In this document: positions 1 through 64,000 of the stretch, in pieces
Layout of the letters: each line of letters begins with the position of its first letter
How positions within the stretch are numbered: the first letter of the stretch is position 1
Source: Rotaria socialis
Lineage: Eukaryota
Assembly (NCBI GenBank): GCA_905331295.1
Contig: CAJNYD010000035.1
Coordinates: 310,001-374,000 of the forward strand
DNA: 64,000 nucleotides
Reading direction: 5' to 3'
The notes under the pieces: generated by a model
What the model saw: only the letters and a program-made list of their open reading frames with translations
The model's database searches: none
What the model was told of the DNA's origin: nothing
Program-made: the position numbers and the translations under genes

Positions 1-1554
1 TATATTAGTTTCTGTTTTAATTGTTTACGGCTGATTAAATGCTTAAAGTATCTCTTTTATCTTGTTTTTAACCAAATAATAAAAAAAACTGACGAATGTG
101 CTTAATGAGAAGACAAACAGGCAATGTTGGCACATAATTTTTGATTCGTTTTTAGAGTTAATCATTCACACAACTATATATTCTAATACAAGAAAATAAT
201 TTTTTATTTCACATAAAAATCATGAGATTTTTTGCATGACTTCAGTCTAATCAAAAGTATAAATGTCACTCTCAATGACAACCTAATAGTCCTTCAATGG
301 AATGGGAAGTCAAAATAATACATCGGAAGTTATATATGTATGTGTGGGCGCAAGCAAGCGAATATTAGTTTACATAAAATACGCACGTGAGTCAATAGGC
401 AATGTATGATCGATCAATGTATGATCCGATGTAGAATTCAATAGAATACTTAAGATTACAAAAGACGATGCATCTATAATATTTCTCATCATAACAAAAT
501 GCCAGCTGAGCCGGTGACAACATGTGACATGAATACTAATTCAGTAGTTCGACGACTACCAAATGCATGTAAGTCTACGCTATGTATTTTTGATAAGAGA
601 TGTCTTAAAGAATGTGTGACCTAACACCTGATAATCTAGTTAATTTAACAAGAAGCTAAGTACGTTGACTCTGTAGACTGGCATAATAAAAGCGATGCAC
701 ACATTATCATTATGCTCGTAGCTATGAAAACTATTCAGTAAAATATAACTTACGCCCCTGTTTTATGTTAAAATTGTGATATATTTTCGAATGTGCCATT
801 GAAATTCTACTTATTATGATCAAAGATACAAGCTATTATCCTAGAACTATTTTCTATTATGAGAACAAAAAATATGACGATTTGACATAATTTGTACGCC
901 TACTTGAAACACTATAAATAGTAATACTTCTTTTACAATTGCAATCGTTTAAATATATCAATGCGAAAAAATGAAAAGCGTCAAAGAAATGACTGAGTAG
1001 AATAATTATGCGTGATTCATTTTTACTTAATAGAAGGTGTACATAAATTTCTTTATGGTACTATTTATATTTAAATTGCAATCAATAGTAAGATATTGGC
1101 ATGTTTTTACCTTTTTAGAACTACGAAGTTCATGATAAAAACAAGTAAAGAAATTTAAAAGTTTATTGAGTTGTGCCAGATTTACTATCTCTCATTGGAA
1201 AGTTTCAAGTTATTTAAATCATTTGATAATACACGATTTAATTTTATTTAAAAAATAAATGCGGAAACATCGGATTTGCATCCGATTGTTATGTGTACTT
1301 CAAAAAGCGAAAATGTACATCTATTTTTTTCCTGTAAGGCATAGATCTCATCAAGATACATCCCTTCTCACTGAATTGCAAGGAGAAAATACAGACGTGC
1401 TAAGTTAGCATGGGCCACACTGTATGCAACTCTATCCAGTGATCACTGACTCTANTTTTCTCTGATATTTATCATCGATGCACGTGAACAAAAACATGTA
1501 TGAATTTCAATTCCAGTTGAAGCGATCATTTTTATATGAGATTATCTATTTTAG

Positions 1555-1675
1555 CGTCCCAAAAATGCTCTTAGAGCTCAAGTTTTGGATTATCTAGAAA
1601 GAGAAATGCAACGTCGTCGCGAGAACAGTATGTTCGACGACGACGAAGACGAAGACGACGACAACTACAACTACA

Positions 1676-1709
<34 letters not shown>

Positions 1710-1844
1710 AGGCGACAATAGTTATGGTCGCAAAAGACAATGTAAAGTTACCTTTTCTCAATTTTTAAAAGTAGTCGTTAAAACTTTAATTTGATTTCAG
1801 TTGCTCGTCGAAAAGTTGTTGGCTTAGGTGATGAACCTTTTTAA
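1555..1844 (+). CDS. Last two exons of a small acidic (poly-Asp) protein of unknown function; upstream exons not identified
   Basis: Acceptor ttttag before 1555, open frame through a (GAC)n tract, GT donor at 1742, acceptor tttcag ending 1800; spliced end reads ...SYGRKRQFARRKVVGLGDEPF* (TAA 1842-1844). Confidence 0.45.
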
Positions 1845-2867
1845 GAATCCTTGAAATATCGAAATCATTTGTATGAAACGAAACATTATTCAAAAAATTT
1901 TTCTGTGCTTTACTTCGATATCCATATATTCGATTTGTTCAGTTTTCTTTATTGAATTAATGCATTCATCTTTCAATAAATATCTACTTTTATTGTCTAT
2001 GTTGTCGTAAAAGTTCACATTGTATTTCGATGAATAAAGGATTATACGATATTATTTTAGATGCTTTACAATGCAAAGAATAGCTTTCAATAAAGGAATT
2101 AATAAATTTTGAATCTCTGATTTTCATGTAATTAAAAGTATTCGTATTCTAAAATATTATATTCAATATCATATTGTAAATCTATACCAGTGTTATCTTG
2201 TAGTATTTTTCAGATAGATAACTTTCATATTTTACAATTGAAAATGCCTGCAGAGCACGTTAACATAACTTATTTTCTAAGCAATAACTTCTATATATTC
2301 GAACAGCATATTCGGTTTCTTTTGTTATTAATCTAAATAAACAACTGACAAAATAAAGCATGAAAAAGGTACAACATCTTAATAGGAAAGCCTTGGCGAA
2401 ATTCTTGTGTCTAAACTTTGTTGAGAATGTTTTAATTCGAATAGCTTATTTCTTTTATTAAAAAGATGTGGAAGTTTGTAAATTGACGATAGTTAGAAAT
2501 GTCTAAAGTTGTTATTTGGAAAATTTCTGAATCAGTTAGAGAATATTTAAGTGTCTTCATGAAGACTGCATAAAATTTATAGATAAATTTGAAGCATTTC
2601 GTGAAATATTTATCTGATAAAGAAATATTCTCAAAAGTGTCTACCAACAATAATGGACATATTTGCACATCAAAGATTTAGCGGATACGGGTGCATAATT
2701 TTTTAAGTTCGAAAATAGTTAATAGATAGTTTTGGGTATGAGACGCGATGAAGCTAGATCTATGCTTTTAATTTCTTCATCATCTACTTTTGAGTTTCTC
2801 TAACTACTTTAAGAAAAGATAATTTTTCTTTTACGATAACAGAAATTGCGCGTTTTTATTAATCTAG

Positions 2868-3566
2868 TTAATGCGATGCGAAGCAGAAGCATTTATGTAG
2901 TTCGTCGCGGTTTTTTTTAATTTTTTAATGCGATGCGAAGCAGAAGCATTTATGTAGTCCGTCGCGAGTTTTTTAATGCGATGTGAAGCAGAAGCATTTA
3001 TGTAGTCCGTCGCGAGTTTTTAATGCGACGCGAAGCAGAAGCATTTATGTAGTTCGTCTCGAGCTTTTTTTATTTTTATTATTTTTTACTTCCTTGACGT
3101 ACGGATCAAAAGTCGACGTTTTGTGTCGCGGTGATCTCGAGAACCATAAATCGTAGAAAACTCGTTGAAACGTGAGATTGAAGTATCAAGATCGAACCTT
3201 TTACATCTGTTTTCGAGTCTTCAATCTGCAGTTTCGTTCGTTCATAAGCGTGGTTCCAAAATGACGAAAATGAAAGAAATCTGTTGCGAGATAATTAAAG
3301 TGACGTCATGAACATATGTTAGCCACTATAGTCTATTCATTTACAGCTGATTTAAGATAATGGATCATGGAGATAATGAATCGATCAATCGAAATCGATC
3401 CTTAAGAATGTATCGCTAAGTAGGAATAGAGTTTCCTCAGTGATGAATTTCATCATGTCGACATAAAAAGTATTCAAGATTTCTCTGAACTGTAGATTTT
3501 TCCTGGATCCAGATTCCTGCTTCGCATCGCATTTCGTATTCGAGTGAAACTTGAATACCATCTAGT
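2868..3566 (+). mobile_element. Non-autonomous Helentron/HINE (DINE-1-like) element with four tandem copies of its 5' end
   Basis: AATGCGATGCGAAGCAG-type units at 2870, 2927, 2975, 3022; reverse complement at 3517-3533; hairpin GTATTCGAGT-gaa-ACTTGAATAC 3536-3558; ends CTAG followed by a T run. Confidence 0.7.
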
Positions 3567-5621
3567 TTTTTCTGTCACTGTCAATGGATCATTTCCATTC
3601 ATTTTTTTGTAAAAACAAAACGGTCAGTAAACACAATATCAAGTCTGAAGTAAAAATCTATCAATTCCATTCTTTTCACCGAATACTTATGTTACTATTT
3701 ACTGACCATCTCTTAGACTGATAGATCATCGAAACCATTTGTACGAACGAAACTAATGTTTAAATTGTTCATGCTTTCTTTGATTACGATATATATAATA
3801 GAGGCTTATTACTAATATCTTTTAGATCTACTGAGCTTAACAAATTTTAGTAGAGATATTCTGAAACAAAGCGGACATTGTATATATATATATATATTAT
3901 AATAAAAATTTCATTGCCTGAATATAAATTTCTTTCTTATTGAAACGCTAAAATTGCTCAACTGCAAAATAACAGTTATGACTGCTTATTTATTAACTTC
4001 TACTAATTGCTATGCGCTAGTTTGCATTGAAATTTGAATTTTTGAAGTACAGCCTCAAAGTATGATGGGAAATAGCACACTCATATTGCTCAACCAAGCA
4101 AAAACATAAAAGCATGTAAGCGTGAAACATATTTCTATGCATAAATAACTCAATTATATATAGAATATTAAACGTATAGAAAAATCGTGTATCATTTCGA
4201 CCAATTCAGCCATTGCTACATTTTCATATAATCAAAATTTCTCTAAATAGAAAGAGCTTATTTATTTTTACTTTTATGTTCTATTTTATTCTTTTATTTC
4301 TTCTGATAAAATACTTTCATAAATTACTATGTCTGTTATTGTATAAAAATTACAAAAATTAGAAGTAAGAAAATACTATGACAGAAGGGTCATACTTTTC
4401 ACATTAAAATGCATTTAATACATTCATCTTTCATCAATAGCTCGGTTTTCTTGTTTGTTTTTATTGCAAGTTGAAAACGTCAATAATTAGGCAGTTTTTG
4501 CTGATCATTTACATAATAATGAATAGTTCACACAAACATCAGCTTTACTATGAAGCAACAAGATTGCATGCATTCTAATTGTGCTTCACTAGGTATACCG
4601 ATGGGATGGAATAGAATAGAATAGAATTGAATTGTCGAAGTCCGTGGGCTTTTAACAATTTATTCAGATTATTTTAGCAATTGAAAATTCTGATGTATTT
4701 CTGAAGAAAATAACTTCGATATTGTTGTGCGAGCGTGAGCGATATCTAAGCAATGTTGTCGACATCTTTAAATGAATAAATTATGATTAAAATAATCAAG
4801 CAAATAGAGCTACCAGTAATAATTTGAAGATAAATCATACCGAGCTAAAACATGATATTGATACGATCCATCAGAGGTATATATATATATCTGACTGATT
4901 TGAGCGAAACTGAATGAAATCTTCATTTTTATCAAGGTACTGCAAACCGACTATCATTTTACAATAGACCTAGAATTCTTATTTTTATGAAAAATTATCG
5001 CAATGACATAGAAGTCTATTAGTGTCTTACTTTTAATTAAACTTGAATGGTAAAGTTTTTTCTTTTCGAGAGAATGATTTTTGCTCTTAAAAATAATTTG
5101 TACCATGATTGTTCCAAAAAATCTCGTGAAAAGGAAACAACGTACAAAATTAAAGATATGCTGAAACAATATTTTAAGTTTTTGCACATATCAATGATAA
5201 AGTATTTTGTATAAAATATTATCTAACACATATTATTTTACTTGATATTTTTGAGTGTGTATGCAACGAGGATGTGAACATCATCTATACTAGGGTGTGG
5301 GTGTTCTGGTCTCTCTTCACACCCACACCCTCAAGAAATGACAAAGCCAGATCTATGTACCATCTCATCATTGAAATGATTTAGACAGAATCCATTTTTA
5401 ATTACCACAAACACAATGGAATAGAAGAAGAAAAAATAACGCAATTTATAAAATATTCAAAAATTGGATGCTCATTGATAGGTTACTTTTTCTCAATAAA
5501 ATTGAAATTTTATCCATACGAAAGTCAGTGTTCAAGTGTAAGATGCTTTTGAGAAATAATATTTTTTTATCTATAACTCCCAAGGAAGATAACAAAAGTA
5601 GTGATGGACACAAAAATAATG

Positions 5622-5806
5622 AAAACTAGATGGTATTCGAGTTTCACTCGACTACGAAATGCGGTGCGAAGCACACGAGCCGAATTTGCGAAAGCAGCAA
5701 GAATAAGATTTAAAAATAAATGATTCACTTTAAGATTCATTACAAACGTTTATTTTTTTTTAATTTCCGTATACGAATTTTGAATAAAAATTTCGCATTC
5801 ACTATT
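5622..5806 (-). mobile_element. 3' end of a related HINE-like element, running into the scaffold gap
   Basis: Reverse complement reads TGCTTCGCACCGCATTTCGTAGTCGAGTGAAACTCGAATACCATCTAGTTTT, nearly identical to 3518-3569. Confidence 0.65.
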
Positions 5807-6045
5807 NNNNNNNNNNNNNNNNNNNNNNNNNNNNNNNNNNNNNNNNNNNNNNNNNNNNNNNNNNNNNNNNNNNNNNNNNNNNNNNNNNNNNNNNNNNNNN
5901 NNNNNNGACCGTTGGTTTTTACGCTGTAAAGTCGCTAAAATGGCTTAAATAACCGCGGTTAACCGACGGTTTTCGATCGGTTTGTACGACATGGGTATAC
6001 AGCCACATTTTCTTTAATGTACTGATTATCGATCAAGTATTCGTC

Positions 6046-7277
6046 AATATCGTACAAACGTTTGTATTCTATGATTACTGGTATCTGTAACATATAAATT
6101 TAGTTGACTGTCAAGTTTTACAGACCAGGGTCCACATAACAAAGTAGAATTATTGCCGCATATACCTGAAACTCCAACAACAGTTATTGCTTCTGTTTGT
6201 CAGCTCATAAATAATTGTATTCGATGATTAGCTCTATCGGCAACGTAAATGTTACCCATACAATCCAAACTGACGTCCATCGGGCCATTTAACGTTGTTT
6301 TCATTGTTTCCAGAAATTCCATTGGCATCCGCAGCTAGTAATGACTAGCTATCACCACCCAGCGGCCAGCGAACGATGTTACTGGTTGCATAATTTACAA
6401 TAATTAAACTGTTCGAGAACGAATTGTAATAAACACGAAGTGGGCCTCGCAACTGTGTAATGTTTATTCCGTTACCATTCCCATCGGCCACTAAAATACC
6501 TGATCATGCTCCTGATGCGTAGAACATAACTCTACTATTGCCATAGTCTGCTATGTATAGTGAATCGGAAGTTGCATCAAATGCGATTCCATAGGGATTC
6601 ATAGATTAATTGCTCAAATTACCCATGTTACCTAAAATAAACATTCTAAAGAGGTTTTCGTGATAAAATCTTAATTTTATCAAATTAATTGAAACATTAG
6701 ATTCGAAGTATTGAATAATATGTAGTTTAGTCTAGCCGTATCAGATTCTGACGCTTATTCTATTCTCGAAGATTTATAGTTCTTTTTTCATGGAAAACTT
6801 TTGTCCATCTCGAGTTTTGTATCTTATTTCGCTGGTAGCTCGATCTAAACGAAATATTTTTTGCATATCAGATAAATCAAAAAAGCATTGGTTCATCATC
6901 AGAACAGCTTTCCTTGACGAAGGCTTTTCTGGAATAGAATTGTCAACATTATATAGGTGAAGCAATGAGCCTCACGAAAATAGTGCAAAATGAATATTTC
7001 TCATCAAACTATTTTATAACTGCCCAATACTTCCAATGGTAATTCCAGATGATGAGCCATTATAGAACAATGGAATTCCATGGTTTCCTGTATCGGCCAC
7101 ACAAAGGTCTCCATTCGAATCAACCAACGCCTGTGAGGGATTCCTCAACTGGGTGGAAAATGAACCAGATGTTCCACTTTCACAGACTGTTGTACTAATT
7201 CAAGAGCTCATCGCATATTTTTGAATGCGGTTATTGCCGGTACCAGTGACATACAGTGTATTTTGATAACCTACTGT
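6046..7277 (-). pseudogene. NHL-repeat (beta-propeller) protein pseudogene
   Basis: Manual minus-strand translation gives NHL repeats: TLYVTGTGNNRIQKY, LVDSNGDLCVADTGNH, PYGIAFDATSDSLYIADYGNSRVM, LDSQLNLYVTDTSNHRIQTF; several in-frame stops; 5' side abuts repeats at ~7280. Confidence 0.8.
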
Positions 7278-7321
7278 GGCACTCTCTGAAAAACCGTTTC
7301 TGAGAGGGTTTCTGAGAACTT

Positions 7322-7582
7322 CCCAGGAGGATCATCCTGCCGTCTGAAACACCATCGGAAACGGCTATAAAACGACAAAAAACAGCATTAATTTTCACCC
7401 TATTTCGCCGTAATCCGTCAGCTCGTTTTACGGGCCGTTTTTGTTTTGCTAGAAAACAGCCATCGCTTTTAACACTATTCTCTTCGTTTTCCGAGCTGAC
7501 GGAAAACGGCGCCGTCTTTTAACGTTTTACATCGTTTTTGTGCCGTTTCAGGCCGTTTACGGGCCGTTTTCTTTCACCTGGG
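7322..7582. mobile_element. MITE with CCCAGG...CCTGGG termini, apparently nested in a larger inverted-repeat element (~7280-7730)
   Basis: Termini CCCAGG (7322) / CCTGGG (7582), internal CCGTTT/AAACGG motifs as in the 22710 copy; outer AGGGTTTCTGAGAA (~7305) is inverted to TTCTCAGAAACCCT (~7715). Confidence 0.55.
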
Positions 7583-8525
7583 TTCAAGCGTTTTCAAAAA
7601 TACGCTTTTCATTTCCGAGACCTCGAAAACCCTCAGGTTTTCAACAATACCGATTTCGATGCCCTTAACGTATTCTACAAAACCTTTTCCCTGGTGCTTG
7701 AAACCAAACCATATTCTCAGAAACCCTTATGGTATTCTAGGAAACTAATATTACCAGAAAAACCTGACTTAGTATCCGAAAAATCGCGGATAAAGGACCA
7801 TTCGAAGCTTGCTCATTTTAATTTTTAGTACATGTGTATATGTACTTTCTTTTAATATGATTAACTGAAAAGTTAAGTTCTTGTTGAGAAAAAATAAATA
7901 AATAAATTTTGTATCAAGACTTTGCGCCAATGGTTATTCATTTGAATTAATCATATACTAATTTGTTTTTGCAATCGAAATGAATTGCAAATGCGTTTAA
8001 TTCTATATTCTCGCAATTCTTGATTATTCATCATGAAAGCGTATCAGTTCGGCTTCTGTCAACTTATTTCATAGAAATCTCATTATTTCCCTGTTTTAAC
8101 TAGTACTTCTGTTCTCTTTTGGCCTACGTATTCATGACTGTACCAATGATCATTATGATGCCTATCAGTATTAACTCGATCTTATTTTGAATTTCGCGTA
8201 GCTCATTTAATCATATCCAAACGTTTATTAGCATGAAATGAAAGCAGAATGCAAGTATTTGAAGTGCGAAAAATCTTCTTGAAAATTCAAACATACCAGC
8301 TTAACTATGATTCGTTTAGTTTACCTGTCAATCACAGGAAAGAAAAGTATAGGTGAATGATGGTAAAATAAGGACTACGATTCGATTCATTCATTGCGTC
8401 TCTATGGAAAGTATTAGCCTTGTTATTTTTCACTCACACGTGTTGAAGGACGCTTTCTGTAATGAATTTAATTAGTATTTTATAGGTGAATGCGTTCGGT
8501 TAAGATGTGTTTTAATTTATTTAGA

Positions 8526-9221
8526 ATGAAACCTAAAGATTCGTCCATTCATACTCGCGATAGCATTAAGTACTCAACTGACAAAACAGAAGATAAGGTA
8601 TGCTACAAAATTCAGTTCTATATCATTAAAGATTTTTAAAAAAATTCTTACTTTATTGAACAATAGAAAAATTAGATTTTCATGTGTAATATATTTTTTC
8701 ATATTCAGATTCACAAATTTATGACAAAACAAATTTCACTTGATGACGTCAGAGGTCTTCGTGTAGTCAATGATAAACCCATTCGTCTACTTTTCCTAGC
8801 TGAAGCTACTTCAAATGTTGGTGTTATTGTCTTTGTCTTTCTTTATCCATCATTATTCCTTTCAATTTTTCTTCAACCCCAAAACGAAATAACTCCATTG
8901 GCTTCTTTTCTCATTTTTTTATGGAATTCATGGATTATAGTTATCACTGGTTTGATGTATGCTGCGGTGCCATCAAGATATAATACGCCAACGTTAACAG
9001 CTGGTATTGTGCATGTTCGTCGTTTTATCTATTGGGCTTTATTGAGCAGTGAAATACTACTTGCTGTACTATTAATCTGCACTGTCCATCGAACGACTCT
9101 CTCAGTAGGTTTTGCAAATTTTATATTATTTGTAGCCATGGGTCGAGTTTTTGTCCTTTTCCCGAAGAAAGCCTGGTTTGGCACTGTTGTGTTCGAGTCG
9201 ATGGCAGAAAAAGAAAAATGA
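8526..9221 (+). CDS. Uncharacterised multi-pass membrane protein (~195 aa, about four hydrophobic segments); exons 8526-8597 and 8709-9221
   Basis: ATG 8526, 24 codons, donor GTATGC 8598, acceptor ttcag 8708 joins in phase 0 to the 179-aa ORF; hydrophobic stretches such as VGVIVFVFLYPSLFLSIFL, LASFLIFLWNSWIIVITGLMYAAV, FIYWALLSSEILLAVLLIC. Confidence 0.7.
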
Positions 9222-9353
9222 CGATTGATAAACTATATTATTGTTTTCAGTTTAATAGAATTTTAGACAAACATATAAATAACACTCAGTGATTTAATGT
9301 CTTTTTATTATTTCTTTCTAAAAAAAAAGCTTACATATAAATGTATGTTAAAA

Positions 9354-10276
9354 TTAATTCATTTTCTTTGCGAGCTCTTTACATTTCCATAAATCCCACC
9401 AAGGTGCATATGGCCATCGATGATGTTCCCAATGATAATCAAAATGATAGCAACATAAAAAACTAACTAATCGATTTGCACTAGCTGATCTTGATTTTTC
9501 CCATGGCATCGCTTCGTCATATTTACCGTCGACTAACTCTGGCCGATGTGGAGTGTAAGTACCAAAATAAAATAAACGTAATGAACTACATAATCCACAT
9601 ATTAACATGTAGACAATAATATTCAGCAATGGAACAGAAAATACTACTTGAAGAGTAGTGACCCATACGGTCATTTTGTATAGCTGTTGTTTAGTAGTGT
9701 ATCCAATTAGAAAATGAGTATACCAAGCAAAAAATCCTATACACCGACCATCGTGATAATCAGGATCTTCATTGGCAAGACCAGTATGCTTATGATGTAG
9801 CCAATGTTTTTCATACATAATCCGATAATCAAACCAAGCATACGCAGACAAACATACATGACCGATAACATCATTTAATTGTCGATACTAAAATTCGATA
9901 TATTAAAAGGAGTTAAATTAGAAATTTGACCGTCTTATTGAGATAATAATACGAGACTTTCTACTCAATGTTGTTAACCTATATTATCTATCAATTTACC
10001 CTACACATTATTACTTAGTTCACTCACACGATTGCAAATTGCTCCATGCATAGCATCATGGCCAGCAATAAACAGGCCGGTGTATAAAAATTCCAAAATC
10101 AAAAATGTTCCGATGATATCGTACCAACTTGTTTTTGTAAAATTAATTTGAAATAAAGCATGATACCAACATAGAATAAAAGAACTGAGAATAAATAAAG
10201 CAATTATTAAGCCCTTAAAGTAATTTTTTGGTGGACAATAAAGTAATTTATAATCGTCAGTACTTTCACTTATCAT
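9354..10276 (-). CDS. crtW: Beta-carotene ketolase (CrtW/BKT, membrane di-iron desaturase superfamily), 260 aa; exons 10276-10028 and 9887-9354
   Basis: A 140-nt phase-0 intron (GTGAGT...TTTTAG) joins the two ORFs. Three His boxes HDAMH, HWLHH, HWEHH plus family motifs LYTGLFI, DPDYH, RLFYFGTYxPH, SFLCCYHFDYHWEHHRWPYAPWW. Confidence 0.93.
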
Positions 10277-10978
10277 CGTAAGCCAATGCTAAATATTATG
10301 CAAGGTTTACCGACAACATCTTTATCTTATATTTACTCAACTACAGCCGAGAACATATTCATGCCGCCATGTTTTTTTTTTGTCGAAGATTTGCTCGCTT
10401 CTTACAGCCATTTTGTTAGTACTACTAGTAAATTCAGAGCAGCTTGGTCGAGTTCGATGAAATTTTCTCGAATTTCTGAAAATCGTAAATAGATATAAAA
10501 AAAACATAGATAAAGAAACTATTTGACAGATGCCACTCTGAAAAAAACAATTTTCATTAGAATTTCGATCAAAAACGTTATTTTTTTAAAATTCTAATCG
10601 CAAAGAATTCTGATCATGAATTCCAATTCCACGTGCATTTACGTGAACGTGAAGTAAAGAACGCACGAGACACATAGTACTTTAGAAAAAAAAATATCAC
10701 CCTCCTAATTCGCGTGCATTGCGGCTTAATTTCTAGTGATAGTAATTCAACGTAGTAACAAATAATGTTGTCACAATGAGAAAAATCGAATTGATAGTCG
10801 AATTTCCAAGTTTTGCGCAGTAATGTTAAAATACGAAGAATGTTTGTATCTGGCGCCATCTACAAGTGTTGTTATCTGATTCGATTATCTCAAACGACCG
10901 TCCATGAAGCAAGTTTCTTTATTTCTATTGAATGATTTCTTCTTGCATAAGTTTGTCTATCTGTCATCTGCTACGATT

Positions 10979-12892
10979 ATGATCGATATAGACGAGGGCT
11001 TTTTCAAAGCACCATCGCTCTCAACGGCTGGTGCCATCAGTGTACGAAATGCGAAAGGACAATTGGTCACACAAAAAGTCAAAGTTCATCGATATGTTGC
11101 TGGAAAACGGTACATACTTGTTTTTTGTTTTGTTTATTTTATTCAGAAGATTATATATCTTTAGACCAGATTATGCTGAGGGTGTACATGTCAGTGATGA
11201 CGAAGAAGACGATAGAAAAGAACACAAATTGAAACATGACCATGTGAAATCATCTGCACGTAAATAAATTTATTTCAAAAATGAATTATTCAACTTATAC
11301 TTTATATTATTTTTTTAGTTAATCGTATCGAACAAGAAGATCGTCGTATTCGCCGTTTGCAAGGACGAGAAGAAATTCATGATGATGATCGGTATGATTT
11401 AGTTTGAAAAATGAAGAAAATTATATTTTGAGAAAATAAATCTCATTTTAGACTCAGTCGACATCGACGTATCATCGAGCCTGAAGTTTTAGAACAGAGT
11501 TCCGACGAAGAGATCGAACAGCAAGAGGACGAAGACGACGACGAAGGTGAACGAATGGATGAGGATGATAATGTTACGTCTACTCGAGTTAAAATGGAAA
11601 TTGAATCATCTGATGATGACGAAGAACTCGATGAAGAACAAATCGAACGACGTCGACAAAGATTACGCTTGAAAGCAAAAGTGAAAGAAGAAGTACAATA
11701 ATAGACAAAAGAAAAAAAGAATGGTATTTTTTTAAAGATTTTATTTATTTTCTAGGAATTACTGCAAGTTGAAGATGAAAAAGAACCGGAACAAGACGAA
11801 CTTGAAGCATCGGAAGAATCCGAAAGTGAAGAAGACGATGAAGAGGAAGAAGATGATGATGATGGTGTACCAAGATTGAAGCCTGTTTTCGTTCGAAAGT
11901 AAGTTTTATAGAAGAACAACTTCCGATCTACATGTAGATATTCTCATAAATAATTTTGAAGTTCAAGCTCTTGATGCATTGCTAGGATTTATTTATTTTT
12001 ATTCATAGAACTGATCGTCGTACAGTTGCTGAACGTGAAGCTGAAGAAAAACACCAATTACAATTAGAAATAGAAAAGAAACGTCTTGCTGATCAAAGAA
12101 AAATGCAGACACAAAAGGTAAAACTTAGAAGAAAAAAAATTAGATTGCCTCTATGCTGAAATTTTATAGATCGTTGAAGAAGCCATTCGACAAGAGCGAT
12201 TGAAAGAAAAAGAGACTGACGATGGCATTGAATGTGATTTTAATACAGATGATGAAGATGGTGAAACTGCTTATGATGCATGGAAGTTACGTGAACTTAA
12301 ACGATTGAAACGTGATCGTGAAGAACGTGATCAGTAAGTCAAAATTGAAAAGAGAAAGCAAATCATTTCGTTTCTTTTTCTATTCAAGACGTGAACGCGA
12401 AAAACAAGAACTTGAACGCTGGCATAACATGACAGAAGAAGAACGTGAAGCCGAATTAAAAAAGAATCCGAAAATTATTGACAACAAAGTGCCGAAAGCG
12501 AAATACAAATTTTTACAAAAATACTATCATCGTGGTGCATTCTTTATGGTTAGTTCTCGCTGTTTAATTCGTTTAGAAAAATTCTTCGTTATTTTTATTT
12601 TTTGTTTTTTTAGGATAAAGATGAAGATATACTCAAACGCGATTACAGTTCACCGACACTTGAAGATCATTTTGATAAAACCGTTCTACCGAAAGTTATG
12701 CAAGTGAAAAATTTTGGTATGGCTGGACGTACCAAATATACGCATTTGGTCGATCAAGATACCACAATATTCGAATCACCGTGGGCATCGGATAAACAAT
12801 CAACTAAAAAGTTTTTTCAAGAACATGGCGGCGGCCTGAAACAAGTTTTTGAACGACCTAAACTTAAAAATACTTCGAAAAAAAATCATTAA
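10979..12892 (+). CDS. MFAP1: Microfibrillar-associated protein 1 (spliceosomal B-complex factor), multi-exon
   Basis: N-terminal [13 protein letters not shown]...[50 protein letters not shown]-terminal [21 protein letters not shown]; exons separated by short GT-AG introns. Confidence 0.95.
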
Positions 12893-12960
12893 ATAAAAGA
12901 GAAAAATATTTCCTTTTTTTGTTCTCCTGTCTATATATTGTCGTTTGTGATTTTTTTCAG

Positions 12961-13902
12961 ATGGGTAAATCAACAAAAGATAAACGAGATATTTATTATC
13001 GTCTGGCAAAAGAACAAGGCCTTCGAGCTCGATCAGCTTTTAAACTTTTACAGATTAACAGTGAATTTAATATTTTAAATGACAATGTGAAACGAGTTGT
13101 GGATCTTTGTGCTGCACCTGGTATGATGAATTTATTTTTAGAAGTAGTCCCGTGAATCCTTTAGTTTACCCTTATAGGAAGTTGGTCTCAAGTTCTTTCT
13201 CGAACTTTATACAAAACTGATTCAGTTGATGATCAAGTTAAAATCGTTGCTGTCGATTTGCAAACCATGGCTCCATTGCCTGGTGTTATACAAATTAAAG
13301 GTGATATAACGAAACGTTCAACAATCGAAGAAATTCTTGGTTGCTTCAAAACATCCGATAATCAAATGAATAAAGCCGATCTTGTTATATGTGATGGTGC
13401 ACCTGATGTAACAGGTTTACATGATATTGATGAGTTCGTTCAAGGGAATCTTGTTCTAGCTGCATTAAATATTTGTCTTCATGTTTTAAATGATAATGGT
13501 AATTTTGTATCGAAAATATTTCGTACAAAAAATATCGATCTACTTTATCAACAATTCAAATTATTTTTCGATGATGTTGTTATTGCTAAACCGCGTTCAT
13601 CAAGAAATTCATCTATTGAATCATTTATTGTTTGTCGACAATTTCATTTGCCGGATGATTTTACTCCGAATATAGACGAACCATTTATTTATGCCTACGA
13701 ACGCACATTAGATAAACAAGAAAATTCATCATTTATAATTCCATTTATTGCATGCGGCAGTTTAGATGGTTTTGATTCTGATAAAACCTATCCGCTAGAA
13801 CAAGATCAATCCTATATTGAACCAGTTCAACCGCCCATTCACCCAGCCTATGAAGAAGCTTGTGCTTTGAAAAAAAATAAAAAACTCCCAACATCTTCTT
13901 GA
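12961..13902 (+). CDS. FTSJ1: tRNA (C32/G34)-2'-O-methyltransferase Trm7/FTSJ1; one intron at ~13122-13177
   Basis: [84 protein letters not shown]. Confidence 0.96.
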
Positions 13903-13958
13903 TGATTGTTTTTCTTTGTTTGTGATCGAACGGTGTTTTTTCTCAATTTTCAGATAAA

Positions 13959-15183
13959 ATGAATGCACGATCACAAACATTTGAATTTGCAGTCGAAGGT
14001 CGACAAATAGACGAAGTTGTTTCTTGTATGTTTCATAGTATTTTATTTCATCGTTGTGTTGGAAAGGTTTGTTAGCAGTTTTTATTTATAAATGAAATTA
14101 CTCTTTGCTTTTCTTTTTTTTTCAAGTATCATACAAACGGTGAAGATAGTTATTCAGTTGGAACTTTAGGCTATACTGATGTCGACTGTGATTATATTGA
14201 TTTTACATATGTAAGCATTCTAAGCGTCCAATCATTACCTTCAGCGCTCAATTGCATACGTCGGAAGCAGAGCTACCAACTGTAATCTCGTTGAGTAAAC
14301 CTAATTCCATTGTATTGTTTCAATGATTAGCTTGCAATAAAATTGGCATCTCTTCGTGTTGATTGACTGCCATCACAATCTGTCTAAAACTAAATCAATC
14401 GACTATTTTCATAATGCTGCTTGTACAGAATATCTTATAATTTTCTTTGATTCCTATATCAGCTCGTTCGATAATAACATATTCTGAATTATCTGCAATG
14501 TTTTAGCTACAAGTAACTAGTCAAGAACTTCAACGTACTGTCGCTGAAAAGATTAATCAATTCCATGATAAACTTCGTTCGTCAGAGTCAAATCGCAGTG
14601 GACAGGTAATTGAAAAACGAAGGGAAAGCGCCGATTTCAAAACTTGTTTTTTCGAATAGATTACCCTGGAGTTTTATCAGAAGAAAAAATCTCGCTGGAT
14701 GTTTAAACCAGAAGAGATTCCATGGGAAATATGGACTATTAAAATTGAACAAATGCAATTATCCAGTGAAAATGGTATTTTTTTTTCGTTGATCTATGTG
14801 AAGATTTTCGAACTGTTTTTTTTTAGAACGACAATTTATGCGTGAAAAACTTTCTGATTCACTTACAGAACGTATTTTTCAAATAACTGAAATAATGTAA
14901 GAAAATAATTTCTTGAAACTTCTTCAACTAATGCATTATTTTTTGTTTTCAAGTAATAAACCTGATTATGTACCTAAACCACCTCATTTATCTGAACTCG
15001 ATTTAGTTTTTGATACATCATATACTGATATTCAACCATATTTATTTAAAGTAACTTACAATAATAAAATGCGAGTGTCGTTATTTTATTTCTCTTTTTT
15101 TCTAGATTCATTTTAGTGATTCACCAACCATTGTCAACCACATGAAAACAATGATTAAAGAAGCATTCAATACATCCCTCTAA
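13959..15183 (+). CDS. ATG101: Autophagy-related protein 101 (HORMA domain), multi-exon
   Basis: [112 protein letters not shown] 15181-15183. Confidence 0.93.
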
Positions 15184-15365
15184 ATAATCAATGAAAAAGC
15201 AAACCGCCATGATTATAAATACGTATATCATAACTTAATTTTCATTGTACTTCATTCTTTTTTTTTGCGATGTGTATATAAATATAAAATCTATATAAAT
15301 TTTTTCGAAGTCTTTTGTTTTCTCTTATCAAAGTTAACTGATTTTTCTTGAAATTTTAGATAATC

Positions 15366-16084
15366 ATGTTTCATCGTTCATCAAATTTCAATCGACTAAT
15401 CGTTGGATCCAATCAAATCATTCAGCCAATACGTGTGCGTACGTTGTTCAATAATGTTTTCCTTGTTGTTAATACTTTGTTTTTCTTATCCTTGTTGTCT
15501 ACTTTAGCGTGCTCGTATACCGTTTTGGGAATTTTTAAAAACAGCATTTCAAGCACGCTCAAATCCCGAAGCTAGCAATCACAGAAAACGTATTGGCGGT
15601 TTTCAACCGATGAAAGTTGAACTTCTGCCTAATCGAACATACTATTGGTGTTCATGCGGTTATGCACATCATCAAGTAAAAATCTCAATTTGCTCGTTTT
15701 CATTCTTTTTTGTAATGGTAAATAATGTCTCTATTGAAGGCTCTTTGCGATCAAGCATGTAAACAGTTGAGAGGCAATTTACGTCCATTAAAATTTACTT
15801 CATCAAAATTTCAAGTGGCTGAATTATGTATGTGTAAATCGACAGAGAGAGCTCCGTATTGTGATCAATCATGTCGCACTCGTTTTGTTGGTATGCAAAT
15901 GCGTATGGGCAATTCTGTCGAAGGAACATATTCGAATGTAAAAGAATTTCTTAATACAATACCGAAAGGTATTGATAATTATCGACAATTTGCTGCTGAT
16001 CGACAAGCTAAACTTGAACATACAGAACGTTTAAGAAAAAAAGTTGATGACGAAAAAAATAAAAAATTTTCTGAAGAAACATAA
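15366..16084 (+). CDS. CISD3/MiNT-like protein with two CDGSH-type Fe-S motifs, both His-to-Cys variants; exons 15366-15434, 15508-15675, 15740-16084
   Basis: Arg/Ser-rich acid-free N-terminus; PMKVELLPNRTYYWCSCGYAHHQ|ALCDQAC, linker LRPLKF, then LCMCKSTERAPYCDQSC; spacing C-x-C-x8-C-x3-[C] matches CDGSH domains. Confidence 0.85.
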
Positions 16085-16165
16085 ATCGATGAATGTTTTA
16101 TAAATAGAATTGATTATTTTTAGATGAACTAGTTTTTCTTTTATGAATCGTCAACATTCGAAATC

Positions 16166-17328
16166 ATGACAGATCGAAAGTAGGGACAACAAATTAAGGG
16201 GGAATTATTGTTTTTGATTTATTTTCCTTTAGAGCAAAACGATCACGCGTAATTCTTAATGATGGAACATGGGACTGCTCATTGTGTACATATAAAAATC
16301 CATGTGTAGCATTTCGATGTGAAATGTGTGATTCAAGAAAAGGAACAGCTACTCGGTAGGATACCGCAAAATATTAATATGATTCAGAGAGAAGTTTCCG
16401 TTTTTTATCCCTTGGAATACTCGGTGTTGTTGAAAAAAGAAAGCTGACAATGTTTGTTTTTTATGTATGCATTTAGAAAACCAAAACTTGTATTAAGCGG
16501 GCATGTTGAGCAATTGCCAAGATCGAAACGTAAAACCGATGACGATTATTCTTCTGATCCATCGACAACTGATGATACAGATGGTCAAGATGATGACGAC
16601 GATGATGATGAAGAATTCCAACACGAAGAACGTAAAAATATTCATTCGAATAATAATAATAATAATCATACACGACGATCATTTCCGAATGATCATTTCA
16701 ATGAAAGTATATCATCTCCAGCATCATCTACAACAACAACACGATCCTATCGGTCCGCTTCACCATCGTCATCATCAAAAATAAACGATCCTTCGAAAAT
16801 ATCAACAACTAAGAAACGACCAACCATTGGCTCATTATCCCGCTCAACCAAATCAATATCAATACCAATAACTAATAAAAAGCCTAATCATGAAAATGAC
16901 CAGAAAAAAATCATCAAACATCAATCATCAAAATCGAAAGATCCTAAACAAAGGCAATCGAACGATAATAATCAAAAAATTAAAGTAACGAGCAATGAAC
17001 GAAATAAGAAAAATGATGTACAGAAAAAAAAGTAAATTATAATTTTATTAAGTATTTCATTGGTAAATTGAATTTCATCTTTAGAAAAAAAATTAAACTA
17101 TCATCACTTTCGTCCATGTCGTCGTCGTCATCAACATCATCAAATTCGTCATCAACGCATACAACAACAACAATAACAGTTGATGGAGTTTCAGTTCGTA
17201 TTACGGAATTAGTTAACAATAAAAACGATTCCTTGACAACAAATGACACTTTTAATAATGGCAATAATCCATCAAGAGCTTCGTCATCATCACCAGCTGA
17301 TCAAAGTCGAAGTCAATCGGAAAAATAG
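16166..17328 (+). CDS. RYBP: RYBP/YAF2 family protein (RanBP2-type zinc finger; non-canonical PRC1 subunit)
   Basis: Exon 16233-16355 encodes WDCSLCTYKNPCVAFRCEMCDSRKGTATR|KPK; last exon has TITVDGVSVRITE resembling the RING1B-binding C-terminal hairpin; long low-complexity middle. RYBP versus YAF2 orthology cannot be resolved. Confidence 0.88.
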
Positions 17329-19246
17329 ACATTTTCTACTATATTGTTTTCTTTTTTTGTACAGGTTATAACAATGATCAAATATCTCTTTGTATGTGTA
17401 AATGTCTGAGCAAAAAAAAATTGTTTTTTTTTGATAGGCTAGTTTGTTTTTGTGTGCAACGGGCAAATTACATTCTTCTTAAAGAATTATCATTAAAATT
17501 TGTTATAAATTGAATCATTGTTGCTTTTCTATTGTTCATTCAACATCTAGAATAGATACAACGGCAGTCTTTTGAGATATAATGCTACACATTTCTGAGC
17601 TGATCAGCAATGCGACCGGTTCGGTTCCAAATACTGGGAACTGATTTCATCTAAATATAAATTCGAATATATTTGTAAACCTGTTCATTTAAAGTGAATG
17701 AAAAAATGATAGCACATTTTTATGGCTTACTCAACTGTTTCATAGATCTTCAGCGACGAGCAATAGTTTTGCTCATCATTCAGTATATACTTTTACAGAC
17801 AATCTTTTAGTAGTAAGTGCAAAACTTTCAAGTTTAGCCAGTCATAGTGATTATTACTTTTTAAACTGTAAGAAACGAAATGAAATTAAAAATTTTGACA
17901 TTCTTTATATCTTGTAGGACTACACTTTCATTTTGAATAGATACGCTTTCCGTCATTATTACAATATTACTTTCAAGTGCTCCATCACTCCGAAATGATA
18001 AAGTAACCAAGTGCATAACAAACGCGGAAAAGCGTAACATATATAAATTATTTATTGAAGCCTAGGCTATATGATATTTTCACAGAACGTCACTCAAAGA
18101 ATAAGAACCTACTAGTTAAAACAAATTGTGTTCTTTGCACTCAATGACGAACGAAAATGTAGCGAATCGTTCTTGACTGACAGAAAAAGTGGATACATAT
18201 CCACTGAACATACGCTGCAAGCATTTCAATGGAACGATATTTCTAAAATAAAAGCGAAATACGTATGCTTTTAACTTTATCTGCAGCTCAGTATTCTGAG
18301 TCTCTCTTAGAACTATAGAAAGTGTTATAATAATGTCTTCAATAAGTTGTTCCAAGTGAATATTCCAAGGAATATTCATAAAAACGACGAGAAATGGATA
18401 CTTTTCTCTGTATTATTTAATTGGTGGTTTGGTTCGGTTCCAGAAAAACAACAAACCGATCCTATCACTAGAACTAATATGCGTAGGAAGTTATCGGAGC
18501 ACAGAAGTTCTTTTTCATCTTTCAGAGGTCCTTTTTCATTTAAGTGCAATCGCGAACGTTACTTGAGGCGCTCGTATGAATATAGTAAATTACCACAATA
18601 GAAGTTTTTGTTTTGATTTGACGAGAAATCTTATCAAATGGCAAATATCTGTATAGTTTACCTTTCGATAAAAGAGAAGTTATATATGTGGTGAGAGAGC
18701 ACTGAATGGCATATAAATAATAAAGCAATTCTATGTGAAGTAATTTCTTTCAATACCCCTTATAAGATCTACCAGGATCTACTAGGATGCCAAGAAAATA
18801 CCCGCATCCACCTCACACCCAAAATCAGGACAGCTCGGTTGACTGCTTGTCGGAAATTTTCATTTTCTACAGCAGAGCACGATAGTATTCCTACTTTTAT
18901 TCTTAATAAAGTCAGTGAAGTATTTGGAAGATTGTTGTAGAAGATAGATAATCATAGTCCAATCAATGTATGCTCTTTTGTCTCCCTCTTAACGATTATT
19001 CTATCCTTGCTATCGTCAATTCATATTTTGAATTCCATCTAAATGGCATGCAACCGTACATGTCTTACTTGGGTAAAAGACAGGTATTTGCACTCTCAAA
19101 AACAAGAAAGACACATCATTTGATTGCTTCATAACATAGATAAGTGATTGACTTTTGCAAGGAAATGGCCAATCAAGCATCGATAAGAACTATTGAATGA
19201 TATTTATTTGCCAAGATTTGTATTCTAAAAGGTAAACTGTCTAATC

Positions 19247-22200
19247 ATGATAAAAACAATAAACATCCCTGATGATTTAACAACGAGCATCATGCCCATA
19301 GTTCATTCTGACCGGTAAGTGGAATGTTTAGCGCTTTTTGAAGAAATTGGTAAACTAGATTTCTAGTCGATCATCGCCACGGACGCAATGCATAGGATTG
19401 TTCTGGATATTTCTCGGTGTTGTTGTCGGCTTTTCGTTCATTGGAAGTATGGCGTTTGCCGTCGTGTATGGTATCGAACAAAATCGAAGAATGAATAATC
19501 AAACGATAACAGGTCTATATTAGGGAATCTTATAGAAATAGAAAAAAATCAAACAAAGTATTTGAACATGAATATTCATTTCAGTCGATGGCAACAGTGA
19601 TTTGTGTTTAACAAGATATTGTGTGAAAGCAGGTCAGAATATTTATATGGATACGATAAATATTATTCTCTGTTTGTAGCAAGTTCTCTAATCGGGAGTA
19701 TCGATGAGACAGTCGATCCGTGTGAAAACTTCTACGAATTTGTCTGTGGTACGCAACTTAAGAACACTAAAATACCAAATGATGGTAAGTTTTCTCTGTT
19801 CTTCTATGCATTTTAGAATTAAACTTCAATTCATTCTATAAAAAAAAAGCCAATTCTCAAGATATATTTGTCACGTTGGAGACGCGGTTGCAAGATGCTA
19901 TTATTGGTAGAGAATACGTCAACCATGCTTTTCCATTGATAGTTTTATTGTTTGCAGATCTTCTGACATTGTCGACATCGAACAATACCAATATACCAAA
20001 AGCAGTTCTTAATGCTCAGCGCTTATTCGCTTCCTGCGTCAATGAAACAGCTATTATGGCAGACTCTGTCAATGTGTTACTATCCTTTGTTAATACAGAA
20101 CTAGGTGGATGGCCCATATTGCAAGGGCCAATGTGGGACGATGCAACATTTAACTTCTCACAGTTACTGCTTAAATTAGCCGAGTATAGTAGCGACGTAA
20201 TTTATATTGCAGGTACAGAGATCGATGAGATGAATTCATCGGTTCAAGCCATTCGAGTAAGATTTATCGTAAACTTGGATGGTTAATCGATATTAATGAT
20301 TCAGATTGGTCAAAGTGATCTTGGTTTGCTAGATCGTAGCTATTATGTTAACGAAAGCGACGTCACTAAAGCTTATCGGCAATTCATACAGAACTTTGCT
20401 TTGGCATTAGCTACAGACAGATCAATGATCAACAATGATGTTAATGATATATTTAATTTTGAAAAAACCATCGCTACGGTAATTTGCTCTTTCTTCTCAT
20501 ACATTCTGTGTCTCACGGCTTTCACTTATTGAACAGTATCATTGGACGTTAAATGAACAGATTGTTCGGCATACTGAGACTATCCATTCGACCATCGGCA
20601 ATCTTTCGTCTGCAATCAACACTACGGTGAGTATTATTTTTGATCTTTCTATCTTCCTATTTGCGTTCAGTTTGACTTTGTTCGTCACCTTCGTCGTCTC
20701 TACCTTTTGGCAAATGTATCTCTTGTTGATACGGATGTTGTAATTGCGAGTGAACTTGACTATTTACGTAATGTTTCATTAATTGTTGATCAACAATCAC
20801 CACGAGTTTTACAAAACTATATGGTATGGCGGTTCATGATGAGTCGGGCATGGATTATACCACGGCGATTTCGAACCATCAAACAACAGTTCGATCAAGT
20901 ATTTCTCGGTACTACTGTTGAGCAAGTACGCGCAATGAAGTGTGCTAGGTATGTCAATTACAATATGGGGTTTGCTGTTTCAAAACTTTATATAGATAAA
21001 TATTTTGACAAGGACGCTCGTATAGAGGTATTCAAAGCTCAATTTGGTGATGAATTTCTATTTTTTTAATTTTTTAACAGTCAATTGTAATGATTGACAA
21101 TATTCGAAATCAGTTTATTGATATTATTAACCAATCGACATGGATGAACTCCATCTCGAAAAGTAGAGCAATCGATAAAGTAAGCGAAATATCAAAATGA
21201 TCTAGACGTTGACAAGACAGATTCCATTATACAGGCCCGGGCTATAAACGCAAAAGTTGGCTATCCAGCCTATTTAGACGACAATAATAACACAAAGTTG
21301 GAGAAAAATTATGCCGAGGTATAAAAAATAGCCAACAATGATTCTTGTGATTCTTTTATTTTTTGTTTCAAAATCTAGTATAATTTCAATTCGTCTTTTG
21401 CACGGAACGTTTTGCTCATGCTCAAACTAAATGCTAAAAAAAATCTTCAAGTGCTTCGACAACTTCTTGATCGAGAGGAATGGATTGGATATACGCCCAC
21501 TATCGTCAATGCCTTTTATAATCCCTCATTTAATGATATCTGTACGAAGAAGAAAACTCTTCCGAGAGTAATATGTCATATATGAATCTACCTTTAGCTT
21601 TTCCAGCTGGCATTCTTCAAACGCCTTTCTTTTACAAAGATGCACCCAAGTGAGATTGCATTAGTTGTCTTATTCGAAAATTTCTGTTTTTGTTCTAGAT
21701 ATCTCAACTATGGCGGTGAGACACAATTCAAAGTAACGAATAGAACAGAAAATAATTTTTAAATTTAGCTATCGGAACGATCATTGGACATGAAATTACA
21801 CATGGCTTCGATAACTTCGGTGGACTGTATGACAAAGATGGAAATAAGATACTCTGGTGGGACAATGAGACATTAAGTGCATTTAACCAACGGAAGACTT
21901 GCATCATTGATCAGTACAACAATTATACAGTGACTCAAATTGATCTTCCGGTGACTTGTTCTATTTTATTTTGTTGAACATAAAAAACTTTTCTTTGACG
22001 TTCAGGTTAATGGTGAACAAACTCAAGGTGAAAATATTGCTGATAACGGTGGACTGAAAGCAGCATTTGCTGTAAGTTCTGCGTATCTTTTACTCGATTC
22101 CAACCTAGATAAGTGTAGGCTTATCAAAAGTGGACTCACATCCATCGAAATCTTGACAAGAAGCTTCCAGGTCTAACGAAATACTCAGTCGAACAAATGT

Positions 22201-22455
22201 TCTTTCTCAATTATGGTCAAATATGGTGTTCGAAGATGACGGATCAATACGTGAGAAATTTAGTTTTGCATGATGTGCATTCACCAAGTCAGTTCAGGTA
22301 ACATCTTTATTCTACAGTTTCTTCAGATGATATAAAAGTTCATTTTTCGATCTAGAATACTCGGTTCTACCTCGAATTTCCCAGAGTTCGATAGAGTATT
22401 TGGCTGTCAACCAGGTCAAGGCAATAGTCGTGTGAATAAGTGTACTGTGTGGTAG
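19247..22455 (+). CDS. Neprilysin / M13 family zinc metallopeptidase, many short exons (start approximate)
   Basis: [36 protein letters not shown], zinc motif GHEITHGFD (~21786), GENIADNGG (~22027), [10 protein letters not shown]-terminal KCTVW*; N-terminal transmembrane segment near 19395-19470. Confidence 0.93.
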
Positions 22456-22709
22456 GAACTGTCCAGCATGGCTCTTTTGATATTGCGATCTTTCACATCA
22501 AGAAAGAAATATGCTCTCTTAGAGATTTGTTTTTCTTCTATCTCGTTCAATTTTCATTTATTTTATTGTGTTTTGATTGAGCTTTCTCTGAATGGCTCGA
22601 GATAGACGAATTTTGAATAAAAATAGTGCTTACATTTTTCAACATGCTTCTCAACGAAAAGAATTTGTTAGTAGGTCGATATCATTAGTTATTGGCGAAT
22701 GTGGGTGTG

Positions 22710-22999
22710 CCCAGGTTGATCAAAACGGACTCGTTTACGGTCTGTTTATCGACGGTAAACGATGTCAAAACAGTATATTTACGGCATTAAATAGGCTTTA
22801 TTTGCCCGTAATACCTGGCGCAGTAATACGGCACCGTAAACGGGATTGAATTTTCATGATTTACGGCTGTTTGTGCTCCGTACTCTCATGATAATACGGT
22901 CCGTATTACTGCGCCAGATATTACGGCAAACTTTCGCCCGTAAAATAGTCGTAAAGTAACCGTCAACGGCCGTATACGGACCGTACTGTTCGACCTGGG
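22710..22999. mobile_element. MITE with ~30-bp imperfect TIRs beginning CCCAGGT
   Basis: Left CCCAGGTTGATCAAAACGGACTCGTTTACGG versus reverse complement of right end CCCAGGTCGAACAGTACGGTCCGTATACGG; internal TACGG/CCGTA repeats; a similar right end occurs at ~5975-5995. Confidence 0.7.
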
Positions 23000-25900
23000 C
23001 CGTTATCAGCTTCGGATCAAAACCTTTGCTCCGACCTGCTGCAACGCTATTATCTCAACAAAATTTCACAATGAACAATATTAAATGCTAATGCAATCAA
23101 CGCTGCTCTCGAGCAGTCACTAGCTCTCAATTAACATATATGCTTCTTTTTAGGTACATGTGAGAAAATGCCTTGCATTTCATGTTAATAGAGAATAATA
23201 TGATATCAATGATAGAGAATCGGAGCCCATCGTGTTACACAGACTCCGCTCTCAGGTACGTACCGACCAGCTCACGAAGCTACTCATCTCCAAATAGCAT
23301 TGCGAAGTGCTATTTTATTGTAACGTCTTGAAGAAATTGCCTTTCTGTTGTTCGGTCTCGATTCACTGACAGTGAACTGATCTTTCCTAGTATTAGAACA
23401 AGTAGCTACAGTAGTTTTCACTGTTCAAGATTCGTGAAGCATACGTATGTTAAAAGATAGGACACGATATTCAATTCGTGAAGTTGAATTGTGCAATAGG
23501 GTTTTAAAGAATAGGAGTCACCTTTGTATTGTCGGTTCTCTCGTATGCTGTGGTTTTCCTTGTCCGTTAGCAAGAACAATTATACTGTAGAATTTAGTAT
23601 CACACTTTTCACTAGGACGGCGATCAATAGTAGGAACAAATATCAAACGAAGAGTGTATACTATGAACAATCTAGCGATAGAAATATTTGCCGTTAGTTA
23701 ATGCCGAAGGACAATCGGAGTCGAAGAAGAATCGCTGAATATACAGGTTCCGAATCTAAATGAAAATAAAAAGCTGAATAAGAATGTGAGCAGCACTCCT
23801 TTTTATCTTTATTCTACGACAGTGATCAGTCAAGCATGATGAAGAGAGAAACATGCACAACTCGATGCTATTTTCATTTGACGATAAAATAAGCATGCAA
23901 TCAGATATGATTGGCTGTGGGTGTGGGTGTGAGGGCATGATTAGTGACCATTGTCTTGACCCACACACCAATTTACCTAATTTTAATTTAATTTAGCTTT
24001 GAATTATTCAATGTTCAAAAGATAAGAGAATGAATCGTCGATATACCGAGCAGTCGTTGGTTAGACCATAAAATAAACAATGAACATTCCTATTGATAAA
24101 ATCTTCTGATTAGCGTTGATCTGGTGTGCGATAAAAAAAATATAACAATAGAACTTTATGAATAAGAATATATACGATTCTTGTTGACCATGAAAAAAAT
24201 ATTGAACAAAACGTCGTACCCACTTCATAGAAAAATGCCTAGAATACAGTTGAAGGAGTTACATTCAAGTTTGTTTTTAGAGTATGGTCAGAAATGAATG
24301 CTCGATAAAGCAATCTTATTTCATGCTTTCACATAGCAAATTCAATCAAATGGATTGACTCTATATGCATTCGTGCTGTTTTTGGCTCCCAAAAAATAGC
24401 GCATAAAACTCGAATACTGTTTGCAGATGAAACAATTCTCCAATCAAAAAAAATATTTCACGAGATATCTCTGAAATAAAAGTTAGATTGCTGAAATTAC
24501 AATTCTAATTAGCCTGCTAATCATGAGTTACTATGTGATATGTGTTTTTTGACATTTTCCTATGCATTCGATTCTATCTTATTGATATAACAGAACCATG
24601 AGAACACAACTGAAGATATATTCCACGGCTGTTTTTCGATCGGCTGTATATAGTGTGTCTCTACAATGACAGTTAACTCTATAGAACATAGGTAATTCAA
24701 ATAAATGTAGCACAAACGAAGTTCCAATACATTCTTAATGCTTTTTGAGTATTATTTGTGAAGTAGAAAGATGGTAAGATTGAACAAATTTGTAAAACAA
24801 TTCATATAGTATTAAAGGAAAAAACATGATGTCTAAATTCGTTGATAAAAAATAGAATTTTTCTAAAAGAATAATATCCTAAAAATCTGTTGATATCACT
24901 TGTATGGAAATCGACTGTATTTTGTTTATCATTCATGATATCAATTTAAAAATCAAGTTCTCAATTTTTAATCGAACAGTTCGAATATATCATTTGTTTA
25001 TAAATTATCGATCCCTTACATGAAAAATTTATTTTCAACCTTTTATTTGAAGAACATCTGAATACTTTTGAAAAAATTGAAAAACCAAGAAAAATTCTTA
25101 TTTTTGACTAGTTCTATTAGATCTCATCGAAAATGTTTCTATTTTGAAAAAATATCTCCATTTCACATAAGCAAATTTTTATTTTTATCTGAAATAGCAA
25201 CAGAATTTCTATGAGACAATCAATGTTGCCAAAAAGAATCAGAAAACTTGCATTTAGCACACCCTCAAGATAGGTAAAGATAGAGTACTCGAACTATATT
25301 TGTTATTAGTCGTAGGAGGATTTGAATTATTAAGTAACACGGAAAAGATACATTTGGCCAAAGACCTATGGATAGATGCTTTTTTCTATATATATTCAAG
25401 CAGGATTGATTGTTTTCTTTTTATAGGTCGATAAAAAAAAAGCTGAAAGAGGATATTTTCTTTGTTCGACTTCTTCTAACTGTGAGCCAAGGTATTTTTT
25501 TTCGATTGTTCTTCTATGTTTGCGCATATATTCAATAGGAGTAAATAACTTTAAATTGAATCTTGAATCAACTAGCAAAATGCAGTTTTTTTGCTTTTTT
25601 TATTAAAGTTTAAAAGTCTTCTTTTTTCTTATACTTCAGTATTCAATCCTAACAAATGTTTATTGGATTATGTCCTTTACTTTTGTTTCTCCAAATACAT
25701 GAAAGAGTAGTAAGCTTCTATTGTATTATATGCATACATTTTATCTTACAGAAATTTTATTTTATTCAGCGTAAGTTCTCCTAGAAGCTATTTCAGAATG
25801 AATTCCACTACATCGTGGTACCCTTCTCTCTGAGTTTCTATGAATTAGAAACTTTTCTTTACATACCACGCAATAAAGAATTTTAAACTATACAAAATTG

Positions 25901-28304
25901 ACGAATCTTTATTTCAAAAACGTTTTTCTTGTTCGAGTCCAACACAAATGATGATCAAAAACCAAAAAAAAAACGATGAGGAAATAGCTTTATAATTTCA
26001 ACTATCTCACAGAATTATTCGTCAAATTTGCATCGTTTTATGTACGTTTGAGAATTTCAGAAGAAATATTTGGAAGAAACACTGTTGAAGTAAAAACTGT
26101 GAAATCATTGAAAGGGGTTATTCCATATTATATCTATGCCATTAGTGTTTTTAAATTCAAAATAGTTAGACTGTTTAATTTAACACTTACACTACTTTGT
26201 TCAGAATTAGATTCTACATTTCATGGCATGACAATAAATTATTCATAGAGCCAACACTGTTGCGTATCCCAGATATCGAGGAAGTTGAGAAGCTTGAAGA
26301 GAAATGGGGTGTGGGCAGGTGGGAGTCAGTAGAAGACTGACCACACCCACACCCTCAAGATAGAGAAAACTTCAACATACGCTAAAGTAACGATACAGAA
26401 AAACAATAGAGGAACCACACTAATTTAACACAATACACAGCTGTAGGGTTTTCAATTTTTTTACATATATATAGGTATCTCGATAAGAAAACCTTTTAAA
26501 AGTATTATCATCCTAATGATTAGTATAACTTTCTCAATAGAAAAGAATTTTTTATATTATTTTTTAACGAATGAGAAATCGAAAACTACTAACCATTGAG
26601 AGTTTCATACATTCAATCGAAAGCAACTCACAGAAGATAAATGGACAGTTCAATAACAGCTAGCAGCTTGTCAGTTCAGAATTTCAAAAAAATTGTTTTT
26701 TTAAACCAGATCTATCGATAAAAAAAAGTGTTGAAGTACATAGGGTATAAATTTGAATTCATTTCCTCCTCTACTTTCAAATTTTGGCAAGCACCCTGGA
26801 AACTCTGCCACATATCTTGCGAGAATATATTGACAATCCATTAAAGACCACATGTCAATAACGGTTTTTGAAATATGTGAACTAATTTCTTATTAGAGTT
26901 ATGAAGAATGAATTGGAACGATGGAGAAACCATTCAACCGAAAATAGATTGAATAAGGAAATCCCTCTGTAATCAGCAACAGCAATGACAGCATGTTTCA
27001 AATTTTTATTCCATAAAGATTGTGTTAATTCAACCTTCAAAGTCATAAAAACCTATTAAAAATTAGCAAGAAACTCTAGCTTTGGTATGAAAAGAATTGA
27101 TAAAAACAGAATGAAAATGGGTCATTTCTTTTACTAATTGTTTGATTCGTTTGCAAGTCTGAGTAATACTAGAACAAAATAGAAAACATATACTCAGACG
27201 CAGATAGTTTAGCCTTTTGAATTCACACTTCTACAAATGGTGTAGTTAATATTCTACTCTGTGTAAATAAAATAAAACATGCCACTAAGAATCATAAAGT
27301 CATAGTGCTAGACTTAACTTTCATTTCATAATCTCATTTGAAATAATGGTAAGAATATTCAAAGATCATAAAATCGAGGTTATGTAGAAATCATTCTTTA
27401 TTTGCAAGTATACTGATATTATTAAGAATTGAAACGACTGAAAGATTTTTTAGACTATAAATAAATCTGTAATTTTGCAAATCGCATCATCAGTTCCGAG
27501 AGTAACGGTGAACCGTGCCAATAGATCAGAAATAATCGTATGTAATCACTCATATTTATACCGTTATATACTAAAAAGATCTTATTGCCATAGCAGAAGT
27601 CATCATCCATCAACAATCATCCTTTTAGTTTACCAAAAACTAATCAGAGTCTGGACAATAAAAAACCGGAAATTGATCAACATAATAGAAGATACTCATC
27701 AATTCATGTACAAAGAATATCTCGAACATCGAGCAATAACAGTACGACAAATCTTCTACCTAGCTATTCAAATCAGTCAAGATATTCACGTTTTGATTTG
27801 CAAAGCATGAATTCATCATCAAACAATCAAGAAATGTCATTTTGGCACCCAATAAGTAGCGAACAAACAAATCAATTGCCAAGTTATGTCGAAAAGACAA
27901 CTGCGATGCCATGCCATATGAAAAGGCGAAGTCAATCTTTGAACCACGAGAAGAATAGATTTCATACATCTGCTCGTGTGCAATGGATAAGCCGATTATC
28001 AAGTTATCGGAAGAAGATAATTATGCCGTTGAGGAATCCGTACAAAATAAGTCCAACACCAGTGCGGGAAGAAAGTTTCAGCCCATCAAGCAAAGTAACA
28101 CGATTTTCTCTTGAATAGGAGATCTCTCTCGATCTCAAATAGCAATTTACGCAAAATAACATGAAAATTAATTGATAAGATCTTTGGCCGAACCAAACAA
28201 TCAGATGTTAATATCTTATAGGATTCTACATCTGGTCTTATATGTTTGTGTAACATCCAATTCTTGAAAGATCTTACTGTATCGTAAGATTTCCGAGGCG
28301 ATGG

Positions 28305-28971
28305 TTTTTCCCTAGACTGAAAGGATAGGGTCTAGAAACCGTAATTCACCTGTGTCTGTCTGTCTGTCCGTCTGTAACAATGACACAAATGACCATTCCT
28401 GTGGCACAAAAGACCATTTCTATGGCACAAATGAACATTCAAGCAGTACAAAATGGCCATTTCTGTGGTACAAATGACCAATTTTATGACACAAATGACC
28501 AATTCTATGGCAGAAATGACCATTTTGATGGCCCCTATGGCATATATACGGCAGAAACCATAGGCGTCTGCGTGACATGGTCACGGAAAACAGTCCGCTC
28601 TGGATATGTCTTGAGTGGAGGGGTGAGCTGATCCCCCTACGGAACTTTGAGCTTACCATCACGAAATTTCCAGACTGTATTTTTTGGTTAGGTAACACTC
28701 AATCTCTCCGCCGATTTATGCGCTTTTGAGTACCATTCTGTCCGTTTTCGTCTTCCCTTTTAGTGCTTTTACTTGAAACCCTTAATTTTCGTCTAATTCT
28801 TACTTCAGTTTCACTTATTCCCGCCCCGTTGCAGATCTGTTTAAAAAGATCGCCAACAGCTACTGGCACAAACAACGGATTTTCTGTCCTGTCCATGCAT
28901 TTCTTCTCCTCAGCACTGGCAGTCTAGGGCTCAGTGAATCGACTTTCGATGTCGATGAACGTTACTTGTTT
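28305..28971 (+). mobile_element. HINE/DINE-1-like Helentron derivative carrying a (CTGT)n microsatellite and a 21-bp minisatellite
   Basis: Subterminal inverted repeat CCCTAGACTG (28310-28319) / CAGTCTAGGG (28920-28929); GTCTGTCTGTCTGTCCGTCTGT near 28354; ~7 copies of TGGCACAAATGACCATTTCTA-like units 28378-28531; hairpin ATCGAC...GTCGAT 28938-28956; ends CTTGTTT; begins in a T run. Confidence 0.75.
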
Positions 28972-29149
28972 GTACTATCCTATCTGGTTTCGTAAGATCA
29001 GTCTTGACCTGTTATGTCTAAGTAAACGAGCGAATGGTAAAAGATAACAGAGAGAAAAAAGACTAGAACACCCAAGATGAGACGTATAGGAAAGAAAAGT
29101 GTTTCATTAAATTTAGAATGTTTTTAAACGATAGATTATTACTCTACAT

Positions 29150-29457
29150 TAGGGGTGGCACTTTACGTTAATTTAATATTAAGTGTTAAGTTTTAACTTA
29201 ACACTTAATATTAAGAAAAAAACGTTTACATTAGCGACTTAATTACTTAATATTAAGTGTTAACGCAATACTTAATATTAAGAAAAAAATGTGTAGATTA
29301 CCCACTTAATTACTTAATATTAAGTATCGAGTTAACACTTAATATTAAGTAATTAAGTCGCTAATGTAAACGTTTTTTTCTTAATATTAAGTGTTAAGTA
29401 AAACCACTTAATTAACTCTCTTAATTAACTAAAATTAAAATCAACGGTCCACCTCTA
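29150..29457. mobile_element. hAT-type MITE (308 bp)
   Basis: TIR TAGGGGTGG / CCACCTCTA; 8-bp TSD CTCTACAT at 29142-29149 and 29458-29465; internal array of the palindrome CTTAATATTAAG. Confidence 0.85.
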
Positions 29458-29788
29458 CTCTACATTGTAAAAAGAAAACATAGAATAATAAACCCTTATA
29501 AGGGTTAAGGAAAATAATATAAATTCTATCCTAAACTCTTTGCAAGGGTATATAAAAGGATTTATTCATACCGACACCTCTCATACACTCTCCCAAAAGA
29601 TTTAGGATAGAATTTGTCTGGTGGATACTTATTTTTTTTGTTAAATAATACTAAAAATAATTTTACTCTTGAATGAAGAACCCTTTTCACTTATTCTAAA
29701 CGTTTTTGTATTGCTAAATATGTTTCGACTGATAAACCCTTCGGCTCAAATATCTTTTATGATGTTTGATTTAATAGCTTCTCTTTTT

Positions 29789-29841
29789 TAATAATGATAT
29801 TTCGACAAATTCATACAACGAATGTCATCTTCAGATTATCA
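29789..29841 (-). ncRNA. Minimal type I hammerhead ribozyme motif in the 3' region of the Penelope-like element
   Basis: Minus strand: TGATAAT-CTGAAGA-T-GAC(attcgttgtatgaattt)GTC-GAAA-TA-TC-ATTATTA; core CUGAnGA/GAAA, stem I TGATAAT:ATTATTA, palindromic ATAT stem III, AUC cleavage triplet. Confidence 0.8.
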
Positions 29842-29988
29842 TCGATATTTGTACAAAAAATTATTATTTTTCTTTTTCTTTTGTTTAAATTATATAATGT
29901 TGTTAATGATGTTGATTTTTCTTCAAAATTTGTTGTTCGTTCTTTTTTTTATCATTCTTAACACTTCATTATCACGACCTGATGTTTC

Positions 29989-30018
29989 TAAACCTAAACC
30001 TAAACCTAAACCTAAACC
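29989..30018 (+). repeat. (TAAACC)5 microsatellite
   Basis: Five perfect TAAACC units; produces the PKPKPKP ORF tail. Confidence 0.9.
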
Positions 30019-30830
30019 ATAAGTATCTTGTCAGTTGTTATTTAACCATAACGTTGATATTGATTATTTTTGACCCACGATCTGTTGTTGAATTTGATAC
30101 ATTGAAATTATTTGAAGAACTGATGTTATTTGTTTCACATATTCATAATCGATTTGTATGTTTTGGTTTCTGAAGAAAAAATGATGATATTCAATTGATG
30201 TTAACTTATGGTGATTTGCGCGAATGGAGAGAAATAATAGATTTAATGAAATTGGTTGCTTGAGGCGAGCTAGTGGTTGATCGTTTTTAATATTACAAAA
30301 CTATGAGTATACGTATATGATACGTTTAATTGATGTTGAGGTTAGGTGTTGAGAAGAGATAATAATGTTCGCTAGATTGTAAAATGTGTTGTTGTTTTTT
30401 TTCTCTCGAATATTTTGGAAGAGGATGAATTGATATGGTTTGATCTGTTGTTGGCTGTTGTTTATGATTTGCTTGAGCTCTGTTGGTATAATTGGAGGTA
30501 TCATTTGAGGTTTAAGTTTTGTGTAAAGTGGATACGGTGTGAATGAAGTTATTATGTAGAAGCACAGGTATGTGGATATTGCAGCTGAGTATGGTTGTGT
30601 GATGTAGTATGATAATGAAGCAGGATTTTGATAAATAATTATGGCACTGTTATCAGTGGTTTCAGTCTTTTGATGTTCATATATATTTATGTATTTGGGT
30701 ATATGTTTTTATGGTTGGTTTCATAGATATTGAGTTTTGATGGAGAAATTTTCTTTTTGGTTAGGGCGAAGGTAATTTATTTTCTATTGGTTGTGATAGG
30801 TCGGAAAGATGAACAATGACAAGTGTTCGA

Positions 30831-33800
30831 TTATTGTTTTTTCGTTATATAATTTATTTGAAGTCCATCAGGATAAATATATAGTGGTATTGATCGAACG
30901 CCTTTGTTAAGCTGTGGTTCTGTTGTTTTTATGAGAAGATATTCTTTTATTATTAATTTATATTTGTGTCTTTCTCTCAATCTGATTTGAAAGTTATGGT
31001 TATCAAACATGTGCCCGGTAGTAAGATAGTGTTTCACTATAGAAGATTTAGCTGTATTCTGTTGTGGCTGCTTTTCTTTTATTTCACAATTTTTTAATAG
31101 TGCGTCAATGTCTTCTTGGTTCATTATAATATTTGGCTTTGGAATTTACTGGTCTGTAATCTAGTAATCGGTCCTTTGCGTTCAATATTGGGTTTAAATA
31201 TGGATGGTTTTATTTTTGAGGTACGTTTTGATTTCTTAACTTTTTTCACACATAAATCGTTTTTTTGATCATTAATATGTTCATGTACACGTGTCTTAAG
31301 ATGTCTAAATGTTTTACCAATATATTTTATGCTACATTCTGGGCAAGTGGCTTCATAAACAACTCCTGATTGCATGTTTTCTGGAATTGGATCTTTCAAG
31401 GTAAAACTATCACCAACTCGTTCTTGAACATCATAGACAACTCTTATTTGTTTTAATGGATAATTCTTGGTAATAGTTGAGGTGATACGCTTTGTATAGA
31501 CTTGACTTAATGGTCCAAAATAAGGTATTCGAAGAACAACAGTATCAATAGTGAGTGCCGGTGGTGTTATAGGAGTAGTAGACTCATACATAAGATTAAG
31601 TTGACGCCTAATAATCGAATCCAGCTTCGAATTAGGGTATCCATTTCGAATTGCTAATGATCTTATTGATTTAAATTCACGATGTAGAACATTATATGAG
31701 GAACAAATCGTAATAGCTCTATACACCATCGTTGACAATGCGTTATACTTATAAATTTTTGGTACGAAGCTGCTCCATTTAGTAATAAGACCCGTGAATG
31801 TTGGTTTTCTATAAACTCGTGTTTGAAAACCTTCACCTGATTTGCGTTGTACCAGTACATCAAGAAATGGGAGTTTGTGTGTATATCGATCTTCTTCTTC
31901 ATAACTAAATTTAATACATGGATGATACTGATACAGAATATAAGAAATGCCCTTAATAGGCACTTTTGAGTCTACTAATACAAAAGTATCATCAACGTAG
32001 CGTTTCCAATAAATAATACCCATTTGATTAAAAGATGATAAATGTTTTCTCTCAAAATCTTGAAGAAAAATCTCAGCCAAAAGTGGAGTCAAAGGAGATC
32101 CCATTGGTACTCCATCTATTTGATCATATAATTCTCCATCAAAAAGAAAATGAGATTGACTTGTTGCTGAATCGAGTAAATCTTTTATATCTGATCGATT
32201 CATTGAAGGAGGTTTAATATTGCCATCACATAACTGTTTAAGAATTATGCCTATTGTCTCATCGAGTGGTACATTAGTATATAGATAGGGGTGTCACATT
32301 TAAATTTAAAAAAATTTATTAAATCGGGAAATAAATTTTCAAAAATTTAAATTTAAAATAAATTAAATTTTTTTTAAATGAAAAGTTAAATTTAAAATAA
32401 ATTTTAACTGAAAAAATTTTAATTTAATTAGATTTTAAATTTTGCATCATTTAAATTTAACTAAATTTAAATTAAATTGTTTGAAATTCAAATTAGTTGA
32501 ATTTTGAAAACTAATAGATAAAAATAGTTTTTGACTTGATTGCTACTATTTAAAGTCAAATTTGAGTGTGTTTCCTGTTTTCTAAAGTTAAAACTAGCCA
32601 TTCTTCTATGAATTGTGCTATTAAATATATTTTTATGAGTATCCCAGTCTTCTGAAGAAGAAAGATGACGGACCCTGCATAATCTGTAGAGAAATTTTGA
32701 CTATTATGAATAAATATTAACCTAAAATACTAGGTTTTCCTCTCATTTAGTATTTACTACTGTTAAAGTCACGTATTTCTCTCGTAGCAATCATGTGTAT
32801 CCATCCAAATAATTTATTAAATTTAAAATTTAAATTTAAAAAAATTATTAAATCAAGAAATAAATTTTCAAAAATTTAATTTAAATTAAATTTAAATTCT
32901 GAAAATTTAAATTTTATTCAAATTTAAATTTTTGTATCAGAAAAATTCAAATTTATTTTAAATTTAACTTGATAGAATTTAATTTAAAATTAAATTAACT
33001 TTTCACGAAGTTAAATTTAAATTAAATAAACTGTCAATTGACACCCCTATATATAGACTAGCAATATCAAAAGATACCATCTTATATTGAGACATAGGCT
33101 TAGGTAATGCCAGTAATTCTTTAACGAACGACAATGAATCACGGATCATATTCTTTTTTTTATGATGTTTGACAATATTTGTAACAGAGCTTTAGAAAGT
33201 CCATAGTTGAACGTCCCGATTGCTGAGAGCACTGGTCTAAGTGGAACATCCTTTTTATGTGTTTTTGGTAATCCGTAAAGACGTCCAGGAATAGAACCAG
33301 TAGGCTTTGCCATTACCCAAAATTGATCGGAAATGTGTCCTTCATCATGTAACCTATTCAACAACTTTGTTAATTTAGTTTCACGGGTAATTGTAAGATC
33401 ATCTGACAGACATTTAAATTTACTAGAATCATTAAGTATAACATGGATCTTTGATAAATACTCGCCTTTATTTAATAAAACAATTCCTCTGCCTTTATCG
33501 GGACGAATAACAATAATCGACTTGTCTTGTTTTAATTTTCCTAATATATTACGATATTTTTGTTGTTCAGCATTGATCCTATTTTGTATTTGTCCGAAAT
33601 GATAAGCATGAGAACGAAATGAATCAGTAATTGAACGTAGACTATTTGCCAATGTCAATTCTTTTGAAGTAATAACACGAACATCAGAATCAACAATTGT
33701 ATTTTTTTCCTTAAGTTCAGAAAACAGCTTCTTATGATGTTGAGAAATATCAGTAACTCGATGGAAAAAATTTTCAATATTACTAATAATGTTAATATCA

Positions 33801-34300
33801 TCAACCTTTCTAGGAATAAGACCGTAGTTTAAGCCATGCGCGAGACATTCAACTTCTTCATTTGATAATATACGGGAAGAGAGGTTCTTAACGACGTTAC
33901 CATCGACGGGATCAAATTTTCTATTAAGTTGTTCATGTCTACTCATCTTCTCTCTTAATTTGTTCTCCCTTTTATATAATACTGCACGTGAACGATCAAT
34001 AATATACTCCAAAACATGTTGAAATATAGTATCAGGTACACTATTTTTCAGTTCATCCAAAAACAAATAGTAATTTTTTTTCAGGATATTGAGGTATTTA
34101 TATTTTGAATTGATTTCAGCGTTCAGTAAACGTCTTTGACATTCCTTATAAGCTGACGAAAGTGAAAGCACCTTGTTCGCCGTTTTGAACCAAAGAAATT
34201 TCGGAATAACATCCTGAGATCGACAGTATTTGAGAAAATGTAGATCCATTAATAACGACTGAAAACGTTCATGAGCTCTTTTCGTATTATCATAAATCAT
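30831..34300 (-). mobile_element. Penelope-like retroelement (RT + GIY-YIG endonuclease), inactivated by frameshifts and a MITE insertion
   Basis: RPDKGRGIVLL, LYGLPKTHK-VPLRPVLS, MVSFDIASLY|TNVP, QIDGVPMGSPL, WKRYVDDTF, LPFLDV; GIY-YIG GVVYEATCPECSIKYIGKTFRHLKTRVHEH...EYLLIKTTEPQLN; frameshifts near 33155 (A run) and 31124. Confidence 0.93.
32286..33049. mobile_element. hAT-type MITE (764 bp) inserted in the RT coding region
   Basis: TIR TAGGGGTGTCA / TGACACCCCTA; 8-bp TSD TATATAGA at 32278-32285 and 33050-33057; subterminal arrays of AAATTTAAATTT. Confidence 0.92.
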
Positions 34301-34810
34301 TAAAAAATATTATGACTAAAATGATAATTTAAGTATCCACCGATATTTATATTCGATAATGCCATACTGAAAGCGGAAACGAAAACGAAAGAAATTAACC
34401 TCTCTAGCTTTAACTTATCCCAAAACTTACTTTTTCAGTAGTTTTCTGTGCGACAAAAATAATGCTATAATTGACAAAGACACATAAATGTCAAACAAAA
34501 AATCTTACTCCATAGGACATCATAAGCACAAATACTTTCTCAGTTATCAATCCGTACTGAAGCGACAATAAAATGGATAACGTCGAAACATCACTTTAAA
34601 CGTTCGAATCTAACCGACAGCAATGCGACCAACAACAGAAACACCATCTGCAACGCTACGCAAGAAGTGTTCATCATAACAATACGAACAACTCGTATAT
34701 CTATTCCCAAAATCGATAATACAATTCCTTCTAAACATTTTCAATCATATGATTTTTATTTTCTAGGTAACACACTACTCTTCAACTACAATCGAACAAC
34801 TAAAACCGAC

Positions 34811-35054
34811 CAACAACACATTTTACAATCTAGCGAACATTATTATCTCTTCTCAACACCTAACCTCAACATCAATTAAACGTATCATATACGTATACTC
34901 ATAGTTTTGTAATATTAAAAACGATCAACCACTNGAAAAAGAAAAATAATAATTTTTTGTACAAATATCGATGATAATCTGAAGATGACATTCGTTGTAT
35001 GAATTTGTCGAAATATCATTATTAAAAAAGAGAAGCTATTAAATCAAACATCAT
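34811..35054 (+). repeat. Inverted copy of the Penelope 3' region (inverted pLTR-like), in two pieces split by an N
   Basis: 34811-34933 is the reverse complement of ~30272-30394, and 34935-35054 is the reverse complement of ~29758-29879. Confidence 0.8.
34972..35024 (+). ncRNA. Second copy of the minimal hammerhead ribozyme motif
   Basis: TGATAAT CTGAAGA T GACATTCGTTGTATGAATTTGTC GAAA TA TC ATTATTA, the same motif as the minus-strand copy at 29789-29841. Confidence 0.75.
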
Positions 35055-35258
35055 ATATTTAGCGGCACTTAAAAATCTACATCTTTTATGAGTTTAGGAA
35101 AATTTTCTTTAAGTACTAGATTTAAGTATTCTCCTTTTTTTCTACAGCGTAGACTTCATAGGTTAGATGTTTCACGCACATTTTAGTCCGCAGATGTATA
35201 CTTTATACCAAGGCATGATTTCTCGATATCAACCACAGGCAAAACTGAAATTGCATCC

Positions 35259-35519
35259 ATGAACGAAGAAGTTATTGTGCAAGATAAACAGTATCCTCGG
35301 TGCACTCTTTATTGGATAACTGGAGTGAATGACGAAGAGAATCAAAGGAAGACAAGGCGAGTATTTTTCTAAATAAAATATGCTCTTATTGCAATTTATA
35401 TCGAGTATAATTTAGAAGACGCGGTGCATATATAACAGTTTGCTGCTGCTGCTGTAATATTCTGACTGTGTTATGCTGTATCCTTCTAGCAGCACTTCTA
35501 GTAGCAATTATTCTCTTGA
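35259..35519 (+). CDS. Possible first exons of a type II membrane protein with a Cys-rich juxtamembrane segment; downstream exons not found
   Basis: MNEEVIVQDKQYPRCTLYWITGVNDEENQRKT, putative GC-AG intron (GCGAGT...TTTAG), then RRGAYITVCCCCCNILTVLCCILLAALLVAIILL and a GTATGT donor. Confidence 0.4.
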
Positions 35520-36129
35520 GTATGTATTCAAGAAAAGTTAGGCACTTTAATTAATTTGAAAGTTTTCCTAATCATAATTCATTCGAATGTGTGAACTAAA
35601 TCGAATTATTTCACAAATAACAAATATATTTGATTGGATTTGTCCATGGTATATCTCAATATATGTTACTAATCATCAGTTGGCCAATCATGAAGTGTTT
35701 TTTAATATTTCGTTCGAAACTATTTATTAATTCTCTTTAATATTTTTTTGTACAGCAGACAATAGCTTAATTCCTCGTATGTTTGATATTGAAATTCGTT
35801 GGATGTGAATATTGTGCTCTAAAGTATCGGACTGCATAGATTGAAATGAGCATGTGGTACTGAATACTTATTGAATTCGTGGATGTGATGATGGTAATTT
35901 GCGCGTGTTATTTCGGTTGTATTTTGGTTTAATCTACTATTTCATAGGGAAGGTTTAGAGTAATATTCAGGTGAATATTTATTGATACGTAAGAAGATGA
36001 AATTATAGATGGACCAAGTTATAGACAATTTTTTTTACTTCATAATTAGCTGTTGCTATGTTTCAGTCATGTTGTAGATTGATCTGTTGACTGCTTGTTC
36101 CACGTGGAGTAAGCTTTCTTATTGGTGCT

Positions 36130-36750
36130 ATCAATTCATGTTTTAAATTGGGATTCAAATAAATTCCAACGATTAGAGCAGTGTCGATGACTTCTGTTTC
36201 ATGAAAAGTATGCTTCCACAATTCATGAATATGCCGATGATTATTTCTTAGTTGTTTTTCATGTCTTCGATGTTTGATTGGTAGTTAAGATTTTAGTTAT
36301 TTTCTCGTATGCTATTGCTGTTGTTGTTGTTGTTTTTGTTGTTGTCGTCAATAACTGGTGACGTCAATAACCAAAGTCATTAGAGTTGTGGAGCATAGGC
36401 AAAATAAAATACCTGGAAAAAGATTTACTGAATAATGTAGTGAGTCGCCAGCCGATGTCTTGGCGGGTACCTATAAATCACATACAAAAGATGAGAAACG
36501 TGAATGTGTACCGGAAAATTACCCATTATAGAGAAATATGAGTCTCATTTGTAGCAGTATCAACAGTGTTTCGAAAAACATGACCAGGATGATCTGATCC
36601 AAATGGCATGGCATACGGTTCAACTGCTCCGTTGGGATACAACAAAGTTGTTAAAGATCCGTTACTGTTCACGATGAATAAATAAAAAAATGGAACACTT
36701 CTACCAATTTGTCGCACTAGTTTAATATTTGGATGAAAGTTGTTAGCTTC
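36130..36750 (-). mobile_element. Degenerate fragments of a second Penelope-like element (RT C-terminal region)
   Basis: NNFHPNIKLVRQIGRSVPFF...AVEPYAMPFGSDHPGHVFRNTVDTA (36750-36550) and IHELWKHTFHETEVIDTALIVG...NPNLKHELI (~36230-36130) resemble PLE RT thumb and C-terminal motifs. Confidence 0.6.
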
Positions 36751-36980
36751 ATCTGATATTCGATCGATAGATTCGAGTGAATCGGGTGTGGGTGTGGATG
36801 TGAGTGTCGGTTGTGTGAATGTGGATTAAAAGAAAATAACAATCACATCCACCCACACCATTCTTTTATTCAATGGAAAAGGTATTCTTCTACGTATGAT
36901 TATGATTTTGAAATTTATTCTGTTTTCTTGCTATACTAGTGTTTTTATGCATGTGCGAACATATAAAAGATAAGTGGGAT

Positions 36981-37052
36981 GCCAGAGATGGTATAGTGGT
37001 TCTATGCATATGATTTAGTCAGATAGAAGAAGGTTTGATTCCTTCCCTGGTA
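36981..37052 (+). pseudogene. Degenerate tRNA-like sequence (tRNA pseudogene or SINE head)
   Basis: 72 nt; A-box-like TGGTATAGTGG, B-box-like GGTTTGATTCC within T stem GAAGG/CCTTC, acceptor GCCAGAG/CCCTGGT with a mismatch; anticodon arm broken, isotype not assignable. Confidence 0.55.
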
Positions 37053-39728
37053 TGATGTTTAAGCTTCAAAGATATTCGATAATGGAAGAATAGTCAAGAA
37101 AGAAAAAACAATTCAATACACGTGCATTCATCATCACTACCTCTCACGTTTGTTTGTTTTCTGTTGTCTGTATTCTGTTCTCTATATGCTATCGTTATCT
37201 TTCTCTCTCGTAAGCGTCCGAAAAAATTGTACTGAAATCACAAAAAAGATAGGATGTCACGAATAAATACAGCGAAATTTTAAAAAACAAAAGAAAAAAG
37301 ATAAAGTGATTAATATTACAATGAAGCTATTGACTTGTTTACTGAAGTAGCTAATTGTGTTTGCTTATTTGTTTGAATATCGTTTTGGCTTCAATCGATT
37401 GATCATTTCTACAAAAGAATAAAAGCCATTCATGACAGACAGATGCATTCATACATATGACAAAACCTACAATAATGATTTACNNNNNNNNNNNNNNNNN
37501 NNNNNNNNNNNNNNNNNNNNNNNNNNNNNNNNNNNNNNNNNNNNNNNNNNNNNNNNNNNNNNNNNNNNNNNNNNNNNNNNNNNCTATATAACTGGAATTC
37601 TCATAAGTTACATTAGCTGACAGATCGAGAGCTCCAAAAATCACTAATTTGACAATCACCAGAACGTTAGTAGCAAAATGATGATTTTCAGTCGGCTCTG
37701 CTGAGCTATAGAAAACTCGTGAAGAACTGAAATCTTTTGTGCATTTAGTATCATCTATGTTCTCACAATTGAGATAATTTTCGATACCTAAATGTATTCT
37801 TTTATTAGATATACCAGTGCATCAAATATCGCAAAAAGACTATTTTTGAAAAAAATATGGTAGTACTGAAGAATTTCTCTCCAGCTCACTCGATTGAACT
37901 GATTTTGTTTATCACAACTACACCAAGTTGATATACATCTACGGTGAAAATTTTATGACGAAATAACTTTCCTTTCGTGTGATGTGAATGTCTTTCTTAT
38001 ATAGGGCCAGTCGGTAGTGCCCTTAAAAAAATGTCGATATCTCACGAACTGAGTAATATTTCTCAAAGCGATTCCAATCAGAAGACGTAAAAATATTTTC
38101 TCTACCAGATGCATTAGTTCGAACGCACTTCATAAACTTTAATCGAGTAACTTCTGCAGAACTTCGATGAATTTACTCATTGGTAGAACATGTAAAAAGC
38201 AGCATTTTGTAATATTCATCAAATATTTCGTGTGCTTTTGAAACGCGGAATATTCTGCATCATCAGGATTGTAGAGCATGTGAGGCTCTATCAAATGTGA
38301 TGTGCCACCATCATCAGAAAACCGTCATTTTAAAGTAATTGCGAAAACAAAAATGCTGAAAATGGCACTTTTTTTGTATCGGTGCTTTTCATTCACAGGA
38401 TATTTCAGACATTTTCATGTTGACTACTGGCTCTATAATAAGCATGGTTCGATGTGCCTTTTCATGGGGAATCTGAATGTGGTTTTGGTTTTCATTTTTG
38501 ACTTTGCTTTAGTGTAAAAATCTGTAAAAAATTAGACGTAAAAGTTTTTTGAAAAAGTTTTTTTTGGTTTTTTCATGTTTCACTGGTTTTAGTATTTTGG
38601 ACATATCTCCGCCAGTTTAAAACTTTTTGGCGAATTTTTTTATCAAAGTTCTTAGAATTAAAAGCTCTACAGACCCTGAAAGTTTCAGGCGAATCGGTTT
38701 CCTGTTTTGTACGCGCGGTTGATTTCTGGTGGAATTACCCATATATATATAGAAGCTTAAAATGTCAAATAACTAAGCTATAATTCGTCAATATACTCAT
38801 AGATAATATTTTTTATTCTGAGATTAAAACCATTGTTTTAAATCATTTTTACTTTAGTATCTTCTTTCATAACAACTTCTGTTTATTTGGTTTTTGGTTT
38901 TAAGAAAAAAACTCATTCCTAATTTGTCTTCAATATCATACAGAGTAATTTGTCGATATGCTATCACAATATAGTTATGGCTTGTTAATAGTTATTAAAT
39001 AGCGAAGATAATGATGTTTCTCTCAGAATCAATTAAAACAATTTTTTTAAATTTTATATAACTATTACATTTTCTGATAGACATTAAGAAAACTATTGAA
39101 TTATTATCGTACTCTCCCCTCTTGTCTGTAGAACTTGTTACATAGTTTTAAATTTAGGACCAATTAGCTTGTGAAGATATCTGAATATTTTTCTATATGC
39201 TCTTCCATATTTTATCTCATCTTTTGACACATGATTGAGCATGATATTTACGAAATTCTTCATTTTTTTTTTTGATGATTGTGATCAGGCGCCCAACAGA
39301 AATGATCGGTGATTGTATAATTTTTATGACAAGAAAAAATATCGAAAATATCTATTGATGTTTCGAGTCGAATCATAGTTTTAATCATAAATAATCATTA
39401 TCGTGATTTATTTGTTTTCAAACAAAAACAATACAATAAATTGAGACCTAGTTGAAATTTTGACACCGTATTGTATAAGTATTCATTTATCTGATACACC
39501 AATGACATCTATCACGTGATGAAAATAGCATGTAAATCTCATTGGAAGAACATTATTGATGGGTAATTGAACACATCGAATATGCTTCTTCTCCTTGGAT
39601 CAGTTCAATAATAGATTAATCATATCATTCCAGATGAAACACAACGATGTAATCCAATAAATCGTATTCAATCGTCGAGACGGTTGACAAGTTTAGCAAC
39701 AACTGGCGATTCAGATACACTCTTTCCT

Positions 39729-40989
39729 ATGGCACCTCGTTTTCATCGGATTGTGCGTAAAACACGCCGCGATGGATCCGAGGTTAGCCCATGGATTAAG
39801 TATAGTATTAAATCTAAAATAAAATAAAAATATTAATATACTTTATCTTTTCAGGTATCTTATATTTGGTTTTAATATTCTGTTTTGGGTAAATATAGTA
39901 TAAGAATCTTGATTGTGTTTGTTTATTTACTCGTTTTCTATTGAAAGATTCTTGGCTTGATGATTACTGTCATCGGTATATATGCTTGGATTGAGAAAGA
40001 TGCATTTGATAATTTTGGTCGTTTAACAACGGGTGGAACATTATTATTTGATCCATCATTATTCTTTGTACTTGTTGGAGTTTTCATGTGCTTCATTGGA
40101 TTTGCTGGTTGTGTTGGATCACTAAGAGAAAATACTTGTCTACTCCTTTTTGTATGTAAAGAATTTTGTACTTACGAAAAAAAGAAGAATTTATTTTTCT
40201 TCTGAATTTTTTTTGTAGTTCAGTTTCTCTTTGGCAGTTATCTTTTTTTCACAACTGGCGTTTGGTACAATGGTATTTATTTATCGAGAAAAGGTTTTTA
40301 TAGTTGTTTCTATTTTAATAATTTAAATAAATTATATGTACAGGTTAAACGTGAAGGTGAAAAACAACTAATGATTATGATTCAAAGTTATCGTGATGAT
40401 CCAGATTTAAACAATATGATTGATTGGATTCAACGTAGTTGGCTTCATTGTTGTGGTGTAAATCATTATCGAAATTGGGAAAGTAATATTTACTTTAATT
40501 GTTCATCAAAATCTGTTGGAAGCATTGAAGCATGTGGTGTACCAGCTAGTTGTTGTCGTACAGAATATTTTCATGTGAGAAATATTTTTCTCTTGAAAAA
40601 CATCTATCTTATTTTATTTAATGTATTTCAGAACAATAAACATTGTGGATATGGAACATTAGAACCTTTGGCAGTAAGTTTCTCTTTTTCATCTGTTAAA
40701 GAATAAACTTTTTATTTTATAGGGAACACATATGATTTATACAGAAGGATGTCTACCGAAAGCATCACAATGGTTCGAAAGAAATATTGTATCTGTCGCT
40801 ATAATTATCGTTATTTTTGCTGTATTACAAGTGAGTAAATATGTTTTTGTTTTATTTCTCTATTAATTTTTATTTTCTTTACAGATTGTTAACATTTGCT
40901 TTGCACAAAATCTTCGTAATGATATTTTAGTTCAAAAAGCTAAATGGACATGGCATACGCATCCATTGATGAATTATCATCGATATTAG
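39729..40989 (+). CDS. Tetraspanin, TspanC8 subgroup (TSPAN5/14/17/33-like); may extend further 5'
   Basis: EVSPWIK|YLIFGFNILFW, GFAGCVGSLRENTCLL, YRDDPDLNNMIDWIQ, CCG, WESNIYFNCS, EACGVPASCC, IYTEGC; TAG 40987-40989. Confidence 0.92.
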
Positions 40990-41209
40990 ATTAGACTTGT
41001 TTTCTTTTCTCGCATTTCTCAGGAAAGTCTATTGCGAAAAGAAGATGAACTATTGTAACTGTGCGAGTGTGTGCGTGTCTTTCATTGTTTTTTGTTGTTG
41101 TTTTCTAATATGTTTGTATAATAGAATGAATCGAAAAAATCTTTTGAATTTTGAAAATATTTCTATGCAAAATAAATTAAGTTGACTTTGTTGCAGATTA
41201 ACAGAAAGA

Positions 41210-41794
41210 ATGGAACCAATTAAACATACTTTAAACGAAGCAGGAAAACTAGTACAACAAGCTGCACATAGTGTAGCTGAAGTTTTTCATACTGCTGAAA
41301 CTACAACGGACAATGTACGTTGTGCATTTTTTTTGCTGTTATTCAATTTTTCATGCGTTGTTTATTTTTCTCCTTAGGATGGGAATAAAGAAAAGCATGC
41401 AAACGCTCAAAAAAGTGATATAAAAATATCTCGCGCCTATGAAGATAAGCCACAAGAAGTATGTTTAAACTTTCAAAAGAATAAAATAAAAGATTTGAGA
41501 AGAGGAATTCGTTTTTTTTGTTTTTAGAGTGATGCAAAAGTATTAGCAACATCATGGCCAGATTTAAAAGGTAAAACACGTCAAGAAGCAGAAGAATTGA
41601 TTAAAGCAAAAGGTATGATTTAGAGATATTTTCAAAGAAAATTCATTATCTATTCGTGGTTTTTCAATTAAGGCTTCTCGAATGTAAAAATCTTGAAAAA
41701 AGGCACTTCGTCAACAACTGAACATGATGAGTCACGTGTAATTTTATTTGTTGATGATAATGATATTGTTGTTGAAGAACCTAAAGTTGGTTAA
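41210..41794 (+). CDS. Potato inhibitor I family (MEROPS I13, eglin/CI-2-like) protease inhibitor with an N-terminal extension, four exons
   Basis: Spliced C-terminus TSWPDLKGKTRQEAEELIKAKG|FSNVKILKKGTSSTTEHDESRVILFVDDNDIVVEEPKVG* matches the family pattern SWPEL-G...A...I...RV-LFVD...V...P-VG; missed by the ORF track because exons are short. Confidence 0.85.
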
Positions 41795-43562
41795 TTCATC
41801 AAAGAAAAACAATCCAATTATGCAATATTAAGCGAACTCTTTTTATAACGATAGGTGTGCACTTATTATTCTCGCCTGCTAGCGATTAAATTTTTTTTAA
41901 ATAAACTTCATCATATTTAAATTATTATATCGAAAAGAGTTTTTCTTTTGTATTCATTCATAGTTTTCATGCAAATAACATGATTGTATCTTAGTATTCC
42001 AACAACATGAAGAGAGATCGCAAACCAACGTATAGATAAGAAAAATAGGAATAGCTAATGAAAATATGAAAATAGCTTTGCTATATTGAGAAGAAAGATA
42101 TAATTTAGGAGCCATCTGGAGATGTTATTTGTTGTAGCCCGTTCTTCTATATGTTTTATTTTATAGGTTTCTTTGTGTAGTAAGCATCGTTCATAGCTCT
42201 TCTGCATGGAACAGATGGTTATGAGTTTATTATTAGATTTCATTATTGATCTTGATAACTATTTTAATATCATAGTACTGATTTGAATTAAGATCTATAA
42301 TCAATATGAAAAGAATATTTGAGTCAATTTTTTATTTTTCAATGTCAACTAATCAGAATAAACAATTCGACAAATGATTTTTACTTCCAAATAAAATAAT
42401 CGTTGTTTGTTCATCATAAAAATACGTTCAGTTCTGGTTTAGCATTACAATACGTATTAAGTAACAAAAGAAAGGACACCTAGTGTTGTATATTGATTAA
42501 AAGATAAAGATAATTCTTCTGTTACATATATATTCTTTTTTGTACAAGCATACAATTCAATCTGATAAGAAATTCTTTAGCTTGACACCAATTTTTAATA
42601 AAATAATTGAAAAGCACGAATGGTTGGTCTGTCATATTATTTGTAAATGAATAATATATATATTCAAGAGATAGTATGTCTACTGAAAAAATATGTATGT
42701 ATTCTATCGAAGATAACTATTCATTAATTTAACTACATATGTATCTTTTTAATATAATGTATAGATGCTCAGTTGCATCATTGTATCTTATTTTACTGAT
42801 TAAAGGCGAAACTGTTCTATCCGAATGCACTGAAGCTGAGAAGTAAAAGTAGATACAAAGTATTTTGCGATACATAGGTAACAATATAGTATCATATCAG
42901 CAATCGAAAGATCAATTCTATTCAATGAGTAGCCTTTAAAATCATCGCCGTCAAATCGGCGAAGAAATGTTTTCGTTTCTATCCTACTACTCTATTGAAT
43001 AATGAATAAAAATTAAAATAAACTACAATACTTTGAATAAAAAACATTAAAACATTTCATTGAATATTATTTATTTATTTTTTAAATATTCTCTGTATCA
43101 ATTGCAATGAAATTTCAGTGATCATGTTTCATCTGTATTAGACGAAATAATTTTAGTTACTGCAGCCAAAGAATATTCTCTCCATCGAGGAAAATGAAGA
43201 AACGAAAAAACCTAAATGAGAAACTCGATGAACATAGATTCTTATCGCTTGATGATCAAAATTGAAACAAGTTCAAGTTTCAATTTTTCGTTTGTCTATT
43301 TCCATTAACTGAGAAGAGACAAACAAATAAACAAACAAACAAAGTTAATCATATAAACAAAAATATGGCTATTTCAATAGATTCATGCTCGAGTAATTGG
43401 TATTTTTCTTTTTTTTTATTATCGTGCAATAATAATATATTATTATAATTACAAGTACAATCATTATCGAATGCACGTGCATATACATAAACTTTTTGTT
43501 TACGAAAGCAAACTTTTAAGTAATGAATGCTATTATTATTTACAGAAAAAAAAGTTGTTTCT

Positions 43563-46088
43563 TTAAGAGTTAATATGTTCAACTATTGATTGATTTGGAG
43601 AATTTGTTAACAGATATTCATCACTAAGTGTACCATCAGAGAATAAATTCAAAGATCGACCCGATGTTTTATCAAATATCCAATGGGTTACTTGAAGACC
43701 ATCAAAATCATAAACAGGATTATTTTGATGATACTTAACCGGTTGTTTATTTTGAAACGCTTGAATAGGCCAACGTCGATCATCACCATAGATATGTCGT
43801 AATGCAATTCGTCGGATTCCAAGTTGTTTAGCAATCTGTAAATATTCTTCAATTTGATAAACATTGTCTTCGGTTAATACACATGAAAGTTTAATTGGAA
43901 CATTGGATGCTTCTCTTAAAATAGCTTTTAAATTTGGCATTTGCTTAACACCATGAAGTTTGTAATAAGTTGTAGGATGAAAAGAATTTACAGATATAGT
44001 ACATGAATCGTACATACGAAATGTTTTCATTTTTGGTATTGCTAATAAACCATTTGTATGTAATGATATATGAACATTTGGCAAATCTTGACGTAAACGG
44101 TTTACTAATTTCTCTTCATATTTATAAAGTTGAGGATCAGTTCTTGTACCTGTTAAAATTATTTTTGATGTTTGAGTTTTTTTCATCAAAGAAATAAATT
44201 CATCCAGATTTTCAAGTGTTTCTTTACGTAAATTATTTGGAGTTTCTAATAATTGATGTCCAATACAAAATGGACACTTTTGATTACATGATCCAGAAAA
44301 TAAAATATTGCCAAATTCAAATGGTTTGGATGTATCAACACGCGCTAATGATGAAAATGAACGACGAATTTGATTCAGCGACTGTTGACTTTGTTGTAAA
44401 GTAAGTGTCGAAGTTGTTAATGACGCTGGCGGTTTAGGCTCTGGTACATTTGTTGCTGCTGCTCGACGACGAACTGGTATTGTTGTATCTGGGATTGGTT
44501 GAAATGGACTTTGACCTTCTTTTAATGCTTGAACAGGATCTACTAGAAATTGTTCTCCACCTTGTAAATGTAAAATATGATTTTTCACGGCTGGTGAATA
44601 AAACAGAGCTACAACACCACCGAAACATTGTTTACCAAGACTTGTCATTTGTAAGCGTTGTTCGTCTTGATTGTATATCATTAAGCCATGATCTGTAACG
44701 AATTTAAATTCAGTAGGAAATAATTCTTGTAACGACGTCTTAAAACAATCTTCAAATGCAATAAGATCAATACCACCATAGTAGAAACTAACTGATGCCA
44801 TTTTAGCAATAGCTGCTTCTCGTGATAGATGATAAAGATCTTGAACTGGAATACGATTTAATTCGACACTACGAATATATTGTTGTAATTTCTTAGTAAC
44901 AGCACCTAAATTATACGATAATGTATGGTGACTGAATGATTGGGCACCAAGACCAATACCGATATAGGGTATAGCTTTTCTAACACGTTTATCCAAATAA
45001 TCAGAACATCCAGAATTACCTTGAACACGAGAAAATGTATTTTTTCCTGTTAATCCAATGTAATTAGATTGATTTAATAATTGTCTTGATTGACCTTCTT
45101 GACGATTAATTTGATCGAGTTTAACACGATCAGCTAAATGTGCCATCAATGTACCTTTATATCTCATACGATATAAAGTTATATGTTCAGGTTGAAGATC
45201 AATTGTATCTTGAACAGTTTTTAACCATGGGTCATCGGTACGTGATGCACGTAATGGAAATCCATACATTAAATCAATGTTAAAACTTTTAAAACCTGCA
45301 TTACGAATATTTGTCACTGCTTGATAGATATAATCTGTCGATGCATTAGCATCATCACGATTCATGTCTTTTGCTTGACGAAAATCTGTTGTTTGTAAAC
45401 CCATTGATATACGACGAATACCCATATCGTAATATGCTTTCATTTTTTCAGGTTCGGCTGCAGCTATCTTTGGTGTTGTCTCAATGGATACTTCAGTTAG
45501 ATTCCAATTAGTTTGAAATTTCGATTCAACATGTTTCATTAATTTTTGAATATGTTCTATTTTAGCCATAGATGGTGTTCCACCACCAATATCAAATCCG
45601 ACTAGTTTTTTTGCTTTTGTATTTAATAAATTTGCATACATATCTAATTCGGTGTATAGTGCAGAGAAATAATTTGTTTGTATATCAACATTTTTGCCTT
45701 GTTTTGGATTGACAACTGTATATTCACAAAATTGACAGCGTGTTTGACAAAAAGGCACATGAGCATAGAGCATCATCTCTGGTAATGAACCGTAAGCTCC
45801 ATAATAGGCTGCTTGAATATCTTGTTGATCTCGAAGTCTTTTTACTCGATAAGGTCGAATAGTAGTGTTGTGAGCGATTGGAAATGCTGTATTACATATA
45901 TGATGATGTCGCATTCCTGCACGGAAAACATCGTCAGCTGCGTACTGTTTTTGATCGTCTTCAGTTGGTTGTTGCCATGTAAATGAAGAGGATTCTGTAG
46001 ATATAGACAATGAATGAAACTTTAAAGTAGAGATTGCTGTTGATTTAAGGAACCGATGTGAAAGATGGTGACCCGCAGTTGATAACAT
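43563..46088 (-). CDS. Intronless tandem radical SAM protein: HemN/HemW-like domain fused to a second radical SAM domain, 841 aa
   Basis: Domain 1: YAHVPFCQTRCQFC, DIGGGTPS, RISMGLQT, NIDLMYGFP, YIGIGLGAQS. Pro/Thr/Gln-rich linker. Domain 2: NILFSGSCNQKCPFCIG, LTGTRTDP, SLHTNGLL, ISVNSF. Two CxxxCxxC motifs. Confidence 0.92.
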   Translation of the reverse strand: MLSTAGHHLSHRFLKSTAISTLKFHSLSISTESSSFTWQQPTEDDQKQYAADDVFRAGMRHHHICNTAFPIAHNTTIRPYRVKRLRDQQDIQAAYYGAYGSLPEMMLYAHVPFCQTRCQFCEYTVVNPKQGKNVDIQTNYFSALYTELDMYANLLNTKAKKLVGFDIGGGTPSMAKIEHIQKLMKHVESKFQTNWNLTEVSIETTPKIAAAEPEKMKAYYDMGIRRISMGLQTTDFRQAKDMNRDDANASTDYIYQAVTNIRNAGFKSFNIDLMYGFPLRASRTDDPWLKTVQDTIDLQPEHITLYRMRYKGTLMAHLADRVKLDQINRQEGQSRQLLNQSNYIGLTGKNTFSRVQGNSGCSDYLDKRVRKAIPYIGIGLGAQSFSHHTLSYNLGAVTKKLQQYIRSVELNRIPVQDLYHLSREAAIAKMASVSFYYGGIDLIAFEDCFKTSLQELFPTEFKFVTDHGLMIYNQDEQRLQMTSLGKQCFGGVVALFYSPAVKNHILHLQGGEQFLVDPVQALKEGQSPFQPIPDTTIPVRRRAAATNVPEPKPPASLTTSTLTLQQSQQSLNQIRRSFSSLARVDTSKPFEFGNILFSGSCNQKCPFCIGHQLLETPNNLRKETLENLDEFISLMKKTQTSKIILTGTRTDPQLYKYEEKLVNRLRQDLPNVHISLHTNGLLAIPKMKTFRMYDSCTISVNSFHPTTYYKLHGVKQMPNLKAILREASNVPIKLSCVLTEDNVYQIEEYLQIAKQLGIRRIALRHIYGDDRRWPIQAFQNKQPVKYHQNNPVYDFDGLQVTHWIFDKTSGRSLNLFSDGTLSDEYLLTNSPNQSIVEHINS

Positions 46089-47169
46089 TTTTCAAAATTC
46101 GCTGTGTATTGAGCTGTTGCTTAGATTTTTATACCATAGAAAGTGTAATGGTGACGTGGGTATATTACACTTGAATGCTATTGCGCAATTGTGACTCAAT
46201 ATTCTCCTTGTGAAAGAAATACGTATCCGATCTGATTTAATTTAGACTACTAGAAGAAAAAGCAGAATTATATAGCGATGCTTTTACGTTGTGCAATAAC
46301 TTTGCCAACGTGTTATTCTAGTGATTCACCGTTAGTCATGAACCATACGACAGTTATCATTGAGTCACATATAAAATCAATGCTTTTGCTTTTTTTTTGG
46401 GGTCGAAGAAATGTACTATGTTATATTTCATCGATTACTGTCAATGTCAATATTTTCGTGCGCTCTCGGATAAATCCCATGATATTCAAGGCCAAGTGCA
46501 AAAGTAATAGTATGTGAGTCAATGAATTTGATTCTCTCAAATATCTATCGTTAGAAATTCATACATCGCAGCGCTTGTCAGGATTCCAGCGGAAAAATTA
46601 TTTGCGAAGGACGTTCTCCTCGGGATTTATCAGGACACTGCGATGCATGGTTGGAGTTCTCAATTTTTAATAGATTTTTTATTTCATAATAATAATATTT
46701 TTTATCTGTGAACTTTGATCAATTTATCTATCTATAAATATTTCATTTGACTGCTAGCATGCAGATTATGTCAGTCGTACCATGATACTCAAGAGAAAAA
46801 GACGTTTTCGCTTTTCTCGGCTCTACTTTTTATTTCATTATGTACTTAATCATTGCTGATTTTTGAAGTAAAATTTGTTTCTCACTTTATTTAAAAAAAG
46901 ACGCACGACGCTTATCGCGATATATATTATATATACTAATGTCATACTGATTACATGGACGGAGAGTCACAACAATAAACTTTTTCTTCGCTTTTATTTT
47001 CATCAGTAAAACTAATTCACGCACAGATTAATCGATATAATACGATCGTTTGATCATATATTAAATCCTACATCTTTTTATACGACTACAAATATTGTCA
47101 GAGTTTTCCATTCATCATGTCAACATTTAATAGTTAACGAATGAGTCACATTTTCAGGAGAAATCGAAC

Positions 47170-48472
47170 GATTTACTATGAAAACGCCGAAAGAAAAAAG
47201 TATCGAAAGAAAAAACGTCGAAAAAATACCGAAAAAAATAAATGTCGAAGGAAAAAATGTTGAACAAAAAACATCGAAATAAAAAAAGATCGAATGAAAA
47301 AAACGTCGAATCAATGAAAAATTATATTAGATGTAAAATATAAAATATTTATTTTATTTCATAGAAAAAAAAAGAACAATACGTTCATTGATCAGGACAA
47401 ATGGTTATACAAAAATGAATCATTTGGTATGTCCATATGTACGCCCTTAGAATAAAGTTTATGCTTTTTTCGCGATGAACATTGATAAGTTATCGAACAA
47501 TTGCTCAACATCAACATCGTTGTTGTTGTAAAATCCCGTACGATTATCAATACGTTTTTTAAATATCATTAGTACAAATTGAAATTGGTCGACGTTTAGC
47601 ACCTGAACTGATTTGCACATATAAGTGTTGAAATCGGCTTTCTTCACTAGCAATGCATCTGATGAATGGGTTCCGTATAGGTGCTAAACGTCGATCAAGT
47701 TCAAGTTTTACTAATTGTATTCAAAAACGTATCGATACTCTTGTGGCACGTTACAACAACAACGACGTCGACATTGAGCAATTTTTGGATGATTTATCAT
47801 TGCTCATCGCGACAACAACTTGAACTTTATATTAATCACGTATACGTCTGGACCTAGAAATGTGCAGTTTTAGTTTACTGATAACTGAGATTACCGAGAT
47901 ACTGAGCACTGAGTACTGGCTGTACTGCACTGGCACTGGAACTCAACCGACACAGAACATCACTAAGTCACCTGTTCATGAAGAATATGTAAATGCATAA
48001 CTACAGCGCAACTGCAGCACATCAGTGTTGCTCGGTGCCCAAGCGGACAAACTTTTTCAAAAACGCGTTTAAACACTCAATCGGGAACCGCGATTGTGGG
48101 CCATTAACGTTCATTAATGAAACGCAAGAAACTCGTTTTTTACGCAGAATTCTCACTTTCCGAACGTGAAAACGAATAAAAACTCCAATTCCGAGCGTTT
48201 AACTGCACAANATATCGAATGATTCATTTTTGTATAACCATTTGCCCTGATCAATGAACATATTGTCCTTTTTTTTCAATGAAATAGAATAAATATTTAA
48301 TATTTTACATCTAATATAATTTTTCATTGATTTGACATTTTTTTCATTCGGTCTTCTTTTATTTCGATGTTTTTTGTTCAACATTTTTTCCTTCGACATT
48401 TATTTTTTTCGGTATTTTTTTCGGCGTTTTTTCTTTCGGCATTTTTTTCTTTCGGCGTTTTCAATACATACC
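47170..48472. mobile_element. Non-autonomous long-TIR (Mutator-like) element with foldback internal structure
   Basis: ~250-bp inverted repeats (47170-47425 versus 48212-48472) built of GCCGAAAGAAAAAA-like units; flanking direct repeat AATCGAAC at 47162-47169 and 48473-48480; internal inverted homologous segments ~47450-47605 / ~47679-47830. Confidence 0.75.
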
Positions 48473-50822
48473 AATCGAACAGCCAAGTTGAACAACATAC
48501 AAGAAAAGCTTTTCCATTGATCATCTTTCTACAAGCTAGATTGTTCTAATAAAAACATTTATTTAGAAATACTATTTTCATAGTTGCCAACTGAAAACCA
48601 GATGGATCATTTTTTCACAGTGATCTTATATTTACTACATGTTGTGTATGAATTGCAAACATAGCTATGCTTAAGTTTCACAAAAGTAAATAGCCCATAG
48701 TGTCTTGGTAGAAGTATCTCTTAAGAAACCATGCTACTGAATAAAAAATCGAGCTTGATGAGTTGGGTATGACAGAGTGCGAGATAGCACCGATGAGGAT
48801 CAGTAGAAATGGTATGTTACTATTTTTGTTATGAGAATATTTGTGTCCTCGTGACGGTAATCGCATGTATCAGAAGGTCAAGTGTGAGGATTCTACGTAT
48901 GAAAAATGGAAAAAAACGTTAAAAACTTCATGCGAAAGTCTAATATGTGAGTTTAAAATAGTAAATATACTAAAGAAAAAAAATCGTCCGATAACGAAAC
49001 GGACATTTCCAGTATTTTGATAAATTTCAATTAATTCTATGCTCGATGATTCACTGCAGAATACGATGTTTTTCTAGTAACACAACTTCAGTGAAAATCT
49101 AGTTAGCCTTTGTTGATAAAATAATTACTAATTCAATATTGATAAAGTCTACAGCATTCGTTGATAGAAAAAATAACAGGTGAATATCTTATCTTACCTT
49201 CTATAGTATGAATAATTTGAAAACACTTTCCTTCCAACACTGATGTGGGCTTTAGCAAAAAGTAAAAAACAAATCTTTTTATTGTGAATTCAAATTCTAA
49301 TTAAATGAATCTCTAGATTAATAGAATTAATATATTTTGATCGCAATGACTTTCAAAACATATTCATAGGCACGATAGAAAATCAACTTTTTTTATGTGA
49401 AAATTATGGTTGTTTGTCAAAGAAAAAACAATATAGCTGTGTCATAATTTCAAATAGTGTATACTAATGAAGTGTCCATATTCAAAATTCAATGGTAACT
49501 TATTGAAATGAGCAGGAAAAACAATTGAAAATCTTACTGTATCGCATTGAGCAATTTATTCTTAATAGAATCATTAAAATAATAAAAAACATGTGTTTTA
49601 ATTGAAATAAAAATAAACTATTTGTTTAACAAGAATATTTATTATTATTTTCGTAACCACTTTACTACTGTCTAGAAAGAAACTAGTTTTATTCGCGATA
49701 GTAATTGAATGGTTGATGGAAAATTGTTAGTATGAAGTTGCATTGGCTTGCACCTAACACTCGATAATACGAAGAGCTAACATCTTAACATAAGTAATTC
49801 ACTCTTGTTAATGAAACAACACTGCTATTTAATAGAAATATTCATTACACTATTAGTTTTATAGTTATTGCACATGAGCAATGAATGTAACAGATCTTAG
49901 GGAAAGAACTCCTGAAATAAATTAAGCTCATGGTTTTATGATGGCTCTATTTGGAATGAATGATGAGGAAAATGGATGCAAATCTAAATTTATGAGTTTT
50001 TCAGTTTATTAGAAATATGATACGTCTCTCGAAAAAACAGAAAAATGTTAATAATCTGTTGGCTAAAGTTTATATATACCTTGATTACAATACTATTTCA
50101 GGAATAGAGCCCATGTTTTATATAAAGTTCTCATAACTTTGTTTATGATCACAAAAAAATAACTTTTTTTTAGTACTGTTACAATGAAAAAGTACTTGTG
50201 ATTGATCAATGATACTCACAACAAATGTCGTTTTCTTTTTGCACTGAAAGCTTTTATCTTACCGCGACAATTATAAGCTTCGAAATCATGCTAGGCCAAC
50301 TAGAAAATTTATAAACATGTTCATATTGTTTCTAACATAAATATTACTATTTTGTTTCTAGGTTATATTGAATTCACTCTCTTGTAAAGAATCAAAATTG
50401 AAAAAAGCGTTTTATTCTTTTCCATTATCCATGAATTTCTTGTCCATATAATAAGATTATTGCTGTTTCTTAATTGAAATTGAAAAGATATCTAACACTA
50501 TGAGATAAAATAGATGAATTCATTCTGATTTGAAACAATTACCAGCAGTGTTTTATTCAGACTGCTTTTGTCGAAATGGACAAAATTAAACTTTAGAAGT
50601 ACATAAGGGATCAACTTCATCTTGATGAAAATATGAAACTCAGACTCTGGCATAAGCTAACAAATTGATAACAACATTTGATGTAATAAAGATATCTCTT
50701 TATTCTTTTATATAACTAATATAAAATTAAAAACAAAACAATAAAATTAAAAAGCAACACGAAAAAAAGTCAACGGCTGTTTAAAGTTGTTTAGAATGAA
50801 TATCTTTGCAAAATATATTTAT

Positions 50823-53434
50823 TTAGTCGTTTTTGCTATTTAAACGTTTCTTTGGTTTTCTTTTCGAGAGGTTTTTAGCTAGTTTTGGCATACACTGTAT
50901 ATTGGTGGCACCATCTTGGGTGAGCGTTATGGTTGTCGTAAAATTACCAATATCTGACATTGATTGAGTACAATCAACATTAGTGACTTCTGGATAATAG
51001 AAAAACGTATAGAAAAACATTGATTTAAATAAGAACAAGATATACATACGGTCTGAGAAATTCATATATACATAATCTAATTCACGAATTCTTTCGTTTT
51101 TAAAGTAAATCTGGATGCTTACTTTTATATTATTCATAGATGGAAACGGAGCAGAAGGCATCGGGAAATAAACAATAGTACCATTAAGGGTAAACTTTTT
51201 AATTTTCTCAGACGAATCAGTTGTTGGCTCACAAATAATAAAAGATAAATTATCTTTAGTAATACGACCTTTGAAAACAATAAACACCATCGTCTGTCCA
51301 CACATTGGACCATACTGTGGACTCATATTTTCCACAGACACATCACCATAGCCTATAAGAATAAAATAAATTTTAATTGAATCTCTCTATGTTTTTTTTT
51401 GAAAAGAATAAATTTAACACTTACTTTCTTGCATAGTACAAGAAAATACCTCACTGTTTTTATCGCGCTGATATTCACCGTGTTGATCGCGATAAATTCG
51501 TGTGAAACGAAGTAATGATTGATCAAGTTTTTGCGATCGAATTACTTTCTTTGTAATAATATCATCTTGTTTACTTTTAATTAATTCCATCATGAAGCTA
51601 ATGAAAATAAATATACATGTATAAGTTCAAATGTTTATAACAAAAACTATATTTTATTAAATTTACCTTTTATAACCGTTTATAAAATCTTGATTAGTAA
51701 CTATAAAATACAATGTATTTACTTCTTCCTGTTTGAAAATTAATAATTGATCGTCGGGTTGCTTCATACGAGTTTTGTTATCAAGAGTATAGAGATGAGG
51801 TTTTTTCTCTATGTCCATAAGAGAAACTTCGATAATATTTGTATCTGACTCACGAGCCCATTCTTGACGTACCTAATATATATAATATTTATTTTTTTGA
51901 AGAATATATTTGAATCTTATTAATCAATGTCGTACATAAATTGCAGGATATTCTAGTTCAGCATTAGCCTCACATCGTAAGTAATGGGATGTAGTTTTAC
52001 TTTCATTTTGAGTTCTTGGACGAAATTTAGAACGTGGTTGTGCTTTTATATGAATTTGATACGGTTTTATTATTTCACTTTGAAGATCTAAACCATACAA
52101 TTAAAATCATGAGAATCAATCATTGATATAAAAATATATACATTGTTGTGTAAATATCAAATCATTTGTTATTCTAGATTCTATGTGAACATTGGTATCT
52201 AAAGGAAACATAAATATTTTTTAATTTTTCAATTGATTAATTTTTAATCTAAATATACTTGATGTACAATTAACCGGAGTTACAGTCAACGATTGGTTTG
52301 AATGATCTAAAAGAGTATATAATAAGTACGTAAATATATAAACTTTCTTGTCCTAAGCAAAGCGCCATGAATGTACCTCTTACTTCAACCGGCATTGACT
52401 CATTGAGATAGAATTGATCGTTTGCCTGTGATAACGTTGCTGTCAGAATGGCATCTGATATAAGAAAAATGAAAATGTATGATTTAAAAAATTCTCTAGT
52501 GGTACTTACTATCAATAGTTATTGGCTCAGTTAATGAATTATTTATTTGACTGAAATTATGGGATGACGTCAGCATATCTAACAAATTTATAATGAAAGA
52601 TGAATATAAAATGTAAAAATAAGAAAAAAATATTCTAATTACTTGGTGATAAATTATTTGAAACAGAACTCCCTACATGATGTTGACATATGTTCTGGAA
52701 GGATCCATTATATTGTACATTTGTAAGGCTATTAAATTTACGTGTAATATAACTCATTGGAATTTTTGGAGATACTGATTCAAGACGTTCTAATAAAGGG
52801 AGAAAAGTATTATGTGAGAAGTAAAAAATCGAATGCATACTTAAGTCATGAAATGTATGATTATAACTAAGAGTTTCTAATTTTATAAATATATGATTAT
52901 GTCAAGAATGGTTTTTTCCTAGATTGTTTAGATAAAAAATTCCTTCTTTCTCTTTCCTGTAGAAAAAAACATTGAAAAAAATGAATCGTCCCTTTTTATC
53001 CATGACGCATGAATAATAAAACGACAACACTCTGTACAGGATTCAAATATTTCACACTCGTGTAGAAACACCTCGTACAATCTGTGGATTCAATACTCTG
53101 TCGAACCGATTGCATAACTCATGCTAGTGACCTAGACTCTACTGTGATCTGTTCTAATGGAACTCATTAATATTTGCTGTTGATATGCTTCCTCAATTGT
53201 TGGCTTCTTAACTGATAAATTGGTAATTGAATCAAGCAGAACTAAAGTTCATACATGATCTCTCTCACGATTAATATGACCTATATTGTATCCGAGACAA
53301 TATATAAATATCGAATCTTTTTTGTTTTGATATAAATTTATCATCAGTTAGTATGTTCAAAAATTCATCGACAACTTTTAAGTCGTCATCATCATCGAAA
53401 ATACTATCTTTCGATAGAATAGATTGAAATTTCA
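50823..53434 (-). CDS. Divergent Rel-homology (NFAT/NF-kB-like) plus IPT/TIG domain transcription factor, paralogue 1 (5' end uncertain)
   Basis: Exons encode IKAQPRSKFRPRTQNESKTTSHYLRCE, YIEVSLMD..KKPHLYTLDN, FMMELIKSKQDDIITKKVIRSQKLDQSLLRFTR, IPT domain VENMSPQYGPMCGQTMVFIVFKGRI, basic NLS-like tail KRKPKKR. Confidence 0.7.
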
Positions 53435-55247
53435 TCTTTGAATAAAAACTATCAAGAATCTACATCAAATTGTTTATTTTTCCTATTTTCACTTTATCTT
53501 ATTTCATCCGAAACAATACTCGAATCGACTCCATCTGAGTTTTACATTGGTTGCAACACGCTGACAATAATTGAATAATATGAATAATGAATGGATTAGA
53601 CTGAAAAAATAGAAACTACTTGTGAAATATAATCATGAATATTGATAATGAATTTATTGTTTCGCACAGTAAAAGAGCTGCTTTATTTACTGACTTCATC
53701 CATTGAAATAGATGGGATATTATGGTTCTATTAGAACATTACTAATGTATGATCCTACTAATTTAGAGACAAAAAATGCATTATAAAATCTACAGTTTCC
53801 GATTTGATGTTTCTTATAATCTCAGGATCTCTTAAAATAAAAAAAAGCAGGAAACGAGAGCGCCAAAAATAGTTTTTTTTTGTTCTCATTATTCTCAAAA
53901 TTATAACTAGTTTAGTGGAAGATCATAATGAGTTTAATAACCAATTTCATTAGTTCGTTTTGAATTTCAGTGATCGAAATGAACAGTAAGTAATTGACGT
54001 TCTATATTTTTTTTATGCTAATTTTTCTTACTTACGAAAGAGATGTCAGAAAGACTTGTATGATTATTTTGAATAGTTGGAATTTAAAAGAAATTCAAGT
54101 TGAAATTGTATTGATTGTAGTAATATTGGCATATTTTCTTTTTTTCTGTTCTTCTCTATTATATGTGAGGTAGCTAGTTGGTGAGTAACTATTTTTTCCT
54201 TTCTGTGCTGGTTAGGATTTAACCAATGACTCTTTGCTTTTCTGCTTATAATATGTGTTGTAAATAATATATGTGAATAATTTTGGTAATTTCCAATGAA
54301 CTACAAAGACCTTTTCACTATGTTTCAAATAAATATTTTTGACCAATATAGATGTGCAGAACACAATAGTAGAAGACTTCGTTGTGAATTGAAGCATTCT
54401 TTTTTAAGAAATTTCTGAAAATATATTTCAAATGGTTGTTATCTGATTCAAACGCAATACAGTGATGATAGCCAAATTGAACAACAATATTCTATCAAAT
54501 ATCTTGTTTCTACTAAAGTATTAAAACTCATATTGACGACAGTAAGGTTTTGATTACTATAAACGTAAATAGAGAGATTGTATTTCAAGATTTACTTTAA
54601 CTTTAGAAAAGAATGTTTATGATTTACTTTCAAAAAAATCCAAAATATTAATCTCTTCTAATGAATTAGTTGTTTCAATAATTGACAATGCCAACTGATG
54701 AACTTTTTAGATTAAATAAATTTGTAATTTAAATATTTATTTAAGTGTTAAAGAAAAACTGAATATCACATTTGAGATGAATGACATCAATAATAGTATT
54801 ATTTAAAACGTTATCTTCTTTTAGGAAAAAAACTATTTTACTGATAATAACGCCTGTTCATTGTAGTGAATGTGTTGTATCTTGAATATCAGATTCTTAT
54901 TTTTTTTCCTTCTCGTCTACTCAATATCTTAATATTTACACAGAGAGATTTCATATCCATTGATAAGACTTTCATGTTTATAAACAAAACCCATTTTCTT
55001 TTAAATCTCAGTTGACTACTGTAATTCATTTAAGCAATATATTTTTTGTAAAATTATGCTAAAAAGCATCTATGCCGACTGACACAATTATATTTGAGTA
55101 GCATGAATTATTTATGAATTTCTGTCGTACATGATTTTGTTTTTCATTTAGATTACTAACACGAGAGACATGTTTTCTAAACTCGTAGAAATTTTAATAG
55201 AAATAATTGAAATGCATTTTTCGATAAAAATTTGATTTGACAACCAT

Positions 55248-57311
55248 TTAACATATTTCTTTAAATGGTTCGAGATGATTTACAGGTAATGAACATTGTC
55301 CAAGGTCAATAGCATTTTTAACAACAAGTGGTTGCCTTTTAGAGTATTTTTGCATTTTGACATGTAGTTCACGAATAATATCGTATGAAGTCATCAATGA
55401 ATGATGACCTACCTGGAGGGCATCTTTTGTTTCGAATTTCAAGCACTTTTTCATGTGAATATAATGCTTTGGGTAGTTCGCTCATCTGTTCATAAACCTT
55501 CCCAATATCACAGTAAGAAGCCGCCATATAAGGATCAATATCCGGAAGTGTTTTTTTTGAAAATCTCAAGTGCTTTTTTGTGATACAAAAGTGCTTTGAA
55601 TAGTTCACCCATCTCATTGTAAACCTTGCCAATATTACCGTCGGAAATGCTTACATGACAATCATTGGGACCAAGAGTTTTTTCAAACATTTGCAGTGAT
55701 TTTTCATGAGACGAAAGTGCTTCGACATAGACTCCTTTTTTCATGTACGCCATGCCAATTCCATTGTATGAACTAGCTAGGTAATGATGATTTGGAGAAA
55801 GAATTTGTCTACTGATTTCAAGTGACTTTTCATAAAAATGAATCGCCATATCATATTCTCCTTGCTTCTCTTTGATTACTCCAAGATGATGATTAAAATA
55901 CGCTTTCTCAAATTCATCATCAGACTGCTAAAGTAATACTTTGTGTAAATCTTCGGCCTTAGAAAATTGATTTATCATAATTAGCAATTGACCAAGGCCA
56001 TGCCCTCCTGTTAATTCCATCGTTCGTTGTCGTATTCGTTCCGTAAACTTGTGACGCTGAGAATCAGCATCGTTTGCCGATTTCAATTCTACTTGCCAGA
56101 GACGATCATTATCGTGTTCGATTTGTTTGATATGACCAATACGAAAAATACTACGGATTGAAACGAGAGTTTCACGTTCTGTCTGATGACAGCTAACATT
56201 TTTGATAGAAGCGAATCGAGTTGACGATAAAGATGGATCGATTGTCATGATGAATAGAACACCAATTAAATCAGAATTCAACATAGGATGACGAGCAAAA
56301 TTTAATGAAACATTGTGGTTTTTGCTGGTAGATAAAAAACTGTTAGAAGATAATAAGCCACATTTTGTTTTCACTAATTGATTGAAATCTGTTTTAACTA
56401 AACCTTGACCACGATAAACAGTAAATGAATCCGACTTGCGGTGACCAATTGATTGTTCAACGTGTAATCTGTCCATATCTTCATAAAGATCTCGAATGGA
56501 AAAGTCCATTTTCATAATAATATCAAATTCCATTGTGCGTAAAGCCCGATTGAGCATCGAATATAGAAAACATTCATATGCATATCACCATATTGGCTGA
56601 TGTTGATGATATTCTCGTTCTAATTTATTGATATTATCTAATTCAATAGAATTATTAGCGAATTTTTGACGGCAATAAACAAGAAAATCTTGTATTGATT
56701 GTTCATGAAATTCAATTGTTCATATAATTTCTTTTAATATTTGTGTGTAGATAAAAGATTGGTTTATTTGATCAAGATTTTGTTTTGATAATTCTTCATC
56801 TGCCGAAACAAAACCGATTGGAATAGTATTGTGATAATATTGTTGTGCACTTTGTTTCAATGCTTCACATATAGGTGAAATTTTCGTGAACACGCCTCTT
56901 ACTTTAGGCCACCGTTGAGTCATTGTTTATGTTCTGAAGCATTTCGACAAAAAACATAGGATGAATTTGAGTCATGTCATGAACAGTAGGTACAATGAGT
57001 TCACCAAGAGCATCAGATATAATTAAAAGAATATTTTCTTCTTCATTACTAGTAAGAAAACTAATGCAACGATCAGCATCAGAAAACGTGTTTATAGAAT
57101 TAACAACTTCTTACAATCGGCTGATGGTATTGCTAGTATCGACATTAATTACGCCATCGATGTTGCTATCCAGCCAAACGAGACTAAAGTTCTGTATGTG
57201 ACTGGGAAGCGAATTTTGAGACGTATTTAGTTGACTTGTATCAGGAGTTTTGAGCGTTTGTTTATCACCCCACAGGGTGAAAATGGAAGACAATTTTTTC
57301 AACTTTTGCAT
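55248..57311 (-). pseudogene. ADP-ribosyltransferase (ART) plus TPR-repeat protein pseudogene
   Basis: LVWLDSNID N-terminal domain, LDQINQSFIYTQILKEI, MLNRALR, VYRGQG, FLSTS, ERETL, then TPRs (LASSYNGIGMAY...AL..HEKSL); split over at least five ORFs by stops and frameshifts without splice signals. Confidence 0.88.
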
Positions 57312-58721
57312 ACTGTATTCGGTGTATATTATAAATAAAAATATTGAAGTGCTAGAAAAAAAAATATTTCAATGATAGTAAATATTTTAATTCACTTCCG
57401 TTATGAAAATTTTTTGATGAATCATTGAATTTGCTTATTCTCTTACTTGTGCGAGAGTGAGACATAGTTAATATTAATATAGAAAATTTGTTGGCAAAAA
57501 TCGAATACCGAATAAAAAACAACGGTCTTAGACTGTCATTGTTATTATTACTGTCAATAAAGGAATATATGCTTGTAAGAAAAAACAAAACGGTACTCAA
57601 TTCTTTGAGTTAATTTAGATTTTTCAAAGTTGGCACTTTCCTGTACTATGCTGTGCACATAACTCATGTGCGATAGAAATCGTTTTATCAATAAAAAGAA
57701 ATAAGAATTAAGCCGATTATAATAATATATTAATCATACAATAAAGCAAACTATAAGTGAGAATAGTGAAATATTTCAATGAAGATAAAACAACAAAATC
57801 AGTAAAATTCTTTTTGTTTTGAACTCATGAAAAAATTCATCGTCGTATATTCTAGCAGATGGATGAAAGAGATTATCCTAAGACCATGAATCAATATTTA
57901 TGTTTTCTTGAATTATATTTACATTAAAAAGTAGTATTTGAACATGTTGATTATGTTTTATAAATATCACGTTAAATTATGGAGATTCGCAAATCTACAT
58001 TGAGACGTGGTTTACTATTAGAAATCAATAATGAACGTATATTCTGTGCTGAATCGAAAGGAAACTATCTTAAAAACATAAAAGATTGACGCCCACAGAA
58101 AGCGCCACATGATTGTTACGACGAATTGGTCCTATGCTAGAGTCCATTGCAAGATGGGCAGAAGAGTCGTCCCCATTTTACTTGTCGATCATACACAGCA
58201 ACACACAAGGATGCAGATGGCATAGGAAAATAAATAATCTATTTTTAGGTAGCATAAATAAGAATTTAGACTATGATAGAGATCGATTGATTTCTCCTGA
58301 TATAAAAAAGGTATCAGTTACAAAATAACTCAACTGATAGAATTCCTATTATAAGATCAATAAATAATTTTCTATGGTCGATAAAATTTTAAAATATATG
58401 TGTAAGTTAGTTTCTATTGAAATGGTAGAACGAATAGCTCAGTAAGATGGCTACTTTGGATGTAATCTGTGGGATTAAATTCAGCTATTATATTACTATT
58501 TTGCTTATCAAAAACTGCCTAATAATACAAGACGAGAAACATAATAATAAAAATTATGGCAACCATGATATATCTACATGTTAATCACAGACAAAACTTG
58601 AGTTCTTTTTAAAATTTATACCACGTTTCTTATCTGTTCTTCTTCAAATTGCATAACAACGTATCAACTAGACAGATAGATACATTAATTAACAAAGTAG
58701 AAGTAAATCAACGCTTCGTAG

Positions 58722-59062
58722 CAGAGATAAGCAAGTCAGTGATGGGCCACGACTTGGCTTGAAAATTTTCAGAATGACTTGACTTGACTTGCAACAAGTC
58801 GTACAGAGAAATTCAAGTCAAGTCAAAAATTATATGCATAGAGAACTTTTATTAATTGAATTTTTGAACTCTAATTTGAAATGTAGAAGAAAAATACAAA
58901 TAATAAATCAAAGATGGGCAAGTCAAGTCAAAAAATGACTTCACCAGATGACTTTTTGAATGAATTATGACTCTAATTGACTTGACTTGACTTGAAAATA
59001 TTTTGAACTACTCATGACTTGACTTGACTTGAGTCGAAAAAACGCTGACTTGCCCATCTCTG
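58722..59062. mobile_element. hAT-type MITE (341 bp)
   Basis: TIR CAGAGATAAGCAAGTCAG / CTGACTTGCCCATCTCTG; 8-bp TSD CTTCGTAG at 58714-58721 and 59063-59070; internal GACTT/AAGTC arrays. Confidence 0.88.
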
Positions 59063-60830
59063 CTTCGTAGAGATTAATATGAGAAAGAAGCTAATGGTTC
59101 TTACAGTGTTTAAATTATAACATGCTGCGATATGAAATAAAAATATCAAACAATTTTATTTCGAGTTTTGTTAGTTTTTACTAAGCACTCGATTGGTGCT
59201 GTATCAATTTTCGTTGGTTCATTCAACCGGAATTGATTCAGTATTACTGTATAAAATAAGACAAAAAACAGTTTAACAAACATGAACTCACAGAAAATAT
59301 GATAAAGACGCGGTGTAATTACAACACCTACGAAAGTAAGATGGTCCACGATTTTTTTCAGTCGTTACATTTAACATCAATGCAAATTATATTCAATAGA
59401 TGGCAATGATTTATAAATACACAGCTAGGATTTACAGGTAAAGCTGAAATATTTCCAAACTATATGCATTAAAACATTGTGTTGAAATGTTCTCCAAAAG
59501 AGAATATTAAGAGAATAGCAAAGAAATATCTATGCGCACATTTCCAAACACTTTTTTTCTGTTTTTGATAAAGACAAATCTTATGCTTTTTCTAATTGTT
59601 AAATTTAAACTATCTAATTAAAATACATGTAATGTTCACATTCTCATAATTGTACAGCATATTAATATCTATTCAACTGTTCAATACGGTATATTTTGAT
59701 ATTATTTATTAATATGAATAACTTGATATATATGTTAGCAAGGAAGAACAATAAAAGACTTGGCTATTTGAATACGAATTAAGATCATAGGATTCTTTCA
59801 ACAAAGTACATAGAAAAATACTTCGAAAAAATTGTGTGCCGCACATTGAAGTTATTTAAAAGTAACATCTATTTTATATTTTACTAAGTAATAAAAAGCT
59901 GTGCCAGTAAATAAATATTTGATATGAACTGAATTATGTTATTATTCTATCATTGTTTATTTTTAATGATATAATTTTTACATCTAAAATACTCATGATT
60001 AGTCCACCTTCACTGAAAGACTTCAATTATTAGATTAAGAATGAATAACTTTAATGCAATACGAAATATCACATGGACGTCAACAGACGCTGATATTTGT
60101 TTTCGGTCGTTATGTATAAATTAAAAATGCGTAATTCGTACCATGATGATGTTGAGAATGGATATGTAGAAAATGCTACGTGTTACGCAAGATGAGAACG
60201 TTAGGATCACATTTATACCATTCGCTTTGAATTCCTCATTCAAGATTTCTTTTCTTTCAAAATAGCACAGTAAAAAAAATAAAATTTCGCATTTTATTCT
60301 ATACGCAATGGCACTTCATTCATTGAATTTATAGACTAATTGTTGCCAGACAAAATAAACATACAAATATCTATTTGATCTCAAAATAAGCGATAAAACA
60401 ATGATTTCTTTGATTTGCTCTAAGAATGTTTCCTAAAATAATGAGGTGACTAACAATTAATTGCAAAGATCCATTTCTTGACTTGATCCGAAATATATGT
60501 ATATATATATTTTTACAATACTTTATTTCTTTTAAACTTTTAAACAATCAAAAATGAAACACAGCAATATACAGAAAAAAATATATGCTAAAAATATAAA
60601 ATTAACATTTACGTAGAAAATTGTTATTTTGTTTTCTTTTATAAAGATTTCTAAAAGATGTTCGATAAGCCTTCTACATTAAATATTAATATGTAATTCA
60701 ATACCTATAGACCAACTGAAGAAACTGCTAAGTCAAAAAAGTTTACACAAAATACGTAAGAAAATTTGAAAATAATATCCAAAGTAAAATAATAAGAAAT
60801 ATAAGCAAATATATTCAAAATATTGTTTTT

Positions 60831-63302
60831 TTAAGTGTGACGTAGACGTTTCGTCGACTTATGTGTCGATCCTTTTCGAGATAAAGTGGGACGTATATCT
60901 GTAGCCGCCAAGAACTCAAAGACATCGAAATTCTGTGACGTTGAGAATGGAACAGAGGTGATGCCTGGATCATTCAAATGAAGTGAAGCTAATTCTTCTA
61001 CATAAAAAAGTTTACTAAAAAAATGAATTTCACAAGGAAAAATATTACTACATACGATCTAATGATCCTTTATATAGATAAGGTGATTGATATAATTCTA
61101 ATCCTTTATAATAAATGATGATATCAACTGTCACAGTATCGCATTGTTGATGTGGAACAGCAGGCATTAGAAAATAAATAATATTTCCATTTTTAGTAAA
61201 ATTTTGTACTGAATATGTCCATCCACTTGAATATTGAACAATCTCAATCTTTAAATCATTTTTCAGAATACGACCTTTTAAAACAGCATAAACCATCTCT
61301 TGTCCGCACATTGGTCCATATCGTGGACCCATATGTTCAACTTCAACATCACCATAAGCTAGAAAATAGAAACAAATTCGTTGTTTAGTATTTTGTTTTT
61401 CTTGAAATCTATAATAATGTTTCTCATACCTTCACTCATAATACAAGAATATTCTGTACTGCCTTCATCGCATTGAAAATCTCCTTTTCCCACTTGAAAG
61501 TGACGTGTAAAGCGAAACATCGAATGTTCAAGTTGTCGCGTACGAATCAACTCTTTTGTTATATTATTATCTTGTTTACTTTTAATGATTTCAATCATAA
61601 AGCTATGAAAAAAAAAGAAATATGTACACTGAAAGTTTGAAAAATAGCAATGAATCAATAATTACGTTTTTTGTTTATTTAGGAAATCTTCCTTTGTTAC
61701 ACGAAAGAATAAAGCATTGGAACCCTTTGGTTTAAAGATTAATGTACTGTCTTCAAATATATTTGAGCTAGTTTTATTATCAATAGCGTATGGATGGACT
61801 TGTTTATCTATACTCATAAGTGCAACTTCAATAAGATTCACGTCGGATTGAAAATTCCATTCCGTGGGGATCTAGAAGGTTAGAAAAAAAGTCTTTATAA
61901 CACTTTTGAGATAAATTAATCAATGAAATACCGAAATTGTTGGGTATTCAGGCTTAACACCCTCTTCACATCGCACATAGTGTGCTGAATTTTTACTTTC
62001 ATTTTGTGTTCGTGGACGGTATTTCGAACGTGGTTCGCATTTAATTTCAATTTTCTTTGACACTGCACCATCAAATTGAAGAACTAAAAACATTGATTGA
62101 AATTTAAAGAAAACCATAGAAAATAATCACAAACAAAGTACTTACGTTGTTGTTGATATGCAAAATTATTGGGCATTTGTACAGTAGTACACGGTTCACA
62201 GCCATTTGGATCTAGAAAAAATATAATTATTTATTTATTATTTTGCCGTATGTTCGATTTAATCATACTTATTAAATAATCAACAGGCTTGACACTGCTT
62301 GGATGTCGACTATCGTCTATTAATAAATAAAGAAATTATATAATTTTTCAAAGATTAAATATAAAATTGACATACAGTTATTTCTTCGTGATCTTGCTGC
62401 TGTTTTAATTAAGCGCTCTTGTTGTTGAACAATAATATGTGCAGTAAATGAATCTGAAATAAGATCATGAAAGAAAAAAAAAAACTTTGAAAGCTAACGA
62501 ATGCTTAATATTAACTGCTTACTCGCAGTAGCATTAGGCTCTTCTGGTGCATAACCTTTGGTGGTATATGATGTTTGCGAATACACTGAAGTAAAATGCG
62601 CATAAAACTTAATAAAATAAACATACAGACAAACGTGAAAATATACCTGATTGTGGTTCACTGATATACGTTTGATCATTACTTTCTACGAAATTGCTCT
62701 GTGGTAACTGTTCTGTTTCATTTGATTCACTGGGTAAAAGGCTCAATAATGCTGACATTTCATTACTGTCAAGCGCATTATCAAAAAATGAGAATTCGCC
62801 AAAATCTATATAAAAAAAACAATTTTTCTATATCATATTTGATTATTATTTTATTTCGAGTTCTTTCTTTCGAATATAGGTAACATTTTAGTATAGGACA
62901 TCAACGGTCAAACTTGCCATTACGAAAACGAATCCAAAGAATTTCTTTTTAAAGTAGTGTCAAATAGAAACATAGGTATGATTCAGTCAAAGTTCTAATA
63001 TGAAACATTGATTTTCATATAATATCAAAATTCATTTCAAAACTCAGAATATCTCTCACTTTATATAGATTTCAGATCAGATTTTACCTGTATTTGATGA
63101 GCCAATTAGAGCATCGATATCGAGGTTGTCACTAATATCATTTATATCAATGGTGTCTCGCGTAAAATCTGATGTATTAGTTGACAACATGTTTGTATGT
63201 TCAAGTTTCTGGAGTAAACGAAGATGAATCAATTGATTAAACTATTTGTTTCTATATATAGTATACCTTATCTTGTTCATCATCATGCGCCATATCTAGC
63301 AT
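60831..63302 (-). CDS. Divergent Rel-homology plus IPT domain transcription factor, paralogue 2 (5' end uncertain)
   Basis: IKCEPRSKYRPRTQNESKNSAHYVRCEEG-KPEYPTI, LIEVALMSIDKQVHPYAIDN, FMIEIIKSKQDNNITKELIRTRQLEHSMFRFTR, VEHMGPRYGPMCGQEMVYAVLKGRI; same exon layout as paralogue 1; stop at 60831-60833. Confidence 0.75.
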
Positions 63303-64000
63303 CAGCTGTTGTTTCTATTCACAGTTTCGATTTATTATTTCGATGAGCTTACCAAGAGATAATTAGATCAATTTTTTTCAAAAATTGAAATGAATTTGAT
63401 GTATCTAAAAAAAGGAAGTATTACTCATCTATTAACGGTCTTCAACCGGCATAAACTAAAATATTTGATGCAGATATAAAAAGCAGTCTCTAATGTCAGT
63501 TGCATAAGATTGCCCTTTGTCCCCGACATAATATTCATTGCACCGGTATGCTGTCTGCATCTTCATTGAAGAAAGTAAAAAGAAAAGAAAAAACATCGAC
63601 TATACTATACCCTATCGTTTTTCTTCTCGAATACTGTTTGCTTTCTCTCCCGTTTTTTTACATTCTTTTTATGTAGCTGCTTCATTATTTTTTCTGTGAA
63701 GAATCCCATATTTACACCAGAAACGAGGTTGTTGTTTTTTGCGTTCTCCTATGGTATTGGTGAAAAAGACTACATCAAAGTCGTAAATGACGAAAAACAA
63801 AATTGGAAATGAGAATAAAAACGTAAGGATTTAAAGAGTGAGGGTAAACACTTCTTTCCTATATTGTGTTCGTATCAACGGCAGGGTAGTCTAGACCTTT
63901 TTGTTGACAACGAAAATCGGCGAAAAGATAAAATACGCTCTGTTTCAAGGATTTGCTAATGATAATGCACTCGATTAAAATAATTAGAATAGATAGCTTA

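What the first reader, a model, noticed from the sequence alone, without database searches (positions are those of the whole stretch)
9354..10276. Intron-containing CrtW/BKT beta-carotene ketolase embedded among animal genes
Seen: two exons splice into an intact 260-aa protein with all three His boxes, 702 bp head-to-head with MFAP1. Known: CrtW/BKT makes canthaxanthin/astaxanthin in bacteria and green algae, whereas characterised animal ketolation uses cytochrome P450s (e.g. CYP2J19 with BDH1L). From memory, segments such as RQLND.IG.VC.S.YAWFDY, MPWEKSRS.SA..LVSFL.CYHFD and HRWP.APWW follow chlorophyte BKT (Haematococcus/Chlamydomonas) more closely than bacterial CrtW. Inference: a horizontally acquired, domesticated ketolase lacking a plastid transit peptide that lets the animal convert dietary carotenoids to ketocarotenoids (red pigment, oxidative or desiccation protection).
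Basis: partly seen in the sequence, partly recalled or inferred. Interest (0 to 1): 0.9.

Follow-up and report, generated by a model that had tools for sequence, protein, structure and literature searches.

The report
Algal red-pigment enzyme in bdelloid rotifers
Bdelloid rotifers, microscopic freshwater animals, carry in their own chromosomes a spliced gene of the green-algal beta-carotene ketolase family, likely gained by one ancient gene transfer, that would let them turn yellow dietary carotenoids into orange-red, likely protective pigments with an enzyme type unlike the cytochrome P450s described for this job in animals.

Summary
Observation confirmed. Two exons (10276-10028, 9887-9354) splice to a 260-aa protein identical to an NCBI Rotaria socialis protein. 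The junction is in contigs of two RNA-like runs, and single DNA contigs from two runs span ketolase and MFAP1. Orthologues occur in Rotaria, Adineta and Didymodactylos. Intron position and head-to-head pairing with MFAP1 recur in divergent metagenome loci. Trees put all rotifer copies in one clade inside the eukaryotic BKT clade (100/100), whose other named members are chlorophytes; a cyanobacterial sister is rejected, but nesting within green algae is not shown. Ketolase activity is inferred, not shown. Wild bdelloids contain echinenone that was undetected in their biofilm (PMC3779155), but no canthaxanthin was listed and they select cyanobacteria as food. The gene is not unseen: a 2015 supplement lists it as a foreign 'beta-carotene_ketolase' in four Rotaria species, without discussion. 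Verdict: a real, old, domesticated transfer; a known enzyme family in an animal host; the obvious candidate for bdelloid ketocarotenoids, cheap to test.

The parts
10028..10276 (-). Ketolase exon 1 (aa 1-83): short N-terminus with the Y.PP motif, first two predicted membrane helices, His box 1
   Evidence: RNA-like contig covers 10028-10240
9888..10027 (-). 140-bp GT..AG phase-0 intron
   Evidence: junction in X9 and X13 contigs; same donor and acceptor codon position in L001-L003, L004, L008, acceptor in L005
9354..9887 (-). Ketolase exon 2 (aa 84-260 and stop)
10046..10060 (-). His box 1, HDAMH (aa 73-77)
   Evidence: H73 and H77 invariant in 144 aligned sequences; coordinates computed from the exon start
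9792..9806 (-). His box 2, HWLHH (aa 111-115)
   Evidence: H111, H114, H115 invariant
9420..9434 (-). His box 3, HWEHH (aa 235-239)
   Evidence: H235, H238, H239 invariant
9546..9548 (-). Further invariant His197
10277..10978 (.). 702-bp head-to-head interval, likely a shared promoter; 192 bp in L002 and 223 bp in L008
   Evidence: distances read from the printed intervals
10848..10862 (-). 15-bp non-coding motif kept (14 of 15) in L002 and L008; core resembles a YY1 site (label recalled)
   Evidence: read by eye
10321..10330 (-). ATAAGATAA element upstream of the ketolase ATG, also in L002, L004, L008
   Evidence: read by eye
10979..12892 (+). MFAP1, nine exons, 464 aa; host gene that anchors the locus
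8721..9221 (+). Convergent neighbour: hydrophobic protein of about 166 aa with no Pfam family; its poly(A) end at 9357 overlaps the ketolase stop codon
13165..13902 (+). FtsJ-family methyltransferase, next in the conserved gene order

Best explanation
This is a spliced chromosomal gene of a bdelloid rotifer that encodes a BKT/CrtW-family protein, likely acquired once from a green alga or a close algal-type donor before the sequenced bdelloid genera split, and predicted to add keto groups at C4 of dietary beta-carotene. Shown: intact two-exon frame, splicing, physical linkage and conserved order with host genes, host-like GC3, one rotifer clade inside the BKT clade. Inferred from family knowledge: a membrane di-iron oxygenase whose three His boxes hold the metals, using O2 and host-supplied electrons. 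Inferred: it works on ER or lipid-droplet membranes, as the active cytosolic pool of Haematococcus BKT does, so the missing N-terminal extension costs nothing. Inferred: the main product is echinenone, with canthaxanthin or ketolated xanthophylls possible; the pigments would be stored in gut and egg lipid and act as UV screen and antioxidant.
For: Identity to NCBI P0121. Junction and linkage. Orthologues at 56-91% in R. magnacalcarata, R. sordida, R. sp. Silwood1 and 2, Adineta steineri, A. vaga (18-Mb contig), A. ricciae and Didymodactylos carnosus. Of 10 rotifer-like metagenome loci (of 34 returned), 4 show MFAP1 head-to-head (3 of them, L001-L003, encode one identical protein, so 2 distinct lineages) and 6 show the convergent neighbour. 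GC3 0.24 against 0.25 for MFAP1. dN/dS on exon 2 below 1 in 4 of 4 pairs (0.36, 0.37, 0.66, 0.08). All eight His-box histidines and H197 invariant in 144 sequences. Model pLDDT 95, best solved folds AlkB and SCD1 family. Named-only tree: rotifers plus chlorophytes 100/100, rotifers plus cyanobacteria rejected at p-AU 6e-8; same split. Of 9 columns that separate 21 chlorophyte from 80 bacterial proteins, rotifers have the algal state in 5, the bacterial in 1, neither in 3; the upstream W..[QHNDAE]Y.[LMV] motif is in 13 of 21 algae, 0 of 80 bacteria and 1 of 11 rotifers, Didymodactylos (motifs chosen after seeing the alignment). Echinenone 0.53-0.72 ug/mg in wild bdelloids, not detected in biofilm (PMC3779155). 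Active Haematococcus BKT reported cytosolic/ER (PMC11808291).
Against: No activity was measured. PMC3779155 lists no canthaxanthin or astaxanthin in the rotifers, did not test this gene, and shows selective feeding on cyanobacteria, which make echinenone themselves. The window's protein has Ala71 where 80 of 80 bacterial, 21 of 21 algal and 9 of 11 rotifer proteins have Thr, two residues before His box 1. One dN/dS pair is 0.66 and the method is crude for AT-rich DNA. It scores below the curated cut-off of the CrtW model (209.6 of 350), as do all three algal proteins scanned (182-195). The trees do not agree on its sister: inside chlorophyte sequences at weak support, outside a 90/94 algal-type clade, in a basal polytomy. 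Red colour of a Philodina fades in culture (PMC12559811), which fits dietary precursors but fits plain uptake of pigment equally. 3 of 5 RNA-like runs list no junction.
Confidence: 0.72

Rival explanations
1. The gene is real and old but its chemistry has shifted: it hydroxylates or desaturates another lipid or apocarotenoid, or the R. socialis copy is a weakened allele; rotifer echinenone comes from food or from a P450.
For: Long stem to the rotifer clade (0.43-0.70 changes per column); Ala71/Gly72 beside His box 1 and three diagnostic columns in neither state; relatives in this superfamily include CrtR and other hydroxylases; P450 ketolases are widespread in animals (PMC10608541 section 33).
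Against: 42-49% identity to 20 of 21 chlorophyte BKTs over the whole core; CrtW model 210 bits against 29 for CrtR; the protein lies inside a clade whose named members are annotated as ketolases; other rotifer copies keep Thr71.
Confidence: 0.22
2. Same function, other donor (a separate axis from function): the gene came not from a green alga but from an unsampled microbial eukaryote or a large DNA virus that carried a BKT-type gene.
For: Many unnamed, short, uninterrupted BKT-type proteins sit in the same clade (P0016, P0019, P0021, P0253-P0256, P0430-P0436); P0016 is the weak sister in two trees (77); chlorophyte monophyly is not rejected.
Against: Every named non-rotifer member of the clade is a chlorophyte, from two classes; the Didymodactylos copy keeps the chlorophyte N-terminal motif; three viral scans returned no locus (one stretch encoded a relative but gave no locus).
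Confidence: 0.3
3. Algal contamination or chimeric assembly.
For: Bdelloids eat algae; the Didymodactylos copy is on a short contig (6.9 kb).
Against: AT-rich gene with host GC3, even depth across the locus and single contigs spanning it in two runs, conserved order and intron in other lineages, orthologues in eight named species or isolates.
Confidence: 0.01

Closest known systems
Chlorophyte BKT (Haematococcus BKT/CRTW, Chlamydomonas BKT, Chromochloris BKT1, Protosiphon BKT)
   Same: Same clade (100/100), 42-49% identity, same His boxes, shared WFDY, HNHTG-type, RLFY and HFDYHWEHHRWP segments.
   Different: No N-terminal extension (30-90 aa shorter) and no long C-terminal tail; animal host; own intron (not at the positions seen in the four algal loci L028-L031); GC3 0.24; activity untested.
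Bacterial CrtW (NCBIfam NF045690; EC 1.14.99.63 per PMC10608541)
   Same: Same length class, fold family and His boxes; best NCBIfam hit.
Animal carotenoid ketolases: CYP2J19 with BDH1L, CYP2AE2, CYP384A1, CYP3A80
   Same: Same predicted outcome, C4 ketolation of dietary carotenoids.
   Different: Unrelated heme P450s (PMC10608541 section 33 part 1); this is a non-heme His-box enzyme of foreign origin.
Fungal carotenoid genes transferred to aphids, spider mites and gall midges
   Same: Horizontal gain of carotenoid chemistry by an animal (cited in PMC4632278 and PMC7310846).
   Different: Those give de novo synthesis from a fungal donor; this is one tailoring step from an algal-type donor.
Foreign 'beta-carotene_ketolase' transcripts in the supplement of PMC4632278 (rows 11658-11662)
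   Same: Five transcripts of one orthogroup in four Rotaria species, taxon columns 'plants' then 'eubacteria'; very likely this gene (inferred; I did not see their sequences).
   Different: An automatic annotation only: 'ketolase' and 'carotene' occur 0 times in the main text; no tree, synteny, other genera or link to pigment there for this gene that I saw.

Membership tests
CrtW/BKT beta-carotene ketolases | Three His boxes of the membrane non-heme di-iron superfamily | tested here: met
CrtW/BKT beta-carotene ketolases | FA_desaturase domain and desaturase/AlkB-type helical membrane fold | tested here: met
   PF00487 74.6 bits; model pLDDT 95; AlkB E 9e-4, SCD1 weaker; no solved CrtW among hits
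CrtW/BKT beta-carotene ketolases | Closer to CrtW than to CrtR hydroxylases or fatty-acid desaturases | tested here: met
   209.6 vs 29.2 vs 22.5 bits; no CrtR or desaturase rows were put in the trees
CrtW/BKT beta-carotene ketolases | Converts beta-carotene to echinenone/canthaxanthin | not testable with these tools
   needs heterologous expression and HPLC
Eukaryotic BKT clade | Groups with chlorophyte BKT apart from bacterial CrtW | tested here: met
   100/100; 100/99; 100 SH-aLRT
Eukaryotic BKT clade | Nested within chlorophyte sequences (direct green-algal donor) | tested here: inconclusive
   p-AU 0.45 and 0.25 for chlorophyte monophyly; trees disagree
NCBIfam equivalog NF045690 (bacterial CrtW) | Score at or above 350 bits | tested here: not met
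   209.6 bits; algal BKTs 182-195, two bacterial proteins 316 and 346 also below
Domesticated horizontally transferred gene | Linked to host genes, spliceosomal intron, transcribed, ameliorated, conserved across relatives | tested here: met
   transcription rests on spliced contigs of runs guessed to be RNA
Domesticated horizontally transferred gene | Absent from other animals | tested here: inconclusive
   no named non-bdelloid animal among listed rows (120 of 236; 115 of 115; 120 of 2575); most rows are unnamed and the searches need shared words

The most novel reading that the evidence does not exclude
Bdelloid rotifers make their own ketocarotenoids with a green-algal BKT taken up once by their common ancestor: the first animal lineage to ketolate carotenoids with a non-heme di-iron enzyme instead of a P450, and the genetic basis of the orange-red pigment that protects them and their eggs from UV and oxidative stress.
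Probability: 0.5. Interest if true: 0.75.

Novelty: new member of a known kind. Interest (0 to 1): 0.6.

Why it matters
Carotenoid conversion in bdelloids has been suspected since 1962 (as cited in PMC3779155); that paper proposed beta-carotene to echinenone conversion without a gene, and a 2025 paper asks which pigments underlie UVB protection in a red bdelloid (PMC12559811). This gene makes the question testable with one standard assay. If active, it adds a second, unrelated route to animal ketocarotenoids, gives a clear case of an alga-type gene serving an animal stress trait, and supplies compact, extension-free ketolases already adapted to an animal cell. Surprise is tempered because bdelloids hold many foreign genes and this one was catalogued in 2015.

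Tried and rejected
No whole genome is held, so copy number and other carotenoid genes (hydroxylase, synthase, P450s) in this animal were not searched. The careful mixture-model tree on 70 rows did not finish in two runs; the quick tree was used and three LG+G4 trees were built on other subsets (48, 57, 29 rows), chosen by hand from several hundred hits; no CrtR or desaturase outgroup. Viral scans with P0021, A3 and P0431 gave no locus. No listed holder is on record as RNA; contig depth was not used to rank expression. Idea that the intron was inherited from the alga: four algal loci (L028-L031) have introns elsewhere; not supported, too few loci to exclude. PDB sequence search: only AlkB. An earlier count said MFAP1 carries a spliced leader; one search lists leader-like ends only at 8523/8707 and 12958/12959 (the neighbour and the FtsJ gene), so that note is wrong. 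Earlier findings: none. Paper searches that found no study of this gene: rotifer+ketolase+carotenoid+horizontal 0; bdelloid+ketolase 2, on Arthrospira and Deinococcus by title; bdelloid+carotenoid 72, 30 listed; rotifer+echinenone 20; crtW+HGT+metazoan+ketolase 1; Adineta+carotene 7; Philodina terms 9; bioRxiv 79, 15 listed, none with 'bdelloid'. The library lacks most subscription papers; supplements of the bdelloid genome papers and of preprints were not searched, and file 1 of PMC3499245 was not searched; they may name the gene. A mutagenesis paper on CrtW residues was not held, so residue roles rest on conservation and general knowledge.

Full report
1. Observation. The minus strand holds two frames, 10276-10028 and 9887-9354, joined by a 140-bp GT..AG intron into a 260-aa protein. 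That protein is letter for letter P0121, an NCBI protein of the bdelloid rotifer Rotaria socialis. Contigs of two runs guessed to be RNA (X9, X13) skip exactly 9888-10027; three other RNA-like runs list no such joint (tables cut). I did not establish whether these runs are independent of published transcriptomes. Single DNA contigs cover 8505-13100 (X7) and 7880-17500 (X8) at even depth, so the link to MFAP1 is not a product of this assembly. MFAP1 starts at 10979, 702 bp away.

2. What it is. Best family hit is CrtW (209.6 bits; CrtR 29.2; DesB 22.5), below the 350-bit cut-off, as are the algal BKTs scanned. The eight His-box histidines and His197 are invariant in 144 aligned relatives. The AlphaFold model is confident (pLDDT 95) and matches AlkB/SCD-type membrane di-iron enzymes; no solved CrtW turned up.

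3. Distribution and age. Top hits are bdelloids: R. magnacalcarata 91%, R. sordida and Silwood isolates 71-75%, Adineta steineri, vaga and ricciae 60-67%, a second Silwood2 copy 63%, Didymodactylos 56%. No named non-bdelloid animal is among the listed rows (120 of 236, 115 of 115, 120 of 2575), but most rows lack names. Of 34 metagenome loci, 10 are rotifer-like. Four have MFAP1 head-to-head (L001-L003 are one protein, L008 another), two of them also the FtsJ gene next in line, and six have the same convergent neighbour. The intron sits at the same codon boundary wherever both ends were visible. GC3 equals that of MFAP1, and dN/dS on exon 2 is 0.36, 0.37, 0.66 and 0.08 in four pairs (crude, last one near saturation). 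In the named-only tree Didymodactylos branches first and Rotaria and Adineta form clades, as expected for vertical descent after one gain (that Didymodactylos is the deepest of these genera is recalled); in the other trees it pairs with the Silwood2 second copy.

4. Donor. All four trees separate rotifer plus chlorophyte sequences from bacterial CrtW with full support. Rotifers with cyanobacteria is rejected (p-AU 6e-8); chlorophytes as a clade without rotifers is not (0.45; Chlorophyceae alone 0.25). Rotifers share the algal state at 5 of 9 diagnostic columns and the bacterial at 1; the Didymodactylos copy keeps an upstream motif found in 13 of 21 algae and 0 of 80 bacteria (motifs picked after viewing the alignment). 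So the donor carried an algal-type BKT; a green alga is likeliest (about 0.7), but many unnamed short relatives leave room for another eukaryote or a virus (viral scans blank).

5. How it likely works. Shown: gene, splicing, linkage, conservation. Inferred from the family: O2-dependent C4 ketolation of beta-ionone rings at a His-bound di-iron site. Inferred location: ER or lipid droplets. PMC11808291 (passages) reports that only the cytosolic Haematococcus BKT was active in vitro and that ketolation occurs at the ER, while the Chlamydomonas N-terminus can target the plastid; loss of the extension therefore suits an animal cell. Inferred product: echinenone at least. PMC3779155 (passages and Results section) found echinenone and two echinenone-like pigments in wild bdelloids and not in their biofilm, and proposed conversion of beta-carotene. 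Against: no canthaxanthin or astaxanthin is listed there, the animals select cyanobacteria that contain echinenone, and the window's protein has an unusual Ala71 beside His box 1. PMC12559811 (passages) links red colour, passed to eggs and lost in culture, to UVB survival and leaves the pigments unidentified. A protective role is thus a second inference on top of the first.

6. Comparison with what is known. It is a member of the BKT clade by every sequence test run, except activity, which cannot be tested here; it is not a member of the bacterial NCBIfam equivalog by score. Animal ketolases in the review PMC10608541 (passages; section 33 part 1 of 2; first 300,000 of 659,249 characters held) are all P450s and 'rotifer' does not occur in the held text. 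PMC11808291's BKT tree sampled algae and bacteria, with no mention of rotifers in the main text. PMC4632278 lists five 'beta-carotene_ketolase' transcripts from four Rotaria species as foreign in its supplement and never mentions them in the text. PMC3499245 reports enrichment of foreign 'carotenoid biosynthesis' EC numbers in A. ricciae without naming a ketolase in the text or the 9 files searched. PMC7310846 (passages) found no carotenoid synthesis genes among transfer candidates in an acanthocephalan. PMC7730656 (passages) added nothing. All other papers were seen as search listings only. Nine searches found no study of the gene; the library is incomplete and most bdelloid genome supplements were not read.

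7. Verdict. Real, old, domesticated transfer of a BKT-type gene into bdelloid rotifers; ketolase function likely (0.72). Known enzyme kind, previously catalogued but, as far as these searches reach, not studied.

Noticed in passing
window 43563-46091 (-): Uninterrupted 842-aa frame with two radical-SAM domains, HemN-like then MoaA-like, all below curated NCBIfam cut-offs; N-terminus looks like a mitochondrial presequence by eye. Possibly another foreign gene, and an unusual fusion.
   Followed up: no
window 31124-32293 (-): Reverse transcriptase plus GIY-YIG matches, both below Pfam cut-off: Penelope-like element (label recalled).
   Followed up: no
window 55535-56584 (-): Weak ADP-ribosyltransferase match (E 5.5e-4) directly followed by TPR repeats.
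   Followed up: no
window 8721-9357 (+): Hydrophobic protein with no Pfam family, 62-71% identical and tail-to-tail with the ketolase in 6 metagenome loci, absent from that place in L002. Its transcript has a leader-like 5' end and a poly(A) end at 9357, so it overlaps the ketolase stop codon and 3' UTR in antisense.
   Followed up: partly
window 10848-10862 and 10321-10330: Two non-coding motifs kept in the head-to-head interval of lineages whose ketolases are only about 60% identical; the interval is about 480 bp longer here.
   Followed up: partly
window 10061-10066 (aa 71-72): Ala-Gly where nearly all relatives have Thr-(Cys/Thr/Ala/Ser), just before His box 1.
   Followed up: partly
window about 5417-6250 and 7085-7918: High-copy repeats: summed depth 1,700-16,000 against about 60 in run X8.
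   Followed up: no
P0430-P0436: Clade of compact, uninterrupted BKT-type proteins from metagenome contigs up to 290 kb, next to Trebouxia BKT; possibly large DNA viruses with a ketolase. Viral scan gave no locus.
   Followed up: partly
P0260, P0437, P0444: Unnamed metagenome proteins that fuse phytoene synthase (PF00494) to a CrtW-type domain.
   Followed up: no
L002 114-2057: Uninterrupted glutathionylspermidine synthase/amidase (CHAP + GSP_synth) 6 kb from the ketolase on a rotifer-like contig.
   Followed up: no
P0011 cluster; PMC4632278 supplement rows 11659-11660: Rotaria sp. Silwood2 has a second, divergent copy (63% to the window's). Match coordinates in the supplement imply an intron of about 2.8 kb in R. 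magnacalcarata against 140 bp here.
   Followed up: no
PMC4632278 supplement row 14138: One R. socialis transcript annotated as fungal-type phytoene/beta-carotene synthase, with no match in the R. magnacalcarata draft: weak, may be contamination; bears on de novo synthesis.
   Followed up: no
L029/L030 8001-11049: Two BKT-type genes in tandem on a GC-rich, alga-like contig.
   Followed up: no

What the first reader, a model, noticed from the sequence alone, without database searches (positions are those of the whole stretch)
15508..15880. NEET/CISD3-like protein with natural His-to-Cys swaps in both CDGSH motifs
Seen after splicing: WCSCGYAHHQALCDQAC and LCMCKSTERAPYCDQSC, so CDG(S/T)H has become CDQ(A/S)C twice with spacing preserved. 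Known: NEET proteins are defined by labile 3Cys-1His [2Fe-2S] ligation, and engineered His-to-Cys mutants (mitoNEET H87C, MiNT H75C/H113C) stabilise the cluster, lower its potential and impair transfer. Inference: parallel change in both domains suggests selection for a non-releasing 4-Cys cluster (electron carrier, structural subunit or iron lock under oxidative stress). It also has a ~65-aa charged C-terminal extension.
Basis: partly seen in the sequence, partly recalled or inferred. Interest (0 to 1): 0.8.

Follow-up and report, generated by a model that had tools for sequence, protein, structure and literature searches.

The report
All-cysteine CISD3 of bdelloid rotifers
A spliced, expressed rotifer gene encodes a relative of the human iron-sulfur protein CISD3 in which both cluster-releasing histidines are naturally cysteines, as also in one tardigrade; it likely holds its iron-sulfur clusters fast instead of handing them on, and likely serves as a fixed part of a mitochondrial complex.

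Summary
Confirmed. The 15675/15740 junction appears in 4 of 7 laid runs (3 studies). The 193-aa product is identical to a Rotaria socialis protein and folds like human CISD3/MiNT (Z 13.1). The fourth ligand is Cys in 33 of 33 (motif 1) and 69 of 69 (motif 2) bdelloid-type sequences; the HH pair varies and is not the ligand. The gene is under purifying selection (dN/dS 0.18), and its flanks are as conserved as the core or more. Single natural His-to-Cys swaps have been in print since 2011 (ciliates, copepods, bacteria). A double swap was not in that list; here it is fixed in Adineta and Rotaria and recurs in the tardigrade Ramazzottius. Single swaps occur in other tardigrades, Artemia, copepods and Folsomia; 50 of 59 named animal homologues keep both His. 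A His-His paralogue exists in Didymodactylos and Brachionus. Best reading (0.5): a duplicate with two locked 4-Cys [2Fe-2S] clusters that docks as an accessory subunit, like ciliate COXFS and mL107. Metal, localisation and partner are untested. A desiccation link is tempting, but non-desiccating Rotaria keep the swap. New variant of a known family.

The parts
15358..15359 (+). AG acceptor where a non-genomic leader is joined to this mRNA; also the poly(A) site of the upstream ATG101 mRNA
   Evidence: loose ends in X1: leader before and poly(A) behind 15358; leader also in X4
15360..15434 (+). exon 1 (ATG at 15366); basic, acid-free N-terminus, likely mitochondrial targeting peptide (inferred)
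   Evidence: joint 15434>15508 in X1, X3; residues 1-30 hold 5 K/R and 0 D/E
15435..15507 (+). intron 1, 73 nt GT..AG
   Evidence: table 5
15508..15675 (+). exon 2: conserved pre-core segment (residues 26-56) and first half of motif 1 (W70, C71, C73, Q79)
   Evidence: 27 of 31 pre-core positions invariant in 5 full-length orthologues
15676..15739 (+). intron 2, 64 nt GT..AG, phase 0, inside CDGSH motif 1
   Evidence: bridged in X1, X2, X3, X4; same position in genomic loci L001, L002, L004, L005, L008, L009, L011
15649..15760 (+). motif 1, C71-x-C73-x8-C82-D-Q-A-C86; His ligand position is Cys (TGT 15758-15760)
   Evidence: Cys in 33 of 33 covered sequences
15827..15874 (+). motif 2, C109-x-C111-x8-C120-D-Q-S-C124; His ligand position is Cys (TGT 15872-15874)
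   Evidence: Cys in 69 of 69 covered sequences
15875..16084 (+). 69-aa bdelloid-specific C-terminal extension: short amphipathic helices, then a long charged helix; no transmembrane segment; stop at 16082-16084
   Evidence: model of the A. steineri orthologue, helix 157-192; highest 19-residue hydropathy in the whole protein 0.35; no relative outside bdelloid-type sequences
16122..16123 (+). poly(A) site of this mRNA; also the leader acceptor of the next gene (RanBP-type zinc finger)
   Evidence: loose ends in X1; Pfam PF00641

Best explanation
This is a spliced, expressed CISD3/MiNT-type gene of bdelloid rotifers whose two cluster sites each have four cysteines; the protein likely sits in mitochondria, likely binds two stable, non-releasing [2Fe-2S] clusters, and likely docks through its conserved flanks as an accessory subunit of a matrix-facing complex. 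Shown: gene structure, expression, eight Cys, fixation in Adineta and Rotaria, purifying selection, MiNT fold of the predicted model, a His-His paralogue in Didymodactylos and two in Brachionus. From known chemistry: the His makes NEET clusters labile; His-to-Cys locks them and lowers the potential from about 0 to about -300 mV. Inferred: the gene is a second paralogue (probably the counterpart of the short Brachionus one) that was free to cross the two-base His-to-Cys path twice, gave up cluster donation, and uses the clusters mainly to hold the fold while the new flanks bind a partner, as ciliate COXFS (complex IV) and mL107 (mitoribosome) do. The partner is not identified; complex IV or the mitoribosome are the candidates by analogy only.
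For: Fold: 6avj Z 13.1, rmsd 1.8 A over 86 residues; 3tbn Z 13.0; 7w5z_FS 11.1; 9fq7_4T 10.9; 6z1p_AV 10.0; next row 5.2. Ligand spacing unchanged; type 5/6 residues W, Q, K of Lin 2011 kept. All three solved natural CDGSH chains that have lost a His at the ligand position are fixed subunits of complex IV or the mitoribosome; mL107 is reported with two iron-sulfur clusters (PMC7326499 passage) and COXFS with two Fe-S clusters far from the electron path (PMC10263302). Toxoplasma ApiCox13 H49/85C stays red, binds iron and fully complements growth and respiration, so a double 4-Cys form works in a structural role. Flanks: 27 of 31, 25 of 38 and 14 of 23 positions invariant against 42 of 71 in the core (5 orthologues); dN/dS 0.11, 0.19 and 0.21 (6 loci). 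Long stem (2.15) then short tips (<0.1) on the tree: fast change, then strong constraint. His-His paralogue P0244 groups with Brachionus P0262 (100/98).
Against: No metal analysis, localisation or partner data. No transmembrane helix, unlike COXFS and ApiCox13. The extension has no known relative. A His-His paralogue was not seen for Rotaria or Adineta themselves (120 of 359 hits listed; genome not held), and no Cys-Cys protein named Didymodactylos was seen, so both copies are not shown in one bdelloid genome. Orthology is soft: with the mixture model the AU test did not reject grouping with the long His-His paralogue (p 0.126) or Ramazzottius (p 0.096), though LG+G4 did (p 0.004, 0.038). Motif 1 has also lost S/T and P, and both motifs lost G, so the sites may have changed more than the ligand. 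Perkinsus Cox13 is predicted to bind zinc (PMC12350165). His-to-Cys also occurs in animal CISD3s that have no such extension (tardigrades, Artemia, Folsomia).
Confidence: 0.5

Rival explanations
1. Stress-proofed CISD3: selection locked the clusters so that they do not shed iron during drying, rehydration or irradiation; the protein stays a soluble redox or iron-holding factor, and tardigrades and Artemia converged on the same fix.
For: Both named animal lineages with a double swap (bdelloids, Ramazzottius) are extremotolerant groups; three of five named swap lineages (bdelloids, tardigrades, Artemia) are anhydrobiotic. Oxidised human CISD3 loses clusters and unfolds with H2O2 or NO (PMC10937110 passages). 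At least 4 changes per motif on the animal trees.
Against: R. socialis and R. magnacalcarata are non-desiccating (PMC7943196) yet keep both Cys. Copepods and Folsomia candida carry a swap and are not anhydrobiotic (recalled). Desiccating Didymodactylos keeps a His-His copy. No sequences of Polypedilum or anhydrobiotic nematodes were retrieved. The search profiles were seeded with Cys variants. The gene sits among housekeeping genes. No expression data under stress were found.
Confidence: 0.2
2. Ferredoxin-like electron carrier: two low-potential 4-Cys clusters shuttle electrons to a partner enzyme bound by the extension.
For: His-to-Cys moves the potential to near -300 mV, close to ferredoxins (PMC6006223); human CISD3 clusters are redox-coupled.
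Against: No partner, no fusion and no linked redox gene in the conserved neighbourhood; the core is basic (pI about 9), unlike acidic ferredoxins (recalled).
Confidence: 0.1
3. Zinc site: the four cysteines bind Zn2+ and the domain is a purely structural double zinc finger.
For: Cys4 is a common zinc set; marine alveolate Cox13 homologues are predicted to use zinc (PMC12350165); G, P and S/T of the consensus are partly lost.
Against: Perkinsus Cox13 lost the third Cys and re-spaced its ligands, whereas here the spacing equals that of MiNT H75C/H113C (6avj) and of COXFS motif 1, which hold Fe-S; engineered double mutants stay red.
Confidence: 0.1
4. Tolerated drift: cluster release is not needed for tandem CISDs in many lineages, so His and Cys are interchangeable and the double swap has no special role.
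For: Swaps recur in bacteria, protists and animals of unlike ecology; the Toxoplasma double mutant has no phenotype.
Against: No reversion in 33 and 69 bdelloid sequences; CAY to TGY needs two base changes through a non-ligating codon (standard code); G of CDG is lost in 10 of 15 swap motifs picked one per lineage, against 83 of 532 His motifs, which suggests remodelling; 50 of 59 named animal proteins keep both His.
Confidence: 0.1

Closest known systems
Human CISD3/MiNT (type 6 tandem CDGSH); PDB 6AVJ carries Cys at both His positions (engineered)
   Same: Two tandem motifs with identical ligand spacing; same fold (Z 13.1, 41% identity); likely matrix targeting peptide
   Different: Natural Cys at both sites; CDG becomes CDQ/E/K; motif 1 lacks S/T and P; conserved 31-aa pre-core segment and 69-aa C-terminal extension; the human protein donates clusters to NDUFV2 (PMC11145280 passages), which a 4-Cys form would not be expected to do
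Tetrahymena COXFS (7W5Z chain FS) / Toxoplasma ApiCox13 / Perkinsus Cox13, complex IV subunits
   Same: Tandem CDGSH with lineage-specific flanks; COXFS has a natural Cys in motif 1 with gap-free alignment; Z 11.1 and 10.9
   Different: They have a C-terminal transmembrane helix and COXFS keeps His in motif 2; the rotifer protein has no such helix and no shown complex
Tetrahymena mL107 (6Z1P chain AV), mitoribosomal subunit
   Same: Tandem CDGSH, Cys in place of His in motif 2, reported with two Fe-S clusters; no membrane anchor seen in the aligned part; Z 10.0
   Different: One-residue insertion before the Cys, His kept in motif 1, unrelated flanks; no evidence of orthology
Ramazzottius varieornatus GAV02131.1 (P0104), uncharacterised
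   Same: Natural Cys at both ligand positions
   Different: Nested among tardigrade proteins with a single swap (99/96), lacks the extension; very likely an independent origin
'Degenerate' type 5/6 CISDs of Lin et al. 2011 (PMC3174974)
   Same: Natural His-to-Cys at the fourth ligand, proposed there to still bind [2Fe-2S]
   Different: All primed entries read (File S5 parts 7-8 of 8) change one motif only

Membership tests
Type 6 tandem CDGSH (CISD3/MiNT-like) fold family | two motifs about 20 residues apart in one chain | tested here: met
   C86 to C109, 22 residues between; gap-free alignment to 6avj
Type 6 tandem CDGSH (CISD3/MiNT-like) fold family | MiNT/MmCISD pseudo-dimeric fold | tested here: met
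   predicted model of orthologue P0006, core pLDDT about 90; Z 13.1 and 13.0 to 6avj and 3tbn; Foldseek E 8.8e-9
Type 6 tandem CDGSH (CISD3/MiNT-like) fold family | type-specific Trp, Gln (motif 1), Lys (motif 2) and lid prolines (Lin 2011) | tested here: met
   W70, Q79, K112 kept; second lid Pro invariant in 5 orthologues, first is Pro here but Ser in 2 of 5
Pfam zf-CDGSH PF09360 | score at or above gathering cut-off 29.5 bits | tested here: not met
   21.6 bits for P0232, 28.1 for P0006; His-His paralogue P0244 scores 64.8 and Ramazzottius 45.1
NEET proteins in the strict sense | consensus C-X-C-X2-(S/T)-X3-P-X-C-D-G-(S/A/T)-H with 3Cys-1His ligation | tested here: not met
   His is Cys and Gly is Gln in both motifs; motif 1 also lacks S/T and P (consensus from PMC5859297)
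NEET proteins in the strict sense | binds [2Fe-2S] clusters | not testable with these tools
   inferred from spacing and engineered mutants
NEET proteins in the strict sense | labile, transferable cluster | not testable with these tools
   predicted absent
CISD3 orthologues | mitochondrial matrix location | tested here: inconclusive
   basic, acid-free, variable N-terminus; no targeting predictor or localisation data
ApiCox13/COXFS complex IV subunits | C-terminal transmembrane helix | tested here: not met
   highest 19-residue Kyte-Doolittle mean 0.35
ApiCox13/COXFS complex IV subunits | member of complex IV | not testable with these tools
   no proteomic or structural data for rotifers seen
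mL107 mitoribosomal protein | bound to the mitoribosome; orthology to ciliate mL107 | tested here: inconclusive
   82-column tree unresolved; binding not testable

The most novel reading that the evidence does not exclude
Desiccation-tolerant animals (bdelloids, tardigrades, Artemia) repeatedly converted the labile His ligand of mitochondrial CISD3 to Cys, twice reaching a fully locked form, to stop iron release during drying and rehydration; in bdelloids the locked copy also became a new Fe-S subunit of a respiratory complex or the mitoribosome, not known so far in animals.
Probability: 0.18. Interest if true: 0.85.

Novelty: new variant of a known kind. Interest (0 to 1): 0.56.

Why it matters
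Cluster lability through the His ligand is held to be the point of NEET proteins, and CISD3 is proposed to donate clusters to complex I. A conserved animal CISD3 with neither His is a natural version of the engineered dead-for-transfer mutant. With the His-His paralogues and the tardigrade series (His-Cys, Cys-Cys), it lets one test directly whether CISD3 works by releasing clusters, by redox or as a structural part, and whether locking Fe-S clusters is part of desiccation tolerance. It also flags a possible animal counterpart of the Fe-S accessory subunits seen in alveolate mitochondria.

Tried and rejected
Alternative splice forms that remove motif 1: none seen in RNA. His77/His78 as ligand: rejected; the five residues read YAQHQ 18, YAHHQ 4, YAIRQ, YAHRQ and YANHQ once each, so neither His is invariant. 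RNA editing of the Cys codons: no differences in X1. A real ATG101-CISD fusion (NCBI 361-386 aa models): rejected, as separate poly(A) and leader ends exist and the same species have separate 193- and 216-aa models. Horizontal origin: neither shown nor excluded; monophyly of the animal rows not rejected (p 0.72); no phage match. My first guess that all animal swaps are in anhydrobiotes: broken by copepods and Folsomia. First fold with 8 sequences was unusable (pLDDT 40). Homologues of the extension: none by HMMER over representatives, PDB sequence, atlas; fold matches only generic helices at Z up to 5.2; these blanks show no novelty. Searching this genome for a canonical CISD3 was impossible (no genome held). 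Stress expression: the one supplement held for PMC10809525 has no CDGSH entry; its other supplements were not held and may bear on this. Lipper 2018 (MiNT structure) was not held. The raw Gly/Cys association (8 of 48 vs 449 of 532) is inflated by related copepod rows; the per-lineage count is used instead.

Full report
1. Observation. The window is AT-rich eukaryotic DNA with short introns. Joining 15366-15434, 15508-15675 and 15740-16084 gives 193 aa, identical to the NCBI Rotaria socialis protein P0319 and 5-6 differences from R. magnacalcarata. The intron inside motif 1 is bridged by spliced contigs in 4 of 7 runs laid (X1, X2, X3; X4; three studies); X5, X6 and X7 do not show it. The four runs are RNA by the tool's guess, but they are spliced and X1 has poly(A); X1 may be the source study. 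The eight cysteines are C71, C73, C82, C86 and C109, C111, C120, C124.

2. Conservation in bdelloids. Among 71 distinct bdelloid-type proteins held (named Adineta steineri, R. socialis, R. magnacalcarata, R. sordida, Rotaria sp. Silwood1 and 2, plus unnamed metagenome rows, many partial), the fourth ligand is Cys in 33 of 33 that cover motif 1 and 69 of 69 that cover motif 2. His77 and His78 both vary, so they do not replace the ligand. The intron lies at the same place in seven genomic loci. Over six non-redundant loci dN/dS is 0.18 (pre-core 0.11, core 0.21, extension 0.19; L003 and L009 dropped as duplicates of L008). In five full-length orthologues 27 of 31 pre-core, 42 of 71 core, 25 of 38 proximal and 14 of 23 distal extension positions are invariant. 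The first ~25 residues vary, are basic and lack acids, as expected of a targeting peptide (inference). There is no transmembrane stretch.

3. Fold. A model of the A. steineri orthologue from a 146-row alignment has core pLDDT about 90 and a long C-terminal helix, 157-192. It matches human MiNT 6avj (Z 13.1, rmsd 1.8 A, 86 residues), MmCISD 3tbn (13.0), Tetrahymena COXFS (11.1), Perkinsus Cox13 (10.9) and Tetrahymena mL107 (10.0); the next row is 5.2 (Foldseek agrees). The extension has no recognisable relative. Pfam PF09360 is hit below its cut-off.

4. How unusual is the swap? Of the 150 best cluster representatives, 105 are plain His-His pairs and 12 non-bdelloid rows carry Cys at a ligand position; one of these, Ramazzottius varieornatus GAV02131.1, has it in both motifs. 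By eye, the second motif pair of the unnamed 462-aa P0122 also has two Cys. Of 120 listed hits (359 found) of a second profile, 99 are His-His, 9 Cys-His, 6 Cys-Cys, 4 His-Cys, and 2 were not cleanly scored. Among 59 named animal proteins that I picked (one partial row left out), 50 are His-His; Cys occurs in bdelloids (both motifs), Ramazzottius (both), Hypsibius, Paramacrobiotus and Artemia (motif 2), Eurytemora and Folsomia (motif 1). Both profiles were seeded with Cys variants, so these are not unbiased frequencies. Trees built without the two ligand columns need at least 4 changes per motif among animals. Ramazzottius nests among single-swap tardigrades (99/96), apart from the bdelloid clade, which has a stem of 2.15 and tips under 0.1.

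5. Paralogues. Brachionus has a long and a short His-His CISD3, and the bdelloid Didymodactylos has a His-His protein that groups with the long one (100/98). The Cys-Cys clade groups with the short one in the 25-row mixture tree (85/86, not starred). Grouping it with the long paralogue was rejected under LG+G4 (p 0.004) but not under the mixture model (p 0.126); with Ramazzottius p 0.038 and 0.096; with all tardigrades p 0.14. With 82-100 columns these trees are weak. A His-His copy in Rotaria or Adineta was not seen, and the genome could not be searched.

6. What is known (passages read unless stated). Consensus and 3Cys-1His definition: PMC5859297, PMC5311916, PMC11138216. His-to-Cys stabilises NEET clusters and lowers the potential towards -300 mV: PMC6006223. 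Natural single swaps: PMC3174974 text and File S5 parts 7-8 of 8 (copepod Lepeophtheirus, ciliates, Geobacter, Pseudomonas; none with both motifs changed; a motif search of the whole file is incomplete because alignment gaps break motifs). ApiCox13 H49/85C stays red and fully complements: PMC10263302 (passages and section 11). mL107 with two clusters: PMC7326499. COXFS named as CDGSH domain: PMC10060162. Zinc predicted for Perkinsus Cox13: PMC12350165. Human CISD3 donates clusters to NDUFV2: PMC11145280; oxidised CISD3 is destroyed by H2O2 and NO, Em about -31 mV: PMC10937110. R. socialis and R. magnacalcarata are non-desiccating: PMC7943196. I found no paper on a natural double swap or on rotifer or tardigrade CISD3, but only 15 of 1,870 and 40 of 1,911 rows of the two broad searches were listed and subscription journals are missing.

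7. Mechanism. Shown: gene, splicing, eight Cys, constraint on ligands and flanks, predicted fold. From known chemistry: four Cys at this spacing bind a stable low-potential [2Fe-2S] cluster in engineered MiNT and ApiCox13. Inferred: the protein no longer donates clusters. His to Cys needs two base changes (standard code), easiest in a spare copy. Flanks more conserved than the metal domain point to a binding surface. The solved natural His-less CDGSH chains are all fixed subunits of mitochondrial machines. I therefore favour a locked-cluster accessory subunit (0.5). Rivals: stress-proofing for desiccation (0.2; attractive from Ramazzottius, Artemia and the H2O2 lability of CISD3, weakened by non-desiccating Rotaria, copepods and Folsomia), electron carrier (0.1), zinc (0.1), tolerated drift (0.1). 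The first two are not exclusive.

8. Context. The gene lies in the conserved order FtsJ-type methyltransferase, ATG101, this gene, RanBP-type zinc finger protein. In X1 the upstream poly(A) site and this gene's leader acceptor coincide at 15358, and again at 16122 for the next gene; a leader is also seen at 13952. The leader's searched core is absent from the window; that it is the rotifer spliced leader is recalled, and PMC2481426 lists rotifer trans-splicing as known and operons as not determined in 2008. This packing explains the fused ATG101-CISD gene models in NCBI.

9. Verdict. Real, conserved and expressed. It works like a tandem CDGSH protein but fails the strict NEET definition. Single swaps are known; the natural double swap, its fixation in bdelloids and its recurrence in a tardigrade appear undescribed. 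New variant of a known kind; interest 0.56.

Noticed in passing
window 12958-17031 (+): Operon-like run without spacers: FtsJ-type methyltransferase, ATG101, the CISD gene and a RanBP zinc-finger gene, preceded by MFAP1. Non-genomic leader at 13952, 15358 and 16122; poly(A) of the upstream mRNA at the same base as the next acceptor at 15358 and 16122. Order conserved in L001, L008, L009, L011 and in part in the other loci. RNA-level support for leader-resolved operons in bdelloids.
   Followed up: partly
L003 1-1391: Intronless contig that starts with the leader's last letters and runs through spliced ATG101 into the spliced CISD gene: a possible unresolved dicistronic RNA, or an assembly join.
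   Followed up: partly
proteins P0232, P0259, P0322, P0328, P0332, P0334: NCBI models of Rotaria and Adineta fuse ATG101 to this gene (361-386 aa); an annotation artefact of the tight packing.
   Followed up: yes
window 15435-15507: Run X2 uses a donor 4 nt further on (15438>15508), which would shift the frame; one contig at depth 4.2.
   Followed up: no
proteins P0104, P0210, P0214, P0103, P0112: Tardigrade CISD3 series: His-Cys in Hypsibius and Paramacrobiotus, Cys-Cys in Ramazzottius and an unnamed relative.
   Followed up: partly
proteins P0269, P0271, P0275, P0284, P0286: Copepod-type CISD3s share Cys in motif 1, a one-residue insertion and a conserved C-terminal tail.
   Followed up: no
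all Cys-swapped motifs: The Gly of CDG is kept in only 5 of 15 swap motifs picked one per lineage, against 449 of 532 His motifs: ligand and Gly seem to change together.
   Followed up: partly
window 9357-10288 (-): Expressed fatty acid desaturase family gene (PF00487; contigs) that looks like a carotenoid ketolase or hydroxylase type (recalled), possibly of foreign origin.
   Followed up: no
window 31127-34309 (-): Two long open frames (389 and 387 aa) that look like a Penelope-type retroelement by recalled motifs.
   Followed up: no
window 43566-46091 (-): An 842-codon uninterrupted open frame, unusual among short-exon genes; not identified.
   Followed up: no

What the first reader, a model, noticed from the sequence alone, without database searches (positions are those of the whole stretch)
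43563..46088. Intronless two-domain radical SAM fusion with a mitochondrial-type leader
Seen: one 2.5-kb exon in an intron-dense window, with two complete CxxxCxxC domains (HemN-like, then a shorter domain with an unusual TGTRTDP in place of GGEP) and an acid-free Ser/Arg/His-rich N-terminus. Known: HemN-like proteins include heme chaperones (HemW/RSAD1) and class C radical SAM methylases/cyclopropanases; animals have only a few radical SAM enzymes and I know none with this architecture. Inference: a foreign-derived two-step pathway fused into one polypeptide and retargeted to mitochondria, where Fe-S clusters and SAM are available. The substrate is unknown.
Basis: partly seen in the sequence, partly recalled or inferred. 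Interest (0 to 1): 0.85.

Follow-up and report, generated by a model that had tools for sequence, protein, structure and literature searches.

The report
Borrowed two-in-one NAD enzyme in rotifers
Bdelloid rotifers carry one intron-free gene that joins two uncharacterised iron-sulfur 'radical SAM' enzymes whose bacterial counterparts are neighbouring genes behind a predicted binding site of an NAD regulator; it was likely taken from an amoeba-like microbe, is predicted to enter mitochondria and be cut there into two enzymes, and likely performs an undescribed step that replenishes the vitamin-B3 cofactor NAD.

Summary
In detail: one 841-aa ORF with two intact radical-SAM domains, syntenic across bdelloids and covered by single transcript-like contigs in two studies. 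It is neither RSAD1/HemW nor HemN. The N half keeps the two-SAM site of HemN-like class C enzymes; the C half has a MoaA/viperin fold. In bacteria the halves are adjacent genes (49 of 80 loci). 35 of 50 pair loci carry an NrtR-type palindrome that elsewhere marks nadC-nadA, pncA/pncB and nrtR. Each half is also fused or clustered with NAD-salvage enzymes on its own, including in phages. Fusion and mitochondrial leader are not rotifer inventions: they occur in protists, and bdelloids branch with Stygamoeba (98/98). The linker carries a conserved R-x-aromatic-S motif like the internal MPP sites of yeast Arg5,6, so the protein is likely a tandem precursor. Best reading: an unknown, quinolinate-independent NAD salvage or repair step; substrate untested. 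N occurs without C in 26 genomes, which weakens a strict two-step pathway. The scan earlier noted the bacterial N-NrtR fusion and orphan radical-SAM genes in NAD operons on other DNA; it had no note on this gene.

The parts
43563..46088 (-). Single-exon ORF, 841 aa, tandem radical-SAM precursor (N half + linker + C half)
45981..46088 (-). N-terminal leader, aa 1-36, mitochondrial-presequence-like (basic, acid-free to aa 31); predicted only from composition
   Evidence: absent from the bacterial-type rows P0055 and P0076 in alignment A1
44553..45980 (-). N half, aa 37-512: HemN-fold radical-SAM domain with the second-SAM residues of class C enzymes (Y108, R226, D272, T304, Y306, R309)
45726..45749 (-). 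First CxxxCxxC (C114, C118, C121)
   Evidence: 100 of 100 rows
44322..44552 (-). Linker, aa 513-589; variable, basic and acid-poor before the second domain (internal presequence-like)
44349..44366 (-). RRSFSS, aa 575-580: predicted internal MPP site (Arg at -2, aromatic at +1; cut predicted between S577 and F578)
43596..44321 (-). C half, aa 590-831: MoaA/viperin-fold radical-SAM domain with basic residues K733, R760, R764 and no auxiliary cysteine cluster motif
44265..44288 (-). Second CxxxCxxC (C601, C605, C608)
   Evidence: 99 of 100 rows
44133..44153 (-). TGTRTDP, the family's TGxxTDP form of the GGEP motif
43403..46243 (-). Extent of the transcript-like contig in run X1 (X2: 43528-46224)
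   Evidence: RNA status is the tool's guess

Best explanation
The gene encodes two intact radical-SAM domains that descend from a bacterial gene pair lying behind a predicted NAD-regulator (NrtR) operator; the protein is predicted to be imported into mitochondria and likely cut by the processing peptidase MPP into two enzymes, which likely salvage or repair blocked forms of niacin or NAD so that they re-enter the NAD pool without quinolinate. Step by step. (1) Shown: architecture, synteny, bacterial adjacency, operator, fusions to NAD enzymes. (2) Inferred: import by the leader, internal cut at R576-S577|F578, cluster loading in the matrix and reduction by a 2Fe-2S ferredoxin (fused to N in 8 eukaryote-like proteins). 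(3) Inferred from retained residues: N binds two SAM and makes the SAM-methylene radical, which acts on a pyridine-ring compound; my first candidate is removal of a blocking group from N-methylated niacin (trigonelline or N1-methylnicotinamide), a guess at about 0.15. (4) Inferred from fold and basic residues: C binds a phosphorylated nucleotide (NMN/NaMN, NAD or an ADP-ribose derivative) and attacks its ribose; candidates are anomerised or cyclised NAD(H). The two enzymes probably act in parallel or loosely in series, not as an obligate pair. My odds: NAD link of the family 0.8, kept in eukaryotes 0.7, mitochondrial import 0.8, internal cleavage 0.65, salvage/repair rather than another NAD role 0.6.
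For: Pair: C directly after N in 49 of 80 genome loci, within 1.8-2.7 kb in 3. Operator: WWAGTGT-N7-ACACTWW (at most 1 mismatch) within 450 bp upstream of N in 35 of 50 pair loci; 66 sites in 36.5 kb upstream against 5 in 1.30 Mb of the rest. It fits the NrtR description, a 21-bp palindrome with a GT-N7-AC core (PMC2330246, passages). 34 exact sites in 10 genomes against 1 for the reversed control; 18 lie at the pair. Of the 13 other regions, 6 hold nadC-nadA, pncA-like or pncB-like genes and 3 hold Band 7 or ECF-transporter genes. nrtR is present in 5 of 5 genomes tested, with a 1-mismatch site before it in 2. nrtR lies divergently before the pair in L043, L057, L068, L126 and L156; NadD-like genes follow it in L068 and L126. 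N alone: fused to Nudix or NrtR in 120 of 120 listed relatives of L063 and in pnuC-nadR-pncA-prs-pncB-nadE operons. C alone: fused to a NadD-like domain (P0261), inside NAD-salvage polyproteins (P0360, P0385), beside NAMPT in 2 of 11 viral loci annotated. Independent of de novo synthesis: nadA in 36 of 50 carriers; the other 14 also show no nadC; 5 of 9 carriers against 81 of 151 genomes of the class have nadA. Cleavage: motif in 26 of 26 bdelloid-like linkers, conservation 0.97 against 0.66 for the preceding linker; R-x-[FYW] in the last 50 linker residues of 12 of 21 dereplicated fusions against 3.6 expected, and with a following S/A/T/C 11 against 1.0; yeast Arg5,6 sites are RSY and RGY (PMC8734313, passages). 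Chlorarachniophytes encode N and C separately, each C with its own basic acid-free N-terminus.
Against: No substrate was tested; all functional evidence is gene context from bacteria and phages, none from rotifers. 15 of 50 pair loci and 24 of 26 N-only loci lack the palindrome. The Leptospira/Myxococcota group shows no NAD context and has a CoA-disulfide-reductase-like gene upstream instead (13 of 80 loci). 4 of 13 other operator regions have no NAD gene, and at 1 mismatch genome-wide counts equal the reversed control. Context can mislead in this family: hemW sits beside rdgB yet binds heme. 9 of 21 fusions lack R-x-aromatic, mostly short linkers such as the Physarum type, so cleavage is not universal; the 21 rows are not independent, and my first motif was written after seeing the alignment. 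The leader's hydrophobic moment is modest (0.24-0.33) and no targeting predictor was run. N-demethylation is not a known class C reaction (own knowledge).
Confidence: 0.5

Rival explanations
1. The pair, with the C paralogue and PLP-type enzyme found beside it, is part of an unknown de novo route to nicotinate or NaMN that bypasses quinolinate and oxygen.
For: Co-regulated with nadC-nadA; kept in 14 genomes with neither nadA nor nadC; the operon N, C-paralogue, PLP-like, C in L008/L133 looks like a pathway.
Against: No avoidance of nadA (5 of 9 against 81 of 151). N lacks C in 26 of 26 N-only genomes. The PLP-like gene was found only in L008/L133, which are identical copies.
Confidence: 0.15
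2. The enzymes consume NAD or ADP-ribose to make a modified nucleotide (a viperin-like defence or counter-defence product, or a new cofactor) rather than restoring NAD.
For: C's nearest solved relatives by profile are viperin-like enzymes (E 3e-15); C relatives are common in viruses and fused to Nudix and HAD domains; NrtR is released by ADP-ribose (PMC2330246, passages).
Against: C lacks the viperin NYH and KINF motifs and scores 29.5 bits against a cut-off of 180. None of the operon neighbours scanned was a recognisable defence partner recurring across loci. Its usual company is salvage enzymes.
Confidence: 0.15
3. The NAD role is bacterial only; in eukaryotes the protein stays a two-domain enzyme or has drifted to another mitochondrial job, such as a C-methylation.
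For: Short linkers without the motif in P0030, P0031, P0038, P0046 and P0063; eukaryotic sequences sit on a long branch (0.43); homocysteine methyltransferase genes precede N in L030 and L142, which suits SAH-producing methylation.
Against: Eukaryotic halves keep 40-50% identity and every tested active-site residue of the bacterial proteins; both halves form one eukaryotic clade, so they travelled together.
Confidence: 0.12
4. The N half is a heme chaperone or heme enzyme (HemW/RSAD1, HemN, ChuW) and the fusion serves tetrapyrrole metabolism.
For: HemN fold (TM 0.68); database names read 'oxygen-independent coproporphyrinogen III oxidase'.
Against: Below every curated cut-off (HemN 144/325, HemW 125/205, HutW 125/400). 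HNxxYW absent in 121 of 121 proteins. No CX3CX2CX2C. No heme gene among the neighbours scanned.
Confidence: 0.06

Closest known systems
HemN-like class C radical-SAM enzymes (HemN 1OLT, NocN/NosN 9P2U, ChuW, C10P)
   Same: Fold, GGGTP loop and the NocN second-SAM residues Y34, R153, D196, S225 and R230, matched by Y108, R226, D272, T304 and R309.
   Different: Own family (40-50% to bacterial relatives, 22-30% to HemN/HemW-type hits); invariant Asp at the NocN Tyr96 position; NAD regulon context; eukaryotic members with a leader.
MoaA, viperin and BlsE (nucleotide-acting radical-SAM enzymes)
   Same: C-half fold: Z 19.9 MoaA, 18.8 viperin, 17.2 BlsE (rmsd 2.7-3.5); beta-1 Asn and beta-5 Lys align with viperin.
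   Different: TGxxTDP for GGEP; no second cluster motif as in MoaA; viperin NYH/KINF motifs absent; GDGT-MAS ties at Z 19.4, so the fold alone does not fix the substrate.
Mitochondrial tandem precursors cut internally by MPP (yeast Arg5,6, Atp25; S. pombe Rsm22-Cox11)
   Same: Leader plus two enzymes from a bacterial operon, with an R-2/aromatic site at the junction (PMC8734313, passages).
   Different: Two Fe-S radical enzymes, in an animal and protists; cleavage here is predicted only.
NrtR regulons of NAD metabolism (Rodionov et al. 2008, PMC2330246)
   Same: 21-bp GT-N7-AC palindrome, shared with nadC-nadA, pncA/pncB and nrtR; nrtR divergent or fused.
   Different: That paper has no occurrence of 'radical SAM', 'hemN' or 'coproporphyrinogen'; the pair would be an unlisted member.
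STM4012/STM4011 pair of Salmonella
   Same: Also a HemN-like gene followed by a small radical-SAM gene; best NCBIfam hit of N.
   Different: 167 bits against a cut-off of 380; C is unrelated to STM4011 (probability 4.8%); different neighbours.

Membership tests
HemW/RSAD1 heme chaperones | CXHNX2YW motif (PMC13495026, passages) | tested here: not met
   HNxxYW in 0 of 121 proteins P0001-P0121
HemW/RSAD1 heme chaperones | TIGR00539 score over 205.4 bits | tested here: not met
   125.2 bits
HemN (coproporphyrinogen dehydrogenase) | CX3CX2CX2C motif and TIGR00538 over 324.95 bits | tested here: not met
   CQTRCQFCEY, no fourth Cys; 144 bits
HemN-like superfamily branch | HemN fold with C-terminal domain | tested here: met
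   model pLDDT 93.9, Foldseek 1OLT E 1.4e-24; HemN_C in bacterial relatives
Class C radical-SAM methylases | Second-SAM binding residues | tested here: met
   Y108, R226, D272, T304, R309 in 100 of 100 rows, mapped by hand on the NocN alignment; Tyr96 is replaced by Asp
Class C radical-SAM methylases | Transfers a SAM-derived carbon to an sp2 carbon, forming SAH | not testable with these tools
   needs an assay with labelled SAM
Viperin | NF038283 over 180 bits; NYH (beta-1) and KINF (beta-2) motifs | tested here: not met
   29.5 bits; only the Asn is kept; the roles of these residues are recalled
MoaA | TIGR02666 over 284 bits and a C-terminal cluster motif | tested here: not met
   45 bits; no conserved extra cysteines in A2
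STM4012/STM4011 | NF006067 over 380 bits and a STM4011 partner | tested here: not met
NrtR regulon (bacterial homologues) | 21-bp GT-N7-AC palindrome upstream, shared with NAD genes, nrtR in the genome | tested here: met
NrtR regulon (bacterial homologues) | NrtR binds the site and ADP-ribose releases it | not testable with these tools
   needs a gel shift
Mitochondrial tandem precursors | N-terminal presequence | tested here: inconclusive
   composition fits, amphipathicity modest, no predictor available
Mitochondrial tandem precursors | R-2/aromatic site at the junction | tested here: met
   26 of 26 bdelloid-like linkers; 12 of 21 dereplicated fusions against 3.6 expected
Mitochondrial tandem precursors | Cleavage by MPP after import | not testable with these tools
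   needs an import assay or N-terminomics

The most novel reading that the evidence does not exclude
An animal makes or recovers vitamin B3 in its mitochondria by radical chemistry unknown in any organism: a quinolinate- and oxygen-independent route into NAD, run by two radical-SAM enzymes delivered as one precursor, taken from an amoebozoan and shared with bacteria, phages and protists.
Probability: 0.25. Interest if true: 0.92.

Novelty: new variant of a known kind. Interest (0 to 1): 0.74.

Why it matters
NAD metabolism is treated as fully mapped, and no radical-SAM step is listed in the NrtR regulon paper. Two orphan radical-SAM families that share an operator with nadC-nadA and pncA/pncB mark a missing reaction, and a short panel of substrates makes it testable. 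The rotifer gene shows that this reaction reached mitochondria of several protist groups and then an animal, probably by eukaryote-to-animal transfer. If the internal cut is real, it is an animal case of a bacterial operon rebuilt as a mitochondrial tandem precursor.

Tried and rejected
Contamination or assembly artefact: rejected by synteny, host-like GC3 and spanning contigs. RSAD1/HemW, HemN, MoaA, viperin, STM4011/4012: rejected (membership table). Fusion invented in rotifers: rejected. Replacement of NadA: rejected. Obligate N-C pathway: weakened, 0 of 26 N-only genomes have a full C (best E 4e-15, partial); C in 1 of 401 genomes of that phylum; incomplete genomes limit these absences. 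The GT-N7-AC scan found no good site in the 17 upstream windows where nrtR is adjacent or fused; those lineages may use another motif, or my windows were off. No close N in phages or viral contigs (under 30% identity). No whole genome is held for the window, so a separate rotifer RSAD1, ferredoxin and NAD genes were not checked. No complex was predicted, since binding is not claimed. The atlas search for the N half did not complete. The first IQ-TREE run did not finish; the large trees are FastTree, the 42-row tree is IQ-TREE; no constrained-clade test was run. In the tail control 14 of 18 proteins could be parsed (0 motifs in 904 aa). Wastewater runs with small shares are not used as habitat evidence. 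Paper searches listed nothing on this protein or pair; the library lacks most subscription journals, only 40 of 293 and 12 of 25 hits were listed, and I read no supplements (bdelloid HGT tables and RegPrecise lists may name the gene).

Full report
1. Observation. The ORF at 43563-46088 (minus strand) gives 841 aa without a stop. It holds CQTRCQFC at aa 114, CNQKCPFC at aa 601 and TGTRTDP at aa 646. The first 31 residues have no acid. Its cluster mate in the protein collection is named Rotaria socialis. Full-length copies occur in R. magnacalcarata (96%), R. sordida (88%), Adineta steineri, A. ricciae and A. vaga (85%), and the linker plus C half in Didymodactylos. No other named animal appears among the 120 rows listed in either call. 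The gene is host-integrated (GC3 and synteny). Single contigs from runs X1 and X2, of two studies, cover the ORF with UTR-like ends and no joint; RNA status there is the tool's guess.

2. The two domains. N (aa 37-512) folds like HemN (pLDDT 93.9, TM 0.68) but misses every curated cut-off. It lacks the HemW motif (0 of 121; motif from PMC13495026, passages) and the fourth cysteine of HemN. Residues that bind the second SAM in NocN (PMC12871812, passages) map to Y108, R226, D272, T304 and R309, each invariant in 100 rows. HemN-like enzymes share a two-SAM methylene-radical start (PMC10114718, abstract to first mechanism section read), so N is likely catalytic. C (aa 590-831, pLDDT 93.6) matches MoaA, GDGT-MAS, viperin and BlsE at Z 17-20; by profile the best solved relatives are viperin-like enzymes. 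It keeps K733, R760 and R764, which suit a phosphorylated substrate (inference), but fails viperin and MoaA membership.

3. Bacterial context. Of 358 genome stretches with a relative, 80 were kept. C follows N directly in 49, lies within 1.8-2.7 kb in 3 and is missing in 28, 3 of them cut by a contig end; none is fused. Two unnamed fusions group with bacteria (P0055, P0076). A palindrome WWAGTGT-N7-ACACTWW lies upstream of N in 35 of 50 scorable pair loci, mostly as tandem copies, and in 2 of 26 N-only loci, both contig-cut. It fits the NrtR operator (PMC2330246, passages). Ten genomes hold 34 exact sites against 1 control match. Eighteen are at the pair. Of the 13 other regions, 2 precede nadC-nadA, 4 precede pncA-like or pncB-like genes, 3 precede Band 7 or ECF-transporter genes and 4 show no NAD gene. 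nrtR is in 5 of 5 genomes tested, with a near-site before it in 2. In a second clade nrtR lies divergently before the pair (5 loci). In a third, N is fused to Nudix or NrtR (120 of 120 rows) inside salvage operons. Relatives of C are fused to a NadD-like domain, sit in 2,900-4,000-aa NAD-salvage polyproteins and lie beside NAMPT in 2 of 11 viral loci annotated. Against: the Leptospira/Myxococcota group lacks the operator and has a CoA-disulfide-reductase-like gene upstream (13 loci), which may be an electron donor but shows no NAD link.

4. What kind of NAD step. Carriers have nadA at the background rate (36 of 50; 5 of 9 against 81 of 151 in one class), and the 14 without nadA also show no nadC. 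The product therefore need not pass through quinolinate, and the pair does not replace de novo synthesis. N-only genomes have no C, and no close N was found in viruses. Each enzyme thus has its own use, as salvage or repair enzymes do. The named substrates are my guesses from chemistry and come from no call.

5. History. Both halves give one eukaryotic clade (N 100/100; C 97 SH-like). Named members are Amoebozoa (Stygamoeba, Physarum, Clastostelium, Ceratiomyxa, Thecamoeba), chlorarachniophytes and a diatom. Bdelloids group with two unnamed fusions (99/98) and Stygamoeba (98/98) (42 chosen rows, midpoint root). One of those fusions is an intronless gene with its own leader on a GC-rich contig with an Atg4-type peptidase. 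Transfer of the ready-made fusion from an amoeba-like eukaryote is the simplest reading; inheritance with loss in other animals is not excluded. Eight of the 120 rows fuse N to a 2Fe-2S ferredoxin (two confirmed), which fits a matrix enzyme that needs electrons.

6. The linker. All 26 bdelloid-like linkers carry R-x-[FY]-S-[ST] 14-15 residues before C; the five motif columns are 0.97 conserved against 0.66 before them (25 rows). I first wrote the motif after seeing alignment A1, then retested with the published rule, Arg at -2 and an aromatic at +1 (PMC8734313, passages): 12 of 21 dereplicated fusions against 3.6 expected from shuffles. The rows are related; the motif occurs in four separate groups of the C tree and is missing from most short linkers. 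Where N and C are separate genes, C has its own basic acid-free N-terminus (P0133, P0150). The linker therefore looks like the second gene's presequence kept as a cut site.

7. Prior art. Ten paper searches listed nothing on this protein or pair. The scan's own notes held nothing by sequence or for the rotifer gene. They did hold the bacterial N-NrtR fusion and other orphan radical-SAM genes in NAD operons; I had reached the NAD reading before that call and do not count those notes as support.

8. Verdict. A real, conserved and likely expressed gene. It is new as an architecture and as two enzyme families; the known kinds it resembles are class C and viperin/MoaA-fold radical enzymes and MPP-cut tandem precursors. 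NAD link strong by context, chemistry open. Interest 0.74.

Noticed in passing
window 9354-10288 (minus): Fatty-acid-desaturase-family gene whose best NCBIfam match is beta-carotene ketolase CrtW (154 bits, cut-off 350); a likely second foreign gene.
   Followed up: partly
window 30834-34309 (minus): Reverse transcriptase plus GIY-YIG, Penelope-like retroelement, split over several ORFs.
   Followed up: no
window 55372-57368 (minus): ART-like ADP-ribosyltransferase with TPR repeats, an NAD-consuming type, syntenic with the radical-SAM gene in L082/L084; probably chance, as the family is large in bdelloids (recalled).
   Followed up: partly
window 50826-52100 and 61051-61874 (minus): Two related DBB/IPT-like genes; both match the single upstream gene of L082, suggesting a local duplication.
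   Followed up: no
window 8682-9221 (plus): Single-exon 179-aa membrane-like ORF without a Pfam match.
   Followed up: no
window about 37480-37600: Run of N (assembly gap) seen in the six-frame translation.
   Followed up: no
L008:8650-12658, L133, L135, L141, viral L176: A distant paralogue of C (291 aa) and a PLP-type protein (313 aa) sit between N and C; viral locus L176 holds three paralogues of C.
   Followed up: partly
P0360, P0385, P0329, P0332, P0376: Giant proteins of 770-4,000 aa that string together NAD-salvage enzymes, or a radical-SAM, Nudix-like and HAD module.
   Followed up: partly
L233, L234, L235, L237, L240: Band 7/SPFH genes recur behind the same operator, beside pncA-like and pncB-like genes; possibly the nrtX of PMC2330246 (identity recalled, not tested).
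   Followed up: partly
L242, L243: A variant of the palindrome lies near a PLP-enzyme and methyltransferase pair in two Vulcanimicrobiota-type genomes.
   Followed up: no
L093:2-2430: A eukaryote-like contig has N and C in different reading frames with overlap; assembly error or real split not examined.
   Followed up: no
L045:3521-4045: Tpt1/KptA RNA 2'-phosphotransferase, an NAD-consuming enzyme, lies divergently before an N-C pair.
   Followed up: no
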